Shown here: piece after piece, positions 1 to 64,000 of the stretch
How positions within the stretch are numbered: position 1 is the stretch's first letter
How the letters are laid out: every line of letters starts with the position of its first letter
Assembly: GCA_001899005.1 (NCBI GenBank)
Contig: MKUW01000026.1
Span: 21,468 to 85,467 of the forward strand
Length of the DNA: 64,000 bases
Direction: 5' to 3'
Source: Chloroflexi bacterium 44-23
GTDB taxonomy: Bacteria; Chloroflexota; Anaerolineae; Anaerolineales; Anaerolineaceae
Translations under genes and position numbers: made by a program
Notes under the pieces: generated by a model
Database searches by the model: none
What the model was told of the DNA's origin: nothing
Seen by the model: only the letters and a program-made list of their open reading frames with translations

Positions 1-93
1 GCAGCCGGTGGTTTATCTAATCAGATAATAAATTAATAGCATTCTCACGATTGAGCATTCTTCATGTGATAACAAGATAACAATCGTATGATA

Positions 94-825
94 TTAGTTC
101 TTTGGTTGAAAACGAATTTGAAAAAGGGCGAGAAAATGCTTGATACCAATCATAGGCATTTTCTTCAAATGATAAACTTGGGTATTTCCAGCAAATCGAG
201 GCCGATGAGCGACAGCAATTTCTTTTATCTTGAATTTCTTTAAATAAGCACGTGCGATAAACTCCCACCAATACCCTTGTTGCATACTGCCCATACTACT
301 TACCAGACTTTCAATTACACTTTTTCTTGCTAAAACAAAAGGGCAGCTTGGATCATGGATGGGCACATTGAAAAACAATTTGTAAACCAAATAAAAAAAG
401 CGGGACAATATTCTACGAAGGCCTGGGTCTGCTCGATGTATACGCCAGCCAATCAAGACATCGTAAGATTCGCGCAACTCCCAGAATTTCCAAAAATCCT
501 TCGGTTCGCATTGACCATCTGAGTCGAGACACAAAAGATAAGGCGCATCCATAGCCTTCATTCCGTCGCTTACTGCTCTGGAATAACCTTTACGCTCGTT
601 GCTTGTCATTAATTTGATTGGGTATTTGGAAGATAATTTGTGAAGAATGGCTTGTGTATCATCGATACTGCCATCCTCACATACGATAAATTGAAATGAT
701 ACTTTTGGCGAAAACTCATTAAAGATTTCCTGAATGGTTGCTTCAATACTCCCAGCTTCATTGTGTACCGGTAGTAAAACTTGAAGCTCAAATGCATTTT
801 CCATTGATTTCTCCTCAGTACTCAA
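94..825 (-). CDS. Family 2 glycosyltransferase (Dpm1/GtrB-like polyprenyl-phosphate sugar synthase candidate)
   Basis: 243-aa ORF. GT-A signatures LLPVHNEAGSIE and VCEDGSIDDT, and a DxD-like LDSDGQ. The small single-domain size is typical of polyprenyl-phosphate hexose synthases. Confidence 0.75.
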   Translation of the reverse strand: MSTEEKSMENAFELQVLLPVHNEAGSIEATIQEIFNEFSPKVSFQFIVCEDGSIDDTQAILHKLSSKYPIKLMTSNERKGYSRAVSDGMKAMDAPYLLCLDSDGQCEPKDFWKFWELRESYDVLIGWRIHRADPGLRRILSRFFYLVYKLFFNVPIHDPSCPFVLARKSVIESLVSSMGSMQQGYWWEFIARAYLKKFKIKEIAVAHRPRFAGNTQVYHLKKMPMIGIKHFLALFQIRFQPKN

Positions 826-1282
826 AATTAATTAAGAAAAAGAAGAACATTTATAAATTTTCTCGCGTGCCAACTCGTTCTTGAATGAATTACGAGTGAT
901 AAAAACGAAGAAAAAAACCAGTTTCGATTTTGTGTCAAAAATAATATTGAGCCTTCTTACAACTGTTTGATTATAGGTTTGCTTGAATAGAAAAGCAATT
1001 AAATTTCAATTAATCTTTTAAATTTTGGAGGCATTTTAGCTTTATTCCGGTAACAAGTTTATTAGGTGGGTTTTCGTATTATTTCTAATAATTTATCAGC
1101 TGTTTTGGCTGGCTATGTTAGAATTATTTAATCATTTTTATTCTAACAATTAATCGGTTCCGCGTCCGGTTAAACTATTAACTCAAATTTGGGAAAATTG
1201 TAAATATCCTAAATTGAAAGTTAAGAATGGGTTCTTCATTATTTATTTTCATTTCAAATATTTCCTTTCAGGGAGAATGATC

Positions 1283-2272
1283 ATGCCAAAATCAAAATAT
1301 TTGGTGACTGGAGCTGGGGGTTTTATAGGCCATCATTTGGTGAAAGAATTAAGCCGGCAGGGACATTGGGTCCGTGGGGTGGATATCAAATACCCAGAAT
1401 TTGGTGAAACGGATGCAAATGAATTTTTGCTCCTGGATTTGCGTCGATGGGAAAATTGTCTGCAGGCAGCAGAAGGTGTTGATCAGGTTTTCGCCCTGGC
1501 TGCAGATATGGGTGGAATGGGTTTTATCTCCCACCATCATGGACAGATTCTGCATAACAATTTATTAATAAATACTCACACTTTGGAAGCTGCCAGGCTC
1601 CAAGGGGTCAGACGATACTTTTATACCTCTTCAGCATGTGTTTATCCGGAATACTTGCAATCGGAAGCCTACATAAAGCCTCTCAAGGAAGAGGATGTCT
1701 ATCCCGCACAACCCCAAGACGCATACGGTTGGGAGAAGTTAATTTCAGAACACTTATGCCGGCATTATGGTGAAGAGTATGAAATTCAAACTCGCATTGT
1801 TCGATTCCACAATATTTTTGGACCTCTTGGTACTTGGGATGGTGGTAGAGAAAAAGTGCCGGCTGCTCTGTGCCGAAAAATTGCGTATGCAAAGCTCACT
1901 GGAAAACCGGACATTGAAATCTGGGGAGATGGAGAACAAACACGTTCCTTTTGTTATATTGATGACTGTATCTCAGGAATTTTGAAATTGATGCAATCGG
2001 ATTATTCGCAACCGCTCAATCTCGGCCAGGATCGAATGGTAACAATAAACGAATTGGCTGATATCATTTCTGAAATTGCAGGATTAAAAATTGAAAAGAA
2101 ACATGTTCCGGGCCCACAAGGTGTGCGCGGACGTAATTCGGATAACACCTTGCTAAAAAAGGTACTGAATTGGGAGCCACAGATCAGCCTGGAACAAGGG
2201 TTAGAGACTACCTATAGGTGGATTGAATCGCAGGTTGAAGCACTGATCAAAGCTGATGGCGAAAGCAATTGA
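1283..2272 (+). CDS. GDP-mannose 3,5-epimerase-like extended SDR
   Basis: ORF track 1214..2272. Rossmann motif TGAGGFIGHH. Blocks AADMGGMGFI, SSACVYPE, PQDAYGWEKL (YxxxK), RFHNIFGPLGTWDGGREKVPAALCRK, WGDGEQTRSF and PGPQGVRGRNSDN match what I recall of GDP-mannose 3,5-epimerases. Start moved to ATG 1283 (GGGAG 7 nt upstream; ATG 1277 is also possible). Confidence 0.75.
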   Translation: MPKSKYLVTGAGGFIGHHLVKELSRQGHWVRGVDIKYPEFGETDANEFLLLDLRRWENCLQAAEGVDQVFALAADMGGMGFISHHHGQILHNNLLINTHTLEAARLQGVRRYFYTSSACVYPEYLQSEAYIKPLKEEDVYPAQPQDAYGWEKLISEHLCRHYGEEYEIQTRIVRFHNIFGPLGTWDGGREKVPAALCRKIAYAKLTGKPDIEIWGDGEQTRSFCYIDDCISGILKLMQSDYSQPLNLGQDRMVTINELADIISEIAGLKIEKKHVPGPQGVRGRNSDNTLLKKVLNWEPQISLEQGLETTYRWIESQVEALIKADGESN

Positions 2273-2683
2273 ATTCTTGTTTATGGTAAACGAAAGGGTA
2301 ATTGTTCGGATGGTAAAAAATTTTCCCTGAGAAACCATCACAATTTCTATGATTAACATTTCAAAAAATGGGGAACCTAATGTAATGTTTATCGCTGCTG
2401 CCATAGTACACAAACACTTTTTTTTAATAAATTAGGTTATCATATTTATGTAAGTAGACAAAGCCGGTACAAAGTTCATCCGATGGATTTAGTGACAAAG
2501 GGTTGGAAAAATGGGTTTGATTAAATCAATCATAACAATTATTCTTGCCAGTATCGCAGTGATTATAATGGCTGCAAGCATAAAATTAATTCATAATTAA
2601 TAGAGGTGATTTCTGAAAGCTTAGCGAGAAAAGTTGGTTTGAGAAATGGTTTTGCTTGGGATGGATTTCAGAGGAGAAAAAGT

Positions 2684-4063
2684 ATGAAACGCAATTTCCG
2701 ATCATTATTTATTATCCTGGTTATGGCAGGTCTTATTAGCGTATTGTTTGCTTGTGCTTCTCCTGCTCCAACCAAGACAACGACAACAACTGAAACACAA
2801 GTGAAAGATTTTGTTACCTGGTTTCAATATGATGAAAAAAATGATGACCCGGCCAGCGATGAGCGGGTGGGTAATGCCTACCTTAGGAAAACCATTCCAG
2901 AATTTAATGCTGACTTTTCCGGTAAATGGAACTGGGTGAATGTGCCCAAAGCCTGGGATAAAATGACGGCCGAATTGGTTGCTGCCGTAATCGCAGGCGG
3001 AGATGTTCCCGACATGGTGGAATTAGGTGGGCAACAAACCATTACCTACATCAACAACAACGCGCTGATGGATATTACCGACTGGGTAAAAGCGCAGTCC
3101 TGGTATGCTGATTTTGAGCCAGGTGCGATTAAAGCATGTACCGGGCCTGACGGAAAAATTTATTGCGTCCCGACTGCAGAACGCCCAGCCTTGGTGTATG
3201 TTTGGTCCGGTCGCTACCCGAATGGGTTCCCGACCACTCCGGAACAGTTTCTGGTAGAGGCAGAACGTTTGAAATCAGAGGGTTTCTACGCCTGGACTTA
3301 TTTCGGTTCAACCGCATATGGCGGATCCGGAGCTTATCGCATGGTTTGGTCATTGATTTCTTCCTATGGAGGAAAGTATGACGATGGTCAAGGCAATATG
3401 CTGCTCAATATACCCGAAAATGTGGCGGCGATCACATTTCTGCGTGAGACTGTGGCAAAGGGTTATCAACCCGAGACTGTTTTCGCAGGTGGTTTCGTTG
3501 AAGAAGACGCTTTCAAAGACGCCTCAGCTGGGGCAATTCCAACTGGTTTGTTTGGCTATCGTTATATAAATCCATTAACAGCGCCAGATGGTACCAAGTT
3601 CGACAAAGGCAATGAAACGGACATGATTGATGCAATCGCCGCAGGAGAAGTGATTATGCGCCCAATGTTTGCCCCTGAAGGAAATATCCCAGGTTGTAAT
3701 CTTGACATACAGGGTTATGGCATCCCCGTTGGAGCCAAGAATCCAGAAGCATCCCATGACTATATTAACTGGATCATGAGCGATATGACTCGTACCATTG
3801 AGTATGTGATAGGACCTGGTGCCGGATTCCCGACCCTGGTATCAGCTCAATCTAATCCTGCCATGCAAACTCCTTTTTACCAACAGGCTGCTATTGCCAT
3901 CAATGCTAGCCAGTGCAGTAATTGGGCCGGAACCTTAGAACGTCCTGCTGAGGCATCCGAATTGATCATGAATGCAGTTTATAAATTGATCAAAGAAGAC
4001 CCTACTATGGATATCGCAACTGAATTACAGAAAGCACAAGAAGAATATAACGCAAACAACTAA
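2684..4063 (+). CDS. ABC transporter extracellular solute-binding lipoprotein (CUT1 sugar family)
   Basis: ORF track 2606..4063. Start moved to ATG 2684, which is preceded by GAGGAG. Signal peptide with lipobox LFAC followed by Thr-rich linker PTKTTTTTETQ. About 460 aa and directly upstream of two MalF/MalG-type permease genes. Confidence 0.8.
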   Translation: MKRNFRSLFIILVMAGLISVLFACASPAPTKTTTTTETQVKDFVTWFQYDEKNDDPASDERVGNAYLRKTIPEFNADFSGKWNWVNVPKAWDKMTAELVAAVIAGGDVPDMVELGGQQTITYINNNALMDITDWVKAQSWYADFEPGAIKACTGPDGKIYCVPTAERPALVYVWSGRYPNGFPTTPEQFLVEAERLKSEGFYAWTYFGSTAYGGSGAYRMVWSLISSYGGKYDDGQGNMLLNIPENVAAITFLRETVAKGYQPETVFAGGFVEEDAFKDASAGAIPTGLFGYRYINPLTAPDGTKFDKGNETDMIDAIAAGEVIMRPMFAPEGNIPGCNLDIQGYGIPVGAKNPEASHDYINWIMSDMTRTIEYVIGPGAGFPTLVSAQSNPAMQTPFYQQAAIAINASQCSNWAGTLERPAEASELIMNAVYKLIKEDPTMDIATELQKAQEEYNANN

Positions 4064-4209
4064 TTTCTTGAATTACGTATATTGGTAGCTTCATCAGACA
4101 AGGTGAAAAGGATTCACTCCCTTTCGCCTGCTACTTTGAACCAGATTTATATTTGAAAGGTCTACCGCAGTACTTCACCCTGAAACAAACTCGAAAGGTG
4201 ATATCTACA

Positions 4210-5154
4210 ATGCGATCTGCAAAGCCACGAAAACCAATTAGCTACCATCTGCGAAAGTCATTGCCCTTTTGGTTGATCTTACCGACGCTAATTGTCATTA
4301 TTATTGTTCAAGTGTATCCAGCGTTGTACACAATCTGGTTGAGTATGCAAGCTCGCCACGCTACCGGCTGGGAGTACGTAGGTACACAGAATTTTGAGCG
4401 TTTGTTTGGAACAGGTTTATTCCCTGAGAGCGTTGGTCACACGGTTATTTTTCTGACGGGATATGCGCTCGTTACACTCACTTTGGGGTTTGTGATAGCA
4501 ATCTTATTAAAGCAAAAAGTACCTTTTACTGGTGTTTATATCACCTTATTATTTATTCCCTGGATTATCGCAGACATTATTGCAGGCTTGATCTTTCGAT
4601 TGATGGTTACGCCGGATTATGGTCTTTTTTCCGGGATCTTACAGAACCCCGCTTTATTTCCTCCGAATGGGCTATCTATTCTAACTGCAGCCCGTCCGGC
4701 ACCATGGTTTGGTAGTTTCCCTTTTCCACCATCTCCCGCCATGATATATCTAATTCTTGCTGCCTCGTGGCGCGCCTTACCGTTTATAACGTTATTAATT
4801 CTGGCAGCTTTGCAGACAGTTTCGCATGAGGTTATGGAAAGTGCCCGCATTGACGGAGCAAATCTTGTGCAATTAACCCGTTATATCACCATTCCATTAA
4901 TATTGCCCACCATGGTGGTTGCGCTTTTTTTCTTGATGTTGGGTGGCATTAACGGGGTCGGTATGGTGTTTAGTCTGACTGGCGGAGGGCCAGGTACAAC
5001 GACTTATGTAATCAGTTATCTACTGTATGTTATTGGGTGGGGCCAGCTCCGATTTGGAAGGGCAGCTGCCCTGGCATTGCTGATTGCTGCAGTTAATTGG
5101 TTACTAATATTAAGCGTTCTGCGGATTACTCGTATAAACGATCGGAGCAGGTAA
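4210..5154 (+). CDS. Sugar ABC transporter permease (MalF-like)
   Basis: Six predicted TM segments. EAA loop ESARIDGANLVQLTRYITIPLILP. The ORF-track start 4153 is TTG. ATG 4210 (MRSAKPRK) preceded by AAAGGTG is preferred. Confidence 0.8.
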   Translation: MRSAKPRKPISYHLRKSLPFWLILPTLIVIIIVQVYPALYTIWLSMQARHATGWEYVGTQNFERLFGTGLFPESVGHTVIFLTGYALVTLTLGFVIAILLKQKVPFTGVYITLLFIPWIIADIIAGLIFRLMVTPDYGLFSGILQNPALFPPNGLSILTAARPAPWFGSFPFPPSPAMIYLILAASWRALPFITLLILAALQTVSHEVMESARIDGANLVQLTRYITIPLILPTMVVALFFLMLGGINGVGMVFSLTGGGPGTTTYVISYLLYVIGWGQLRFGRAAALALLIAAVNWLLILSVLRITRINDRSR

Positions 5155-5155
5155 A

Positions 5156-6094
5156 ATGACAAAAAAATTTTATCTAAACCGTCGGATTTGGAAGAGGCGT
5201 TTGGTAGGTTTAGCCCTTCTGGTCATCACGGTAATTTCGATTTTTCCTATCGCAACTACCATTTTGGTTTCCTTTAAACAACAGGCTGATATTACACGTA
5301 AACCGCCGGTAATTTTTCCATGTGACACGCCAGAACAAAAATTCGACATCAAGGCCTGTCGCTGGTCTGTTGAAGGATACCAACGTGTTTTTGCTCCGAA
5401 ACCTGATGAAGGATCATTGTTTGGTTTTAAATTTACCGGTAATCTGTTGAGGATTTATATTCCCAACACATTGATGTATGCTTTCTCGACTGCTTTCTTT
5501 GTGACGCTCTTGGCGAGCTTTTCCGGCTTTGCCTTTTCCCGGTATCATTTCCGCGGTCATAATGCACTCATGGCGGCAATTTACGCGGTTACAGGAGTTC
5601 CTTTGCTAACCAACATATTAGCCTTGTATCAAATGTCCATAACACTAAGGAAAAATGTGGGTTTTTTTGATGATCGAATGTTTTTGGTCTTTGTCTATCT
5701 CGGATTCTTCTTGCCCATCAGCGTTTGGATTGCAAAAGGTTTCTTTGATACCATACCTCGTGAACTCGAGGAATCAGCACTTCTTGCGGGTTGCAGTACT
5801 CTTGGAGCTTTATTCCGCATAACCATGCCCTTGGCCTTGCCGGGTCTTATTTCCGTTTTTCTGTTAACTTTTGTTAATGTTTGGAATGAGTTCATTGTCG
5901 CTTATTTATTGGTCACTAAGAATGAATATAAACCGGCTATGTTTGGTTTGTATGATTTCTTGAGTCAAAATATTATCAATTTGCAAGTATTGGCAGCTGC
6001 TTGTATTATCATAGCCGCCCCAATTGTCATTCTCTTCCTCTTTGCGCGTAAAATCTTTTTTAAGGCCATGGTGGAAGGAGCAGTTAAGGGCTAG
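5156..6094 (+). CDS. Sugar ABC transporter permease (MalG-like)
   Basis: Starts 1 nt after the upstream permease stop. EAA loop ESALLAGCSTLGALFRITMPLALPG. Polytopic membrane protein. Confidence 0.8.
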   Translation: MTKKFYLNRRIWKRRLVGLALLVITVISIFPIATTILVSFKQQADITRKPPVIFPCDTPEQKFDIKACRWSVEGYQRVFAPKPDEGSLFGFKFTGNLLRIYIPNTLMYAFSTAFFVTLLASFSGFAFSRYHFRGHNALMAAIYAVTGVPLLTNILALYQMSITLRKNVGFFDDRMFLVFVYLGFFLPISVWIAKGFFDTIPRELEESALLAGCSTLGALFRITMPLALPGLISVFLLTFVNVWNEFIVAYLLVTKNEYKPAMFGLYDFLSQNIINLQVLAAACIIIAAPIVILFLFARKIFFKAMVEGAVKG

Positions 6095-6150
6095 TTACGG
6101 GAAATTTATGACCGCATCAAATCGTTACAAGTAAGTTTATTGAATGCTTT

Positions 6151-6966
6151 TTATGGTGATATTGCATTTTTCCATAAATCCAACAAAACAGCCAGATTCT
6201 TAACAACCAGATCCGGCGTAATCCCTTTATCTGTTATTGATTCCTGCTTATCGACACCGGTCTCTATCAAAATCGTTTTCAAGCCGGCTTGTTGACCCCC
6301 AATGATATCGGTCTCCAAGCGGTCACCGAGCATAATGGTTTCGGATGGCTGGCTACCAAGCACTTCCAGACCACGTAAAAACATGAGCGGATTTGGCTTA
6401 CCGATGACAGTCGCTTTACGGCCAGAGGCTGCTTCCAAAGCGGCGATGTTAGTTCCACACTCGGGGATTAACCCTTCTTCGGAAGGCGAAACAACATCCG
6501 GATTGGTACCAATAAAATGCGCTCCGGTTTGCAGGTGCAAACATCCATATTTTAATTTATCATAGGTCAGATAATGATCGCCACCAACCACAACAAAATC
6601 AACCGGTTTGGAAACATCGCTAATTAAATGATACCCCTCGGCAAGGAGTGCCTCTTCGAGCCCGGATTCTCCAATTACATAGACTGCATGCCCATCCAGG
6701 TTGGTGTGCATGTAGTTCGCAGCTACGGTTGAGCAGGTCAGGATGTTCTTTTCTCCAAGGATAACCCCATGTTCTCTCATTTTTTGGATATAAGCTTGTG
6801 GGGATAGGGTTGAGTTGTTGGTTAGAATTAAGAAAGGGATACCATTTGATTGCAAGAATGACAGAAAAGAATTCATGGCGGGCAAAGGCGTGCTGCCAGC
6901 CAGTAAAGTTCCATCAATATCGATCATGATTGCTTTAATATTTTTTAAAAAGTATGAGTTGTTCAA
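6151..6966 (-). CDS. HAD-superfamily subfamily IIA hydrolase (NagD-like sugar phosphatase)
   Basis: Motif I MIDIDGTLL, motif II LTNNS, motif IV GDRLETDI. 271 aa. Confidence 0.7.
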   Translation of the reverse strand: MNNSYFLKNIKAIMIDIDGTLLAGSTPLPAMNSFLSFLQSNGIPFLILTNNSTLSPQAYIQKMREHGVILGEKNILTCSTVAANYMHTNLDGHAVYVIGESGLEEALLAEGYHLISDVSKPVDFVVVGGDHYLTYDKLKYGCLHLQTGAHFIGTNPDVVSPSEEGLIPECGTNIAALEAASGRKATVIGKPNPLMFLRGLEVLGSQPSETIMLGDRLETDIIGGQQAGLKTILIETGVDKQESITDKGITPDLVVKNLAVLLDLWKNAISP

Positions 6967-7031
6967 TTCTTGCTTGCTCCCTGATTGAATGGGTGGTAAA
7001 TGGCTTGAAATATTATTTCTGCATTTTAGCT

Positions 7032-7778
7032 TTATTGTTTTTTGCGCCGCCCATAGCGTTCTCCGCCATCGACGGTGATAAATTCCGCGTTGATGTAATC
7101 GGATTCAATTAAGAATTTGACTGTTCTAGAAATATCAACGGGTGTCCCCCAGCGTTTGAGCAAGGTTCTGTCAGCGACTTTTTTGATTTGCTCCTCAGTG
7201 TAACCGGGCGGGGGGAGTATGGGACCAGGCACGATTGCGTTCACTCTGACATGGGGTTGAAGTTCCAGGGCAAATTGACGTGTCATTGCTAAGAGTGCAG
7301 ATTTGCCAACCGCGTGTGCTGTCAGGTTCGGCCATGCTTCCCATGCCGAAAGATCAACAATGTTAATAATTACACCCTCTTTCGAAGCAAGCATATCAGT
7401 AGCAGCCAGATTTGAAAGATAAAAAGCCCCATCAATTTGAACGCCGGTGACTGAATGCCAGGCATCCATTGATGTGGTTGGTACCGGCGTTCTCTTAAAT
7501 AGGGAAGCATTATTCACCAGAATATCGACTGAGCCCATTTGTTCATGAATCTCGACGAACATGGCCTGCACTTCATCCCACTTGGAGATATCAGCTTTGA
7601 CAGCCAATGCTTTTCGACCCATATCTTCAATTTCGCGAGTGGTCTCAAGAGCTTCTTTGTTGCTGGAGCTGTAATTGACAATAATATCGGCTCCAGCTCT
7701 GGCCAACTCCAAAGAAATTGCTTTACCAACCCGAATCGCTCCACCGGTGATTAATGCGTTTTTCGATTGGATGTTCAT
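7032..7778 (-). CDS. Short-chain dehydrogenase/reductase family protein (atypical active site)
   Basis: Cofactor loop ITGGAIRVGKAI, NNAS motif, classical SDR length of 248 aa. The expected YxxxK reads HAVGK. Confidence 0.7.
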   Translation of the reverse strand: MNIQSKNALITGGAIRVGKAISLELARAGADIIVNYSSSNKEALETTREIEDMGRKALAVKADISKWDEVQAMFVEIHEQMGSVDILVNNASLFKRTPVPTTSMDAWHSVTGVQIDGAFYLSNLAATDMLASKEGVIINIVDLSAWEAWPNLTAHAVGKSALLAMTRQFALELQPHVRVNAIVPGPILPPPGYTEEQIKKVADRTLLKRWGTPVDISRTVKFLIESDYINAEFITVDGGERYGRRKKQ

Positions 7779-7872
7779 TATTTCTCCTTAATTTATTAAT
7801 CCAAGTTCTGGATTCAAGTTTCAAGTATAACGGACATCCCAAAGAATACCTCATAACGGGCATAACAATCAA

Positions 7873-7926
7873 GTTGTTTGCGAGAGCGAAGGTTAAGCTT
7901 GGCTTCCCGTTTTCTCTCGCTGCAAC
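7873..7926. other. Nested hairpin in the divergent SDR/OYE promoter region
   Basis: gttg...gcgagag(7880..7886)...aagctt...ctctcgc(7914..7920)...caac. A 7-bp GC-rich stem plus a 4-bp outer stem. Confidence 0.4.
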
Positions 7927-8077
7927 TTAAGTCCTGAAAGAGGCATTAATGGAATGATTTCCATAAAGGATTCAATAATTGCCTTCATTTTTGTGATTTC
8001 TTCGAAAATGACACGAATGTCTGTGTAATAATAGATATACAAGCAAGGAAACCAAAATACTGATCAATTCCGGAGAG

Positions 8078-9145
8078 ATGATGCCCAATTTATATGATCC
8101 TTTTACAATTCGCAGTGTTACCTTACGAAATCGCATCGGTTTGTCGCCGATGTGCCAGTATAGCTACCAGGATGGCTTTTCTAATGACTGGCAAGTGCTT
8201 CATCTTGGAACACGTGCTGTTGGCGGTCTGGGATTAGTCATCAGTGAAGCGACTGCCGTTGAACCAGCTGGACGAATCACACCTCATGATGTTGGAATCT
8301 GGTCGGATGAACACATTGCACCTTTGCAAAAAGTAACCGATCAGATTCATGAGAATGGAGCCGTTGCTGGCATCCAATTAGCCCATGCAGGCCGAAAGGC
8401 CTGTACTCATCGCCCCTGGGATGGTAGCTATCCCATCAAAGTAGACGAAAAAGGCTGGTGGCAATCCAAATCTGCCAGCGCAATTGCATTCAGTGAAGCT
8501 CATCAAATACCATTGGAGATGACCGAAAATGACATCCAATCAGTCTTAAATGCATTTCAGGCTGCTGCACGCCGATCCTGGCAGGCTGGTTTTCGATGGA
8601 TGGAAATTCACGCTGCTCATGGATATCTAATCCACAACTTTTATTCGCCCATTTCCAACCACAGAGAAGATCAATATGGTGGCAGTTTTGAGAACCGGAT
8701 CCGGTTTCTTTTAATGGTTGTGGCAGCTGTAAAAGCTGAATGGCCTGAAGACCTCCCATTGACTATCCGTATTTCAGGGACTGATTGGGTGGAAGATGGT
8801 TGGACAGTCGCAGATTCGATTAGATTAGCAGGCGTATTGAAAGATCAAGGTGTCGATCTGATTGATTGTTCATCGGGAGGTAATGCAGCCACGGCGAAGA
8901 TACCGCTAGGCGCAGGTTACCAGGTGCCCATAGCCGAAGCCATTCGTCAACAGGCCGGGATTGCTACGGCAGCTGTCGGATTGATCACCTCACCGATGCA
9001 GGCGGATGAGATCATTCGCAATCAACGTGCAGATATTGTGCTGCTTGGGCGTGAGCTTTTACGTAATCCTTACTGGGCATTAACGGCTGCCGAGGAAGTA
9101 CATAAAAGCGCAGCAGTTCCGAACCAATACTTACGGGCATTTTGA
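8078..9145 (+). CDS. namA: NADPH dehydrogenase / NADH:flavin oxidoreductase, Old Yellow Enzyme family (YqjM/NamA type)
   Basis: N-terminus LYDPFTIRSVTLRNRIGLSPMCQYS. HAAHGYLIHNF active-site block. 355 aa TIM-barrel flavoprotein pattern. Confidence 0.85.
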   Translation: MMPNLYDPFTIRSVTLRNRIGLSPMCQYSYQDGFSNDWQVLHLGTRAVGGLGLVISEATAVEPAGRITPHDVGIWSDEHIAPLQKVTDQIHENGAVAGIQLAHAGRKACTHRPWDGSYPIKVDEKGWWQSKSASAIAFSEAHQIPLEMTENDIQSVLNAFQAAARRSWQAGFRWMEIHAAHGYLIHNFYSPISNHREDQYGGSFENRIRFLLMVVAAVKAEWPEDLPLTIRISGTDWVEDGWTVADSIRLAGVLKDQGVDLIDCSSGGNAATAKIPLGAGYQVPIAEAIRQQAGIATAAVGLITSPMQADEIIRNQRADIVLLGRELLRNPYWALTAAEEVHKSAAVPNQYLRAF

Positions 9146-9264
9146 CTTTTCAGTCAATTATTTCTCCAAGGGATGACTACTGGGTGATTGCTGGCATCAA
9201 TAGATTCCAGATTGATACACAATCATTTTTTATTTTTGTTCAAATTTATAGTTTCATTTTTTTG

Positions 9265-9286
9265 CAAAACTATTGTAACTGCTCAG
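9265..9286. repeat. Left imperfect inverted repeat bounding the structured non-coding region
   Basis: caaaactattgtaactgctcag. Its partner 9698..9720 reads caaaatagtttgtaacaactcag in reverse complement. The shared blocks are caaaa, gtaac and ctcag. Confidence 0.4.
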
Positions 9287-9293
9287 TTATGTT

Positions 9294-9334
9294 ATTGTGA
9301 GACACCGTTTTCGTATTTGGTGGCGCGGCAATCT
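9294..9334 (+). repeat. 41-nt hairpin-forming direct repeat, copy 1
   Basis: attgtgagacaccgttttcgtatttggtggcgcggcaatct. 34 of 41 positions are identical to 9596..9636 by hand count. Stems attgt/gcaat and cacc/ggtg. Confidence 0.6.
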
Positions 9335-9454
9335 CCTCAAAAAAAATTGGTAGTAAAACAGAAAATTGCTTCGAGCTGCCATCATTATTAGAAAGATTGA
9401 GTAGTAACGAAAGGTCTTTGAATTTCACTTTGGTATTTATGATATGCATAAACA

Positions 9455-9590
9455 GGCGGTCAACCTAATTCTGCTCATGGGCGAAGCATCCGCGATGGGT
9501 ATGTTTTTACAAGATAGAATGATTTTCCAGATGCTTCGCCCTTACGAAAGAACTCACATGCAATCTGGCGAAATATGTACCTAGACCGCC
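9455..9590. other. Nested long hairpin (7-bp outer stem, perfect 12-bp inner stem)
   Basis: ggcggtc 9455..9461 pairs with gaccgcc 9584..9590. gggcgaagcatc 9479..9490 pairs perfectly with gatgcttcgccc 9530..9541, leaving a 39-nt loop. Confidence 0.55.
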
Positions 9591-9595
9591 CTCTC

Positions 9596-9636
9596 ATTGC
9601 GAGCCACCGTTCTTGTCTTTGGTGGCACGGCAATCC
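9596..9636 (+). repeat. 41-nt hairpin-forming direct repeat, copy 2
   Basis: attgcgagccaccgttcttgtctttggtggcacggcaatcc. Stems attgc/gcaat and ccacc/ggtgg. Differences from copy 1 fall in loops or are wobble-compatible. Confidence 0.6.
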
Positions 9637-9697
9637 TTTTTAAGTTGAATAATTAGAAAACGAGAATGGCTTCCCATTGACATCGTTTATTGAAAAG

Positions 9698-9720
9698 CTG
9701 AGTTGTTACAAACTATTTTG
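9698..9720. repeat. Right imperfect inverted repeat bounding the structured non-coding region
   Basis: ctgagttgttacaaactattttg, the reverse-complement partner of 9265..9286. Confidence 0.4.
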
Positions 9721-9807
9721 ATTCTAATTCTTTCTGTTCCAGAATCTTTTTTTTGTCAGGAAATTAAATTCAAGTTAAGGAGTGATAAATTCTGTTTAAG
9801 ACCAACC

Positions 9808-10350
9808 CTACATGTCCTCACGGAAGATGAGGCCATATTTTTTGCGTGCTGCTAACCAGGCTTTGCGAATGATTTCATAGACTTCGTTTGGCTCATGAAT
9901 GTTGCGTAGAACGATGGTTGGATTTGATAAATCTGAACCCGAAATACGGATATCTCCCACACCCATAATCCGTTCACCGAGACTTTGAGTAATATCAATA
10001 TCTTGGACACGAATCAATTCAAAGCTTTCAATATCTTTACCAATCATTCCTTTTGATGTCTTAATCCGTTCATTGGTCAGCGTGTAAAACTCAACCAATG
10101 AGAGAAACGGCCGCCCCTCCCAGATAACGATTTCTTCCTCATTATTAAGATTATCTTTTATGCCAGCTGGCTTAATTTCCCCAGCAGCTTCATCCAGGAT
10201 CTCATTGACCATTAATAGGACATTATCACACAATTGGTTAACCAATTTGTTCTGGTCTTCACTTGATAAAACTGCCAATGAAACATCGCTTTGCGCAAAA
10301 CTTTTCCAGATAACGCTCTTTAGCTCCGATTGATATTTTTCCAGGCTCAT
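9808..10350 (-). CDS. Bacterial PH-domain (bPH_2/DUF304-like) protein
   Basis: The C-terminal half (VIWEGRPFLSLVEFYTLTNERIKTSKG...GVGDIRISGSD...IVLRNIHEPNEVYEIIRKA) resembles YdbS/YdbT-type PH domains. No TM segments were seen. Confidence 0.45.
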   Translation of the reverse strand: MSLEKYQSELKSVIWKSFAQSDVSLAVLSSEDQNKLVNQLCDNVLLMVNEILDEAAGEIKPAGIKDNLNNEEEIVIWEGRPFLSLVEFYTLTNERIKTSKGMIGKDIESFELIRVQDIDITQSLGERIMGVGDIRISGSDLSNPTIVLRNIHEPNEVYEIIRKAWLAARKKYGLIFREDM

Positions 10351-10633
10351 GCAATTATCCTCCTTATTAATCCACTTAAAATTGATTTCCGTTTGAGTGT
10401 AGCAAACAAATTGTTTGAGGACAATAGTATAGATAATCTCATTTCATCCGCCGCTTTTTTTCTTACACTTTCAATTTTGGTTGAGAAACTAATCGCGAAT
10501 GCGGGTCAAGTGTAGGTTTTAATGTTTCCTTCTAACCGGATTATCAAGTTCGTATACTCGTATCCCTGCAAAAAACCCGAATTTACTTTACAATCAATAC
10601 TGGCACTTATCAAATGCTTTCGAAAGGTAATAG

Positions 10634-12085
10634 ATGGCTGGCGATCGTCAAATAATTAGTGTTGGTATCGATATTGGCACCACCACCACACAGGTTATTT
10701 TCAGTCGCCTGTCTGTGATGGAAATTGCACGTCCTGGCCAAATACCAAGGATAGATATCGCCAACAGAGAGATTATTTACACAAGTGATATCAACTTTAC
10801 CCCATTGATTGATGATTCAACGATTGACGCGGCGCGTACATCAGCGCTCTTAGAAAGTGAATTCCGTCAAGCTGGCATCCAACCTCAGCAGGTAGAGACA
10901 GGAGCGGTTATCATTACCGGTGAAACCGCCAGAAAACAAAATGCGGATCAGGTTCTGAACGCAATTTCACAACTGGCCGGTGAATTTGTGGTGACGATTG
11001 CGGGCCCAAACCTGGAAGGAATGATTGCAGGTAGAGGGTCAGGGGCAGCCGCATATTCTCGCAAGCATTTTACCACCGTAATTAACCTGGATATTGGCGG
11101 TGGTAGTGCTAATTGTGCTGTTTTCCGCCAGGGAGAATACATTGCTTCCTCTGCCATGAGATTTGGGGGCCGTGTCATTGAAATGGATAATGGCAGGATT
11201 ACACAGATTAATCGTGTTGGCCAAATGTTAATCGAGGAATGTGGATTGAGGTTATATCCCGGTGATAAACCAGATCTAAACCAGCTGAAAGCCATAACTG
11301 ACCGCATGGCGGAATTAACCAACCATCTGGCGGCAGGCAGCACCAATTTTCACGCAGAAAAATATTATCAAACACCCCCGATTCAGCCCGTATCAAAAAA
11401 TCATTGCTTGATGCTCTCAGGTGGAATTGGTTATTACTTTTATGACCCCCTTAATATTCGTAATGTTGTGGATATCAACCTGCATGGGGATATAGGGCCA
11501 CTTTTGGCTGAGAGTTTACGTATGAATGTAGGTCTAATGGATCACCAGATCATACGGCCAAGTGAAACTCAAAGGGCGACTGTGTTGGGTGCCAGTTCAC
11601 AAACAGTGACGCTTTCTGGGTCAACTATTTGGGCGGATAGTTCAATATTGCCGCTCAAGAACATTCCTATTGTGCGTGTGGAATTACCTGAATTTTCTGC
11701 AGATAATCCACAGGAGACTGGCGGCCAAATTCAACGAGAACTGAAATTGGCAGCTCAACGCTGGGATTTGCAGAGCAATCTGGTTAATTTTGCACTGAGC
11801 CTAGATTTTGACCAGGCCCTGGATTATGACCAAATGGTATTATTATCTACCAAGATGGCCGAATTTATGCAAAATCTTCCGGCAACATTGCCATTAATAG
11901 TTGTGACAAGACGTGATTACGCACGCGTAATTGGGCAGACGATAAAAAACCTGGTGGGCAGCCGCCCAATTTTGATTATTGACCAGGTTGGGCTAAGCGA
12001 GGGAGATTACATTGATATCGGTATACCCTTGATGGATGGACGAGTGGTTCCATTGGTGGTAAAGACTCTTGTCTTTTCACATTAA
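10634..12085 (+). CDS. eutA: Ethanolamine ammonia-lyase reactivating factor EutA
   Basis: 483 aa. ASKHA-type phosphate loops VGIDIGTTTTQV and LDIGGGSANCAVF. Sits immediately upstream of eutBC, as in enteric eut operons. Confidence 0.8.
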   Translation: MAGDRQIISVGIDIGTTTTQVIFSRLSVMEIARPGQIPRIDIANREIIYTSDINFTPLIDDSTIDAARTSALLESEFRQAGIQPQQVETGAVIITGETARKQNADQVLNAISQLAGEFVVTIAGPNLEGMIAGRGSGAAAYSRKHFTTVINLDIGGGSANCAVFRQGEYIASSAMRFGGRVIEMDNGRITQINRVGQMLIEECGLRLYPGDKPDLNQLKAITDRMAELTNHLAAGSTNFHAEKYYQTPPIQPVSKNHCLMLSGGIGYYFYDPLNIRNVVDINLHGDIGPLLAESLRMNVGLMDHQIIRPSETQRATVLGASSQTVTLSGSTIWADSSILPLKNIPIVRVELPEFSADNPQETGGQIQRELKLAAQRWDLQSNLVNFALSLDFDQALDYDQMVLLSTKMAEFMQNLPATLPLIVVTRRDYARVIGQTIKNLVGSRPILIIDQVGLSEGDYIDIGIPLMDGRVVPLVVKTLVFSH

Positions 12086-12099
12086 TTTATAGGATTGAT

Positions 12100-13476
12100 A
12101 TGCTCTTACGAACCAAACTTTTCGGAAAAAACTATGAATTTGCAGATATCCGTGTATTAATGGGTAAAGCAAACGAAGAAAAATCTGGAGACCGGCTGGC
12201 GGGTCTGGCTGCTGATACAACCGTGGAAAGGGCTGCAGCCAAAATTGTGCTTGGACATGTTCCTTTGATAACTTTGCGTCAAAATCCGGCAGTCGCTTAT
12301 GATCAGGATGAAGTTACGCGTGTGATCGATGATGGCATTGACAGTGCGGTTTATGAGCAAATAAAGGGTTGGACTGTGGGTGAGTTGCGTGAATTTATTC
12401 TTGATGATCGCAACGATGGAGAACGCCTTCTAAAAATTTCGCCAGGTCTCACGGCTGAAATGATAGCAGCAGTCACGAAGATAATGAGTAATATGGATTT
12501 GGTAACCGCAGCCCGCAAGATTCGTGTGATACGACATTGTGTTAATACCATTGGTGAAGAAGGCACTCTTGCCGGCCGGTTACAACCCAATCACCCCACT
12601 GATTCACCTGAAGGCATTCGTGCCTCCATTTACGAGGGTCTTTCGTATGGGGTCGGAGATGCCGTAATCGGGATTAACCCTGCTGATGATAGTTACAGTT
12701 CGGTTGCCCGTTTATTGGATATGAGTTATGAAGTAATTCAAGCACATAAGATCCCAACCCAAAACTGTGTGCTGGCCCATATCACCACGCAGATGCGCTG
12801 TCTCGAAAAAGGGTCACCGGTTGGGTTAATGTTCCAATCTATCAGTGGATCTCAAAAGGGGAATGAAGCGTTTGGTATTTCAGTAGGATTGTTGGATGAA
12901 GCCTATGCACTGGCCAAAAAGAATTGCTATCCGTTAGGACCAAATTTCATGTATTTTGAGACTGGTCAGGGTTCTGCTCTCTCAGCTGAGGCGCATAACG
13001 GTTGGGACCAGCTCACCTTGGAAGCGCGAAATTATGGTTTGGCCAAACGGTATGATCCCTTCATGGTCAACACAGTAGTCGGTTTTATTGGCCCTGAGTA
13101 CCTTTATGACACAAATCAAATTCACAGGGCTGGCCTTGAAGACCATTTTATGGGCAAAATGAGTGGAATTTCGATGGGATGTGATGTCTGTTATACCAAC
13201 CATGCTAAAACCGATCAGAATGCCAGCGAGAATTTGGCGGTATTGCTCACAGCAGCTGGTTGTAATTTCTTTATGGGCGTGCCAATGGCGGATGATTCAA
13301 TGCTGGCCTATCAATCAACATCATTTCATGATATTGCCACACTGCGAGCAACTTTTCGCCTGCACCCGGCACCTGAATTTGCAGAATGGTTGGAGTCGTT
13401 CGGTATTACGAATCAAAGTAGATTTACATCTCGGGCGGGAGATGCAACCATATTCTTAAATAGGACTTCCAAATGA
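12100..13476 (+). CDS. eutB: Ethanolamine ammonia-lyase large subunit
   Basis: 458 aa. Conserved blocks IGINPADDS, YFETGQGSALSAEAH and MGCDVCYTNH. 4-nt overlap with eutC. Confidence 0.9.
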   Translation: MLLRTKLFGKNYEFADIRVLMGKANEEKSGDRLAGLAADTTVERAAAKIVLGHVPLITLRQNPAVAYDQDEVTRVIDDGIDSAVYEQIKGWTVGELREFILDDRNDGERLLKISPGLTAEMIAAVTKIMSNMDLVTAARKIRVIRHCVNTIGEEGTLAGRLQPNHPTDSPEGIRASIYEGLSYGVGDAVIGINPADDSYSSVARLLDMSYEVIQAHKIPTQNCVLAHITTQMRCLEKGSPVGLMFQSISGSQKGNEAFGISVGLLDEAYALAKKNCYPLGPNFMYFETGQGSALSAEAHNGWDQLTLEARNYGLAKRYDPFMVNTVVGFIGPEYLYDTNQIHRAGLEDHFMGKMSGISMGCDVCYTNHAKTDQNASENLAVLLTAAGCNFFMGVPMADDSMLAYQSTSFHDIATLRATFRLHPAPEFAEWLESFGITNQSRFTSRAGDATIFLNRTSK

Positions 13477-14414
13477 GTGATGACCACATTGATGAACTGA
13501 TTGAAGCAGTTTTACGTCAATTAAAAGCTGAAGGTTTGGTGGCTTCTTCATCTAACCTTAGATCACAAGCAGACAACAGCCAGACAGCAGGATCACATAC
13601 CCATACGAATATTTCTGCTGACCTTGTTATTGATTCGGATGATCCAACGACTTCAATGCAACGAATTATTCCCGGTCTTGAAAATGCGGCAGATCAGGAC
13701 GCTTTGGTGATGTTGATGGAAACAACCACAGCGCGCATAGGAGTCGGCAGGGCAGGTTACCGCCCAAAAACGAAAACCTTGCAATTGTTTCAGAGTGATT
13801 TTGCCATCTCTCAGGATGCGCTCTACCGTGAAGTGGATCCTGTGTTGCTGCAAAAGTTTGACCTGTTTCAAGTTGAGACAATGATTACTGAGGGCAAAGA
13901 GCAGTATTTGCTAAGACCAGACCTGGGTAGAAAATTGTCTTCTGAAGCTATGGCATTGATCAAGTCGCGTTGTGTAAAAAGAGCAAATATTCAAATATGT
14001 GTTGGTGATGGCTTGAGTGCCACGGCGATTGAGGTGAACATTCCAAAGATCATGCCGGTGCTTATCTCTGGATGCCAGTCGGTGGGGCTTTCTTTAGGTA
14101 CCCCTTTCTTTATCCATCATTGTCGTGTGGGTGTAATGAATGATATCGGAGATATACTGGAACCTGATGTTGTCATCTTGTTGATCGGTGAAAGGCCTGG
14201 GTTGGGGCGTGCGGAATCGATGAGCGCTTATATGGCTTTTCAACCACGCAGCGGTGATACAGATGCCGACCGTGAAGTGATCTGCAATATTTTCGACAAT
14301 GGTGGTACAAATCCGCTGGAAGCCGGTGCTTATGCTGTCCAGCTGGCACAAACAATGATGAAGAATCGTGGTTCGGGTGTTAAAATGCGACTGTCAAAAG
14401 ATAGCGAGAGGTGA
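13473..14414 (+). CDS. eutC: Ethanolamine ammonia-lyase small subunit
   Basis: 313 aa. C-terminal core with the VILLIGERPGLG block. The N-terminus has an amphipathic helix MSDDHIDELIEAVLRQLKAEG followed by a low-complexity linker. Confidence 0.85.
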   Translation: MSDDHIDELIEAVLRQLKAEGLVASSSNLRSQADNSQTAGSHTHTNISADLVIDSDDPTTSMQRIIPGLENAADQDALVMLMETTTARIGVGRAGYRPKTKTLQLFQSDFAISQDALYREVDPVLLQKFDLFQVETMITEGKEQYLLRPDLGRKLSSEAMALIKSRCVKRANIQICVGDGLSATAIEVNIPKIMPVLISGCQSVGLSLGTPFFIHHCRVGVMNDIGDILEPDVVILLIGERPGLGRAESMSAYMAFQPRSGDTDADREVICNIFDNGGTNPLEAGAYAVQLAQTMMKNRGSGVKMRLSKDSER

Positions 14415-14416
14415 TT

Positions 14417-15073
14417 ATGGCGATTTTGGATCCGATTTATTCCCAGGCTTTAGCTATCCGGCTTATTCCAAATGTAGCAGAGGGGTACGCCTTGCAATTA
14501 GGGTTGCAAACCAACCAGAAGAGTCTGGGTCTGATTACAGCGGACAATGACGACGCGTTATATGTCTCAATTGATGAAGCCACCAAGAAGGCGGATGTTT
14601 CAGTGGTGTATGCACACTCTTTCTATGCCGGTGCCAGGCATGCATCCGGCAGACTATCCGGGGAAATCATAGCGATGCTGGCTGGACCTAATCCTGCCGA
14701 AGTAAGCGCTGGGTTGGATGCGGCTGAGAAATACCTGACCAATCAGGCGGTGTGGTATTCAGCCAACGAGGACGGCAGTATTGCCTTTTTTTCACACGTT
14801 TTATCGCAAACTGGCAGCTATCTTTCAGGCGTGTGTAACATCAGGCTTGGATCTTCAGTAGCATACCTTGTAGCGCCACCTTTGGAGGGCAGTTTTGCCC
14901 TGGATGCAGCTTTGAAAATGGCAGCCGTCCGGATTGTATCTTATACTGCACCACCCTCTGAGACGAATTATATGGGTGCAATTCTGGAAGGTGACCAGTC
15001 CGCCTGCCAGGCAGCTGCCGATGCATTCCGGCAGGCTGTGCTTGAGGTGGCAACAAATCCGATAGCTTATTAA
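14417..15073 (+). CDS. eutL: Bacterial microcompartment shell protein EutL (tandem-BMC, BMC-T)
   Basis: MAILDPIY..SLGLITADNDDALYVSIDEATKKA..MLAGPNPAEVSAGLDA..YLVAPPLE..APPSETNY is collinear with enteric EutL as I recall it. The ORF-track GTG 14411 overlaps the eutC stop. ATG 14417 is preferred. Confidence 0.85.
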   Translation: MAILDPIYSQALAIRLIPNVAEGYALQLGLQTNQKSLGLITADNDDALYVSIDEATKKADVSVVYAHSFYAGARHASGRLSGEIIAMLAGPNPAEVSAGLDAAEKYLTNQAVWYSANEDGSIAFFSHVLSQTGSYLSGVCNIRLGSSVAYLVAPPLEGSFALDAALKMAAVRIVSYTAPPSETNYMGAILEGDQSACQAAADAFRQAVLEVATNPIAY

Positions 15074-15277
15074 ACCGTTGGAAAAAACCGGACAGGTGAG
15101 GATTAATCTGGGGTTATAAACCGCCTGATTAAATAATGATAAAGAAAATCATGTGCTGGGCGGAAAGTTTGCACACCTACTAATATTGGTGCATGTAATA
15201 TCCTATAATGAATTATGTGTAATATTTGGAAGTAAATGTTCAAAAAGAAATTGTGCCCTCTTAATTGTTGGGAAAAA

Positions 15278-15313
15278 GTATCATTTCAAAAATTAGAGGC
15301 GGGGTGTTTTTAG
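15278..15313. repeat. Half copy (one arm) of the ~90-nt palindromic repeat family
   Basis: gtatcatttcaaaaattagaggcggggtgtttttag matches the reverse complement of the right arm of the elements at 18069..18158 and 23402..23492. Confidence 0.6.
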
Positions 15314-15379
15314 ACAAAATTTTAACAAATTGCCAGTTTCTTGATGCAACATTTGTTTAATAAAATGTGGAGGCATATC

Positions 15380-17026
15380 ATGAGTCTTGACCCTTTAGCA
15401 GGTTTACCTGCCCCGAGAAATATATTGATCGATGTCAATAACCTGCTTGACAAATATTATTCTATACATCCGGATGTAAGCGATAAATCCCAGCAGGTAG
15501 CTTTCGGTACTTCAGGACATCGCGGTACTTCCTTGGATGGCAGTTTTAACGAAGATCATATTCTGGCAATAAGTCAGGCAGTTTGTGAGTATCGTAGAGG
15601 CCAAGGAATCAATGGTCCACTCTATCTGGGTAAGGATACGCACGCGCTTTCAGACGTGGCTCAAATGACTGCATTAGAAGTCCTGGTAGCGAACGAAGTG
15701 GAAGTCTACTTTCAGCCTGATAATGGTTTCACACCAACTCCGGTCATTTCTCATGCTATTTTGACCCACAACGCAGCTAAAAAAGGCAGCCAGGCGGATG
15801 GAGTTGTGATCACACCCTCGCATAATCCCCCGGGTGATGGTGGTTATAAGTATAATCCGCCCTCGGCAGGTCCGGCGAATACAGATATCACTAATTGGAT
15901 CCAAACGCGGGCAAATGAGATCTTAAAAAATGGTGTGAAGAGTGTAAAACGCATTAAACTTGAACAGGCCTTACAGATGGATAATTTGCATGAGTATGAA
16001 TTTCGGGATGCTTATATCCGCGATTTGGCGAGTGTAATAGACTTCTCGGTTTTTTCATCACGCGATATCCGCATTGGAGTAGATCCATTAGGCGGTGCTG
16101 CCGTGCATTATTGGGATATGATTGCGGAGATATATCAATTAAACCTTACAATAGTGAATCGAATGGTTGACCCCACATTTTCGTTTATGACCATTGACCA
16201 TGATGGGAAAATTCGCATGGATTGTTCATCTCCGTATGCCATGGCAAGTTTGATTAAATTGAAAGATGAATTCGATATTGCCTTTGGAAATGATACGGAT
16301 GTTGATCGCCATGGCATTGTGACCCCTCAAGCCGGGTTAATGAACCCCAATCACTACCTATCAGTGGCTATTTGGTACCTGTTCCAGAATCGCCCGCATT
16401 GGCGCAAAGATGCACGTGTGGGGAAAACAATCGTTTCCAGTTCAATGATTGATCATGTTACTTCAGGATTAAATCGTGATTTAGCGGAGGTTCCGGTTGG
16501 CTTTAAGTGGTTTGTAGATGGTTTGCTGGACGGTTCATTCGGTTTTGGGGGTGAAGAGAGCGCCGGAGCGTCCTTCTTACGAAGGAATGGAGAGGCGTGG
16601 ACAACCGATAAGGATGGCATTATCATGGATCTTCTGGCGGTTGAGATGCTCGCCCGTAATGGTAAAAGCCCCAGTGAAATTTACGACGAGTTGACGAATA
16701 AATATGGGCATCCGGTCTATGAACGCGTGGATGCCCCTGCGACTGCCAAACAAAAATCCGTGCTTAAAAACCTCGCTGCTGAAGATGTTCACATCAAATC
16801 TTTAGCCGGTGAGCCGATAATCGCCAAGCTCACACGTGCTCCTTTTAACCAGGCCGAGATCGGCGGTCTTAAAGTAATAACAAAAAATGGATGGTTTGCT
16901 GCCAGACCTTCAGGTACAGAAGATATTTATAAAATCTATGCTGAAAGCTTTATTGATGAAGATCACCTTCATAAAATACAGAAGGAAGCTGAGCAGATTG
17001 TGACCAGAGCTCTGGGAGAAGCCTAA
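15380..17026 (+). CDS. pgm: Phosphoglucomutase (alpha-D-glucose phosphate-specific)
   Basis: [10 protein letters not shown], phosphoserine loop [15 protein letters not shown], metal loop [17 protein letters not shown] and RPSGTE. Start set to ATG 15380, with GGAGG 6 nt upstream. Confidence 0.9.
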
Positions 17027-17038
17027 CAGAGAAAAGGC

Positions 17039-17911
17039 TCAGTTTTCTTCCGAATATCCACACAACGCAATTGCACGCGGCCCGGTATGCACGCCAAGAA
17101 TTGGAGAAACGATTGATACGAATAGCTCGGCCGGGTTGTATTCTTTACGGATACGATCTGCAAGTGCTTCAGCTTCTTGATCCGCTGCATTGTGCAAGAC
17201 AGTGATATGTAGCGGGAAATTAGTATTTACATGTTTAAAGAATTGTTTAATCAAGCCCTCAATTGCCGATGAACGCGATCTTGCCGGTACAGAAGCACCC
17301 ACGGTTCCGCTGGTGTGGTTGACCAATATTAGTGGTTTAATCTTGATAATCGAATTCAAAAGTTTGACTGCATCACCAATCCGACCGCCTTTGTCAAGGT
17401 ACTTGATTGTATCTAATGAAATATAGTAGGCTATTTTACTGCGAATTTTTTCTGCCGCAGCAATCATCTCTTTTATGCCAGCTCCGGCATTGCGGGTGCG
17501 GGCAGCATTGATCACCTGCCATCCGAGACCCATAGAGTTGCTGCGTGAATCGACCACCTGGACAGGGATTGGAGAGTTCTCTGCTGCCAGTTTGGCCGAT
17601 AGATAAGTACCACTCATGGCGCTGCTAATGGTCATCACCAGGATTTGATCATATCCTTTGGCTTCGGCTTCAATATATCGGTCAACAAAATCTTGCGGAG
17701 TTGGCTGAGAAGTTGTTGGAATTCGTGGATCTTTTGCCAGGCGGTCGTAAAACTCTTCAGGCGTGATGTCAACCCCATCCAGGAAAGTCTCATTATTCCA
17801 AATTATGGTAAGGGGGACTTTGACGATGTCAAATTGTTGCAACCAGTCAGCGGGAATATCACAGGTGCTATCTGTAATAAGGGCAATTTTCTCAGCCATT
17901 TGTTTATCCAA
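17039..17911 (-). CDS. DegV family fatty-acid-binding protein
   Basis: 290 aa. N-terminal IALITDSTCDIP and overall DegV/EDD-fold pattern. Paralogue of 19003..19869. Confidence 0.85.
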   Translation of the reverse strand: MDKQMAEKIALITDSTCDIPADWLQQFDIVKVPLTIIWNNETFLDGVDITPEEFYDRLAKDPRIPTTSQPTPQDFVDRYIEAEAKGYDQILVMTISSAMSGTYLSAKLAAENSPIPVQVVDSRSNSMGLGWQVINAARTRNAGAGIKEMIAAAEKIRSKIAYYISLDTIKYLDKGGRIGDAVKLLNSIIKIKPLILVNHTSGTVGASVPARSRSSAIEGLIKQFFKHVNTNFPLHITVLHNAADQEAEALADRIRKEYNPAELFVSIVSPILGVHTGPRAIALCGYSEEN

Positions 17912-18068
17912 TCACAAAGTTGATTTTAATGATGGGTTCCTTGTAAATTATATACGTTTTTAAGATCAATTCTTTATCCTAACACAATTAGGTATAATGA
18001 TTCACAGATAACCAGGTGAGTTATGACGAATTAGATAGAATGCATTTACATTATTAGTACCTGTGAAG

Positions 18069-18158
18069 GTATCTTTTCCATAAAACGGGGTTGAGGAGTG
18101 TTTTTAAGCGGGCGTTCGCCCGCCTAAAAAGACCCTGCCCTAACTTTTGAAATGATAC
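18069..18158. repeat. ~90-nt imperfect palindromic (long-hairpin) dispersed repeat, copy A
   Basis: gtatcttttccataaaacggggttgaggagtgtttttaagcgggcgttcgcccgcctaaaaagaccctgccctaacttttgaaatgatac. About 79 of 91 aligned positions match copy B by hand count. Ends are gtatc...gatac. Confidence 0.75.
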
Positions 18159-18227
18159 CTATAACGTTATAAATTTATTAAAGCTGGTTAAATTGAGAAT
18201 AATAATTTCGGTTGAGGAGAGAAAAAT

Positions 18228-19001
18228 ATGCTGCTTTGTATAGACATCGGTAACTCAGAAATAAAACTTGGACTGTTTGATGGCAACGAAATGCGCAAAC
18301 ACTGGCGAATTGCAACTGATCAAACCAGGCTGGCAGATGAGTATGCCGTTTTAATGACACAGCTTTTTGAGGTCAACAAGATCAATTTTACGGAAGTTGG
18401 AGGCGTAGCTATTTCATCAGTGGTGCCTCCACTTACACTAACGTTTATTGAATTATGTAATAATTATCTGCATTTGGAACCAGTAATGTACGAACCAGAT
18501 CGTAATTTAGGGATGAAAATCAACACAGAATATCCGGCGGAAGTTGGCACAGATTTGATCATGAATGCTTTGGCGGCTTACCAACTTTTTCGGACTGAAT
18601 CGATTGTGGTCGGGTTTGGTACGGCTACTTCCTTTATCGCTATTTCCAGCGAAGGTGATTTAGAAGGCGTTGCGATTGCTCCCGGGATTCTTGCCAGCGC
18701 CAATTCATTGTTTCGCTCTGCTGCTGCCCTTCCTCAGGTAGCTTTATCACATCCGAAGCACGCAATTGGGAAAAATACATTGGATTCAATGCGCTCAGGA
18801 ATTGTCTACGGTTTTGTTGGTCTGGTGGAGGGTTTGATCACACGTATGAAAAAAGAAATTGGTGGTAATCCGCAAGTGATTGCTACTGGTGGATTGGCAT
18901 CCTTAATAGCGCCTGAAACGGCCATGATAGAGGTAGTCGAACCTAACCTGGCATTAATTGGTCTGAAACGCATGTATGAGATAAGCAAGAACGGATATTA
19001 A
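18228..19001 (+). CDS. coaX: Type III pantothenate kinase
   Basis: 257 aa. LLCIDIGNSEIKLGLF phosphate-1 motif, GTD, VIATGGLA. ASKHA fold typical of CoaX. Confidence 0.85.
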   Translation: MLLCIDIGNSEIKLGLFDGNEMRKHWRIATDQTRLADEYAVLMTQLFEVNKINFTEVGGVAISSVVPPLTLTFIELCNNYLHLEPVMYEPDRNLGMKINTEYPAEVGTDLIMNALAAYQLFRTESIVVGFGTATSFIAISSEGDLEGVAIAPGILASANSLFRSAAALPQVALSHPKHAIGKNTLDSMRSGIVYGFVGLVEGLITRMKKEIGGNPQVIATGGLASLIAPETAMIEVVEPNLALIGLKRMYEISKNGY

Positions 19002-19002
19002 T

Positions 19003-19869
19003 TTATTTGAGACCGTTTTCACGCTCGACGGCCACAAATCCGATGACTCCTGAGCCAGCGTGTACGGATAAGCCCGGTCCAAAATTTGCGAAAATGATTT
19101 CTTCATTACAGGTAATTTTCTCTTGCAGTAAGTCCAGTAATTTTTGGGCACCCTGCAAGTTATTGACATGAATCATCGCTAATTTATCGATTGATTTGCC
19201 AAGTAATCTTTCATCTATCAATTCAACCAATCGTTTTTCAGCTTTTTTCTGCGTTCGCACTTTTTCTAACAGATCGAGTTTTCCGTTTTGTGCAGTGAGG
19301 ATTGGTTTCACATTAAAGACATCCGCCATTCCAGCGGCAATCTTACCAACTCTGCCGCTCATCGCCAGATATTTAAGAGTAGGCAAAGCTGCGAAAACAT
19401 GAATTCGTTTGCTCAATGAAGAAATGGTTCGTAAAACCTCATCTTTATTGGCACCAGCCGCAGCTTTTTTGGCCGCCTCAAGGACGATGAAACCCTGTCC
19501 CATACAAAGGTTTTCAGAATCAATTACGGTAATGTCCGAATCCGGCAGCATTTCCCTCGCGGTTTCCGCTGCGGAGAAGGTTGCGCTGATCTTGCTGGAA
19601 ACGGTGATGCAGATAATTGTCTGAGCGCCTTCAGATAATGCATTTTGAAAGGCTACAAAAAAAGCGCTTGGCGGTGGTGCAGCGGTTGTGGGAAGTTTAT
19701 TCTTCTGATCAATTAGTTTGAATAATTTTTCATCATCTATATCCAGATTGCTGGTATAGCTCTCATCGCCAAAATGAATAGTGATCGGTACTTGCACAAT
19801 ATTCATCAGAGCTGCTAAATCAAGGGGAATACTGGCATCGCTATCGGTGATTATTGCAATAGTTGGCAT
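19003..19869 (-). CDS. DegV family fatty-acid-binding protein
   Basis: 288 aa. IAIITDSDASIP N-terminus. Its stop lies 1 nt from the convergent coaX stop. Confidence 0.85.
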   Translation of the reverse strand: MPTIAIITDSDASIPLDLAALMNIVQVPITIHFGDESYTSNLDIDDEKLFKLIDQKNKLPTTAAPPPSAFFVAFQNALSEGAQTIICITVSSKISATFSAAETAREMLPDSDITVIDSENLCMGQGFIVLEAAKKAAAGANKDEVLRTISSLSKRIHVFAALPTLKYLAMSGRVGKIAAGMADVFNVKPILTAQNGKLDLLEKVRTQKKAEKRLVELIDERLLGKSIDKLAMIHVNNLQGAQKLLDLLQEKITCNEEIIFANFGPGLSVHAGSGVIGFVAVERENGLK

Positions 19870-20043
19870 GGAATATGATCCTAAAAAATAAAATATGGTG
19901 GAAAAGTTGATTTGTGCGCGATCTTACCAATATAACACAGTAATTATTGTTAGGTTATGAGAAGCAAGCCACCGAAATGTCCAACTTTTCGATTTGAATA
20001 ACTTAACCATTTACTTGCGGTGCAATCTCAGAAGAATAACTTT

Positions 20044-21264
20044 TTAATGCGAAACAATTTGTTTACCCAAATGTGTGAAATCAAGCCCGGTCGGTTCCTG
20101 AAAGATCCGTAGACCAAAATTCTGAGCTGCTGCTACCAGATGATCAAAAATGGATGCCTGGATTAATTCATACTGAAGCCAATCGGTTGTTTTTGTAAAG
20201 ATGTATAACTCTATCGGGAGGCCTGTCGGGTTGGGAGATAAAGATCTAACCAAAAAGGGCATATTTTCGTGAAAAATGTCATCGCGATTGCGCAAATAAG
20301 CAACAATATAACTGCGAAAGACTTCAATGTTTGTGATTTGAGGGCCATCCAACGGAGAATCAGATCGGTCGGCAATATCATTCTGGTATTGCAATAATTT
20401 TTCCAGTTTGGCTGTTATCTTATCTTTAATGAGATCAATTTTCTGAAATTCTTCCATCATAACCTGATCACAAAACCTGATGCTGACCATATCGATTGAA
20501 AACGATCGTTGAATACGGCGCCCGCCACTTTCTTGCATCCCACGCCAGTTTTTATATGCCACATCCACCACTTTATAGGTTGGAATGACAGTATACGTCA
20601 TATCAAAATTGCGTACTTTTATTGAGTTTAAATTGACATTGACAACATCACCATCAGCACCATAACTGGGCACCTCAATCCAATCGCCCTCTTTAAGAAG
20701 GTCATTGGCTACAATCTGTATGCTGGCGACCAAAGAGAGAATTGTATTTTGAAAAATCAGTAATAAAACAGCTGTAAGAGCACCTAACCCGGTTAATAAG
20801 ACCCAGGGAGATTGCCCGGTGAAGATCGTGATACTGAAAATAATTGCGACCAGTACAAAGAGAATTTTGGTTAAATCCAAATAACTTTGTATGGCTACGC
20901 CATTATAATTCTTGCTCTTTTCATAAAGGTCATTGATGGCATTTAATATCCCAAAGGCTGTCACCAGTCCAAGCCAAAGAATCAAAAAAAGAGAGATTGT
21001 AGTGATGATTTTAGAGAGTTGTGGAAAGAGCGGGGCACTGATATAAAGAATGAGCAGGGGGGCAAACCAGGCCAATCTGAAGGGCTTTAAATGACCTACG
21101 AGAATATCATCAACTTTGGTGGTTGAGCGCTTGCTGATAGAAACGATGCCGCGTGCAAGAATCTGTTGGGTAAATAGAAAAGTCAAAACACAAATGATGA
21201 TAAGAGCCGGAAACGCCAATGTAGGGTTTTGTGAGACCCATACCTGAAAATCGGGTATATTCAT
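20044..21264 (-). CDS. Mechanosensitive ion channel family protein (MscS-like)
   Basis: 406 aa. About 5 N-terminal TM helices followed by an MscS beta-domain block GDWIEVPSYGADGDVVNVNLNSIKVRNFD. Confidence 0.8.
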   Translation of the reverse strand: MNIPDFQVWVSQNPTLAFPALIIICVLTFLFTQQILARGIVSISKRSTTKVDDILVGHLKPFRLAWFAPLLILYISAPLFPQLSKIITTISLFLILWLGLVTAFGILNAINDLYEKSKNYNGVAIQSYLDLTKILFVLVAIIFSITIFTGQSPWVLLTGLGALTAVLLLIFQNTILSLVASIQIVANDLLKEGDWIEVPSYGADGDVVNVNLNSIKVRNFDMTYTVIPTYKVVDVAYKNWRGMQESGGRRIQRSFSIDMVSIRFCDQVMMEEFQKIDLIKDKITAKLEKLLQYQNDIADRSDSPLDGPQITNIEVFRSYIVAYLRNRDDIFHENMPFLVRSLSPNPTGLPIELYIFTKTTDWLQYELIQASIFDHLVAAAQNFGLRIFQEPTGLDFTHLGKQIVSH

Positions 21265-21585
21265 ACTCTCTCCCTCAAGAAAATTAAATTGCCAAAATAT
21301 ATCATAAACATCCGTCTGATCGGCAGCATTTTTTTGTACAAAGATACCGGCCTAAATGGACCTGATTTAACCCATTTATTTCATATTGAGGGGAGCTTAA
21401 CATGGTTCCTTGTTTGTGATCATGCCTGTAATAGATAATCTCCTACCTTTCATTAAATTTGGTGCCCTACATAACCTAAAAGTTTTAAGTAATGTTTTTT
21501 CAAATACACTAAATTAGCAGGAGTTATTTTCCAAATAAATGGAATTTCTATTCGAAAATTCATGGATATTAATTGTCCGTCGATT

Positions 21586-21615
21586 AAAAAGGCTTGAGAA
21601 CAATGTCTCAAGCCT
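21586..21615 (-). terminator. Rho-independent terminator of glnS
   Basis: On the minus strand a 10-bp stem aggcttgaga/tctcaagcct with a 6-nt loop is followed by TTTT. It lies 25 nt downstream of the glnS stop. Confidence 0.65.
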
Positions 21616-21639
21616 GTAAATTTGGAAAAGCAAGTGACC

Positions 21640-23310
21640 CTATTTATTCATCTTTGACCATGAATCGCGTAAACCAACTGTTTGGTTAAATACGAGATGT
21701 CCTGGTGTGCTGTCTAAATCGGTGCAGAAATAGCCCTGGCGTTCAAACTGGAAATGATCACCGGACTTTGTGTTGACAAGTGAAGGTTCTACTTTGCAAT
21801 GCGTAAGGACCAATAAGGAAAGGGGATTGAGGTTATCAAGAAAAGTTTCCCCGTCCTCGACCATATCCGGGTCTTCCCGGTTGAACAAACGGTCGTAGAT
21901 GCGAACTTCGGCATCCAGCGCATGCTGGGCTGATACCCAGTGAATGGTGCCTTTGACTTTACGACCATCACTTGAATAACCGCCGCGTGTTTCAGGATCA
22001 TACGTACAATGAACTTCAACGACTTGACCCTGCTCATCTTTTATGAAACCTGTGCATTTGACATAATAGCCATACCGCAAACGTACTTCCTGGCCCGGAG
22101 ACAGACGAAAATACTTGCGAGGTGGCTCTTCCATGAAATCTTCTTTCTCGATGTAGAGCACCTTGGAGAAAGGAACCATGCGTGTCCCGGCGGATTCATC
22201 CTCCGGGTTATTGATGGCTTCCAGTTCTTCCACCAACCCTTCGGGATAGTTGTCGATGATAAGTTTTAATGGATTGATTATACCCATCACGCGTGGGGCG
22301 ATCTTGTTAAGGTGATCGCGAACACAAAACTCCAGCAATGAAATGTCCGCCACACTTTCATTTTTCGCTACACCGGCTTTATCTATAAAAGTTAACACTG
22401 CTTCGGGGGTATAACCGCGCCGGCGCATACCGACCAAAGTGGGCATGCGAGGATCATCCCAACCATTTACATGACTTCCTTCCACCAGCATCTTCAAGAA
22501 GCGTTTACTTAAAATCGTATAAGAAAGTTTTAGCCGTGAAAACTCTATCTGGCGGGGGTGAAAGATATCTAATTTCTCAATGAACCAATCATACAATGGA
22601 CGGTGGGCTTCATAAGCCAGATCACACAATGAATGGGTGACACCTTCGAGAGAATCGGACTGGCCATGTGCAAAATCATACATGGGGTAAATGCTCCAGG
22701 TATCGCCCGTGCGGTGGTGGTTGGCATGCAGGATACGGTACATGACCGGATCGCGCATATTAATATTGCCTGAACTCATATCAATCTTGGCTCGCAACAC
22801 CCGGCTGCCATCCGGAAATTCACCAGCGCGCATGCGGTTGAAGAGATCCAGGTTTTCTTGTATTGAACGTTCACGAAATGGGCTGTTCTTGCCAGGTTCT
22901 GTCAGAGTGCCGCGGTAGGCTCGGATTTCGTCCGCACTGAGGTCATCCACATAGGCATCTCCTTGCTGGATGAGCTGTATTGCCCACTGATAGAGCTGAT
23001 CAAAGTAATCGGATGCGTAATATTCGCGGTCTTCCCAATCAAAACCCAGCCAATGAATGTCTTTCTTGATGGCGTCCACATATTCAATGTCTTCCTTTAC
23101 AGGATTGGTATCATCGTAGCGAAGGTTTGTCTTCCCCCCGAATTGGCGGGCAATACCGAAGTTTATAGCAATTGCTTTCGCATGCCCGATGTGCAGGTAG
23201 CCATTTGGTTCTGGTGGAAAGCGGGTATGGACAACATTAAAACGGCCGCTGGCTAAATCTTCTTCGACTGCATCTACGATAAAATTGGTTGGGGCTGATA
23301 TTTCAGTCAT
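21640..23310 (-). CDS. glnS: Glutamine--tRNA ligase
   Basis: 556 aa class I synthetase. HIGH motif [19 protein letters not shown]-like ILSKR. Collinear with GlnRS catalytic and anticodon-binding beta-barrel domains. Confidence 0.9.
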
Positions 23311-23401
23311 ACTATCTCCAGGTTGTATTAATTGATTTTAAATTCTAACCTTCTTTTGACCTATACGCAACCACAAAAAAGTTCAAAGAGAAGAAAAATT
23401 T

Positions 23402-23492
23402 GTATCTTTTTAATAAAACGGGGTTAGGGAGTGTTTTTAGGCGGGCAATCGTCCGCCTAAAAACACTCTGCCCCTAATTTTTGAAATGATAC
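23402..23492. repeat. ~90-nt imperfect palindromic (long-hairpin) dispersed repeat, copy B
   Basis: gtatctttttaataaaacggggttagggagtgtttttaggcgggcaatcgtccgcctaaaaacactctgcccctaatttttgaaatgatac. The arms are mutually complementary around the core aggcggg/ccgcct. Confidence 0.75.
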
Positions 23493-23565
23493 AAAAATTT
23501 TGTGAATGAACCAACCCTAGGGATAATACTGGTTGGATTCGAATTCAATTGGATTGATGTGAAAA

Positions 23566-24252
23566 ATGATATACTCAACCAAAAAATTGAGGTGTTTAAT
23601 GGTGCTATATGACAACATATTTTTAGATACCCTGAGCAAAGAAAACCATGAAACCTTTATATCTTTAAATTCACCATTGCGTATTCAAGAATACCTGGAC
23701 AGCATTCCCTATGTTGGTGAGGATTTAAATCGCACTCCTGCTAAGGTGATGGCTGACCGCCAATGCCATTGTCTCGATGGCGGGTTATTGGCTGCCCTCG
23801 CTTTAAGGCAGATTGGATTGCAGGCACGTATCATCGATCTGGTGCCGGAAGCAGGGATTGATGATGATCATGTTCTGGCGATATTTCAAATTAATGGTTT
23901 GTTTGGTGCTGTAGCTAAGAGTAATTTTTCCAATTTGAGGTTTCGTGAACCTGTTTATCGTTCTTTAAGAGAATTGGTGATGTCATATTTCGAAGTATTT
24001 ATTAATGTTGACCGGATTAAGACCTTGCGCGGATTTACACGAATTCTTAACTTGCGCCACTATGACAAGTTTGCCTGGCAAACACAACTGAATGGTGTTG
24101 AACAGGTAGTAAAAAGGCTCTATAGCCTTAAAATGATCCCTGTGATTGGTGCTGATACGATTTCTCAATTAAACCTGGTGGATGATCGTTCTTACCAATC
24201 AGGTTTTCTGGGGGTAAATATGGATGGTTTATTTAAGAAAGATATCCATTAA
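23566..24252 (+). CDS. Hypothetical protein, possible transglutaminase-like cysteine peptidase fold
   Basis: 228 aa. CHCLDGGLLAALALRQIGLQARII (Cys followed by a helix) and then DDDHVLAIF resemble the Cys/His/Asp arrangement of transglutaminase-core proteins. This is a weak call. Confidence 0.35.
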   Translation: MIYSTKKLRCLMVLYDNIFLDTLSKENHETFISLNSPLRIQEYLDSIPYVGEDLNRTPAKVMADRQCHCLDGGLLAALALRQIGLQARIIDLVPEAGIDDDHVLAIFQINGLFGAVAKSNFSNLRFREPVYRSLRELVMSYFEVFINVDRIKTLRGFTRILNLRHYDKFAWQTQLNGVEQVVKRLYSLKMIPVIGADTISQLNLVDDRSYQSGFLGVNMDGLFKKDIH

Positions 24253-24255
24253 ACA

Positions 24256-24292
24256 AAAAAAGCCAGGAAGACAACAACCTGAGCTTTTGTTG
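24256..24292. terminator. Possible bidirectional hairpin terminator between convergent genes
   Basis: A-run, then stem agccagg / cctgagct (7 bp with one bulge, 10-nt loop), then T-run. Sits between the 24252 (+) stop and the etfA (-) stop. Confidence 0.4.
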
Positions 24293-24387
24293 ATTTGTAG
24301 GAACAAAATACCTGGTCTTATTAAATGACCGGCACAAAGTATTTTTTGCATCAGATCAATAAATTAGGCCTCAAGCCTACTTTTGTG

Positions 24388-25407
24388 TTATTTTCGCAAT
24401 TTAACCCATTCCGGAAGTATTTTGTAAAGATCGCCGATAACCCCAACATGTGCAACTTCGAAAATTGGTGCTCGGGCATCTTTGTTGATAGCGATGACCA
24501 GTTTGCTGTGACGCATTCCCATCGTATGCTGCAAAGCTCCTGAAATGCCGCAAGCAATATAGACTTCCGGTGCGACTGTTTTCCCTGTCTGACCGATTTG
24601 TAATTCATAAGGTGCGTAACCTGCATCTACCAGTGCGCGAGAAACACCGACGGAGCCATTTAATTTTTCAGCCAGGTTTTTCAAAAGGTTGAAGCCTTGC
24701 TCATACTTCCACTGTTCTATTTCTCCGGCAGGTATGCCGGCTGGAGTAGGGTTAGGGTTGCTTAATAGTCCCCTTCCTCCCGCGACGATTACCCTTGAAT
24801 GTTCCAGCGCAACAAATTGCTGAATGACTGTGCTGGAAATAACCTTTATTCGTTCTTCAGAAAGATCATTTGCGATTGGAATGGTTTCCAGGAAATGAGT
24901 TGCAGAAAATGCTTCCGGAGCTGAAAAACAGGCCATATTGATGGTCAGAATAACTGGTTGGTCCTTTAAGTTAAAAACTTGTCTCGCATTTCCCGCCAAT
25001 ATTTTCCGTGTGACGGTGGTAATGCCATCATTTACAGTGATCGTATCCACAGCAGTGATCAGTTGAGTTTGCAAGGCGGCTCCCATGTGTGCAGATATTT
25101 CTAACGGGAGTGGCATATTCGAAAAAAAGATAGCTCTGAATGGTTTGCTTTTTAGAAAGTTTTCCAGGGTGGGCAAAAAAGATTTTTGCATTATTTCCAC
25201 TATATTAATAGGGAGATGGAACAATCTTGAAATCCCAAAAGAAGCGGCAGTTAATAAAACCTGGTTGTTTTCTGGGCCGATGTAAAGTAAGTCGCTTGTC
25301 TGGCTTCCTCCAGCGGTAAATAAATTGGCAGCCGAGACCAAGGAGCTCAAGCTTTCTCCTAAATTATCTGTTCCAAGCAGTACGATCAGGACGGGTAGAT
25401 TCGTCAT
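24388..25407 (-). CDS. etfA: Electron transfer flavoprotein alpha subunit
   Basis: 339 aa. C-terminal FAD-binding block PEVYIACGISGALQHTMGMRHSKLVIAINKDARAPIF. 4-nt overlap with etfB. Confidence 0.85.
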   Translation of the reverse strand: MTNLPVLIVLLGTDNLGESLSSLVSAANLFTAGGSQTSDLLYIGPENNQVLLTAASFGISRLFHLPINIVEIMQKSFLPTLENFLKSKPFRAIFFSNMPLPLEISAHMGAALQTQLITAVDTITVNDGITTVTRKILAGNARQVFNLKDQPVILTINMACFSAPEAFSATHFLETIPIANDLSEERIKVISSTVIQQFVALEHSRVIVAGGRGLLSNPNPTPAGIPAGEIEQWKYEQGFNLLKNLAEKLNGSVGVSRALVDAGYAPYELQIGQTGKTVAPEVYIACGISGALQHTMGMRHSKLVIAINKDARAPIFEVAHVGVIGDLYKILPEWVKLRK

Positions 25408-26171
25408 GAAAGTGCCTCACTGACTTTTTGGTCCAAAATATTAGCGATATTTACCTCGTTTTCTTCAGAGATTAATTGATGCAGTATTGGTCCGGTCACA
25501 ATTTTTTCTATACGGCTGTCTGCCTGAAAAATTTGATTAAGCTCCAGACCAAGATCTAGCAATGGCCAGCTTTCTATGACAGCTCTGGCTGCTCTACGCA
25601 TTCCCATAAATGATGGAAAACGCGCTTCGCCAAACTCTTTGCTTGCGGATACAACTATTGGAAATTGAACAGAAATGGTCAGAAGTTGATTGAAAAAAGA
25701 TTTTTGTGCGGTGAATATGCCATGATTAATTGCTTCAACCTTTGAAATAAGCGATAGATATGGCCAGTTTAATCTTTCAGCCAGCATACTTGCAGTCGTT
25801 CCATTTTCAATATCGATTGATTGGCGACCGCAGAATGCAATATCTATATCACCGATTTTCCGGATGGCGGCTGCTAAAATGGAGGCGATCTGGTCATTTC
25901 TCAATGATTTGCTGTCATTTTCGATGCGGAGGGCAGAATCACAACCTAACGCCAGCGCTTTTCGAAGGGCACTTTCTTGCTGCAATTCCCCAACGGAAAT
26001 CGCAATCAATTCTGCACCATATTTTTCCTTAATTTGTAAGGCGGCTTCCAAGGCAAACTCATCCCAGGGATTGAGTGTGGGAACATAGCTGGTGAGCTTA
26101 GATTCCTCTGTTGGAATATGGTATGGTTGCGTTAAATCTATTACATTGGTGACAGCAACGACAATTTTCAT
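25404..26171 (-). CDS. etfB: Electron transfer flavoprotein beta subunit
   Basis: 255 aa. MKIVVAV...NPWDEFALEAALQIKE pattern typical of EtfB/FixA. 4-nt overlaps with both neighbours. Confidence 0.85.
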   Translation of the reverse strand: MKIVVAVTNVIDLTQPYHIPTEESKLTSYVPTLNPWDEFALEAALQIKEKYGAELIAISVGELQQESALRKALALGCDSALRIENDSKSLRNDQIASILAAAIRKIGDIDIAFCGRQSIDIENGTTASMLAERLNWPYLSLISKVEAINHGIFTAQKSFFNQLLTISVQFPIVVSASKEFGEARFPSFMGMRRAARAVIESWPLLDLGLELNQIFQADSRIEKIVTGPILHQLISEENEVNIANILDQKVSEALS

Positions 26172-28177
26172 TTATTTTCACTTTGTATTTTACTTAGGAG
26201 GTGCTCGCTCAAATCAAGCACGGGTATTTCACTGCCCTGGGATTTGGCAGCATCTGACAACATCGTATGGCAAAATGGGCAGGATGTTACCACCTGTTTT
26301 ATAGGCTCCTCGGTGAGCTGTTTCCAGCGTTTGATGTTAATCGGTTCGGATAATGGCTGAGATTCCTTCCAATATTGTGCTCCGCCAGCTCCACAGCAAA
26401 AAGTATTGCTCGCCTCATTTTTAAGATTCGCCAGTTCTTGATTTTCCTGTCGAAAAAGCAAACGGACCGGATCGGCAACTTGATTGAAGCGACTCAAATA
26501 ACAGGAATCATGAAAACTGATTTTTGTTTGGTCTGATGATTCAATTAATTTTAGCGTACCATTTTCAACCAGTGTTGCCAGATACTGGCTGGAGTGTATG
26601 ACTGAGAAATCGCCCCCCAAGGATCTGTAATCGTTTTTAAGATTGTGCAGGCAATGAGGGCAGGAAGTAACAATTCGTTTTGGATTGACTTGATTCAATT
26701 TCTCGATATTGCTAAGGGCCATCTGCTGGTATAGGTCTTCTCTGCCTGCTCTACGAACAGCGTCACCGCTACAATTTTCGAGTTCACCTAAAACCGCGTA
26801 ATTTACTTGGGCTGCGTTTAATATTTTTGCAAACGATCGGGAAGCTTTTTTGGCATTTTCCTCAAAAGCACCAGCGCATCCGACCCACCAGAGAATGTCC
26901 GGGTGTGGATTTTCATTAATGGTGGTCACTTGTAGCCCTTCAGCCCAATCCAGACGATGTTGGCTTGATATCCCCCAGGGGTTGGCTGTATGCTCAACAT
27001 TTTTGAATAAGAGCTGGAGGGGTTTTGGGAATTTATCTTCCATCAGCACCAGTCCTCGCCGGATTGCCAAAATATCGGCGAGTGGATCAATACCCACCGG
27101 GCAAATTTCTACACAGGCACCGCAGGCAGTACAATCCCAGAGCGCCTGTTCGCTGATTGCATAGGTCGTCAATTTTGGCGATTTAAAATCAGGAAACGCA
27201 AATTGTTTGCCGCGCGCATTTAAAAATAAGCGTTTGTTGATTTCATAAGCTGCCGGTGAGAGGGGTGATCCACTCTGGTAGGGGGGACAGACTTCCTGAC
27301 AGCGGAAACACATAATGCATGCGAATGAGTCAAAGATAGCGCTGCGATCCATTTCCTCCAGCCTTAATGCCCCAAAAACTTCAATTTGAGGATCATCCAG
27401 GTTAAGGTCAGGCAGATTCGAGAACCAGGGTTGTTGTGACCGAAAGAGAAAGTTGAGTGGTGCGAAGAACAAATGCAGATGTTTGGATCTTGGGAAATAG
27501 GGAATAAAAATCAGTAAAGAAAGGATGGATGTCCAAAAGAGTAATTTCCAAATTAACCCAAGATTGGCAGATAGAGCCCATACGGTTGATAATAAACCTG
27601 AAAAAGGAAGCCAGATAGAGCGAGGCATCATTTGGAGTCTGATAGATTCTGCCGCCGCACGGCTGCCTACATGAATGATAATTAAGCCGGCTACAACCAA
27701 CGAATCACGCCGAATAATCTGGTTCATAATGGGCATCGTCATTACATTCTCGCGGGATTTAAATTGGTTAGCGTTTAGCAAACGCCGGATAACAAAAAAA
27801 ACAATACTGACCAAAATAACAGCATAGACAACGTCACTGGCGTACAAAAAAATATTTGAAAAAGCACTCTGCGAATCAAATTTGCCTATGAAAACAGAGA
27901 GCATATCAGCGCTATTAATAATCAAGAAGAAGATAAAACCCCACACGATGAATAAGTGAAATAAGTTTGACCAAAATCGTGTTTTCCAGGTTGACAAGAG
28001 TAATATTACTTTTTGAAATAAAACTTTTATTATGTTTGTTAAAGAAAATCTACCCAACCTGCTTTTACCACGCCTGATAATAGCTGAATACTCCCGAATT
28101 ATCAGAAACGCATAACCAGCTGTTGTCAACAAGACGAAAGTGTAGATTGTTTTTTCAATAAGATTGAATTCAATCAT
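26168..28177 (-). CDS. Membrane-anchored Fe-S oxidoreductase (HdrD/GlpC-like CCG protein; ETF:quinone oxidoreductase candidate)
   Basis: The N-terminal ~250 aa carry about 6 TM helices. Two ferredoxin motifs, CIMCFRCQEVCP and CTACGACVEICP. Two CCG-type Cys-rich domains (CPHCLHNL..., CCGAGG, CPFCHTML). Confidence 0.8.
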   Translation of the reverse strand: MIEFNLIEKTIYTFVLLTTAGYAFLIIREYSAIIRRGKSRLGRFSLTNIIKVLFQKVILLLSTWKTRFWSNLFHLFIVWGFIFFLIINSADMLSVFIGKFDSQSAFSNIFLYASDVVYAVILVSIVFFVIRRLLNANQFKSRENVMTMPIMNQIIRRDSLVVAGLIIIHVGSRAAAESIRLQMMPRSIWLPFSGLLSTVWALSANLGLIWKLLFWTSILSLLIFIPYFPRSKHLHLFFAPLNFLFRSQQPWFSNLPDLNLDDPQIEVFGALRLEEMDRSAIFDSFACIMCFRCQEVCPPYQSGSPLSPAAYEINKRLFLNARGKQFAFPDFKSPKLTTYAISEQALWDCTACGACVEICPVGIDPLADILAIRRGLVLMEDKFPKPLQLLFKNVEHTANPWGISSQHRLDWAEGLQVTTINENPHPDILWWVGCAGAFEENAKKASRSFAKILNAAQVNYAVLGELENCSGDAVRRAGREDLYQQMALSNIEKLNQVNPKRIVTSCPHCLHNLKNDYRSLGGDFSVIHSSQYLATLVENGTLKLIESSDQTKISFHDSCYLSRFNQVADPVRLLFRQENQELANLKNEASNTFCCGAGGAQYWKESQPLSEPINIKRWKQLTEEPIKQVVTSCPFCHTMLSDAAKSQGSEIPVLDLSEHLLSKIQSENK

Positions 28178-28180
28178 GTG

Positions 28181-29332
28181 TTACCTTGTTCTTAATCCAA
28201 GCTCATTCGCAATCAGCATCTTTTGCATTTCACTGGTACCAGAATAGATTTTTGCTCCTATCGCATCGCGCAAGAAACGTTCAATTTCGTAGTCAGTTGT
28301 ATAACCATATCCTCCAAATATTTGGATTGCATCCAGAAAAGTTTGAATGGCGCCTTCACTGATCGCTAACTTGGCGCTCGATGATGATAATGCCGGGTCA
28401 TCATGATCGAAAGCCCAAGCGGCTTTATAAAGCAGTAAACGGGCTGATTCCAGGCGTAAGTGCATATCAACGATTTTTGAACTAATCGCCTGATTGGCAG
28501 CCAGAACCTGTTTGAATTGGGTGCGTCGGTTGGCGTACTCGATACAGTCTTCCAATTGACGTTGCATTCTGCCAATAAAAGGTGCCAGGATAAATCCGCG
28601 CTCCCACTGCATGATACGGGAGAAGATGCGAAAACCCATATTTGCTTTTCCCAGACGTTGTGATATTGGGATATGACAATCTTGAAAGATGATGTCTGCC
28701 ATTGGAGATGTGCGGGTGCCCATCTTTTCAGTTTTGCTTTCTATTTGTAAGCCAGGTGTGTTTCGTTCCAGTAGAAAGGCATTTATCGCGGCGAATCCCA
28801 TCGATCGGTTTGTGGTTGCAAAGACGAGAAAGAAATCAGCTACTGGCGCATTGGTGACAAAAGTTTTGCGCCCATTCAGAATATACATGTCACCTTCTAA
28901 GCGCGCACTGGTCTCCATAGACATGGCATCTGAGCCTGCCTGTGGTTCACTGATCGCATGTGCCCCAACCCATTCACCCGAACAAAGTTTTGGTAAAAAC
29001 GAACGCTTTTGTTCATCAGAGCCATACATAAAAACAGGCAAGGTGACAGCCCATAAATGTGCCCCCATCGACAAAAATAAACCAGCATCTTTGCAGCCAT
29101 AACCAAATCCCTCAAGGAGATATGCGCCGCTGAGGGCATCCAGATCCAGACCGCCATAGTCCTCTGAAATTGTTAAACCGAGCAAGCCCATTTGGCCTAT
29201 TGCGAGCCACTTTTCACGAGAAAAATGGCCAAGACGGTCATCTTCGATGATATTACTATTCATTTTTGCCCGGGCAAATTGGATTGCCTGCCGGTACATT
29301 TCCTGTTGTTCATTGTTCCATGAAAAATCCAT
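28181..29332 (-). CDS. Acyl-CoA dehydrogenase family protein
   Basis: ORF track runs to 29359. ATG 29332 (MDFSWNNEQ) is preceded by AGGAG. ACAD blocks ISEPQAGSD, YILNGRKTFVTNAPVADFFLVFAT, MQWERG and IYSGTSEMQ. Confidence 0.85.
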   Translation of the reverse strand: MDFSWNNEQQEMYRQAIQFARAKMNSNIIEDDRLGHFSREKWLAIGQMGLLGLTISEDYGGLDLDALSGAYLLEGFGYGCKDAGLFLSMGAHLWAVTLPVFMYGSDEQKRSFLPKLCSGEWVGAHAISEPQAGSDAMSMETSARLEGDMYILNGRKTFVTNAPVADFFLVFATTNRSMGFAAINAFLLERNTPGLQIESKTEKMGTRTSPMADIIFQDCHIPISQRLGKANMGFRIFSRIMQWERGFILAPFIGRMQRQLEDCIEYANRRTQFKQVLAANQAISSKIVDMHLRLESARLLLYKAAWAFDHDDPALSSSSAKLAISEGAIQTFLDAIQIFGGYGYTTDYEIERFLRDAIGAKIYSGTSEMQKMLIANELGLRTR

Positions 29333-29528
29333 TTTCACTCCTCTGGATGTGTATTTCAACGATGAAAAGATGGAAGGTGTTTTTTACGATTACAACCACA
29401 ATGATTTTCACGAATCATTATAGCCTTAATCAATACAGCCTATTTTAAGAATTTTCAATTTCGGACAAATACCAACAAAAATCAGGCAGCTGATGGATCA
29501 ATTCGAGTTGAATGGGGTGAGCGAAGTC

Positions 29529-30077
29529 TTAAGATAGGATGGACTTGACTGCCATCCAGAGATTGGGAGAGACGTGAAATGGGTACGGCAAGGGCTGAGA
29601 GTTTAGTAAGACAAGCTGTTTTCTGCCCCTGCCGGTTTGCACAAGTATCAGGTTGCCGACCCCTGCATTATGACCGGCTTGCAAATCGCTGCTGGCATCA
29701 CCGATTAACCATGAATTTGCCAGATCAAGTTTGTGATCTCGTTGAGCATCCAGGATCATTCCAGGTAAGGGTTTTCGACAGGAACATTCTGCTTCGGGTG
29801 CATGTGGGCAGAGGTAGATATCATCGATGCGGCCGCCATTTTGGTTGATGACTTTTACCAAATTTGCGTTGATTGTGTTAACTGACTCGATTGGCATCAG
29901 ACCACGCCCAACTGCGGATTGGTTGGTGAGAATGATGAGTTTGTACTCACTCTTACTCAATCGACCTAGGGCCTTGCTTGCAAAGGGATAAATGCTGACT
30001 TCATCCCATGCGCGCACGTATTGACTGCGGTTGTGGATGATGACCCCATCGCGGTCCAGAAAGACAGCTTTGTTCAC
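29529..30077 (-). CDS. gmhB: HAD-IIIA phosphatase, D,D-heptose 1,7-bisphosphate phosphatase (GmhB)-like
   Basis: FLDRDGVI motif I, LTNQSAVGRG, Zn-binding CPHAPEAECSCRKP, GDASSD motif. 182 aa. Confidence 0.65.
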   Translation of the reverse strand: MNKAVFLDRDGVIIHNRSQYVRAWDEVSIYPFASKALGRLSKSEYKLIILTNQSAVGRGLMPIESVNTINANLVKVINQNGGRIDDIYLCPHAPEAECSCRKPLPGMILDAQRDHKLDLANSWLIGDASSDLQAGHNAGVGNLILVQTGRGRKQLVLLNSQPLPYPFHVSPNLWMAVKSILS

Positions 30078-30092
30078 CGGCTAAACCACATT

Positions 30093-31586
30093 CTATGGGG
30101 TGCCATAATTGACAATCAGAGCCGGTCTTGCGGCTGCATTCCAATCTTCCACTTCCGATGTACTGAAATATTTACCTGAGTGATAAGCACCATCAGCGGA
30201 ATACAGTGCTAAATAAAGCATACTCTCATTATCCTGGATCGCTTTACGGAGAGCTGTGGCAACATCCCATTCGTATGGAACACCTGGCCACCCTGAAAAA
30301 GTCTCGATTGGATCAACCCATGTCTGGCTGATGTTTTCCAGTAATTGAGGTGCGTTGTTCCAGTTGAGGCTATTCTCGTTCCAACCGCCGCCACTTCTGG
30401 AAACCTGGATCAATGATCGATATGGATGAAATACTGGGTCATTCCACTTCCCCGAATTGCCATAAAGATGTAATTTAAGTTTGGCAGAAAGGATGGCAGT
30501 ATTGGCGGGAATGCTTGAAATTGGGAATGCAAGGAAATACTTGGAATAACAAGGCCAATCCGCAATATCGCGTTGATTTTGAACAACAGCGGTGTAGTTG
30601 TCGGTTGGAGTATAAACTTTTTCACCCCACTGTGTCCAAAAATTTAGATTATCCCCACAAACGGTAAATCCACCCGGGCTCGCATCCTGAACAATTGTAC
30701 CGTTCAATCCTTCCTGGATAATAAGATTGCCCTGTGAAGTTCCATTTATTGTTCCATTGGGCAATAACCCAAATGAAAGACTGCCCCAATTTGTTGCCTC
30801 GCTTTCGCTAAAGGCGGCCGGCCAGTTTTGGGGTGGAATAGTATCTCCATTCAAGTAATCGCGGTCGTGGCCGGTGATTGCCATACGCCAGATGTTGTTT
30901 TCTAAAGGTTGCTGAAAGATTCCTAGAGATGAAAATGGGATCTTAAAACTAATATTCCAGCCGCGATCATCATCGGGATCATTCATTGCCTCACCACGCC
31001 AATCAGCGATAGTGGTAAAGGCATAATTGCCCCGCACCCATTGCGTCCCATTCCAGCGGTAAGCGGCTTGATATCTGTCTCTGGAGAGTTCAAAAGGCGC
31101 CAAACTGGCGACAAATTTTGCAGCCTGGTTGGCAACCAATTGATTGCTACTCGCAGGATTGATGTATAGGGAAATGCTGTCCCAATCCGGCAATTCATCA
31201 GCAGAGGGAGTTTTATCATACCAAAGCAGTCTGTCAAAAGTAGCTATATATAAATACAAAGCATCCGGTCCATATCCAATACGGACATCATAGTAGTTTG
31301 TATTGATTTCCACCTTTCCAAACCAAAAAATGGCCATTTGAGAAAAATAATCTTTCGTATAGTCATTAGTCTGTTGAAAAGGAAGATGCACAATAGGCAA
31401 ATTGTCTGGAGGGGAGGTGATTATTTCACCTGCATTCATGAGTAATGGCAAATAGACTGAAAAACCATTTTCAGATGTGACCGGGATTAACTCCTTTGCC
31501 AATGGCTGACATGCATTCAATAGCAGGACGAAAATCACAATGATGATCGCCAAATTGAAATTAAAACCAACAGTTGCGCCTAGCAT
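30093..31586 (-). CDS. Secreted lipoprotein with C-terminal DNRLRE-like domain
   Basis: Signal peptide with lipobox LLLNAC. C-terminal LKLHLYGNSG...NENSLNWNNAP resembles DNRLRE-type glycan-associated domains. The N-terminal half is of unknown beta-rich fold. Confidence 0.45.
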   Translation of the reverse strand: MLGATVGFNFNLAIIIVIFVLLLNACQPLAKELIPVTSENGFSVYLPLLMNAGEIITSPPDNLPIVHLPFQQTNDYTKDYFSQMAIFWFGKVEINTNYYDVRIGYGPDALYLYIATFDRLLWYDKTPSADELPDWDSISLYINPASSNQLVANQAAKFVASLAPFELSRDRYQAAYRWNGTQWVRGNYAFTTIADWRGEAMNDPDDDRGWNISFKIPFSSLGIFQQPLENNIWRMAITGHDRDYLNGDTIPPQNWPAAFSESEATNWGSLSFGLLPNGTINGTSQGNLIIQEGLNGTIVQDASPGGFTVCGDNLNFWTQWGEKVYTPTDNYTAVVQNQRDIADWPCYSKYFLAFPISSIPANTAILSAKLKLHLYGNSGKWNDPVFHPYRSLIQVSRSGGGWNENSLNWNNAPQLLENISQTWVDPIETFSGWPGVPYEWDVATALRKAIQDNESMLYLALYSADGAYHSGKYFSTSEVEDWNAAARPALIVNYGTP

Positions 31587-31603
31587 GTATTTCTTGTTAA
31601 TAA

Positions 31604-33232
31604 CTACAACACTTTCTTAGTTTGATCAGCAGCTTTTTTGGGGGACTGATCAACCGAGTTCTTAATAATATTTGCAGTCCTTTGCCCTTTGATCGGTGTA
31701 TGATTTGGTTTCTGGTAATAATTATAATAAGCAGACCGCTTGGCACTTCCATTCATCACAAAACCGATAACTTTGGCTTTTGCCATCTTTAATTGCTCAT
31801 TTGCAGTGGACAAAATATCACGGCGTGAGCGGCCAGGACTGACAACCACCAGAACAGCATCTGCTTTTGCGGCCAAAACGAATGAATCGGAGGTTATGAA
31901 AGGAGGTCCATCGATTATAACAACATCGGCTGCGTTTCTAAGTAATTCAATTACCCTATTCGCTGAATCGGAGTTCAACAACTCAGAAGGGTTTGGAGGA
32001 GTCTTTCCGGCTGGAAGCAAATATAACTGGCCGTTGAAGAGAGAAACAAGGTGTTTACTGATCGATTCATTACTGGAAAGAAGTAAATCACTCAAACCAA
32101 TTTCTTTGGTAAGCTTAAATTTCTGTCTGATAACGGATTGATAAAAATCTGCATCGATTAAAATAACACGCTTGTTAGCTTTGGCCAAAGCCAACGCCAG
32201 ATTCATTGAAACCGTAGTTTTTCCTTCAGAGACACCTGGTGAAGTAACCAGGATGGTTTTGACACTTTTTCCCACATCGGCGAATTCGAGATTATTTCGC
32301 AGCGAACGAAATGCATCCGTGATGGGTGAAAAAGGCTGGTCGTTGACGTAACTCAGTGCGTTTTCCTCTTTTGGAATGCGCGGGATTTCTCCCAATTGCT
32401 TAACACCCAATATTTTCGCAGCTTCCTCAGGAATATTGATGGTTTGATCTAGCCATTCGAGCAGAAAGATGCCAATGGCGGCCAAAAGAAAGCCAACCAG
32501 GGCTGCCAGACCGGAAGTGACCAGTCTGCTCGGGCTGATGGATTTGTGAGGAACCTCTGCGGGTTCAACGATGGTCAACGAATTTAGCGCGCCTTTTGAA
32601 GTAGTTGATAGCAATGAGGCATAGGTATCCTGCAGTGTGGATAGTTTATTTCCCAATGAAAAAATCTGCTGTTCAAGATTGGAGATCTGCGATGCGGAAG
32701 AAAGAGAACCCATCTCAAGCTTTTTTTGATCGATTTCATTCTTGGTAGCCTCAATATCGGTTTGCAGAGTATTTAATTGGTCATCAATAAATTTCTGACG
32801 ATCCTGTTGGTCAGAAGAAATGCTGGTGGGTGCACTTTTAATGAGTTGGTCGGCCAACTCTGCAGCGACAGCCCTGGCGCGATTCGGATCACTATCGGTG
32901 ACACTAATTTCGATCAACTGAGTTTCAGGTAGTGCCCGTACAGTGTAGGGCGGCAGCCAATCCAGCCCTAAGGCATCCATCGTTCCACGCCTGACCGGTT
33001 CTCGCGTTCCCATGTCCGCATAAATTGCAGCCAATTGCTGTTCGAGAAAAAATTGACTACTGGAAGGGTTGGGGTTATTAATGGATTGTCCGATAATCAA
33101 CGTTGTACGTGAAAGATACTGCGGTGGTTGTTGCAGAGAGATAAGAAAACTGATTAAACCAGCGATAACCCCAGCTGCGAGAATTATCCATCGCCATTTC
33201 CATAAGGGAGCGAAAATAGATTTTAATTCCAT
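31604..33232 (-). CDS. Polysaccharide co-polymerase / BY-family tyrosine autokinase (fused Wzz + kinase)
   Basis: Two TM segments flank a coiled-coil Wzz-like domain. Walker A SPGVSEGKTT, Walker A' VILIDADF, Walker B VVIIDGPP. C-terminal tyrosine cluster AYYNYYQ. Confidence 0.8.
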   Translation of the reverse strand: MELKSIFAPLWKWRWIILAAGVIAGLISFLISLQQPPQYLSRTTLIIGQSINNPNPSSSQFFLEQQLAAIYADMGTREPVRRGTMDALGLDWLPPYTVRALPETQLIEISVTDSDPNRARAVAAELADQLIKSAPTSISSDQQDRQKFIDDQLNTLQTDIEATKNEIDQKKLEMGSLSSASQISNLEQQIFSLGNKLSTLQDTYASLLSTTSKGALNSLTIVEPAEVPHKSISPSRLVTSGLAALVGFLLAAIGIFLLEWLDQTINIPEEAAKILGVKQLGEIPRIPKEENALSYVNDQPFSPITDAFRSLRNNLEFADVGKSVKTILVTSPGVSEGKTTVSMNLALALAKANKRVILIDADFYQSVIRQKFKLTKEIGLSDLLLSSNESISKHLVSLFNGQLYLLPAGKTPPNPSELLNSDSANRVIELLRNAADVVIIDGPPFITSDSFVLAAKADAVLVVVSPGRSRRDILSTANEQLKMAKAKVIGFVMNGSAKRSAYYNYYQKPNHTPIKGQRTANIIKNSVDQSPKKAADQTKKVL

Positions 33233-33392
33233 GGTAAACCTTTCAACGCAAAAAATACAAATTCCGAAGAATAATTATTAAAACCAACAGACGTACTATC
33301 GCAAATAAATTGGAATCCCAAATTGGAAATGGAATACCTATTAGGATTATAACGAAATTAGCTACCAATAAAATCAATAATATAGTCTCTAA

Positions 33393-34622
33393 CTATGCAG
33401 ATTGACGGTACAGATCTTCCAATTGATAGGCAATTTCTTTCCAGGAATGATGATGTTCTACATATTTTCTTCCTGCAATTCCGATCTTCTGCCGGAGAGA
33501 ATTGTCACGTAACAATTTTATGACTAATTTTGAGAATGCTTCATTCTCATCCGCGACGAGAATGTTTTCCCCGTTCTTAATTTGCAAAGCCTGTGTGGCT
33601 ATGGAAGTCGCAATCACAGGAGTTTCGCAGGCCATTGCTTCCAAAATTTTATTTTGAATGCCGGCACCATATGTAAGCGGAGCGACAGCGATGGCAGCTC
33701 CTTGCAGGAACGGACGGATATCCTTCACCCAGCCAGTGATCATGATGCGATTTTCATGACCGAGTTCAATCACTCTGGATGAAGGATTTTGCCCAACCAC
33801 CCAAAGCCTGGTTTCTGGTATTTCTTGCCAAATGAGTGGCAGAATTTCTTCCACAAATCGGATAACCATGCGCTCATTGGCGTGATAACTCATTTTACCG
33901 CTGATAACAAGCGTGTTTGGGTCGCGTTCGATGGCCGGGTTGGGTAGAAAATATTTCAGATCAACACCGTTGGGCAATACCGAAATATTTTTATCCAAAC
34001 CACGTTCTGATTGAAGCTTAACGAAAATCTGTTGATCCTTGCTGGATGTTACCAAAACACGTTTAAATTTACTGGCAGCATTTGGTTCAAAGTTTGCAGT
34101 CCGGCGTGTCTCTTCTTTCATAATTTGGCGGACAAGCCAGCGCGGATGTTGGCTGGCTGCTTGAGTAAAGAGATGGGTGATCGAATCAACACTGTCCCAT
34201 ATGAGGGTGTATCCCTGGTCAGGGTGATTTTCCATTAATCGCAGAGCATAAATTGCGGAACGAATGTGCTCAAAATGAATGATGTCAAAGTGATTTTCTT
34301 GATCTAACACCAGCGAACATATTTTTTGAAACATTTGCGGCAGAAAACCATATCGCAATTGAATTGGCTGACGTGTGGGAATTGCAGCCAAACTATTTCT
34401 TAATGCCCTCATTTTTGTCAGAGGATAGGAATAAACATGCTCACAGATTTCCAGCAGTTCATTCGTGGGTTCTACCTTTTCCGGAGAGTCATAATATATC
34501 AGGGATATTGTATGTCCTGCTTTGGCAAGATGTCGGATTAATTGGTATGGCCTGACTCTGATTAGGTCCGGTTGGTAGGGGACGACGAATAAAACCCTCA
34601 GTGAGTTACGTTCAGACTCCAA
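33393..34622 (-). CDS. Family 4 (GT-B) glycosyltransferase
   Basis: 409 aa. C-terminal nucleotide-sugar block PLTYGAGIQNKILEAMACETPVIAT (E-x7-E region). Confidence 0.8.
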   Translation of the reverse strand: MESERNSLRVLFVVPYQPDLIRVRPYQLIRHLAKAGHTISLIYYDSPEKVEPTNELLEICEHVYSYPLTKMRALRNSLAAIPTRQPIQLRYGFLPQMFQKICSLVLDQENHFDIIHFEHIRSAIYALRLMENHPDQGYTLIWDSVDSITHLFTQAASQHPRWLVRQIMKEETRRTANFEPNAASKFKRVLVTSSKDQQIFVKLQSERGLDKNISVLPNGVDLKYFLPNPAIERDPNTLVISGKMSYHANERMVIRFVEEILPLIWQEIPETRLWVVGQNPSSRVIELGHENRIMITGWVKDIRPFLQGAAIAVAPLTYGAGIQNKILEAMACETPVIATSIATQALQIKNGENILVADENEAFSKLVIKLLRDNSLRQKIGIAGRKYVEHHHSWKEIAYQLEDLYRQSA

Positions 34623-35931
34623 CTTCTTTTCCTCTAACTTTGCTACTCAATCCTTCAAATAATTTCCCGAGAGCGAGACCTGCGAAGATCAAAAAAAGTG
34701 CGTCAATTGGCAGGCGATAACGCACAAGACTCCAAGTCAGAATATGTATGGAAGCATAGGTGAATCCGAATATGAGAATAATGCTCAGTGGCGAATCGAA
34801 AAAAGGTTTTTTTTGGCGGATAAGATCTTTTAGACTGAAAAATATCCCTGCCAGCATGAATGGCAGTGCCAGGCCGAAGCTGGTGACACGTGCAATATTA
34901 CTGATAATGGACGATTGGCCACTCGGTAAAAATTGAAACAGAATAGGGATGCGGCTGAGGGAAAGGAGCAGATATTGTAGTGGATTTTGAATGACAAAAT
35001 CTAAACCGCGTTTGAGCAATTCTGAATCCAAAGCGGCCTCATCCAGACCTTTTAATTCGGTTGGGAGTAGGTCGAGATAATTGCCCATTTCTTCAGGCAA
35101 AATGCCAACAAAATGAGTTCCGTAAACAGGGTTGTTTGCCCAAAAAAAGGCGAAACCTGCATTTGTATTCAAAAGCACAAAGCGATTGAAACGCTGCATA
35201 TTGTAAAAGGAGAACGGAAGAATCATCAACAGGATTACCAAACCTGCTAATACCATATTGCGGAAATGGATCTTAAAATCTTGTTTACGACGCACCCAAA
35301 GCAGCCAAAGAAATAAGAAAGGTACAATCAATAAGAAAACCTGGCGTAAGAGTACGGCCAGGCCTGTTATTAAGCCCAGGAAAAGATAACGGCTAAATGA
35401 GCCACCAGTTTCGACTATCTCTAATGAAATTAAGAATATGGCCAAAACACATGTGATAAACCAGGCTTCCGTCATTAATGCTGCGCTGTAGTAAATCAAG
35501 TAGGTGTAAATGGCAATCCAACCGGCTGCGAAGAGTGGAGAGTAGTGAGGAAATACTTTTTTGGAGATTCCGTAAATTAACCAGGGTTGCAGAAATCCGA
35601 CAAAAATTGCCTGTAGCATACGCGCTATTAATGGGTTGATACCAAAAATCTTGTAAATTGCCACAAGGAAAAATGTGTACAAATAACTCCAATGTGCGGT
35701 TGGTTCTCCTGGTTTGGTAGCCGGCCACCATGGTTGATCGAAAGTAAAGCCAAATCCTGATAAAACGCGTTGCGCCAGTGTATGATATGTGATTTGATCT
35801 GCTGTACCCGGCAAAATTTCAACTTTATTGCCTAAGTAGACGGCTGCTAAAAGTCTTAAAAAAATTGAGATGAGGATGATGATTATCAGCCCTTGTTTTT
35901 CAGTTATTCGCCCAATTTTATTTGACAGCAT
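34612..35931 (-). CDS. GT-C fold membrane glycosyltransferase (ArnT/PMT family 39/83-like)
   Basis: 439 aa with at least 10 TM helices. First extracytoplasmic loop GTADQITYHTLAQRV is like PMT_2-type polyprenyl-phosphate-sugar-dependent transferases. Confidence 0.55.
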   Translation of the reverse strand: MLSNKIGRITEKQGLIIIILISIFLRLLAAVYLGNKVEILPGTADQITYHTLAQRVLSGFGFTFDQPWWPATKPGEPTAHWSYLYTFFLVAIYKIFGINPLIARMLQAIFVGFLQPWLIYGISKKVFPHYSPLFAAGWIAIYTYLIYYSAALMTEAWFITCVLAIFLISLEIVETGGSFSRYLFLGLITGLAVLLRQVFLLIVPFLFLWLLWVRRKQDFKIHFRNMVLAGLVILLMILPFSFYNMQRFNRFVLLNTNAGFAFFWANNPVYGTHFVGILPEEMGNYLDLLPTELKGLDEAALDSELLKRGLDFVIQNPLQYLLLSLSRIPILFQFLPSGQSSIISNIARVTSFGLALPFMLAGIFFSLKDLIRQKKPFFDSPLSIILIFGFTYASIHILTWSLVRYRLPIDALFLIFAGLALGKLFEGLSSKVRGKEVGV

Positions 35932-35933
35932 GT

Positions 35934-37178
35934 TTAAATCACTTTGGCCTGATTGTAGACTTGGTCCAACTTAGAAAATACGCTTTGCCAGTCATATTTC
36001 TTAACAACTAACTCTCTCCCAGACAGGGCTATTTTTTGCGCTATTTCATAATTATCAAGTAAAAAAATGATTGCTTCTGCCATGTCCCGTGGATTGTCCT
36101 TGACAATTACCTCTTTGCCATCAATTGCAGCTATTCCTTCCAAACCAATTGTTGTGGTTACAACCGGCAATTGGCGGGCAAAACCCTCCAAAATTCTTAC
36201 TCGCATTCCTCCTCCCGCTAACACCGGAACGACCAGGAGTGCGGCTTTCTCAAAATAAGGAGTCAAATTTTCAACATAACCGGTTATAAGAATTTTTCCG
36301 GGGTACTTTGCAGCTGATTCATAAAAATCTGCTGGCGGGTTTTTTCCAATAATTGTTAATCCGGCAGATGTTTTTTTGGCGATAATTAGAGAAAAAACGT
36401 TGTTAATAAACCAGCGAATACCGTCAGCATTGGGCGGGTAATGAAGGCTGCCGACAGTGAGAATTTGTAAAGATTGTTCTGTTTGCTTGACTGGGGTAAT
36501 CTGATTGGTATCAATTGCAATGGGGATGACTGAAATTTTTTCATTCAATTCCTTGTTTGAAGGCTGCAGCGATAAAAGAGCAGTTTTGTCAATCTCGGAC
36601 ACTGCCAGTGTATGATCAAAGTTGGTGATTAGCCAGTCTTCATACTTTTGGATTTTCTTTTTTTCCAAACTAATTAATGGTCGTGCAATTGAGAGTACAT
36701 GCGATCGCATGCGATCCACAATCGTCCAGGTGGCATTGTGAGCATCAAAAATCAAATATGGCGATTTTCTGTCAGGGGATTCTATTTGCTGCCAATTTTT
36801 GGCCATCCAGCCAAATTGGGCCATGCTTAATTGATCTGTGTGGATAACATCAAAGTCGTGTTGTTTCACAAGATCTCGGACTGCAGAGTGCATACTATCG
36901 AGGTTGTCTCTTTCCACCAAAAAAGGTTTACCGTTGAAAATGGATTTTATCAGCGCTACACCATCATGTTTTCTTGAACGCTTAATTGGTACTGCTAAAA
37001 CTTTTCTGCAAAGAGATTCTACGGTTGGCAGATACTCCTTTTCTTCGGGCCGGATAAAAGTTACCAAATATATTTCAGCACTGCTCCTGGCCAGATGCTG
37101 AAAAACATACCAGCTTTTTACTCGCGGGCCTGCATTGGGAGGATATGGCAGGATTTGTGATAAGAATAAAATGCGCAT
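35934..37178 (-). CDS. Family 4 (GT-B) glycosyltransferase
   Basis: 414 aa. VLAGGGMRVRILEGFARQLPVVTT E-x7-E region. Confidence 0.8.
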   Translation of the reverse strand: MRILFLSQILPYPPNAGPRVKSWYVFQHLARSSAEIYLVTFIRPEEKEYLPTVESLCRKVLAVPIKRSRKHDGVALIKSIFNGKPFLVERDNLDSMHSAVRDLVKQHDFDVIHTDQLSMAQFGWMAKNWQQIESPDRKSPYLIFDAHNATWTIVDRMRSHVLSIARPLISLEKKKIQKYEDWLITNFDHTLAVSEIDKTALLSLQPSNKELNEKISVIPIAIDTNQITPVKQTEQSLQILTVGSLHYPPNADGIRWFINNVFSLIIAKKTSAGLTIIGKNPPADFYESAAKYPGKILITGYVENLTPYFEKAALLVVPVLAGGGMRVRILEGFARQLPVVTTTIGLEGIAAIDGKEVIVKDNPRDMAEAIIFLLDNYEIAQKIALSGRELVVKKYDWQSVFSKLDQVYNQAKVI

Positions 37179-37186
37179 ATTGTTCG

Positions 37187-38101
37187 TTAATAAGCAGCTA
37201 TGTTGGCTAACAATTGCGAATAATTCTTAATCAGGTTGCTGGAGTCCGGTGACTGTTTGAAAATATTCATAAAGAATCCAGTTATTATGCGACCAATAGC
37301 CGCAAAAAAAAGAACAACTTTGTAAAGAAAGACTGTTAATCCTCCGTAGTGCTTTCGAAAGAAATAGATTTTTGTTTGGTATAGCTGCAAGAACATGGGC
37401 GTCAATGCCTGTTGAGTGGATTGGCCGCCATAGTGCATAACTACTGAGGTTGGTATCCAGGCATTTTTCCAACCTGCCTTTTGAAACCGATAATTTAAAT
37501 CTACTTCCTCGGTGTACATAAAATAGTTTTCATCCAATAAACCAATCTCTTTCAACGCTGATTTTCGAATTAATAAACTCGCACCCTGAACGTTGTCAAC
37601 AAATTGAATGCGATTGGTCGGCCATTTATGCATTTTATAGCCTGTCTTCGGGAAAAGCGTTTCAAGATGAAAGAGGCGGACGAATTCTCGCCACAAGGTC
37701 GGAAAAGGGTAACAGGATGTTTGTAAGCTGCCATCCTGGTTAAGGAGTCGTGAACCACAAGCCGCAACGTTTTCATAAGTTAGCAATGCGGATACAAGAC
37801 TGTCCATCGAATCATCATACACAATCGTATCCGGGTTCAACATCCAAAAAAGGTTTCCCTGTGCAACCTGAATTGCCTGGTTATTGGCTGCAGCAAATCC
37901 TTTATTGGTTTCATTTTGTATCCAAATGATTGATGGATAAAGCTTAAACAATTCGCGGGTGACCTTGTCCGAAGACCCATTATCGACTACGATGATTTCA
38001 TATGAAAAATTTGTTTTGGACTTGTAAATACTATCCAGGCAAGCACGTAAATACACCCCCACATTGTAAGAGACTATGGCAATTGAAACATCAATGGTCA
38101 A
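37187..38101 (-). CDS. Family 2 glycosyltransferase (rhamnosyltransferase-like)
   Basis: VSIAIVSYNVGVYLRACLDS...VVDNGSSD and a DxD-like NPD. The ORF-track start 38224 overlaps the upstream gene by 127 nt. TTG 38101 is preceded by AGGAG and overlaps the upstream TGA stop (TTGA), so it is preferred. Confidence 0.8.
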   Translation of the reverse strand: MTIDVSIAIVSYNVGVYLRACLDSIYKSKTNFSYEIIVVDNGSSDKVTRELFKLYPSIIWIQNETNKGFAAANNQAIQVAQGNLFWMLNPDTIVYDDSMDSLVSALLTYENVAACGSRLLNQDGSLQTSCYPFPTLWREFVRLFHLETLFPKTGYKMHKWPTNRIQFVDNVQGASLLIRKSALKEIGLLDENYFMYTEEVDLNYRFQKAGWKNAWIPTSVVMHYGGQSTQQALTPMFLQLYQTKIYFFRKHYGGLTVFLYKVVLFFAAIGRIITGFFMNIFKQSPDSSNLIKNYSQLLANIAAY

Positions 38102-39513
38102 TTGGTCACTCCTAAAGTTTGATTCTTCTTTTGGATAAAGAGGAGACCGCCAAGGAAAATCCAGGCAAGAACACTTGCCCGGTAGCCATCCATCCCGATA
38201 TTGTATACAAAAGGGAGAAACCAATCGCCAAGGAATGCTGCCACCAGAGTACCGGCCAGACCAGCGATTGCAGAGACTACAAAAGCATTCTCAAAACAAT
38301 CCAGCGGCTTTTTAAGCAATGAAAACCCGACTTTTGCTATTTCAATCATCCACCAGAAAAAGACAATGATCCCAACGAGGCCGGTTTGAGCGATAATATC
38401 GATGTAATTATTATGTGAATTGAAACTGACTGAATATCCTAAAATATTATAATAAGGCGTATAAAAATAATAATTTGCTGGGCCAACGCCAAAAAGTGGG
38501 TTCTTAGCGATGATTTGAAAGAGTATTTTCCAGGCCTCCAGCCTTGTTGACATACTGTACTGATTATCACCTACAAAGATGTAATTATTGATGATTTGAG
38601 ACTGAACCAATAGAATGATGACAAACACCATCGCTGCAACAATGGCTGCTTTGGGTTTGGTCAACAGAAGAATGACAAAAAGAGCTGCAGCAACTGGCAG
38701 CCAGCCGGATACCCAGGATTGTTTGGTGATTGTCACAGTGAAAAAACCGGCCAGTGCAACAATCAGAAAGCTAATTTTTATAAAAGGCTTAAGATTTCTA
38801 TTAACCAAAAATTGGCCAAATGCAAGCGCGATTAACCATGTCCAAAAGAGGCTGTCCTGTACAGCTCGCTGAAAAATTAAATTCGCGTAGTGGCGTAATG
38901 GCGGTAGCATGAAGGCAAGGATGTATGCTCCCCCCAGAGCAATGAATACATAAACAGTTGTTTTAAACCAGCGAATATTCTGCATGCGGTGCGCGGCCAG
39001 AAGAAAGGCGGCAGCACTCATGGTAAGAATCAGTATCTGCCCTATTTGTGCGAAAAGGGACGCACCTTTCGATGCATACCAATCCAATTGCCCAAATCCA
39101 AACGCCACCAGGCAGACTACGATGAATGCCAGAGCAGCGTAAACACTGCGCTGGGGCAGGATTGCTAGCTGCCGGTCTACAATCGCCATTTTCACCAACC
39201 ATGCCGCAACGAGAAGCATAACCAGAAGTAAGGCACTATTAATTCGGGTTTGGGTGCCGGTGGAAATCGAAAGAGGGATTAGGAGGCTGGCGATAATTAC
39301 CAGTGGAAATGCAATACCTGAATGGCGAATAAAAAAAAGCAGTGCAACTACAGTGAGAATTGCTCCGGCAATTAAAATACCCGCCAAGGATTTGCGTGCG
39401 ATCAATTGAGCCAAAATAACAGCTCCCAGAAATATTAATCCAACGGCTAGTTTCTTTGTCCAATCGGGAGAACCGGCCAGACGGTTCTGAATCTCTGCCT
39501 TACTGTTTTTCAT
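38098..39513 (-). CDS. O-antigen ligase/polymerase family membrane protein (Wzy_C domain)
   Basis: 471 aa with at least 10 TM helices. Signature loop FNSHNNYIDIIAQTGLVG is typical of the Wzy_C/O-antigen ligase family. Confidence 0.7.
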   Translation of the reverse strand: MKNSKAEIQNRLAGSPDWTKKLAVGLIFLGAVILAQLIARKSLAGILIAGAILTVVALLFFIRHSGIAFPLVIIASLLIPLSISTGTQTRINSALLLVMLLVAAWLVKMAIVDRQLAILPQRSVYAALAFIVVCLVAFGFGQLDWYASKGASLFAQIGQILILTMSAAAFLLAAHRMQNIRWFKTTVYVFIALGGAYILAFMLPPLRHYANLIFQRAVQDSLFWTWLIALAFGQFLVNRNLKPFIKISFLIVALAGFFTVTITKQSWVSGWLPVAAALFVILLLTKPKAAIVAAMVFVIILLVQSQIINNYIFVGDNQYSMSTRLEAWKILFQIIAKNPLFGVGPANYYFYTPYYNILGYSVSFNSHNNYIDIIAQTGLVGIIVFFWWMIEIAKVGFSLLKKPLDCFENAFVVSAIAGLAGTLVAAFLGDWFLPFVYNIGMDGYRASVLAWIFLGGLLFIQKKNQTLGVTN

Positions 39514-40724
39514 TTTAAACTCACCGTTAATTCTGATTGTAGACTCTTCATTGCTGTTGCAAAATTATGCTCTATGATTTTCCAGTCGTATTTTGTAGTG
39601 ATAGTGTGATTTGCTTTTTCCACCAGCGAAGCGGTTAGGGTCAGATTGTTCAATAACTTGATAATACCTTTTGCAAAGAGGGTGGCGGAATCTGCAACCC
39701 AAATCTCATTTCCATGCGTTAGCTCCAATCCCTCCGCCCCTTTGCTGGTTGAGATGACCGCTGTTCCCAGTCCCATTGCTTCCAGGATTTTCAAGCGGGT
39801 TCCGGCACCCTGGCGCAGAGGCACAACACACAATTGACTTTCAGAAATTATTGGACGGATATCATCCACATACCCGGTTATGGTAACCTGTTCATTTATT
39901 GCCAGTTTTCCAAGATTTACTCCCTTAGTTGATCCTGTGATTAGCAAATGTACATCAGGGATTTCACTCAAAACCAGAGGAAATACTTGTTCCAAAAAAT
40001 ACTGCATGGCATCATAATTAGGTTGGTAGGTCAGCGCACCATTGTAAATCAATTGTCGAGGCTTTTTTATGGTGCCTGCTGGGCGATGCGTCTCACAGTC
40101 TACGCCATTGGGTACAATCAGAATTTGATCCTGAGCGATGTGTGTATATGTTTGCACCCTGCCTTTGTCCAGTTCAGAGACGACCATGCATTTGTCAAAT
40201 GGTTTGTAAATATTGTTTTCATAGTGCTTAAATTTTAAATAGGACAGCTTTCGGCGAAGTTTTTGGATATAACCGCGGGCAAAGCTAATCTCTTCGTACA
40301 ACATCAATGTCAATAGATTATCCATATCAACTACACGGATAACATGCGGGATCTTGAGAGCATATGGTGCAGTTACAAAGGTGAATGCCAGCACTGCGTC
40401 AGGATGCCATTCTCGGGCTGATTTAAGTACCAATTTCTCCATTTTTCGGTTGTAACCGGCAACGACAGCTGCCGGTTTGATAGAAAAAAGACCGAGAAAA
40501 GTACGCCAGCGTGTATAGTGAAACGGTTTTTCCGGCAGGATTTTTATCCAGCTGGTAATCTTTTGTAATTTTTCAAGCCAATCTTTTTGAATGGGCTGAT
40601 CTTCGAAAGATATTAACGCAAGTTCATGTTCGCCAGCCAATGCGCGAATCAAATGATAGGCACGAATTCGGCTGCCCTGATCAAGGGGATATGGAAACCA
40701 GGTAGAAAGGATTAAGATCTTCAA
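39510..40724 (-). CDS. Family 4 (GT-B) glycosyltransferase
   Basis: 404 aa. PLRQGAGTRLKILEAMGLGTAVIST E-x7-E region. 4-nt overlap with the downstream gene. Confidence 0.8.
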   Translation of the reverse strand: MKILILSTWFPYPLDQGSRIRAYHLIRALAGEHELALISFEDQPIQKDWLEKLQKITSWIKILPEKPFHYTRWRTFLGLFSIKPAAVVAGYNRKMEKLVLKSAREWHPDAVLAFTFVTAPYALKIPHVIRVVDMDNLLTLMLYEEISFARGYIQKLRRKLSYLKFKHYENNIYKPFDKCMVVSELDKGRVQTYTHIAQDQILIVPNGVDCETHRPAGTIKKPRQLIYNGALTYQPNYDAMQYFLEQVFPLVLSEIPDVHLLITGSTKGVNLGKLAINEQVTITGYVDDIRPIISESQLCVVPLRQGAGTRLKILEAMGLGTAVISTSKGAEGLELTHGNEIWVADSATLFAKGIIKLLNNLTLTASLVEKANHTITTKYDWKIIEHNFATAMKSLQSELTVSLK

Positions 40725-40727
40725 TGA

Positions 40728-41486
40728 TCACTCACTAAAGAAACTTTCCCAGCGAGAGCCCGAAAAATACTTTTTCAACTCAGAATAATTGCTGATGGAT
40801 TCAGCCAGGGTGAGCCGGGATTGTTTATATGTCTGTGGAGCCAATGCTTGAATCTCAAGTCCGAGAAAATCCTGAATATTTTCCATGATTTTATGTGTAT
40901 TTGCGACCAAATTTTCGTAGCTGATTGACATGATTGGGTGGTCTTTAAATCGTGCGTCTGCATCTTCTTCCCAGCGAGCTGTGGTTTCAAAATCTTCCTG
41001 ACACTTTTGAGCGTCGATAAAAACAGGTGACTGTTTTTCTTTTTCGCCTGTGATATTCACCCAGCGATTGTTTTGATCAGCTTGAATCCGTGAGACATGC
41101 GTGGCAAGCATGTTGTCACGTTTAATGTGGAGAATATGAATGGCCTTATCTTTGGTAACATAGTCCCATATCTGCTGGTAAGGGGGATTACTGGCATGAT
41201 AATAAAAAAGCTTGAACCCGACCGCAGCGATTTCAGGGCGAAATTTGCGAAATACATATTTATCAAGGAAACTGATTGGGTCTGATTGGTAGGTAGCTAA
41301 CACCCGGCTTGTGGCAGAATATTGAGGTGAATCAAATTCGATTCGATCGGTTTCACGAAATATTTCTCCTAAACTGATCACCTGTGGGTGATTCTTAAGG
41401 AACCCCCTTAAGAAATTGGAACCCGTGCGTGAACGTCCAAGGATTATGAAGCGTGTTTAGTCCTTACTCCCTTTCAACAAACCCAT
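40728..41486 (-). pseudogene. Sulfotransferase interrupted by an in-frame TAA after codon 9
   Basis: Minus-strand reading from ATG 41486 gives MGLLKGSKD-TAA(41459..41457)-TRFIILGRSRTGSNFLRGFL..., running in frame into ORF 40728..41381. GRSRTGSN is the PAPS 5'-phosphosulfate loop. IKRDNMLATHVS is the 3'-phosphate motif. There is no ATG/GTG/TTG between the stop and the P-loop. Confidence 0.6.
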
Positions 41487-41572
41487 TTTTATCGCCAATG
41501 CTTCCGCTTGCGGATTTTTCAATGTTAACCATCCTCTAATGTGCATTTTCTTCATGAGAAGCTGACCGACCC

Positions 41573-42487
41573 TCAAGGGGATGTTTGAGATCGTTGACCC
41601 CAGTTTTGCAACCTGAAATCCCGTATTCCCTGCCACATGGCGTCACGGTTGGCTCGTTTATGACGCCATTTTGGTCTAAGACTCCATGATAATAATATCC
41701 GTATAAAATACAACCAGGTGAAGAACCATACCCGTAAAGGTGCATTGTGAATTTTATTAAATAAGAGGCGGTTGCGGGTGGCATAATATGTAACATTTGC
41801 ACCTGGTTGGTAATCCCTTTGAACACCTTTATGCCATATTTTTGCCCGGGGAATCATCCAAACACTCCAACCCATTTTTGAAACCCGGTAACACCACTCG
41901 GTTTCTTCCCAATAATAAAAGAAGCGTTCATCCAACCCACCTGCCTGTTCGAGTGCTTCACGGCGAATACCAATCGCACATCCATGAATCCAGTCTACTT
42001 CGAATGGTGAGGTAAATTGTGCATGATCGTTTTCGTTTTGGGCCTGATGGTATGCTTTCCAATGGCGATCAAATAATCCACCTGCAGATTGAATCACCTG
42101 TGGTTCGTCGTAATGGTAAACAAGTGGACCGATAATTCCGACCTGATCGTTTTTCTCGACTGAATCCATCATTATTCTTAACGCATCCGGTGCGAAAATT
42201 GTGTCTTCGTTCAAAACAAAAATCCAGTCGGGGTCAAACTTTTTGACGAAATTCAAGCCGACATTATTGTTGCCGGCGTACCCTTGATTTTCTTGAATTG
42301 CCAGAACGTGAACATTTGGAAATGCCGATTGAATAGCTTCCACAGACCCATCCCTGGAGTGGTTATCAAGCACCACAATTTCCAGCTCAGGGTAATGATT
42401 TTCCTCTAATGAGGTCAGACATTCCAGAGTGTCAATTTTCCGGTTGGTATTAAGTATGATTGCAGCGATTTTTTGCGGAGAGGTCAT
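41573..42487 (-). CDS. Family 2 glycosyltransferase (rhamnosyltransferase-like)
   Basis: IAAIILNTNRKIDTLECLTSL...VVLDNHSRDGS and a DxD-like NED. 304 aa. Confidence 0.8.
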   Translation of the reverse strand: MTSPQKIAAIILNTNRKIDTLECLTSLEENHYPELEIVVLDNHSRDGSVEAIQSAFPNVHVLAIQENQGYAGNNNVGLNFVKKFDPDWIFVLNEDTIFAPDALRIMMDSVEKNDQVGIIGPLVYHYDEPQVIQSAGGLFDRHWKAYHQAQNENDHAQFTSPFEVDWIHGCAIGIRREALEQAGGLDERFFYYWEETEWCYRVSKMGWSVWMIPRAKIWHKGVQRDYQPGANVTYYATRNRLLFNKIHNAPLRVWFFTWLYFIRILLSWSLRPKWRHKRANRDAMWQGIRDFRLQNWGQRSQTSP

Positions 42488-42498
42488 GAAACCTAAAC

Positions 42499-43500
42499 TT
42501 ACTTATCCAGCCATGCTTTTGGAAAATTTTTATGGACTTCGATATTCTCGAATTTACTGCTTTCGCGGACACCATGCTTTTTAACCCAGGCTGCCATTTT
42601 CTCCAAGCCTTCATCAAGAGTGTGTTTTGGCCGACTGCCAAAAATCTTATTAATTTTCGCGTGTGAAGAATATGCATCAATCACTTCATTACGGGCTGGT
42701 AGATGACGGATATCAGCCCTGGTACCCATTGCATTTGCCACCGCTCCGGCGAGTTGGTTGATGCTGTAAGGTTGATCCGCACCGATATTGAAAATCTGGT
42801 TGAAAGCTGAGGGTGAATCGATGGCTTCTGCCATAATGGGTGCCATATCACCGATAAAGCTGAACGCACGGGTTTGCTCGCCATCACCAAATACACTCAT
42901 AGGTTGATTCTGCAAGATCTGGTTCATGAAGATGCCAACAACATTGCGATATTTATCGCCGATATTCTGGCGTTCTCCAAATACATTATGAGGTCTGAAG
43001 ATTATGTAATCAAGCCCGAACATTTCTTTGCAAGCTCTCAGTTCCTGCTCGATGGCCAGCTTGGCAATACCGTAAGAATCTTCCGGGTGGGGGAGGGTTT
43101 CTTCTGTCATTGGCAGCTCAGGACTGGTGCCATACACTGCAATTGAGGATGTAAAGACAAAGCACTTTACATTTTGGTTAATAGACGCGTTGATCAAATT
43201 AATACTGCCGATTAAATTATTTTCATAATTAAATCGCTTAATAAAATGACTTAATCCTTCAGCTGCGTACGCCGCCAAATGGTAAACAAAATCAAACTGT
43301 TTATCGGCGAACAATTGATTTACCAAATGTACATCATTAATCGACCCTTGAATAAAATCGGCTCTTGGATTCACGTTTTCAATAAAGCCGCCACTTAAAT
43401 CGTCCAAAACCGTGACTTCCAATCCACGATTCAATAATGCATCGCTAATATGTGAACCAATGAATCCGGCCCCACCTGTAACCAGAGCTTTTCTAAGCAT
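42499..43500 (-). CDS. NAD-dependent nucleotide-sugar epimerase/dehydratase (extended SDR)
   Basis: VTGGAGFIGSH Rossmann loop, TSSIAVYG, catalytic YGIAKL (YxxxK). 333 aa. Confidence 0.8.
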   Translation of the reverse strand: MLRKALVTGGAGFIGSHISDALLNRGLEVTVLDDLSGGFIENVNPRADFIQGSINDVHLVNQLFADKQFDFVYHLAAYAAEGLSHFIKRFNYENNLIGSINLINASINQNVKCFVFTSSIAVYGTSPELPMTEETLPHPEDSYGIAKLAIEQELRACKEMFGLDYIIFRPHNVFGERQNIGDKYRNVVGIFMNQILQNQPMSVFGDGEQTRAFSFIGDMAPIMAEAIDSPSAFNQIFNIGADQPYSINQLAGAVANAMGTRADIRHLPARNEVIDAYSSHAKINKIFGSRPKHTLDEGLEKMAAWVKKHGVRESSKFENIEVHKNFPKAWLDK

Positions 43501-43521
43501 ATGTGTTCCTAATTTCCTTTC

Positions 43522-44628
43522 TTAGCCAAAAATATACACATAAAAACGATTCAGGGCAGTTCTTTTTACAATCTCCATTAAAATTAATGGACCCAAAATG
43601 GCTGCCGCGACCAGAATTGGCTGAAAAACAATCTGGTATTGGAAAATGAAGGGCGCGATTTGATAAATGACCTTAGCCGTAACGGTTATGAATAAGGTGT
43701 GGGTTAAGTAAATTCCAAAAGATTTACTCCCAAGAACATTTAACCATTTTTGGCGTGAAATTGTATTCATGTTAAAGCCAATGAATGAAAGAATCAGCAA
43801 GATTGAATAAATATTGTCAATAAAAGTCTCACGAGAAGCTATCCAATCTTGACCGGAAGCAGCCAAGAGACTTTCCCACTCCCACATGCCGATCGGAATT
43901 AAGACAATCGTAAGCGCTAAGAATACCCATCTCCTTTTGGTTAAGAATCCGGCAATATTTTTATAATAAAAACCAATTGAAATTCCAAGCACCAGCCAAA
44001 AAAGGTTGCCGGGAAAAAACCAGGAAGGCAGCAATAAATTTACGATCTCGCTGCCCGGATAAACCAATCCAAGTATGCTGGCATACTGTCCCATGCGAAT
44101 AAACAACATCAATAAAAAAGAAAGGAATAATAAAAGCAGTGGCTTTTTTCGTGAAGCACGCGTCAAGAAAGGAGCAAGCAGATATAACTGTACCAGAAGC
44201 GGGATAAAATAAAAGGCTGCTACAGCTTTCCCTGTCAGGAAAATCGTTAAGAGCTCTAGTATCTGGTAATTTTGCCCAAAAAGAATGTTCATGAGCACCA
44301 TCAAGAGTGACCATAACAAATACGGGATGGCAAGGAATTTTATCCTTGTGAAGATCCAGCTCCATTTTGGGGCAGATTCTTTCCCTGTAGCAAACGTGAT
44401 GAAGTATCCGGACACAAAAAGAAATACCGGAATGGCGAAAATGATAATTTGTTCAACAAAACGCAATCCATAATACGAAAATGAACCCAATTGGTCAAAG
44501 TTGGGAACCTGAACAAGGCGATACCTATCGGTCCACCAGAACATGGAAATAAATCCCCAGCCGGCTGCATGATACAGGACAGCTCCTAGGATAGCCATCC
44601 CATTGATCGCTAACAGTTTTTTGATCAT
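43522..44628 (-). CDS. Acyltransferase 3 family membrane O-acyltransferase
   Basis: 368 aa, about 10 TM helices. N-terminal INGMAILGAVLYHAAGW with the conserved His. Tandem paralogue of 44650..45756. Confidence 0.75.
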   Translation of the reverse strand: MIKKLLAINGMAILGAVLYHAAGWGFISMFWWTDRYRLVQVPNFDQLGSFSYYGLRFVEQIIIFAIPVFLFVSGYFITFATGKESAPKWSWIFTRIKFLAIPYLLWSLLMVLMNILFGQNYQILELLTIFLTGKAVAAFYFIPLLVQLYLLAPFLTRASRKKPLLLLFLSFLLMLFIRMGQYASILGLVYPGSEIVNLLLPSWFFPGNLFWLVLGISIGFYYKNIAGFLTKRRWVFLALTIVLIPIGMWEWESLLAASGQDWIASRETFIDNIYSILLILSFIGFNMNTISRQKWLNVLGSKSFGIYLTHTLFITVTAKVIYQIAPFIFQYQIVFQPILVAAAILGPLILMEIVKRTALNRFYVYIFG

Positions 44629-44649
44629 TTTCTCTTTTGAAGGATATGC

Positions 44650-45756
44650 TTAACCAAACACATATCCATAGACCCTTTTAAGTGGAGAAGGCTTAACGAG
44701 TTTCATCAGCAGCAGAGGAATAAATAAACCTGTCACTGCCATGATAATTGTAAATAAAATTGTCATGGAAAGGAGCTGTGGCATAAAATGGTAAATTAAA
44801 CGGGCTGTAAGCTCCATAACAGGAACATGGGCCAGATAAATCCCAAAAGATTGAGTACCAACTTTTTCTACCCAGTTTTTTTGAGGAAGATTCCCATTCA
44901 AACTCAAGATCCAAAAAAGTATGGCAATTGCGTAAAAGGCGTTGAAAACCGTCTCTCTAGTTCCTAACCAATCCGCACCGACAAGGTGCAGGAGGATTTC
45001 TTTTTCAACAAGCGAGATTGAAAGAAAACCAATCGCTAGCACAAACCAAAGCTTTCTTTTGCTAAGACAAAAGCTCTGGAATGCTTCGCGATTCACATAA
45101 ATGACTATTCCAAGACAAAACCAGAAAAGACGGGCAATGAAAAGCCATTTTGGAATTGCGCGCACAAATAGCACAATGGCAGCATCTTTTGGAAAGAATA
45201 TAATCATATAGGGAATCAGATCAATACCCAATTGTAGAAGCCCGGTGAAAAGCAACAATAACTTCCAGTTTTTCCTGGCAAATTCAATCAAGAGCGGTGA
45301 GAGCAGATATAGCTGGATTAATAAAATCACAAAGTAATATGCAGGTGTTATCGAACCCGTCAGGTAAAAGACCAAAATCTCCAAAGGGCTGGAGCTTTTT
45401 CCCTGCATGAGATTAAATATGAGATAGATGGTGGTCCAAAGTAAATAAGGGATTAGAAGGAACTTGGTTCGGTTGATAATTGATTTCCACTGCATGCGAG
45501 CAGGTTGATTTGAAGATTTAAAGGCCACAAAATAACCGGAAACAAATAAAAATGCAGGAATGCTGAAAATTGCTATTTGTTCAATCACGCGCAAGAAATA
45601 ATACTGCGGGGAACCGATTTGAGAGATTGATGTGCCTCCCTGCGTTAAGTATTGATTTGACCATGCAAACATGGCGGTCTGACCCCAGCCGCCGGCATGA
45701 AAAACGATCACGGCAAGGATTGCCAGTCCGTTCAGATAAAGGAAACGCTTAATCAT
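44650..45756 (-). CDS. Acyltransferase 3 family membrane O-acyltransferase
   Basis: 368 aa, about 10 TM helices. LNGLAILAVIVFHAGGW. The start overlaps the stop of the halogenase-like gene by 8 nt. Confidence 0.75.
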   Translation of the reverse strand: MIKRFLYLNGLAILAVIVFHAGGWGQTAMFAWSNQYLTQGGTSISQIGSPQYYFLRVIEQIAIFSIPAFLFVSGYFVAFKSSNQPARMQWKSIINRTKFLLIPYLLWTTIYLIFNLMQGKSSSPLEILVFYLTGSITPAYYFVILLIQLYLLSPLLIEFARKNWKLLLLFTGLLQLGIDLIPYMIIFFPKDAAIVLFVRAIPKWLFIARLFWFCLGIVIYVNREAFQSFCLSKRKLWFVLAIGFLSISLVEKEILLHLVGADWLGTRETVFNAFYAIAILFWILSLNGNLPQKNWVEKVGTQSFGIYLAHVPVMELTARLIYHFMPQLLSMTILFTIIMAVTGLFIPLLLMKLVKPSPLKRVYGYVFG

Positions 45757-47071
45757 TCCCGCTTGAAACTTGGGCTAAAGATTCAGCCAATATGGTCTCT
45801 GGTATTTCATCTATTGGAATATTGGTGAGTTGAGCTCGGAAAATATGATTTTCTTTTTTCTCAACTGCTTCAATATACCGGCGCATAGCATCGAGGACTT
45901 CTACTTCTGAACGATCAAATACGTCGCCTTGTAATAAGCGATGAATTTCAATGCCATATTTTTTTGATTGGATAAAATGGGTGAACAATGGTAACAACTT
46001 GTAGTATAAGCGGATGAATTCATACCAGATAACAGTCCCAGATTTTAATTTGGTCTGGTAAGGTATGAACATTTCTTTGCTGAAATCTCCGACCTTCAAA
46101 GCGTTCTCGATAACATCAGCAGCAAAACGGCCGCTATACAAAGCGATGCTGACTCCTGAGGAGAATATGGGATCTACAAATCGAGCAGCATCACCAACCA
46201 ATAGAAAGCCATCACCAACAAACTGATCCATGCTGTAACTGTAATCCCCTTCAGTTTTGAACTCATTGATTTGGTGTGCATTTGCCAAAGCTTTGGAAAG
46301 AGCGACATTACTATTGACATATGTATCGAAATAGGATGACATATCCCCTTTAAATTTTCGGAATACTTCACGTTCAACGACAATTCCAACCGAGGTAATT
46401 TCAGGTGTGATTGGTATCTGCCAGGCCCAACCGCGTTCCACCGGCAAAAAATAGATGTGGATGTAATCCTCAGTTTCCTCAATATCGCCACGATGGACAT
46501 TTTCAAACCAGGCATGCACTGCATATTGATTGAAAATAGGGTCATTCTTCTTCATGTTAAGGTGCCGGCCGAGAATGGTGCTGCGTCCGCTGGCATCGAC
46601 TATGATCTTGGCATGCAAATCTACTTCCTGATCACCCAATTGAGCTCGCACCCCGACAGCCTGGTTTCCTTGGAAAAGAACCTGTTTAACATTGACTCCT
46701 TGAACTACCTGCGAACCCAGCTTTTGAGCGTTCTTGAGCAATAACAGGTCAAGTTTGCTACGATCCACATGATAGGTATAATCTTGATGGATATCCTCTC
46801 TTACAAGATCGCGAAAATGAATTGCGAATTCCCTGCCACCAGGTTCATGCCAGGAAGCCCCCCCTTTGTGTACGAATTTTTCCTTTTCCATAATAGGCAG
46901 CATTCCCAGCTCTTCAAATACCAGCGATGAGGAAGTCACCATCGATTCACCAACGTGCGGACGAGGGTGAATGTCTTTTTCAATAATCATATTGCTGATA
47001 CCTTTCATTGAAAGGTAACTGCCAATCGAAGACCCAGCCGGTCCGCCACCAATAATAATTACGTCAACCAT
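45749..47071 (-). CDS. Flavin-dependent halogenase-like FAD enzyme (PltA/CndH-type candidate)
   Basis: 440 aa. IIIGGGPAGS (GxGxxG), HVGESM, Lys69 in HKGGASW, GWAWQIP (WxWxIP signature), VDASGRS, GDAARFVDPIFSSGVSIA. Confidence 0.6.
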   Translation of the reverse strand: MVDVIIIGGGPAGSSIGSYLSMKGISNMIIEKDIHPRPHVGESMVTSSSLVFEELGMLPIMEKEKFVHKGGASWHEPGGREFAIHFRDLVREDIHQDYTYHVDRSKLDLLLLKNAQKLGSQVVQGVNVKQVLFQGNQAVGVRAQLGDQEVDLHAKIIVDASGRSTILGRHLNMKKNDPIFNQYAVHAWFENVHRGDIEETEDYIHIYFLPVERGWAWQIPITPEITSVGIVVEREVFRKFKGDMSSYFDTYVNSNVALSKALANAHQINEFKTEGDYSYSMDQFVGDGFLLVGDAARFVDPIFSSGVSIALYSGRFAADVIENALKVGDFSKEMFIPYQTKLKSGTVIWYEFIRLYYKLLPLFTHFIQSKKYGIEIHRLLQGDVFDRSEVEVLDAMRRYIEAVEKKENHIFRAQLTNIPIDEIPETILAESLAQVSSGND

Positions 47072-47096
47072 TTTTGCTCCTGTAAAAAGAAAATAA

Positions 47097-47333
47097 TTAT
47101 TTAGCGCTTAGAAAATTATTTAACGAAGCAATACTTTGAAAGTTTTCAAGGACAACGTCCTCATCGTCAACCTGGATATTGAACTTTTCTTCAATGAAGC
47201 TGACCAACTGAAGAATCCCCAATGAGTCGATGATACCTTCACTCAACAAATCATCATCCGGCTTAATATTTGATTTTCTCCCCTTTGCCAACTCACTTTC
47301 AACAAAATTAGTTAATTCCTTTGTGCGATCCAT
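47097..47333 (-). CDS. Acyl/peptidyl carrier protein (DltC-like)
   Basis: 78 aa. Phosphopantetheine attachment motif EGIIDSLGILQLV. Acidic four-helix-bundle-sized protein. Confidence 0.75.
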   Translation of the reverse strand: MDRTKELTNFVESELAKGRKSNIKPDDDLLSEGIIDSLGILQLVSFIEEKFNIQVDDEDVVLENFQSIASLNNFLSAK

Positions 47334-47357
47334 TCATGCCTCCGCTTAAAATACTTT

Positions 47358-48923
47358 TCATTTATTTACAATTTGCAATGCACGCCGATCAATTTTTCCT
47401 GTCGATGTTCTCGGAAATTCTGACCGAATTTCTATTTCGACTGGAATAGCATAAGGTGGTAATATTCTTCTCAACTCTGAAAATAATACATCTTCTGTAA
47501 GATTATTTTCCAGTTTTGGTATAATGGCAGCTTTGATTAAATTTGACCCTTCACCGTCAGTAACGGGATATACAGCAGCTTCTTGGACATCATCGAGAGC
47601 CAATAACGCATTTTCAATTTCGTCGAGCTCTACCCGATACCCGCGTGTTTTTACCTGGCGGTCTTTGCGGCCAAGAAAGCGGTAATTGCCATCCTCCCGC
47701 TTTTGAACCAGATCTCCTGTGCGGTAAAAGCGATCGAAAAATTGATCATTTACTGGCCGGTCAAAAAAACCTTTGCTGGTTAACTCTGGTGCTCCCCAAT
47801 AACCCTTCATGACGACACCACCACGGATCAAAAGTTCCCCACTTTCTCCTGGGAGAACTGGATGCAAATCTATGTCTACGACCAGGTCTTCTACGTTATC
47901 ACAAGCGATTCCAATTGGTATCGGCTCATCCGAATCATCCGCAAGATTGGGGACATGGTAAAAAGTACACACATTGGTTTCTGTCGGCCCATAGAGATTA
48001 CTAAAACGAATGCAGGGTAACAGATGCATTAACTCTCGTAAGTGTTTTGTTGGGAAAGGTTCTCCGGCAAATAGAATCCAGCGCAGGTTGGAAAAGCTAT
48101 CCTGAGATAGTTTAGCGCGTTGCAACATTTGAATTAACGCGTACGGGACTGAGTACCAAACCGTAATTTTTTCGTCCTGAATCCATTTGGCCATTGAAAC
48201 TGGAAATTTGGTCACTGCCTCAGGGACAATACAGGTAGCAGCGCCAGCCAACGCTGATGCAAAAAAGTCGAACGTGGAAAGATCAAAATGCAAGGGAGCA
48301 TGGTTGCTGATGCGATCATTGGACGTTAATTGATACGTTTCCTGTGCCCATGTGGCGAAGCTCAATCCACTGCGATGTGTGTGAACGATCCCTTTGGGCA
48401 AACCAGTTGATCCTGAGGTATAGAGAATATAAGCCAGATCTTGTTCGGTCAAATGGATTTGTATTTCCTGTGTAGACCTCTTAAAAACCTCTGGCCAACT
48501 AGTAGTCGTCGACCCCGGTAGTGGTTCACTCAAACCAATGACGGCACTCAGGGAAACGCGTTTGGCCAGAGCCTGGACATCCGCTGTCTTACGATCATGT
48601 GACACAAGAATACGGATATCACAATTTGCAATCACATGTTCCTGGCGCTCAAGGGGGGCGAATGGATCGAGTGGCACATAGGCACAACCGGCACTTAAGA
48701 TGCCATATATAGCGACTGCAGAGTAGATATTCTTAAACATGAATATCCCAACACGGTCTCCACGCCGGACTCCATTGGCGATTAAACAATGCGCTAGCTG
48801 ATTACTTTTTTGATATAACTGTAAATAGGTGAGATGTTCCTTCGCAAAGCGAACAGCAACATTATTTGGTGTAGCTTGTGCATTACGCTTAATTGCCTGG
48901 TGTAGTAAATAATTTGACGTCAT
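47358..48923 (-). CDS. Stand-alone adenylation enzyme (amino acid/aryl acid--carrier protein ligase)
   Basis: 521 aa with NRPS A-domain cores: LAYILYTSGSTGLPKG (A3), FDLS (A4), NLYGPTE (A5), GELLIRGGVVMKGYW (A6), YRTGD (A7), GRKDRQVKTRGYRVELDEIE (A8), LPPYAIP (A9), STGKIDR (A10). Confidence 0.85.
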   Translation of the reverse strand: MTSNYLLHQAIKRNAQATPNNVAVRFAKEHLTYLQLYQKSNQLAHCLIANGVRRGDRVGIFMFKNIYSAVAIYGILSAGCAYVPLDPFAPLERQEHVIANCDIRILVSHDRKTADVQALAKRVSLSAVIGLSEPLPGSTTTSWPEVFKRSTQEIQIHLTEQDLAYILYTSGSTGLPKGIVHTHRSGLSFATWAQETYQLTSNDRISNHAPLHFDLSTFDFFASALAGAATCIVPEAVTKFPVSMAKWIQDEKITVWYSVPYALIQMLQRAKLSQDSFSNLRWILFAGEPFPTKHLRELMHLLPCIRFSNLYGPTETNVCTFYHVPNLADDSDEPIPIGIACDNVEDLVVDIDLHPVLPGESGELLIRGGVVMKGYWGAPELTSKGFFDRPVNDQFFDRFYRTGDLVQKREDGNYRFLGRKDRQVKTRGYRVELDEIENALLALDDVQEAAVYPVTDGEGSNLIKAAIIPKLENNLTEDVLFSELRRILPPYAIPVEIEIRSEFPRTSTGKIDRRALQIVNK

Positions 48924-48958
48924 TCTTTCCTCGATTAAGAGCTTATCTCTAAGAAAGG

Positions 48959-50104
48959 CTATAAACCCAGCATCCGGGCGATGATATTGCGCTGGATGTC
49001 GGAAGTTCCGCTGTAAATCAATCCGCCGACCGAATCACGCAGAATTCCTTCAACACCGTAATCACTCAAGTACCCTTTTGCACCGAATATTCGGACAGCA
49101 TCCAGGCTGGATTGAACGAAACATTCACTCAGATACAATTTGGCGATGGCAGCTTCCATTACTGCGGATTTCCCAATACTTTTTAACCAGGCAACTTTAT
49201 AAAGCATCAACCTGGAAGTCTCAAGACGCACTTTCATATCAACAATGCGGTTTGAGACAGACTGAAAATCACCAATCGGACGATTAAATTGTCTTCGTTC
49301 GCGGGCATAGGTTATACTCTGTTCAAGTTCGTATTCCATTGCGCCAAGACTGGAAGCCAGAATACAGCTACGTTCCCATTCCATACCCCCGCTGAAAAGT
49401 TGAGCCCCTCCGCCTTCCGGACCGAGGCGGTTTTCGAGAGGAATTTGGCAATTTACCAGCTCAACTGATCCCATCGGTATGGTTTTCAAACCCATTTTTT
49501 CGATCACCGGGCTGATGTCCAAGCCCGGTGTGCCCTTCTCAACCAGAAAGGCGGTCACGCCCCACATGCCTTTATTGGTGTTGACCGTCGCGAAAATTAA
49601 AAATAAATCGGCGATTGGCCCATTGGTGATAAAAGTCTTTGAGCCATTCAATATATAGTAATCACCACCGCGGTCAGCTGTTGATTGCAGGCTGTAAGCG
49701 TCCGATCCTGAAACCGGTTCTGACATACAATGACCGGCAATCATTTCTCCGCTGATTAACTTTGGCAGATATTTTTCTTTTTGTTGGGAGGTGCCATGGC
49801 TGACTATTGGCATCTGGACGCTCCACATTTGCGCATTGATCCCAAAAATCAAAGCTGCATCGCGGTAACCATAACCGAGACCTTCCATTATCAACATCGT
49901 ATCCAGAATATTGCCATCCTTGCCGCCATATTCAGCAGGCATTGGGTAGCCAATTACACCGCGTTGCGCGATTTTGTTCCAATCCTGGCGTGAAAAAAGA
50001 CCTTTTTTATCACGCTCTATAAAATCGGCACTTAATTCATCCTGTGCAAATTGAATAATGTCAGTTTTTATTTTTTGCTGATCAGCGCTCCAATAAAAAT
50101 CCAT
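48959..50104 (-). CDS. Acyl-CoA dehydrogenase family protein (probable acyl-S-carrier-protein dehydrogenase)
   Basis: 381 aa. MSEPVSGSD, YILNGSKTFITNGPIADLFLIFAT, MEWERS, IYSGTSDIQ. Clear paralogue of 28181..29332. Adjacent to the adenylation and carrier-protein genes. Confidence 0.8.
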   Translation of the reverse strand: MDFYWSADQQKIKTDIIQFAQDELSADFIERDKKGLFSRQDWNKIAQRGVIGYPMPAEYGGKDGNILDTMLIMEGLGYGYRDAALIFGINAQMWSVQMPIVSHGTSQQKEKYLPKLISGEMIAGHCMSEPVSGSDAYSLQSTADRGGDYYILNGSKTFITNGPIADLFLIFATVNTNKGMWGVTAFLVEKGTPGLDISPVIEKMGLKTIPMGSVELVNCQIPLENRLGPEGGGAQLFSGGMEWERSCILASSLGAMEYELEQSITYARERRQFNRPIGDFQSVSNRIVDMKVRLETSRLMLYKVAWLKSIGKSAVMEAAIAKLYLSECFVQSSLDAVRIFGAKGYLSDYGVEGILRDSVGGLIYSGTSDIQRNIIARMLGL

Positions 50105-50121
50105 AATTTTAATACCCTTTC

Positions 50122-51333
50122 CTAATTCATATGACCGGTAAAACCTACCAGCAGGTTTGCGAAACGGTCAGCAGAATGCTGCCATGCCCAGTGTTGCTCG
50201 ACTGATTGGCGCCCGTTTTTACCCAATTGGTTGAGTTTCTCTTTGTTCCCAATTAGCTCCCTGAGCGTGGCTCCAAAAATAGTTTCATCCCTGGGAGCAA
50301 GAACACCTGTTTTTTGATCTTCAATTGTTTCAAGAAAGCCCCCTTCGGATACTGCCAGGACTGCAGCGCCACAGGCCATCGCTTCGATCGGAACCAGGCC
50401 GAATGGCTCGCGGATGGAAGCGCAGATAGTCAATCTGGCACGGTTATAATGCTCCCGTAAAGATTCATCGCTGATACCTGCTTTTAACCGAAACTCGACA
50501 CCAGATACGGTTGCGAGCTGTTCCAGATATGCTTTTTCCTCCGGATTTACGAAATTGCAGGCGATGAACAGAGGAAGGCGGTCTGATTCAGGCAGGGTCG
50601 CGAGTGAGCGAATAATGAAATCAAATCCTTTCAACGGCGTCAATGAGCCTACTGAGAAGAGGTAATCATCCTTGGGGAGGTCAATGGGATAAAAAAAATC
50701 AAGATTAACCCCACCGTAATTGGTAACAGGCTCGACCGGGTAAATTTGTGCGACGATAGAACGCATGAAATTTGAATTGACAAGGATATGATTGGCAGAA
50801 ACAATGTTCATTAAGTCGTTTTTCTTTAGAGTATTAAAAAAGAGGTTGTAAAAGGGATCAATGAAATTGATCATCGTTCTTAAGCGGGATTCAGGGCGGT
50901 CGTAAGGCCTTGCTGGCATTTTTTCATACAAAATTCGCAATGGCTCCTGGCAGTAAAAAATGGTCGGTATATTTTTCGTAAAGTGAAGTAATGCTGGCGA
51001 ATTTTGTATTTTCGAAGGGTGTACCCAGACCAAATCAAAACCTTTTTTCTCTATATCAACCGCCATTCTGCGGTCCAAGTTGCGCAATCGTCCAAGATCC
51101 AACCAGCGGATCAGATTATTGATACGGCCGAAGGGAGAATTGTACAATTTCCCTGTTTTGAAAGGTGTGATTTGGTGTGTTCGTGCAAATGGTCGAATAT
51201 CACAGAAATCGTGATTGGCATCGGAATATGTGTAAACATGGAATTCATGCCTGTTGGCGAGCCGTTGAAGGTGCTCGAACATCATTCTTTTTGCTCCCCC
51301 AGAGGGCAAGTGGTGATAGACTGCAATTTTCAA
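50122..51333 (-). CDS. Family 4 (GT-B) glycosyltransferase
   Basis: 403 aa. REPFGLVPIEAMACGAAVLAV E-x7-E region. Confidence 0.75.
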   Translation of the reverse strand: MKIAVYHHLPSGGAKRMMFEHLQRLANRHEFHVYTYSDANHDFCDIRPFARTHQITPFKTGKLYNSPFGRINNLIRWLDLGRLRNLDRRMAVDIEKKGFDLVWVHPSKIQNSPALLHFTKNIPTIFYCQEPLRILYEKMPARPYDRPESRLRTMINFIDPFYNLFFNTLKKNDLMNIVSANHILVNSNFMRSIVAQIYPVEPVTNYGGVNLDFFYPIDLPKDDYLFSVGSLTPLKGFDFIIRSLATLPESDRLPLFIACNFVNPEEKAYLEQLATVSGVEFRLKAGISDESLREHYNRARLTICASIREPFGLVPIEAMACGAAVLAVSEGGFLETIEDQKTGVLAPRDETIFGATLRELIGNKEKLNQLGKNGRQSVEQHWAWQHSADRFANLLVGFTGHMN

Positions 51334-52349
51334 CTGAGATTCCGCCTGTTAATTATGAAATTGTTCATTTCTTGCTGGGGCGGATTGTGAGTACCTTGTA
51401 AATCGTTCATTTCAGCCGAAACCATGATTTGAACAATTTCTTTGAAATTTGTTTTTGCTTCCCACCCTAATAAGCGACAGGCTTTGGAAGGATCTGCCAC
51501 TAATTGAATAGTTTCCTTGGGCCGCACCAAAAGTGGGTCTTGAACTACGTAATCACGATAATCCAGGTCAAGATAGGAGAAAGCTTCCTCACAAAAATCG
51601 CGTACAGAATTCGTCTTGCCGGTTCCGATAACATAATTGGTAGGCTGATCTTGTTGTAACATCAGCCACATAAAATGCACGTAATCAGGAGCGTATCCCC
51701 AGTCCCGTCGGGCATCCAGGTCTCCAAGAACCAGGTCATTGGAGAGACCCAATTTTATTTTTGCTGCGCCTCTGGCAATTTTGCGCGTGACAAAATCTTT
51801 CCCACGACGTGGACTTTCATGATTAAACAGGATTCCGGAGACGGCAAAGAGATGATGGTAATGACGATAATTTTGGACCATCCAGTGTGCATATAACTTG
51901 GCAACCCCGTATGGGTTGCGTGGTGCAAAGGCAGTCTTTTCGTTCTGAGGTGATTCTGTGGGGCTTCCAAACATTTCACTACTGGATGCCTGGTAGTATT
52001 TAATTAAGGGGTTGACCTGCAGAATTGCCTCCAGAATGCGCGTGACTCCCGCGGCAGTGACATCACCGATATTAACAGCATATTGCCATGATTCATGCGG
52101 CCGTGATGGTGAAGCGAGATTGTAAATCTCATCTGGTTGAAATTTTTCAAGACTGTGAATGATCTCTTCACTTTCGGTCAGGTCAATTTCCTGAAGAGAG
52201 ATCAGATCCTGAATCGACAATAAATTTTCGACGGCATTTAAACGCCCAGGACGTACCCATCCCAAGACTTGATATCGCTCTGAAAGGAGCCATTCTGCCA
52301 TATAGGAGCCGTCTTGACCATTGATTCCAATTACGATTGCTTTTTTCAT
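51330..52349 (-). CDS. gmd: GDP-mannose 4,6-dehydratase
   Basis: KKAIVIGINGQDGSYMAEWLL, YGVAKLYAHWMVQNYR (YxxxK), GILFNHESPRRGKDFVTRKI. 339 aa. Confidence 0.85.
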   Translation of the reverse strand: MKKAIVIGINGQDGSYMAEWLLSERYQVLGWVRPGRLNAVENLLSIQDLISLQEIDLTESEEIIHSLEKFQPDEIYNLASPSRPHESWQYAVNIGDVTAAGVTRILEAILQVNPLIKYYQASSSEMFGSPTESPQNEKTAFAPRNPYGVAKLYAHWMVQNYRHYHHLFAVSGILFNHESPRRGKDFVTRKIARGAAKIKLGLSNDLVLGDLDARRDWGYAPDYVHFMWLMLQQDQPTNYVIGTGKTNSVRDFCEEAFSYLDLDYRDYVVQDPLLVRPKETIQLVADPSKACRLLGWEAKTNFKEIVQIMVSAEMNDLQGTHNPPQQEMNNFIINRRNLS

Positions 52350-52472
52350 ATATATCCTATAAAAAAATATTTGGCAGCACCGGGTTTGGTTAACACCAAT
52401 TATTACCCCGTTTTGCGAACCTCAGAGACAGAAATGCACATTCAAAGTCAAAAACTGTAACGGTGGTACTGT

Positions 52473-53567
52473 TTAGTTATGAAGTCCAAACGGTGTGTTA
52501 TCGATTGATTGTACAACCGGAATACGGCGTTTTAATAATTTTTGCGCAAGGTTAGGATTGATCCAAACAATCAATGAAATCAGCCAGGTTTTCAAATCAA
52601 ATGGATTCAAAATCAAGGATTTACAAAGCCAGTTTTTTACCAAAATAGAATTTTCCGCGTTGATAATCTGGCTGGTAGCAGCAAGGCGCAGCAAGCGAGC
52701 TTGAAAGCTTTTGGGTAAATGGGCGAATTGTGGGTGGGCAAACAGAGTGACTGAGCGTTCCGGTTGGTCATATAACAAGTTCATAAACAAATCATAAAAG
52801 ACATAAAATCGGGTTGATGCCAAAAAGCAGGGAAATTCTGGTAAAGCGATAGCTTTCTCGCGGCAAAGTGCAAGAGATTCTCTCCGCTTGGCTGAAGCTG
52901 TGCGAATAGTGATATTTGATTCGTGCACACGATAATTGACGCCTTTGAAATCCAGGTAACCCCAATTGGTGAATTGAGCAAGGTGGGTGAAAAAGTCCCA
53001 ATCAGGACCGATCACGATACGGGTGTCAAATTGGATATGGTTAGCAGAGATGACATCTCTCCGGATTAAGGTACAGCTCGGCGGACCAAAAACGTCCGAG
53101 GCGCGAACCAGAGCTTCTAACAGCTTCCCATGAAATGGACCCCTACGCTGGTTTGAGAGCGGTTCAAGTTGGCGATTGTGCGTGTCGATGTACCAGCCGT
53201 CACAGTAGCAGGCGTTCAACTGGAGGTTATCCAACAAATAATGAGCCATTGTTTCAAGAAAATTGGGTAGGAATTGATCATCGGAGTCCAGAAAGGCAAC
53301 AAAATCACCTTGCATATGTTTGAGAGCATTATTTCGGGAAGCAGCCTCACCCTGATTGGATTGATTGAAAATGCGAATACGTTCATCATCAATATCTGAC
53401 AAGATGTCAGGTGTCCGATCAACCGAGCCGTCATTGATCAGGATTAATTCCCAATGCGTATAGGTTTGATCAATGATAGATTGGATAGCTTGTCGGATAT
53501 AACGCTCAGCGTTATAGGCTGGCATCATAATTGAGATGAGAGGGGTATCAGTCAATTCTCCGACCAT
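52473..53567 (-). CDS. Family 2 glycosyltransferase
   Basis: ISIMMPAYNAERYIRQAIQSIIDQTY...ILINDGSVDRT and the DxD motif LDSDD. 364 aa. Confidence 0.8.
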   Translation of the reverse strand: MVGELTDTPLISIMMPAYNAERYIRQAIQSIIDQTYTHWELILINDGSVDRTPDILSDIDDERIRIFNQSNQGEAASRNNALKHMQGDFVAFLDSDDQFLPNFLETMAHYLLDNLQLNACYCDGWYIDTHNRQLEPLSNQRRGPFHGKLLEALVRASDVFGPPSCTLIRRDVISANHIQFDTRIVIGPDWDFFTHLAQFTNWGYLDFKGVNYRVHESNITIRTASAKRRESLALCREKAIALPEFPCFLASTRFYVFYDLFMNLLYDQPERSVTLFAHPQFAHLPKSFQARLLRLAATSQIINAENSILVKNWLCKSLILNPFDLKTWLISLIVWINPNLAQKLLKRRIPVVQSIDNTPFGLHN

Positions 53568-54799
53568 TTCCTTTGCATGAGTAATTTCGTCATCAGGCTT
53601 TCTACCTCGGCCGCGGTGTGTCGCCAGGAGTTATTTTGTTCTGCATCCAGGCGCGCATGGTATCCGAGCTTTCTGCGTAAACCCGGATTACCAATCAATG
53701 AAAGCATAGCGTCTTCCAAAGCGTTCACATCACAAGGCGCAACTATTAAGCCGGTCTTGTTGTGTATCAGGGTGGCTGGTTGCTCATTTTCACCACTGGA
53801 TATGATTGCCAATCCTGCTGCTTTGTAATCAAATAACTTCAGGCAAGAATATTCTTTACGTCCACAAACAGGTGAGACAGCGATATCGGCAGTTGCCAGG
53901 ATGGGGGCGTACTCTTGATAAGATAACTGCCCGGGAAAGGTAATTTTATGATCAAGGTTAAGTGCTACCACACGTTCCTTTGTCTCAACCAATCCAACGC
54001 CAGCCCCAATTAAAGTCAAATAAATATCGGGCCTGGTTCGTAGGCAGCGAGTGAAGGCTTCAATTAATAAATCGGTGCCATGCCAGGCGTAAAAACCGCC
54101 CAAAAATACAATTTCTACCGGATTAGTAGGTGCTTCCTCTGCAATTTTGAAGGGTTTTAATTGATCGCGATCAAGTATATCAACCAATACGGATCCGTTT
54201 TCGATTACTTTGATTTGATTCTCATTAATCTTCCAATTGTGAATTAACATGTCCCGCCATCCTTCTCCCGTGGCGATAATCATGGCAGCTTTTCGAAGAG
54301 TATATCGATATATCTTTATCGCCAGCCAACGCTGGATTCCTTGCGGGGCAATTTTCTTGGCATCCAGATCAATCAATGGATCACCATTGAATTCCTGGAT
54401 GATCGGGATTTTTAACTTATTCGCCATCAGCGTTGTGCCATAGGCCATCCAGGAGGTGCGCTCGATGATTAAATCAAATCCTTGAAGTTGAGGGAGGCAT
54501 TGTCTCGCAAAATGATGGCTTTCAAACCAGGCAAAATAAGGGAAACGAATAATTGTTTGAATTTTACGAATTACTTTTTCAGCCAGGTTGAGGAACCGGT
54601 TTAGCTTTGGTACAGGAAGAATCCCAAAATGTTCCAAATCATCACTGTAATAGCGGAGGTTGTTCAAGCCAAAAATAAGACGAACATCATGCCCACGCTT
54701 GGCTAATTCCATCGATATTTGTCGAATATGGTTGGCAGGTCCATCAAAAGGCGGCGTAATTAAATCGCTGCTAAACTGAACGACATAAGCGATCTTCAT
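53552..54799 (-). CDS. Family 4 (GT-B) glycosyltransferase
   Basis: 415 aa. N-terminal GT4-type domain (MKIAYVVQF...GPANHIRQISMELAKRGHDV) and a C-terminal GT-B nucleotide-binding half. Confidence 0.7.
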   Translation of the reverse strand: MKIAYVVQFSSDLITPPFDGPANHIRQISMELAKRGHDVRLIFGLNNLRYYSDDLEHFGILPVPKLNRFLNLAEKVIRKIQTIIRFPYFAWFESHHFARQCLPQLQGFDLIIERTSWMAYGTTLMANKLKIPIIQEFNGDPLIDLDAKKIAPQGIQRWLAIKIYRYTLRKAAMIIATGEGWRDMLIHNWKINENQIKVIENGSVLVDILDRDQLKPFKIAEEAPTNPVEIVFLGGFYAWHGTDLLIEAFTRCLRTRPDIYLTLIGAGVGLVETKERVVALNLDHKITFPGQLSYQEYAPILATADIAVSPVCGRKEYSCLKLFDYKAAGLAIISSGENEQPATLIHNKTGLIVAPCDVNALEDAMLSLIGNPGLRRKLGYHARLDAEQNNSWRHTAAEVESLMTKLLMQRKWSEN

Positions 54800-55791
54800 A
54801 CGAACTTGTTTCCAACCGACTCGATTTCACGCAGGATTTTTTCCCCAACAATTTGGATATCAAATTTATTCTCCACAATTGTGCGCAATTTCTTTTTTTG
54901 GTCTAATTGTTCGGTTTCGGATAAGGCAGCGAATGATCGGATTTTAGTGTTCAATTGCGCATTTGTCAGAAAAAGGTTATCAGCTGGTAAAAGTTCATTC
55001 GAACCTGGCCAGGCATGCGAAAGACAATAACAACCGCTCGCCATGGCTTCCATTGGTGAGATTTGTAAACCCTCTGAATAGCTATTGGATATAAAGATAT
55101 CGATGTTCGCGAACCATTCAAGCGAGTTTGTCACATGACCATGCATCTTTATTGAATTTTCCAGGTCAAGATTACTGATTAATGCTTTTATCGATTGGTA
55201 GTAATCTTTGAACTTAGGGTGTTCACCACCACCGATATGTAATATGTAACCATCTTTGGCCAGATTATACTCTGAGAATGCTATCATCAGCTCATAAACA
55301 CGTTTACGGGGTGTCAGATGACAAAGGATTCCCAACTGTTTTCGAAAAGGTTGTGGGGAAAATGGGAACTTCTGCAGATCGATTCCTTCGCTAATAACAA
55401 GGGTTTTCCCGTTCAACTCCTGGAATGATGTCAAGGCTTCCCCTTCTTTTGCCTGACTGACCAGAATTAACCGATCCACTTTTTCCCAGTTGATGTGCTC
55501 TGCCCACTGGTAAAGCTCATAGCGATGTAAACGGGCGACAATACCGCACTGTTTGGGGAGTGCAGTTGCATGTGCCAGGTACTCGCCGGCCCATTCAAAA
55601 AAAACCACGTCATTGGACGATAAGAAACGATTCAATTGAGAGCGATAGTACTTGCGATTAATCCGTGTGTTAAATAGAGGGAAATTGGATTTTTGGGGAG
55701 AAAATAAGGTTGTTTGATGGCTGGATTTAATTAAATTATAGATTTCATTGAAAAATGACCAGGTGTCATTAATCGCTATGCCAATTTTCAT
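54796..55791 (-). CDS. GT-B fold glycosyltransferase (GT4-like)
   Basis: 331 aa. NSYSEGLQISPMEAMASGCYCLS E-x7-E region. Confidence 0.65.
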   Translation of the reverse strand: MKIGIAINDTWSFFNEIYNLIKSSHQTTLFSPQKSNFPLFNTRINRKYYRSQLNRFLSSNDVVFFEWAGEYLAHATALPKQCGIVARLHRYELYQWAEHINWEKVDRLILVSQAKEGEALTSFQELNGKTLVISEGIDLQKFPFSPQPFRKQLGILCHLTPRKRVYELMIAFSEYNLAKDGYILHIGGGEHPKFKDYYQSIKALISNLDLENSIKMHGHVTNSLEWFANIDIFISNSYSEGLQISPMEAMASGCYCLSHAWPGSNELLPADNLFLTNAQLNTKIRSFAALSETEQLDQKKKLRTIVENKFDIQIVGEKILREIESVGNKFV

Positions 55792-55810
55792 AAAAAAGAG
55801 ATCACCTTTC

Positions 55811-57661
55811 TCAATCTACTAATTGCTGGTGGGCAAGTTCAAGGGTAATTAATGCGCCGATCCGGACGGCATGGTTTTCACCAGACAATTGTTCATTTAC
55901 CAATTCTTTTATTTTTTCGGGTTTGAGATAACCACGACCGAGGGCTTGTGGGGTAAGAAGAATGCTCTCAACCATACCACGCAGTTCATGACGAAACCAG
56001 CCATTGTAGTCTTTATATGGTCGTGAAATTGGGCCAGCCAACCAATTCAAACCGCGTTGGCGCAGATGCCATTCAACCAATTGCTTATTCTTGAGCCAAA
56101 TTTCCCTTGCACAGGTCATCATTGGCAGCCTGGATTGGGCAATTGGGATTTTTGCATATTTTGGAAAATACTGGATAAAGGTACGCTCGACAAGTTCACG
56201 CCTGTATAGGAGATAAGGCGGTACCTTTAATGAAAACTCGACCAGATCGTTGTCAGTAAAGGGCAGACGTACCAGGCAGCGATCCCGAACCACATCGATA
56301 CCGTTTATCGTCATCCGTGGAACCCGTTGGGTCAAATCGAAAAAACTACGCTGTGCTGCCATTTGATTAGATTTACAGGCCAGCATACCAGATCGAAAGT
56401 CCTCACGCCAATTGTCAGCGCTATTTTGGATGAACCAATCAGTCATGTATTGAGGATGAATGTTCGGGTCAAAGGTTAAAACACGATAATCACGATATGC
56501 TTCCAGGTGCTGTTCCATTTTGATCTCGGGGTTATAGTCTGCCCAAAATCGAGGTCGAATACCAAAGCCAAACATCGCATCGCCCATAAAACCTTTGTAT
56601 ATGACAGGCGAAATGGCAGCTTCTTGTTCAAGCGTCGCAAATGCATGCAAGTTGATCACATTCCCATTACCACTGGTTAATGAGACTGCTTTCTCTGCTT
56701 TATCCACCAGCCAATCTGGTTCGAGTGTGAAAAAGTGATGGTCACTTTTTGCCAATTGGGCACATTCTTTGGCGAAACGGGCATCATCCGAATTCGGAAT
56801 GCTCCAGGTAAAGGTATGTAATTTATCGTCAGGATTCTCAGTTATTAATGCCAAAATATAGCGTGAATCCAGTCCTCCCGAGAGCAATAGGCCTTTTTCA
56901 AAGTTACCATTCATTTGGCGCTGTATTGCCTGCCGCATCAAGAAGTTGAGTTCATCAATATATTCTTCGTCCTTCTTGATTGGGAATTCCAGCAGATAAT
57001 CAAAGTGGTAATATGGACGAATTTCAAGATGTTGGCCGGAAAAGATAAAAATACTGGCCTGCGGCATCAGTTTAACCGATTCGAGCAATGTGCGTTGCCA
57101 AAGAATATGGTCAAATGTCAGGAATTCGGCAATGGCGGTTTGATCGACCGTGCGATTAACATTTTGATCAACCAGCAACGCTTTGATGTTAGAAGCAAAA
57201 ATAATACCAGCACCGGATTGAGCATAATACAAAGGATATAATCCCAACCGATCATTAACAATGATGATTCGTTTTGTATCACTCTCCCAAATTAAAATCA
57301 AAAAAGCACCATTAAGATGATTAAATAGAGTATTTCCAACTTTTTCATAAAGAACTGAAATTAATTCAACATCGCTTAATGGTTCATCAGTTTTTACCTG
57401 GGAAGCAAATTTTTGGATTAACCCTTTGCGATCAAAAAGCTCGCCAATCATAAAAAAGGCTCTCTCATTGTTGTTGTTCCATACCGGTTGCTGACAGGTA
57501 GTCAGTATCTTGAGTGAAGAGTAACCGAATGCGAAATCATTTTCAACCAGAGTGTCATGCTGAAAACGGGGATCTGCGTCATTTACAGCTAGCATCTTTT
57601 CCAGAGTTATTGCAGGTGGTTTCGTTGAGTTGGGATTGTAAAATCCAAAAATACCGGGCAT
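55811..57661 (-). CDS. Asparagine synthetase B-like amidoligase lacking the N-terminal Cys nucleophile
   Basis: 616 aa. PP-loop LLLSGGLDSRYI in the synthetase domain. The N-terminus reads MPGIFGF where class II amidotransferases have MCGI. Confidence 0.8.
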   Translation of the reverse strand: MPGIFGFYNPNSTKPPAITLEKMLAVNDADPRFQHDTLVENDFAFGYSSLKILTTCQQPVWNNNNERAFFMIGELFDRKGLIQKFASQVKTDEPLSDVELISVLYEKVGNTLFNHLNGAFLILIWESDTKRIIIVNDRLGLYPLYYAQSGAGIIFASNIKALLVDQNVNRTVDQTAIAEFLTFDHILWQRTLLESVKLMPQASIFIFSGQHLEIRPYYHFDYLLEFPIKKDEEYIDELNFLMRQAIQRQMNGNFEKGLLLSGGLDSRYILALITENPDDKLHTFTWSIPNSDDARFAKECAQLAKSDHHFFTLEPDWLVDKAEKAVSLTSGNGNVINLHAFATLEQEAAISPVIYKGFMGDAMFGFGIRPRFWADYNPEIKMEQHLEAYRDYRVLTFDPNIHPQYMTDWFIQNSADNWREDFRSGMLACKSNQMAAQRSFFDLTQRVPRMTINGIDVVRDRCLVRLPFTDNDLVEFSLKVPPYLLYRRELVERTFIQYFPKYAKIPIAQSRLPMMTCAREIWLKNKQLVEWHLRQRGLNWLAGPISRPYKDYNGWFRHELRGMVESILLTPQALGRGYLKPEKIKELVNEQLSGENHAVRIGALITLELAHQQLVD

Positions 57662-57750
57662 TTTACTTCCTTCTAAATTATTACTAAATTTTTACCAAAA
57701 AAAGATTAATGCGTGATCAAATAATTTTGCTGGCTGTCGCACATCGACTA

Positions 57751-58893
57751 CTATTTATTGAACCAGGTCTTTAACATGATGCGCAGCACACCGCGATTCT
57801 GCAGCCAAGTGCGGTCATACTGTACTCCTAGACGCACATATTTGCCAGCCAGATTGTATTGTTTGGTTTGAAAATAGTGAAAAGCTTTTTGAATGGCAAA
57901 ATTCCCCAAAATTGCATTCTTTTTGTAATTAATTTTAGTTTCAAGCTCTTTCGGTAGATTGTTAAAAATGGTGGCTAAAAATCGAAGCGGGTCATTTGTT
58001 TTTGGAATATCTGTCCACCCATATGTTTTCTGGATAAAAAGTTTGCCTCCGTCCGCCAACAGGCCTGGATTAAGGCTGGAGGCAGCTTGAAGATGTTCCC
58101 TCGCACAACTGATGTCTTCAATCAGGTAGGCATTGGCCGCTGCGCGCAAGTGTGCATGGCTATATGCCAGGTCCTTGTATTGCTGCCAATCAGCCGGTAA
58201 GTGCGGATTATCAAAAACATTGTTGAGGACATCAAAATTGGCTTTTGTCATCTGATTTCCATCGCGAGTCATTTGATTACTATGGAATCGATAGTAAGAA
58301 ACGGGCTCCAAGATAGATGCAATTTTTCCACCTTCAATAACCAGGCGTAGCCAATAGTCCCAATCTTCATAGGAACGTAATTTGGTATCAAACCAGCCTA
58401 TTTTTTCTTGCCAGTTTGAACGAAGCAAAACACTGCCCACATTTAGTGGATTTTCCATGAGAAGTTGATGAGGCTCATTGATACAGCTACTTTTTAATTT
58501 ATTATCGATTACTTGCCCAAATTGATCAATCAAAATCGACTGGCCGACTGCAAGCGCTAAACTTGTGTCCTGATTAAATTTTGAAAGTAATAATTCCAAT
58601 TTGTTCGGAAGAAAGCCGTCGTCTGCGTCCAAGAAAGAAAGATATTCGCCTTGTGCTGCTGCCATGCCACTATTCCTGGCAGCAGAAAGCCCCCGGTTAT
58701 TTTGGTAGAGATAGCGAATAGCTGGGTGGGAATACTGCTTCGCTACGCTGGCTGTATGGTCAGTCGAGCCGTCATCAACGATAATACATTCCCAATCTTT
58801 GTAAGTCTGGGCGATTACACTATCGATTGCATAGTTAAGGAATTGTGCCTGGTTGTAGGCCGGGATGATGATACTAACAAGTTTTTCAATCAT
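57751..58893 (-). CDS. Family 2 glycosyltransferase with C-terminal helical-repeat extension
   Basis: VSIIIPAYNQAQFLNYAIDSVIAQTY...IIVDDGSTDHT and the DxD motif LDADD. A C-terminal ~130 aa alpha-helical (TPR-like) tail. Confidence 0.8.
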   Translation of the reverse strand: MIEKLVSIIIPAYNQAQFLNYAIDSVIAQTYKDWECIIVDDGSTDHTASVAKQYSHPAIRYLYQNNRGLSAARNSGMAAAQGEYLSFLDADDGFLPNKLELLLSKFNQDTSLALAVGQSILIDQFGQVIDNKLKSSCINEPHQLLMENPLNVGSVLLRSNWQEKIGWFDTKLRSYEDWDYWLRLVIEGGKIASILEPVSYYRFHSNQMTRDGNQMTKANFDVLNNVFDNPHLPADWQQYKDLAYSHAHLRAAANAYLIEDISCAREHLQAASSLNPGLLADGGKLFIQKTYGWTDIPKTNDPLRFLATIFNNLPKELETKINYKKNAILGNFAIQKAFHYFQTKQYNLAGKYVRLGVQYDRTWLQNRGVLRIMLKTWFNK

Positions 58894-60467
58894 GGTTTAT
58901 GTCCCGGCATGTAAGTATAAATAACAACATCTTGGTATTCTTCCGCCAGAGACAACCCAAATTGCTGCTGATAGAAGCGCTGCTCATCCAAGTTTCCACC
59001 TGGAATTTTTTCAAAGAAAATAAAATAGGCTGAATCCTTTAAGTATTCTTTTTTTAACATGGAAACCTGGTGATCAAATTCGGGATTGTTTCGGTCTTCC
59101 ATGTCATTAAATCGCCTTGGAAAACTGAAAACCTCCTGCCTGGTGAATAAGAAAACCGGTTCAGGAGCATTGCTCACAAAAATTGCAGGCTGTTCCCTGC
59201 TGACCAGATAGGCAAAGACCGGATTGTTCTTAAATTCACTGTAATTAAAACCAAACCCAAATTGATGTACGTCATGGATAAATGAACGATTTTGGAGCAA
59301 CATGACTGCCGAAAAAACGGTAAAAAGGGAGAAAAAGAAAAGAAGAAGCGGTCTTTTAAGTTTCTGTTTGTTTTCTGAAAGGAATTTGATGAAAAGAACT
59401 ACTATGCAAGGAATCAACACAAATATCGGGGATAGCAGGCGGTAGTCCAAAGGGATATTGGCATCCAGTAAAGTAATGGAGAGAATTAGAAAGATCGGGT
59501 ATATTAAGATAAATGTGACCAAAAGTTTTTCGAGCAATGACGCACTATCCATCTGTTGCTTGGAGTACGTTTTAAAGATCACAAATAAAGATATTAGGAT
59601 AAAAGTAATTGTTGCTGTTAACTTAAACAAAATTTGACTATTGGTCGAAATTAAAAACCAATGGGAAATGGTATCAATTGCGTCGCCTATTTGAGCAGTG
59701 TCAATTGGATGAATCAGGAGAAGCCGGTTAGTGGCTGTTATCCTCATTCCAGTATCTCGAAGGAACCACCAGGCTAGAAACAACATGCCTGGTGTTGAGA
59801 GAACAACGACTTTCCAGATTTTGTTTCGCCAGGTTCCATTAGAAAAAATCAATATAACAATAATGCTTGCAGCTAAGTAAGTAATTCCGGCATAGCGAGA
59901 AGCGAGAGTCAACGCCATTAACAAACCAGCAACAAGTAAAATATGCTGCTTTCCTTTTGTTTCACTAATTATGAGCCAATTAAAACCGGTCAGTCCCAAA
60001 ACAATCATTAAAGGCTCAGATCCCAGGGTAGTAAACAAAAAACTATTAATCAGACTGATAACGACGAAGGTCAGTAAGATCAGAGTCAAAATATTCTTTT
60101 TCCCCAGTAAGGTAGTCAGTAATCGATCCATAACAAGAATAAATGCCACCAGCAGAAGTAGATTCAAAACCATGCCGCTGTTCAACAGCGAAAGACCTGA
60201 TTGAGAAAGAGTAAAAATTGCATAAGGAACTAAAGGCGGGAATTGTGTCAAAGGTTGATTGGGTGGAAAACCAAATGGCACCAGGAGACCATTACCCTGA
60301 CCAAGACTTTGAGCAGCACCAAGGTAAACAACCGAATCTGGCGTCATGACAAGCCCCTGATTGGTGACATACAAAAAATAAACAGATGCCACAACAATTA
60401 GGAGCACTAAAACAATATGGTAACTGGTTAGTTCTTTTTCAGAAGAATTTATCAAGGATAATTTCAA
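58890..60467 (-). CDS. Polytopic membrane protein, GT-C-like glycosyltransferase candidate
   Basis: 525 aa with at least 11 TM helices followed by a ~130-aa soluble C-terminal domain. The N-terminal loop PDSVVYLGAAQSLGQGNG is reminiscent of ArnT/PMT-like families. This is a fold-level guess only. Confidence 0.4.
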   Translation of the reverse strand: MKLSLINSSEKELTSYHIVLVLLIVVASVYFLYVTNQGLVMTPDSVVYLGAAQSLGQGNGLLVPFGFPPNQPLTQFPPLVPYAIFTLSQSGLSLLNSGMVLNLLLLVAFILVMDRLLTTLLGKKNILTLILLTFVVISLINSFLFTTLGSEPLMIVLGLTGFNWLIISETKGKQHILLVAGLLMALTLASRYAGITYLAASIIVILIFSNGTWRNKIWKVVVLSTPGMLFLAWWFLRDTGMRITATNRLLLIHPIDTAQIGDAIDTISHWFLISTNSQILFKLTATITFILISLFVIFKTYSKQQMDSASLLEKLLVTFILIYPIFLILSITLLDANIPLDYRLLSPIFVLIPCIVVLFIKFLSENKQKLKRPLLLFFFSLFTVFSAVMLLQNRSFIHDVHQFGFGFNYSEFKNNPVFAYLVSREQPAIFVSNAPEPVFLFTRQEVFSFPRRFNDMEDRNNPEFDHQVSMLKKEYLKDSAYFIFFEKIPGGNLDEQRFYQQQFGLSLAEEYQDVVIYTYMPGHKP

Positions 60468-60469
60468 AA

Positions 60470-61699
60470 TTAATTTGTTTTATTTTCAGTTATTTTACTT
60501 ACTGAAAAGCCGGCATGTAAATCTGCAAATCCACGTGCACCACTACTGGAAACCACCACAAAATCAAGGCCACGATCAATGCGGTCATAATATTTGCTTA
60601 AATCTTTATACGCGAGATTAACACCCAGTTGATAGGAACCTGCCGAGAGATTCAATTGCAACGGAAAATCGATGATGGCACTGGTAAAAGCTGAAAAATC
60701 CGGCGTCTGAATGCCAGCCCATTCGGTCGTGAAATCATAAACCACCTGCCCATCAGGGTGACGAATCGAACAGGCGATTACAGGGGCAGGAGCATCTTTG
60801 TAGAAATTGATTTTTGCCCGTACAATGGCATTTTCACCAGAAGGAAAGGTATTGGTAGCCTCATTATTTTGCTTTAATATCTCAATTTTCTCAATGACAG
60901 CTTCGTGGGTCATAATTTGCTGACCAATGCCTTCACTGATATCCTCCGAGGAAACATCTTGAAAGTCGGCAGCTGCCTTGCGTAAAATGTTTGAATACTC
61001 GGCAGTTGCATCGGCCGATGATCCTTCAAAAGCAATTTCGCCACGATAAAGCACCATGCTTCTTTCACAAACTTTCTGAATTGCGCGCATATTATGGGAA
61101 ACAAAAATTAAAGTGGTCCCATTTTGTATTAATTGCTGCATCCTTTCATAACATTTCTTTTGAAAGGCCATATCGCCGACTGCCAGTACTTCATCGACCA
61201 GTAAAATCTGTGGATCGACATGAGCAGCCACGGAAAAACCAAGTCGGGCGTACATGCCGGAAGAGTAGCGTTTAACCGGCGTATCAATAAATTTTTCAAT
61301 TCCCGCAAATTGAACAATATCGTCAAACCTTTTTTGAATTTCTGCTTTCCGCATTCCAAGAATGGTCCCATTCAAGAATACATTTTCTCGTCCACTTAAC
61401 TCCGGATGAAAGCCGGCGCCTAACTCAATCAAAGCGCTGAAACGGCCATTCATTTCAATCTGGCCGGATGTTGGGAATGTCACTTTGGAAAGCAGCTTGA
61501 GAATAGTGGTTTTACCGGCACCATTTGGCCCAATGATGCCCATTGATTCACCCGCTTGCAGGCCAAAGTTGATGTTCTTTACAGCCCAATGAAATTTGGT
61601 GGCAATATTTTTTCTCCGGAAAATCGATCGTAAATTCAAGCTGGATTTACCGATCCGGTATTTTTTGGATACATCTGTTAATTTAATTGAATACATCAT
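60470..61699 (-). CDS. wzt: Polysaccharide ABC exporter ATP-binding protein (Wzt/TagH type) with C-terminal extension
   Basis: Walker A GPNGAGKTT, signature YSSGMYARL, Walker B LLVDEVLAVGD. A ~160-aa beta-rich C-terminal domain lies beyond the NBD. Confidence 0.85.
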   Translation of the reverse strand: MMYSIKLTDVSKKYRIGKSSLNLRSIFRRKNIATKFHWAVKNINFGLQAGESMGIIGPNGAGKTTILKLLSKVTFPTSGQIEMNGRFSALIELGAGFHPELSGRENVFLNGTILGMRKAEIQKRFDDIVQFAGIEKFIDTPVKRYSSGMYARLGFSVAAHVDPQILLVDEVLAVGDMAFQKKCYERMQQLIQNGTTLIFVSHNMRAIQKVCERSMVLYRGEIAFEGSSADATAEYSNILRKAAADFQDVSSEDISEGIGQQIMTHEAVIEKIEILKQNNEATNTFPSGENAIVRAKINFYKDAPAPVIACSIRHPDGQVVYDFTTEWAGIQTPDFSAFTSAIIDFPLQLNLSAGSYQLGVNLAYKDLSKYYDRIDRGLDFVVVSSSGARGFADLHAGFSVSKITENKTN

Positions 61700-61711
61700 A
61701 AAATTTTCTGC

Positions 61712-62473
61712 TTAGATAATATCTGCAAACTGCACTTCAACTTTCTTAAAAAAGGAATATCCACCGGCAAAAACTAACAGTGAAATCACAATAGAAAAAA
61801 TAAAAGAATTACCAGGCAAAGCTTCGTGGAGTAGAATTGCGCGGTACCCTTCGATTATCCCGACCATTGGATTGAAATAATACAAGTTTCGCAAGTTTTC
61901 CGGTACTAATGTGACCGGATAAATGATTGGAGTTGCATACAACCAAAGCTGCATGATCAAAGTGAAGACATGCTTGATATCTCTGAAAAAAGCATTTAAG
62001 GCAGAAGCAAACAATCCAATTCCTAATGCCAGGAGAATCTGACATATCAAAACGACAGGCAAAAATAGCCAGGTGAGTAGGTTAACGGGTAAACGATAAA
62101 GGATGATCAATAAAATGAGAATGGCGAAGGCGATTAAAAAGTCCACAAATCTTGCGATCAAAGCTGAAAAAACAAGAATTTCTCGAGGAAAATAGATCTT
62201 GCTTACCAGGTTCATATTTGAAACAATTGAATCAACCATGTCGGTAATCGCACTGGAAAAAAATAGCCAGGGAACCATGGCTGAATAAGAAAAAACGATA
62301 TAAGGGATATTGCCAGTATCCACTTTAATGAGGAATGAAAATACCAGTGTGAAAATTAAGACCGTAGCCAATGGTTGTAAAATTGCCCATAAGCCCCCCA
62401 GTATGGATTGCTGGTATCGTGCGCGGATGATTCTGGTTGACCACGCAAATAATAGATCAAAATAATGGTTCAA
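61712..62473 (-). CDS. wzm: ABC-2 type polysaccharide exporter permease (Wzm/TagG type)
   Basis: 253 aa, 6 TM helices. Immediately upstream of the Wzt-type ATPase. Confidence 0.85.
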   Translation of the reverse strand: MNHYFDLLFAWSTRIIRARYQQSILGGLWAILQPLATVLIFTLVFSFLIKVDTGNIPYIVFSYSAMVPWLFFSSAITDMVDSIVSNMNLVSKIYFPREILVFSALIARFVDFLIAFAILILLIILYRLPVNLLTWLFLPVVLICQILLALGIGLFASALNAFFRDIKHVFTLIMQLWLYATPIIYPVTLVPENLRNLYYFNPMVGIIEGYRAILLHEALPGNSFIFSIVISLLVFAGGYSFFKKVEVQFADII

Positions 62474-62511
62474 TCGTAAATCTTATCCTTTTTTATTAGA
62501 AAATACCCGGC

Positions 62512-63969
62512 TTAAAAATGCCGTTTCTTGTAATAGTAAAAAAACACCAGCAGACCAAATACAGGAATTAGTGCCCAAAAAATAGACCTGGCTGGAAAGT
62601 AATTGGTCGGTTTGGTAGTGAAAGGGATAGCCGTCCCTGGTTGTGCGGGCATTTCAATTGTTTTCGTTTTTATCACCACAGGTACTACAATTTCCGTAAC
62701 TTCTTGGGTTACGCTGAGAGTCGGGTATGGCTCAGGGGATATGGGCGGGGCGTCAAGGCGTCGAAAAGAATACCAGGCTCCGGTTCGGTCATCTACGCGC
62801 GTGTCGTTCCACCAGGTGACAAATAACAAATTTCCACCTAAAACAACGGCCCTGGGAACAGAAGGGTCAAAGGCAGCAGTTTTTTTGCCATAGGTAATAG
62901 CAGAAAGAGTTGACCAACGGGTGCCGAGCCATTGGCTGTACCACATACCGTGAATCTCGGGGTCGATTGTGCGATTCCCTAGCAGCAAGTGGATTTTACC
63001 GAGACTATCTTTAACCATGGCTGTTGTTTCATATTCTCCAATGAACGGGAACGGCTGGATTGGTAATGACCAACTATCGCCATTGTCTTTGGATGTACGC
63101 ATAAATCTTGTGGCAGGAAAACTATCCTGATAAAAGAGAAGCAACTGATCATCCGCGCGGATGATATCCGGCCAAGTTGTAGAATAATCATCTCCTTCCC
63201 GGCGTGCGATCACAATTTCCTTTTCTAATGCGTCACGAGACTTGTTCAAACGGCCATAATGAACTTCTTCGCCAATACCGGTGTCATTGATCAAACTCCA
63301 GACCACGTGTATACTGCCATCATCATCAACGAGTGAACGAATAGCGCCAACTGAGTATGAACTCACGGTGGTGGCTGACAAAAGAATGGGTTGCGACCAA
63401 TTCTGTCCTAAATCTTCAGATGTAACCAGATAGAGGCCTGTTGCACTTAATTCACCCGCATAAAATACCAACAAGGTCCCATTTTGATCAATTGTAATAA
63501 AAGAATATGCAAGAGGACCGGCATCTGGACCAATTAATGTGGGTGATGACCAGGCGCTTGAAATATCGACAGCATCAATATAAGCATGTGAATAGTACAA
63601 GTTGCCACCGCGCGTACTTGAGATATAGAAAACGAGATGAAAATTACCAGACTGGTCTAATTTTACGTCTTGAAGAGTGGCTGGCCCGCCCCCCTGACCG
63701 GCAAGGATGATATCGACCGGTGGTTTCCAGCCGCCGTCCGGTGTCCAACTGCGATAAAAAACGGCATTATTCGTAGCGTTGATGGACTCATAATTGAACG
63801 CATGGATGCGGTTTTGATGGTCAGCGATAATAAACGGCGGCCGCGATGTTCTCTCATAATTGGGGATTTGCTGGGGCGTAGCCCATTGGTTGCTGATCTC
63901 AAACTCCCCAAGGTTGCTTAATAAAACTGTTAAGATTAAAAATAATTTTGAAAAGTAAGTGTAAGCCAT
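62512..63969 (-). CDS. BNR/Asp-box beta-propeller (sialidase-fold) protein with C-terminal membrane anchor
   Basis: N-terminal signal peptide. Asp-boxes SEDLGQNWS and SKDNGDSWS. C-terminal TM IFWALIPVFGLLVFFYYY followed by KKRHF. Confidence 0.6.
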   Translation of the reverse strand: MAYTYFSKLFLILTVLLSNLGEFEISNQWATPQQIPNYERTSRPPFIIADHQNRIHAFNYESINATNNAVFYRSWTPDGGWKPPVDIILAGQGGGPATLQDVKLDQSGNFHLVFYISSTRGGNLYYSHAYIDAVDISSAWSSPTLIGPDAGPLAYSFITIDQNGTLLVFYAGELSATGLYLVTSEDLGQNWSQPILLSATTVSSYSVGAIRSLVDDDGSIHVVWSLINDTGIGEEVHYGRLNKSRDALEKEIVIARREGDDYSTTWPDIIRADDQLLLFYQDSFPATRFMRTSKDNGDSWSLPIQPFPFIGEYETTAMVKDSLGKIHLLLGNRTIDPEIHGMWYSQWLGTRWSTLSAITYGKKTAAFDPSVPRAVVLGGNLLFVTWWNDTRVDDRTGAWYSFRRLDAPPISPEPYPTLSVTQEVTEIVVPVVIKTKTIEMPAQPGTAIPFTTKPTNYFPARSIFWALIPVFGLLVFFYYYKKRHF

Positions 63970-64000
63970 GTAATCTAATTGAACAAAACTAATATGATAT

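Follow-up and report, generated by a model that had tools for sequence, protein, structure and literature searches.

A proline-derived (halo)pyrrole cassette adjoining membrane acyltransferases in an envelope-glycan operon of a Chloroflexi bacterium suggests an undescribed glycan decoration

Introduction

The type II NRPS pyrrole modules of pyoluteorin (PltF, PltL, PltE and PltA) and of marine bromopyrroles (Bmp4, Bmp1, Bmp3 and Bmp2) comprise an adenylation enzyme, a carrier protein, a dehydrogenase and a flavin-dependent halogenase, which convert L-proline to a carrier-bound pyrrolyl-2-carboxyl group and halogenate it. A stand-alone adenylation enzyme and a small carrier protein are also found in the DltABCD system for D-alanylation of teichoic acids, where the carrier protein delivers the acyl group to a polytopic membrane acyltransferase that decorates an envelope glycopolymer. 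Bacterial glycans are additionally acylated by AT3 (Acyl_transf_3, PF01757) O-acyltransferases such as OafA/OafB, Oac, ExoZ/ExoH and NolL, for which acyl-CoA, and not ACP, is regarded as the donor (PMC9558356). The AT3 domain carries an R-X10-H motif that is described as ‘absolutely conserved’, the Arg of which is proposed to bind the CoA 3′-phosphate. Here, we analysed a 64 000-nt stretch (the window) of contig MKUW01000026.1 (assembly GCA_001899005.1) from the MAG ‘Chloroflexi bacterium 44-23’, in which the four enzyme types of a pyrrole module lie within a polysaccharide locus. A preliminary description of this locus had proposed that the carrier-bound, possibly halogenated, acyl group is destined for a glycan. 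Our comparisons support and sharpen this proposal, although the glycan destination and actual halogenation are inferred and not demonstrated.

Results

Four consecutive genes encode the enzymes of a pyrrole module

The cassette consists of four minus-strand ORFs at 48959–50104 (381 aa), 47358–48923 (521 aa), 47097–47333 (78 aa) and 45749–47071 (440 aa), separated by gaps of 35, 24 and 25 nt, with the last overlapping the next gene (44650–45756) by 8 nt, exactly as given in the preliminary description. The identical locus is present in many independent assemblies, the halogenase sequence being indexed in 97 blocks of the sequence collection. The first product matches the Pfam Acyl-CoA_dh_N, _M and _1 domains and is identified as an ACAD-family L-prolyl-S-carrier-protein dehydrogenase of the PltE/PigA/Bmp3/AnaB type. 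A phmmer search of PDB sequences gives AnaB (4irn) at 425 bits with a gapless end-to-end alignment that includes a shared MEWER segment, followed by Bmp3 (6cxt_B) at 326 bits and the prolyl-PCP dehydrogenase 5zw0 at 315 bits, whereas generic acyl-CoA dehydrogenases score at most 250 bits. The NCBIfam PigA and RedW models score 438.7 and 392.6 bits, respectively, which in both cases is below the equivalog cutoff (500 and 650).

The 521-aa protein (AMP-binding, 291 bits, plus AMP-binding_C) passes TIGR01733 (amino-acid adenylation domain) at 388.7 bits against a cutoff of 317, and reads YTSGSTGLPKG (A3), FDLSTFD (A4), NLYGPTE (A5), YRTGD (A7), GRKDRQVKTRGYRVEL (A8) and PRTSTGKIDR (A10). Its best stand-alone PDB hit is PltF (6o6e) at 308.9 bits. 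For the pocket fragment, PltF scores 188.6 bits, a second Pro ligase 150.4 bits and DltA 101.5 bits, and the specificity residues D-L-F-Y-L-A-L-V-C are identical to those of PltF (D-L-L-Y-L-A-L-V-C) at 8 of 9 positions. Thus, the enzyme groups with proline ligases and not with DltA or fatty-acyl ligases. The 78-aa product is a type II carrier protein (PP-binding, 32.2 bits) with the phosphopantetheine attachment Ser in GIIDSLG, and its PDB hits include the Bmp1 carrier domain (6cxt_A, E 2e-7) and PigG (7thn_E, E 0.003).

The 440-aa FAD enzyme matches Trp_halogenase (82 bits) and FAD_binding_3, and contains the motifs GGGPAG, HKGGASW, GWAWQIP and FVDPIFSSG. Over its full length it scores 378–385 bits against ChlB4 (4.8e-114), PltA (1.3e-112) and Mpy16 (5e-112), the alignments spanning residues 3–418 and including the C-terminal region, against 85 bits to digeranylgeranylglycerophospholipid reductase. 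K69 aligns with the catalytic Lys of PltA (K73). Among 55 close homologues, WxWxIP and FxDPxFSxG are present in 55 of 55 and K-x-G-A-x-W in 54 of 55. The enzyme therefore groups with carrier-protein-dependent FADH2 halogenases of the pyrrolyl-S-carrier-protein type (PltA/Mpy16/ChlB4), and not with reductases.

The cassette is embedded in a glycan export locus

Upstream of the cassette, the minus-strand genes at 50122–57661 encode GT4 (50122–51333), GDP-mannose 4,6-dehydratase (51330–52349), GT2, GT4, GT4 and an AsnB-like amidotransferase (55811–57661). Downstream lie two Acyl_transf_3 proteins, AT3a (44650–45756; 103 bits) and AT3b (43522–44628), a paralogue with 39% identity to AT3a, followed by an NAD-dependent sugar epimerase/dehydratase (42499–43500; Pfam Epimerase, 180.7 bits), with AT3a, AT3b and the epimerase gene separated by 21 nt each. 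The conserved downstream glycan core at 38098–42487 on the same strand comprises GT2 (41573–42487), a sulfotransferase remnant (40728–41381), GT4 (39510–40724) and a Wzy_C/O-antigen-ligase-like protein (38098–39513). A Wzm/Wzt ABC exporter (60470–62473, minus strand; ABC2_membrane, ABC_tran and Wzt_C at 76.8 bits) carries a C-terminal carbohydrate-binding domain on Wzt, and its best NCBIfam hits are TagH/Wzt-type teichoic-acid or galactan export models. No condensation, KS or thioesterase domain was found in any of the window ORFs scanned, which excluded four ORFs of at least 150 aa at 94–6094.

Gene order is conserved in divergent Chloroflexota

The order ACAD–A–CP–(halogenase)–AT3–AT3–epimerase–GT2–GT4–Wzy_C recurs in Chloroflexota loci whose proteins are only 40–80% identical. 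The halogenase is an optional insert, present in roughly a third to 40% of loci. Among the related loci that we compared (numbered with the prefix L), the order AsnB-GT4-GT4-GT2-GT4-ACAD-A-CP-HAL-AT3-AT3-Epim-GT2-...-Wzy_C is conserved in L008 and largely in L009 and L013, at 36–76% protein identity, and L007 shows the same order up to the halogenase, where the contig ends. The tandem AT3 pair is conserved in most related loci, and the epimerase follows it in most syntenic loci but is absent in L050 and L080. Four of four distant AT3-subfamily members (41–44% identity) lie immediately after A-CP, with or without ACAD and HAL, and before (Epim-)GT2-GT4-Wzy_C. In an independent metagenome scan seeded with AT3, 13 of 16 loci with at least 4.5 kb upstream have A/CP directly upstream, and one of the other three has the prolyl-type ACAD directly downstream. 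Two AT3-subfamily loci (L087 and L103) lack a prolyl-type cassette within 7 kb, L103 having only a weak A-like hit upstream. Across 36 CP-to-AT3 or HAL-to-AT3 junctions, the median gaps are 98 and 37 nt. In a 4.46-Mb Chloroflexota contig, HAL-CP-AT3 stand alone as a three-gene unit, and in other lineages the cassette or halogenase also sits beside glycan or lipid-A-type acyltransferase genes. Thus, the cassette does not look like a stray piece of a non-glycan pathway.

The adjoining AT3 proteins belong to a motif-altered subfamily

AT3a and AT3b belong to a small subfamily of AT3-only proteins that almost always sits directly after a carrier-protein or halogenase gene. The AF2 model of AT3a (pLDDT 91) is all-helical. 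In this subfamily His20 of TMH1 is invariant, but position H-11 is Asn in 114 of 121 sequences instead of the canonical Arg/Lys, and in the metagenome set it is never Arg or Lys in the 62 of 74 AT3 sequences where the motif could be located. AT3b shows the same TMH1 pattern (N9...H20). As a carrier-protein phosphopantetheine arm has no 3′-phospho-adenosine, the loss of the Arg proposed to bind the CoA 3′-phosphate suggests a new kind of acyl donor for this enzyme family. No CP-AT3 fusion protein was found among 150 representatives.

Discussion

We favour, with moderate confidence, a reading in which a complete type II NRPS pyrrole module has been recruited into an envelope-glycan operon. From strong homology to characterized enzymes, we infer that the adenylation enzyme activates L-proline and loads it on the 78-aa carrier protein, that the ACAD-type flavoenzyme oxidizes prolyl-S-CP to pyrrolyl-2-carboxyl-S-CP, and that the PltA-type halogenase chlorinates or brominates the tethered pyrrole. 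From gene context and the motif changes, we infer that the product is not handed to an NRPS or PKS, but that the acyl-S-carrier protein docks on one or both of the adjacent AT3-only enzymes, which would use the invariant TMH1 His to transfer the (halo)pyrrole-2-carboxyl group as an ester to a sugar of the polymer built by the neighbouring glycosyltransferases and exported by Wzm/Wzt. In related Chloroflexota the same module often lacks the halogenase, so that halogenation would be an optional tailoring step on a more widespread pyrrolyl-glycan decoration. We found no literature describing such a route, and it rests on inference and not on experiment, as no product, glycan structure or enzyme activity is known for any member. 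There is, moreover, no precedent for a carrier-protein donor to an AT3 enzyme, the ACAD is most similar to AnaB, which probably stops at the 2-electron pyrroline product, so that the acyl group could be dehydroprolyl rather than pyrrolyl in some loci, some halogenase-containing loci lack an ACAD nearby (L055 and L069), and FADH2-dependent halogenases need O2 and a flavin reductase, whereas no reductase was identified and many Anaerolineae are anaerobes.

It is possible, though we consider it unlikely, that the cassette and the AT3 pair are functionally independent, with the latter acting as ordinary acyl-CoA-dependent O-acetyl or O-acyl transferases of the glycan, and the (halo)pyrrolyl-S-CP being offloaded onto the glycan or elsewhere by an unidentified enzyme, for example a glycosyltransferase-associated or alpha/beta-hydrolase acyltransferase as may operate in clorobiocin biosynthesis. 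All characterized AT3 proteins use acyl-CoA (PMC9558356; PMC12423673), and the catalytic His, an FFxISG-like motif and R96-x-K98 are retained here. In addition, L050 carries an alpha/beta-hydrolase/thioesterase-like gene downstream, and L015 and L023 have SGNH/GDSL proteins next to the ACAD. However, the subfamily lies directly after a CP or halogenase gene in nearly all loci with enough sequence, the isolated HAL-CP-AT3 trio exists, a CP gene is interleaved between the two AT3 genes in L009, L050 and L080, the proposed CoA-binding Arg is lost across the subfamily, and no alternative acyltransferase is present among the window ORFs scanned. Less likely still is that the cassette makes a diffusible small molecule, such as a free halopyrrole carboxylate or a polyhalopyrrole as in the Bmp pathway, or supplies a starter for a pathway encoded elsewhere, its position in the glycan operon being incidental. 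The same halogenase family does occur in classical NRPS contexts, as L032 and L044 have large adenylation-containing ORFs next to the cassette and the S. clavuligerus pSCL4 locus (L049) has NRPS-type neighbours, and several homologues sit alone among unrelated genes (L012 and L014). Against this, besides the absence of thioesterase, condensation and KS domains from the window ORFs scanned, the cassette lies inside one co-directional operon with gaps of at most 35 nt, and its conserved position between the same GT4 and the AT3 pair across divergent Chloroflexota is hard to explain by hitch-hiking.

A further alternative, to which we also assign a low likelihood, is that the chemistry is as proposed but that the acyl group is not a halogenated pyrrole or the acceptor is not the polysaccharide. 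The best PDB match of the ACAD is AnaB rather than the pyrrole-forming enzymes, and the ACAD may stop at the 2-electron dehydroprolyl stage, as AnaB probably does. The ‘halogenase’ may likewise be inactive or act as a hydroxylase, and most related loci lack it. The acceptor may be a membrane glycolipid, a lipid carrier or a glycoprotein, as the Wzy_C ligase-like protein and a PMT_2 GT-C enzyme in the locus could attach the glycan to a protein or lipid, and in L041 the halogenase and carrier proteins are paired with an LpxL-type lipid acyltransferase. Nevertheless, the halogenase keeps every catalytic motif, is most similar to enzymes that act on pyrrolyl-S-CP, and would have no known substrate if the ring were not aromatized, whereas Wzm/Wzt with a Wzt_C domain, a Wzz/tyrosine-kinase protein and at least 10 glycosyltransferases argue for a polymer.

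Relationship to known systems

With the Plt and Bmp modules the cassette shares the four enzyme types, full-length, high-scoring similarity to solved members (PltA, Mpy16, PltF, Bmp3 and the Bmp1 carrier domain), the Pro pocket code, and the catalytic Lys and WxWxIP of the halogenase. It differs in having no PKS, NRPS or thioesterase partner, among the ORFs scanned, to consume the pyrrolyl-S-CP, in its glycan operon context with membrane AT3 acyltransferases following, and in a halogenase that is shorter than PltA by a loop of about 15–18 residues after the catalytic Lys. The proposed logic parallels that of DltA/DltC/DltB, and the exporter of the window is TagH/Wzt-like, but the membrane enzyme is of the AT3/TmAT fold rather than MBOAT, which is reported to be structurally distinct (PMC12423673), the substrate is inferred to be proline-derived and further oxidized and halogenated on the carrier, no DltD homologue was seen, and the adenylation enzyme resembles PltF more than DltA. 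Transfer of a (methyl)pyrrole-2-carboxyl group to noviose by CloN1-N7 in clorobiocin/coumermycin likewise appears to esterify a sugar hydroxyl from a proline-derived pyrrolyl-S-carrier protein, although the acceptor there would be a small-molecule aminocoumarin glycoside and the acyltransferase and ACP components soluble. As in the AT3 glycan O-acyltransferases, the AT3 proteins of this locus match the Pfam model far above its cutoff, are AT3-only, all-helical and polytopic, are located in a polysaccharide locus, and retain the invariant TMH1 His, an FFxISG-like motif and an R-x-K/R in the TMH3 region. They differ in that the canonical R/K-X10-H (DxxRx10H) Arg and Asp are replaced (L6...N9...H20) across the subfamily, in that their genes are physically coupled to a carrier protein and an adenylation enzyme rather than relying on the acyl-CoA pool, and in that the presumed acyl group is aromatic.

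Assignment of the cassette proteins

The four minus-strand ORFs at 48959-50104, 47358-48923, 47097-47333 and 45749-47071 lie exactly where the preliminary description had placed them, are separated by gaps of 35, 24 and 25 nt, and the last of them overlaps the next gene (44650-45756) by 8 nt. In the same order, Pfam assigns Acyl-CoA_dh_N/M/1 (ACAD), AMP-binding plus AMP-binding_C (the adenylation enzyme, A), PP-binding (the carrier protein, CP) and Trp_halogenase/FAD_binding_3 (the FAD enzyme, HAL). The motifs attributed to these products in the preliminary description (GxGxxG, GWAWQIP, HKGGASW and FVDPIFSSG in the FAD enzyme, IDSL in the carrier protein and the A3-A10 cores including FDLSTFD in the adenylation enzyme) are all present in the translations. 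In the MAG ‘Chloroflexi bacterium 44-23’ the halogenase is deposited as a hypothetical protein, OJX39526.1, and the identical locus occurs in many independent assemblies.

The FAD enzyme aligns over residues 3-418 with three solved carrier-protein-dependent halogenases, ChlB4 (7fco, 4.8e-114), PltA (5dbj, 1.3e-112) and Mpy16 (5buk, 5e-112), whereas CndH scores 1e-48, CmlS 9e-39 and digeranylgeranylglycerophospholipid reductase 3.5e-23. K69 in HKGGASW aligns with the second Lys of PltA KKFGAAW, which by our count of the PltA sequence is K73. WxWxIP and FxDPxFSxG are present in 55 of 55 close homologues, and the Lys motif in 54 of 55. The adenylation enzyme passes the amino-acid adenylation model TIGR01733 (388.7 bits, cutoff 317), and its best stand-alone PDB match is PltF. 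With only the specificity-pocket fragment as query, the two best PDB hits are both L-proline-[L-prolyl-carrier-protein] ligases (PltF, 188.6 bits; 7thn, 150.4 bits), far ahead of LgrA (126 bits, two domains summed) and DltA (101.5 bits). The residues at the Stachelhaus positions, which were assigned by eye from the A4/A5 motifs, read D-L-F-Y-L-A-L-V-C as compared with D-L-L-Y-L-A-L-V-C in PltF, and the single difference matches the other Pro ligase. A literature search for the adenylation code gave no hits, and the comparison was instead made directly against the PltF sequence in the PDB.

The ACAD aligns end to end and without gaps with the prolyl-ACP dehydrogenase AnaB (425 bits), as well as with Bmp3 (326 bits) and the prolyl-PCP dehydrogenase 5zw0 (315 bits), whereas ordinary acyl-CoA dehydrogenases reach at most 250 bits. 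NCBIfam ranks PigA (438.7 bits, cutoff 500) and RedW (392.6 bits, cutoff 650) first, although both scores fall below their equivalog cutoffs. The carrier protein scores 32.2 bits against the PP-binding model (cutoff 20.8), carries the phosphopantetheine Ser in a GIIDSLG motif, and hits type II PCPs, including the Bmp1 carrier domain and PigG. Taken together, the assignments are consistent with a Pro-to-pyrrolyl-S-CP-to-halopyrrolyl-S-CP module, although the ACAD is closest to AnaB, probably a 2-electron enzyme, and the sequence does not distinguish 4-electron from 2-electron oxidation.

Two alternative readings of these enzymes were considered. As the geranylgeranyl-reductase model TIGR02032 scores 154 bits with the FAD enzyme, just under its cutoff of 158.8, a reductase or monooxygenase was entertained, but this was rejected because the protein aligns end to end with three solved pyrrolyl/acyl-S-CP halogenases at about 380 bits, against 85 bits for the reductase. 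A DltA or fatty-acyl-ligase reading of the adenylation enzyme was likewise rejected, since the DltA models score below cutoff (283.7 of 476 and 276.3 of 559.85 bits), PltF is the best stand-alone match and the pocket is of the Pro type.

Genes surrounding the cassette

From about 29.5 to 64 kb, everything in the window is on the minus strand and glycan-related. In transcription order, this region encodes a BNR-repeat protein, Wzm, Wzt with a Wzt_C carbohydrate-binding domain, a 525-aa protein, GT2, an AsnB-like amidotransferase, GT4, GT4, GT2, GDP-mannose 4,6-dehydratase and GT4, followed by the cassette, two Acyl_transf_3 proteins (AT3a and AT3b), an epimerase, GT2, a sulfotransferase, GT4, Wzy_C, GT2, GT4, PMT_2 and GT4, and finally a Wzz/tyrosine-kinase protein, a CBM96/DNRLRE protein and a HAD hydrolase. 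The 525-aa ORF (58890-60467, minus strand), which lies between a GT2 and Wzt, has no Pfam or NCBIfam match at all, and from its position could be a polymerase or chain-terminator component of the ABC-transporter pathway. No condensation, ketosynthase or thioesterase domain was found among the window ORFs scanned.

The sulfotransferase gene (40728-41573, minus strand) carries a nonsense polymorphism at about 41457-41459. Codon 22 is TAA in the window and in locus L003, but TAC (Tyr) in L001 and other sibling contigs, where the gene is 264 aa. The remaining 217-aa ORF starts after the ILGRSRTGSNFL segment, which looks like the PAPS-binding loop, and glycan sulfation is therefore probably switched off in this strain.

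A second ACAD (28181-29359, minus strand) was checked as a possible part of the system, but belongs to a separate acyl-CoA dehydrogenase/ETF unit on the minus strand at 24388-29359, together with an FeS/CCG-domain oxidoreductase (26168-28177) and ETF beta and alpha subunits (25404-26171 and 24388-25407), that is unrelated to the cassette. The window also holds, at 10634-15073 and 17039-19869, the ethanolamine ammonia-lyase genes eutA/eutB/eutC with a BMC-domain shell protein, and two DegV paralogues that flank a type III pantothenate kinase.

Conservation of the gene order

The halogenase has 3685 homologues at E <= 1e-40, of which the closest that carry a name are from Anaerolineae and other Chloroflexota, and a genome scan returned 40 loci. 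When these were probed with the window's own proteins, the order AsnB-GT4-GT4-GT2-GT4-ACAD-A-CP-HAL-AT3-AT3-Epim-GT2-...-Wzy_C was found to be conserved in locus L008 (HGW-Chloroflexi-10), and with variations in loci L009 and L013, at 36-76% identity, whereas locus L007 shows the same order up to the halogenase, where the contig ends. Iterated HMMs found AT3 genes next to the halogenase or CP only in Chloroflexota loci, and in a 4.46-Mb Chloroflexota contig HAL-CP-AT3 form a unit on their own. Additional, distant (25-28% identity) Trp_halogenase/FAD_binding_3 paralogues lie between or beside the AT3 genes in some Chloroflexota loci (L009, 13030-14391; L043, 11669-13045 and 14217-15689), and in L009 one is flanked by extra carrier-protein genes.

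The AT3a subfamily is small, with 339 proteins at E <= 1e-10 in a word-indexed search and 364 representatives at E <= 1e-30 in an exhaustive search. Four of four distant members (41-44% identity) lie directly after A-CP and before (Epim-)GT2-GT4-Wzy_C. Three of these loci, L051, L052 and L053, have no halogenase, and L051 (1-15113) and L053 (1-15107) have the full ACAD-A-CP-AT3-AT3 order, reading FMO-like flavoprotein-GT4-sulfotransferase-ACAD-A-CP-AT3-AT3-Epim-GT2-GT4-Wzy_C. In L052 the ACAD appears only as fragments and the adenylation enzyme is short (438 aa), which suggests decay or assembly error. In an independent metagenome scan seeded with the AT3 alignment, 13 of 16 loci with at least 4.5 kb upstream have A/CP, with or without ACAD and HAL, directly upstream. 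One of the remaining three (L092) has the prolyl-type ACAD immediately downstream, whereas two (L087 and L103) lack a prolyl-type cassette within 7 kb, although L103 has a weak A-like hit. Among loci with at least 2 kb upstream, 14 are CP-linked, 9 of these having no halogenase, and 6 loci have one upstream. A few loci lack an ACAD or the cassette. Across 36 CP-to-AT3 or HAL-to-AT3 junctions, the median gaps are 98 and 37 nt. The conserved unit is therefore ACAD-A-CP-AT3-AT3 inside a glycan operon, with the halogenase as an optional insert between CP and AT3.

An altered TMH1 motif in the AT3 enzymes

AT3a and AT3b are 39%-identical, AT3-only paralogues of 368 aa that match the Acyl_transf_3 model (PF01757) at 103.3 and 90.5 bits, respectively (cutoff 31). 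An R/K-X10-H motif in TMH1 is shared by all characterised bacterial AT3 acetyltransferases, and both residues are essential in OafA (PMC7448272); the motif is also defined in PMC9833829, and has been described as a family-specific DxxRx10H motif within an acyl-CoA binding site (PMC12423673). The Arg is proposed to bind the CoA 3′-phosphate. In the subfamily studied here the His (H20) is invariant in 121 of 121 sequences, and the FFxISG-like motif and R96-x-K/R98 are kept, but the H-11 residue is Asn in 114 of 121 sequences, Ser in 6 and Arg in 1, and the Asp position is Leu. In the metagenome set the H-11 residue is N in 53, S in 4, M in 3 and I in 2, and never Arg or Lys in the 62 sequences where the motif could be located. 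As a phosphopantetheine arm on a carrier protein has no 3′-phospho-adenosine, loss of this Arg is what one would expect if the donor is acyl-S-CP, and gene context argues in the same direction, although this remains an inference and acyl-CoA rather than ACP is the accepted donor (PMC9558356).

The AF2 model of AT3a is confident (pLDDT 91, pTM 0.89) and all-helical, but Foldseek against the PDB gave no significant match (best E 0.29), which says nothing for or against the TmAT fold. A sequence search of AT3a against the PDB found no relative, and Kyte-Doolittle TM counting was too crude to be of use. No CP-AT3 or halogenase-AT3 fusion was found among the 150 best of 1.84 billion representatives, where the only long hit (P0245) is a read-through of two tandem AT3 genes.

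Variants in other lineages

In an Acidimicrobiia locus (L033), a CapD-like dehydratase and a GT4-GNAT fusion lie next to HAL-CP-A-ACAD. In a Calditrichaceae MAG (L041, 6944-12302), three tandem carrier proteins and the halogenase sit next to an LpxL-type (Lip_A_acyltrans) acyltransferase and beta-helix proteins, which hints at carrier-protein-fed acylation of a lipid or glycolipid. In two Chloroflexota loci that lack an adjacent AT3, from Anaerolineales (L015, 6156-7301) and Promineifilaceae (L023, 6025-7149), SGNH/GDSL proteins of about 375-380 aa directly precede the ACAD and are possibly an alternative acyl-transfer partner. In L015 the halogenase lies beside Wzm-Wzt. Na_H_Exchanger (cation/proton antiporter) genes recur directly beside the halogenase in two unrelated loci (L015, 8477-9958; L017, 11373-12677 and 13150-14544), and a link to halide or ion supply is conceivable.

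Two Rhodobacterales plasmids carry the best plasmid matches to the adenylation enzyme (46% identity). In the one examined, pRR4-35_2 of a cultured strain of Pseudohalocynthiibacter aestuariivivens (NZ_CP049039.1, 6402-23708), the order HupE/UreJ_2 membrane protein-CP-prolyl-type ACAD-methyltransferase-A lies next to YjbH/YjbF, a Wza-like exporter, a glycosyltransferase, WbuXYZ-like amidotransferase genes and DegT, and represents an AT3-less, halogenase-less analogue in an EPS or O-antigen locus. Classical NRPS contexts also exist, in loci L032 and L044 and in S. clavuligerus pSCL4, the last of which is unannotated in PLSDB and served only as a contrast. The halogenase family as such is therefore not glycan-specific.

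Proposed mechanism and comparison with known systems

Strong homology to characterised enzymes suggests that proline is activated, loaded on the CP, oxidised by the ACAD and halogenated on the CP, the last step needing O2 and reduced flavin. From gene context and motifs, we infer that the (halo)pyrrolyl-S-CP docks at the cytoplasmic mouth of AT3a and/or AT3b, and that His20 mediates transfer to a hydroxyl of the glycan assembled by the neighbouring glycosyltransferases, with the product exported by Wzm/Wzt. An epimerase follows the AT3 pair in most syntenic loci (not in loci L050 or L080) and a GDP-mannose dehydratase lies in the operon, which together make a 6-deoxyhexose no more than a reasonable guess for the acylated sugar.

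In a broader reading, which we regard as about as likely as not in the absence of experimental data, Chloroflexota (Anaerolineae and relatives) decorate an exported envelope glycan with pyrrole-2-carboxyl esters, chlorinated or brominated in a subset of lineages, that are installed by a dedicated AT3 subfamily taking its acyl group from a carrier protein instead of acyl-CoA. This would be both a new class of bacterial glycan substituent, including the first halogenated one, and the first carrier-protein-dependent member of the TmAT superfamily. Our literature searches found no pyrrolyl or halogenated acyl glycan substituent and no carrier-protein-dependent AT3, and the AT3 papers consulted do not describe one either. 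More speculatively, as the module sits near Wzm/Wzt genes and Wzt has a carbohydrate-binding Wzt_C domain, the (halo)pyrrolyl ester could be a chain-end cap read by the exporter, and such glycans could also be an unrecognised source of natural organohalogen in sediments and sludge. If the proposal is correct, an aromatic, optionally halogenated acyl group would be added to the known chemistry of bacterial surface glycans, and the current view that AT3/TmAT enzymes use only acyl-CoA donors (PMC9558356, PMC12423673) would be challenged, with the N-for-R change in TMH1 providing a simple sequence marker. Many of the PltA-type halogenases among the 3685 homologues come from uncultured Chloroflexota and other phyla and would be scored as natural-product genes in genome mining, but on this reading a share may instead be envelope-tailoring enzymes.

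All parts of the system belong to known families, and carrier-protein-fed acylation of an envelope glycopolymer is itself known, whereas the wiring, the altered AT3 motif and the predicted product are new. As in the type II NRPS halopyrrole modules (PltFLEA/Bmp), there is a stand-alone adenylation enzyme with a Pro-type pocket, a discrete carrier protein and an FADH2-dependent halogenase with GxGxxG, WxWxIP and the catalytic Lys, but a downstream PKS, NRPS or thioesterase that would consume or release pyrrolyl-S-CP was not found among the window ORFs scanned. The membrane enzymes match the AT3 family (PF01757) and retain its TMH1 histidine, but not the R/K-X10-H motif. With respect to the Dlt system, the adenylation enzyme is not of the D-alanine-specific DltA type, the membrane enzymes are Acyl_transf_3 rather than MBOAT, and no MBOAT or DltD-type protein was found in the window ORFs scanned. 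The proposed mechanism nevertheless parallels DltA/DltC/DltB, and would be a convergent, Dlt-like solution on a different membrane-enzyme fold.
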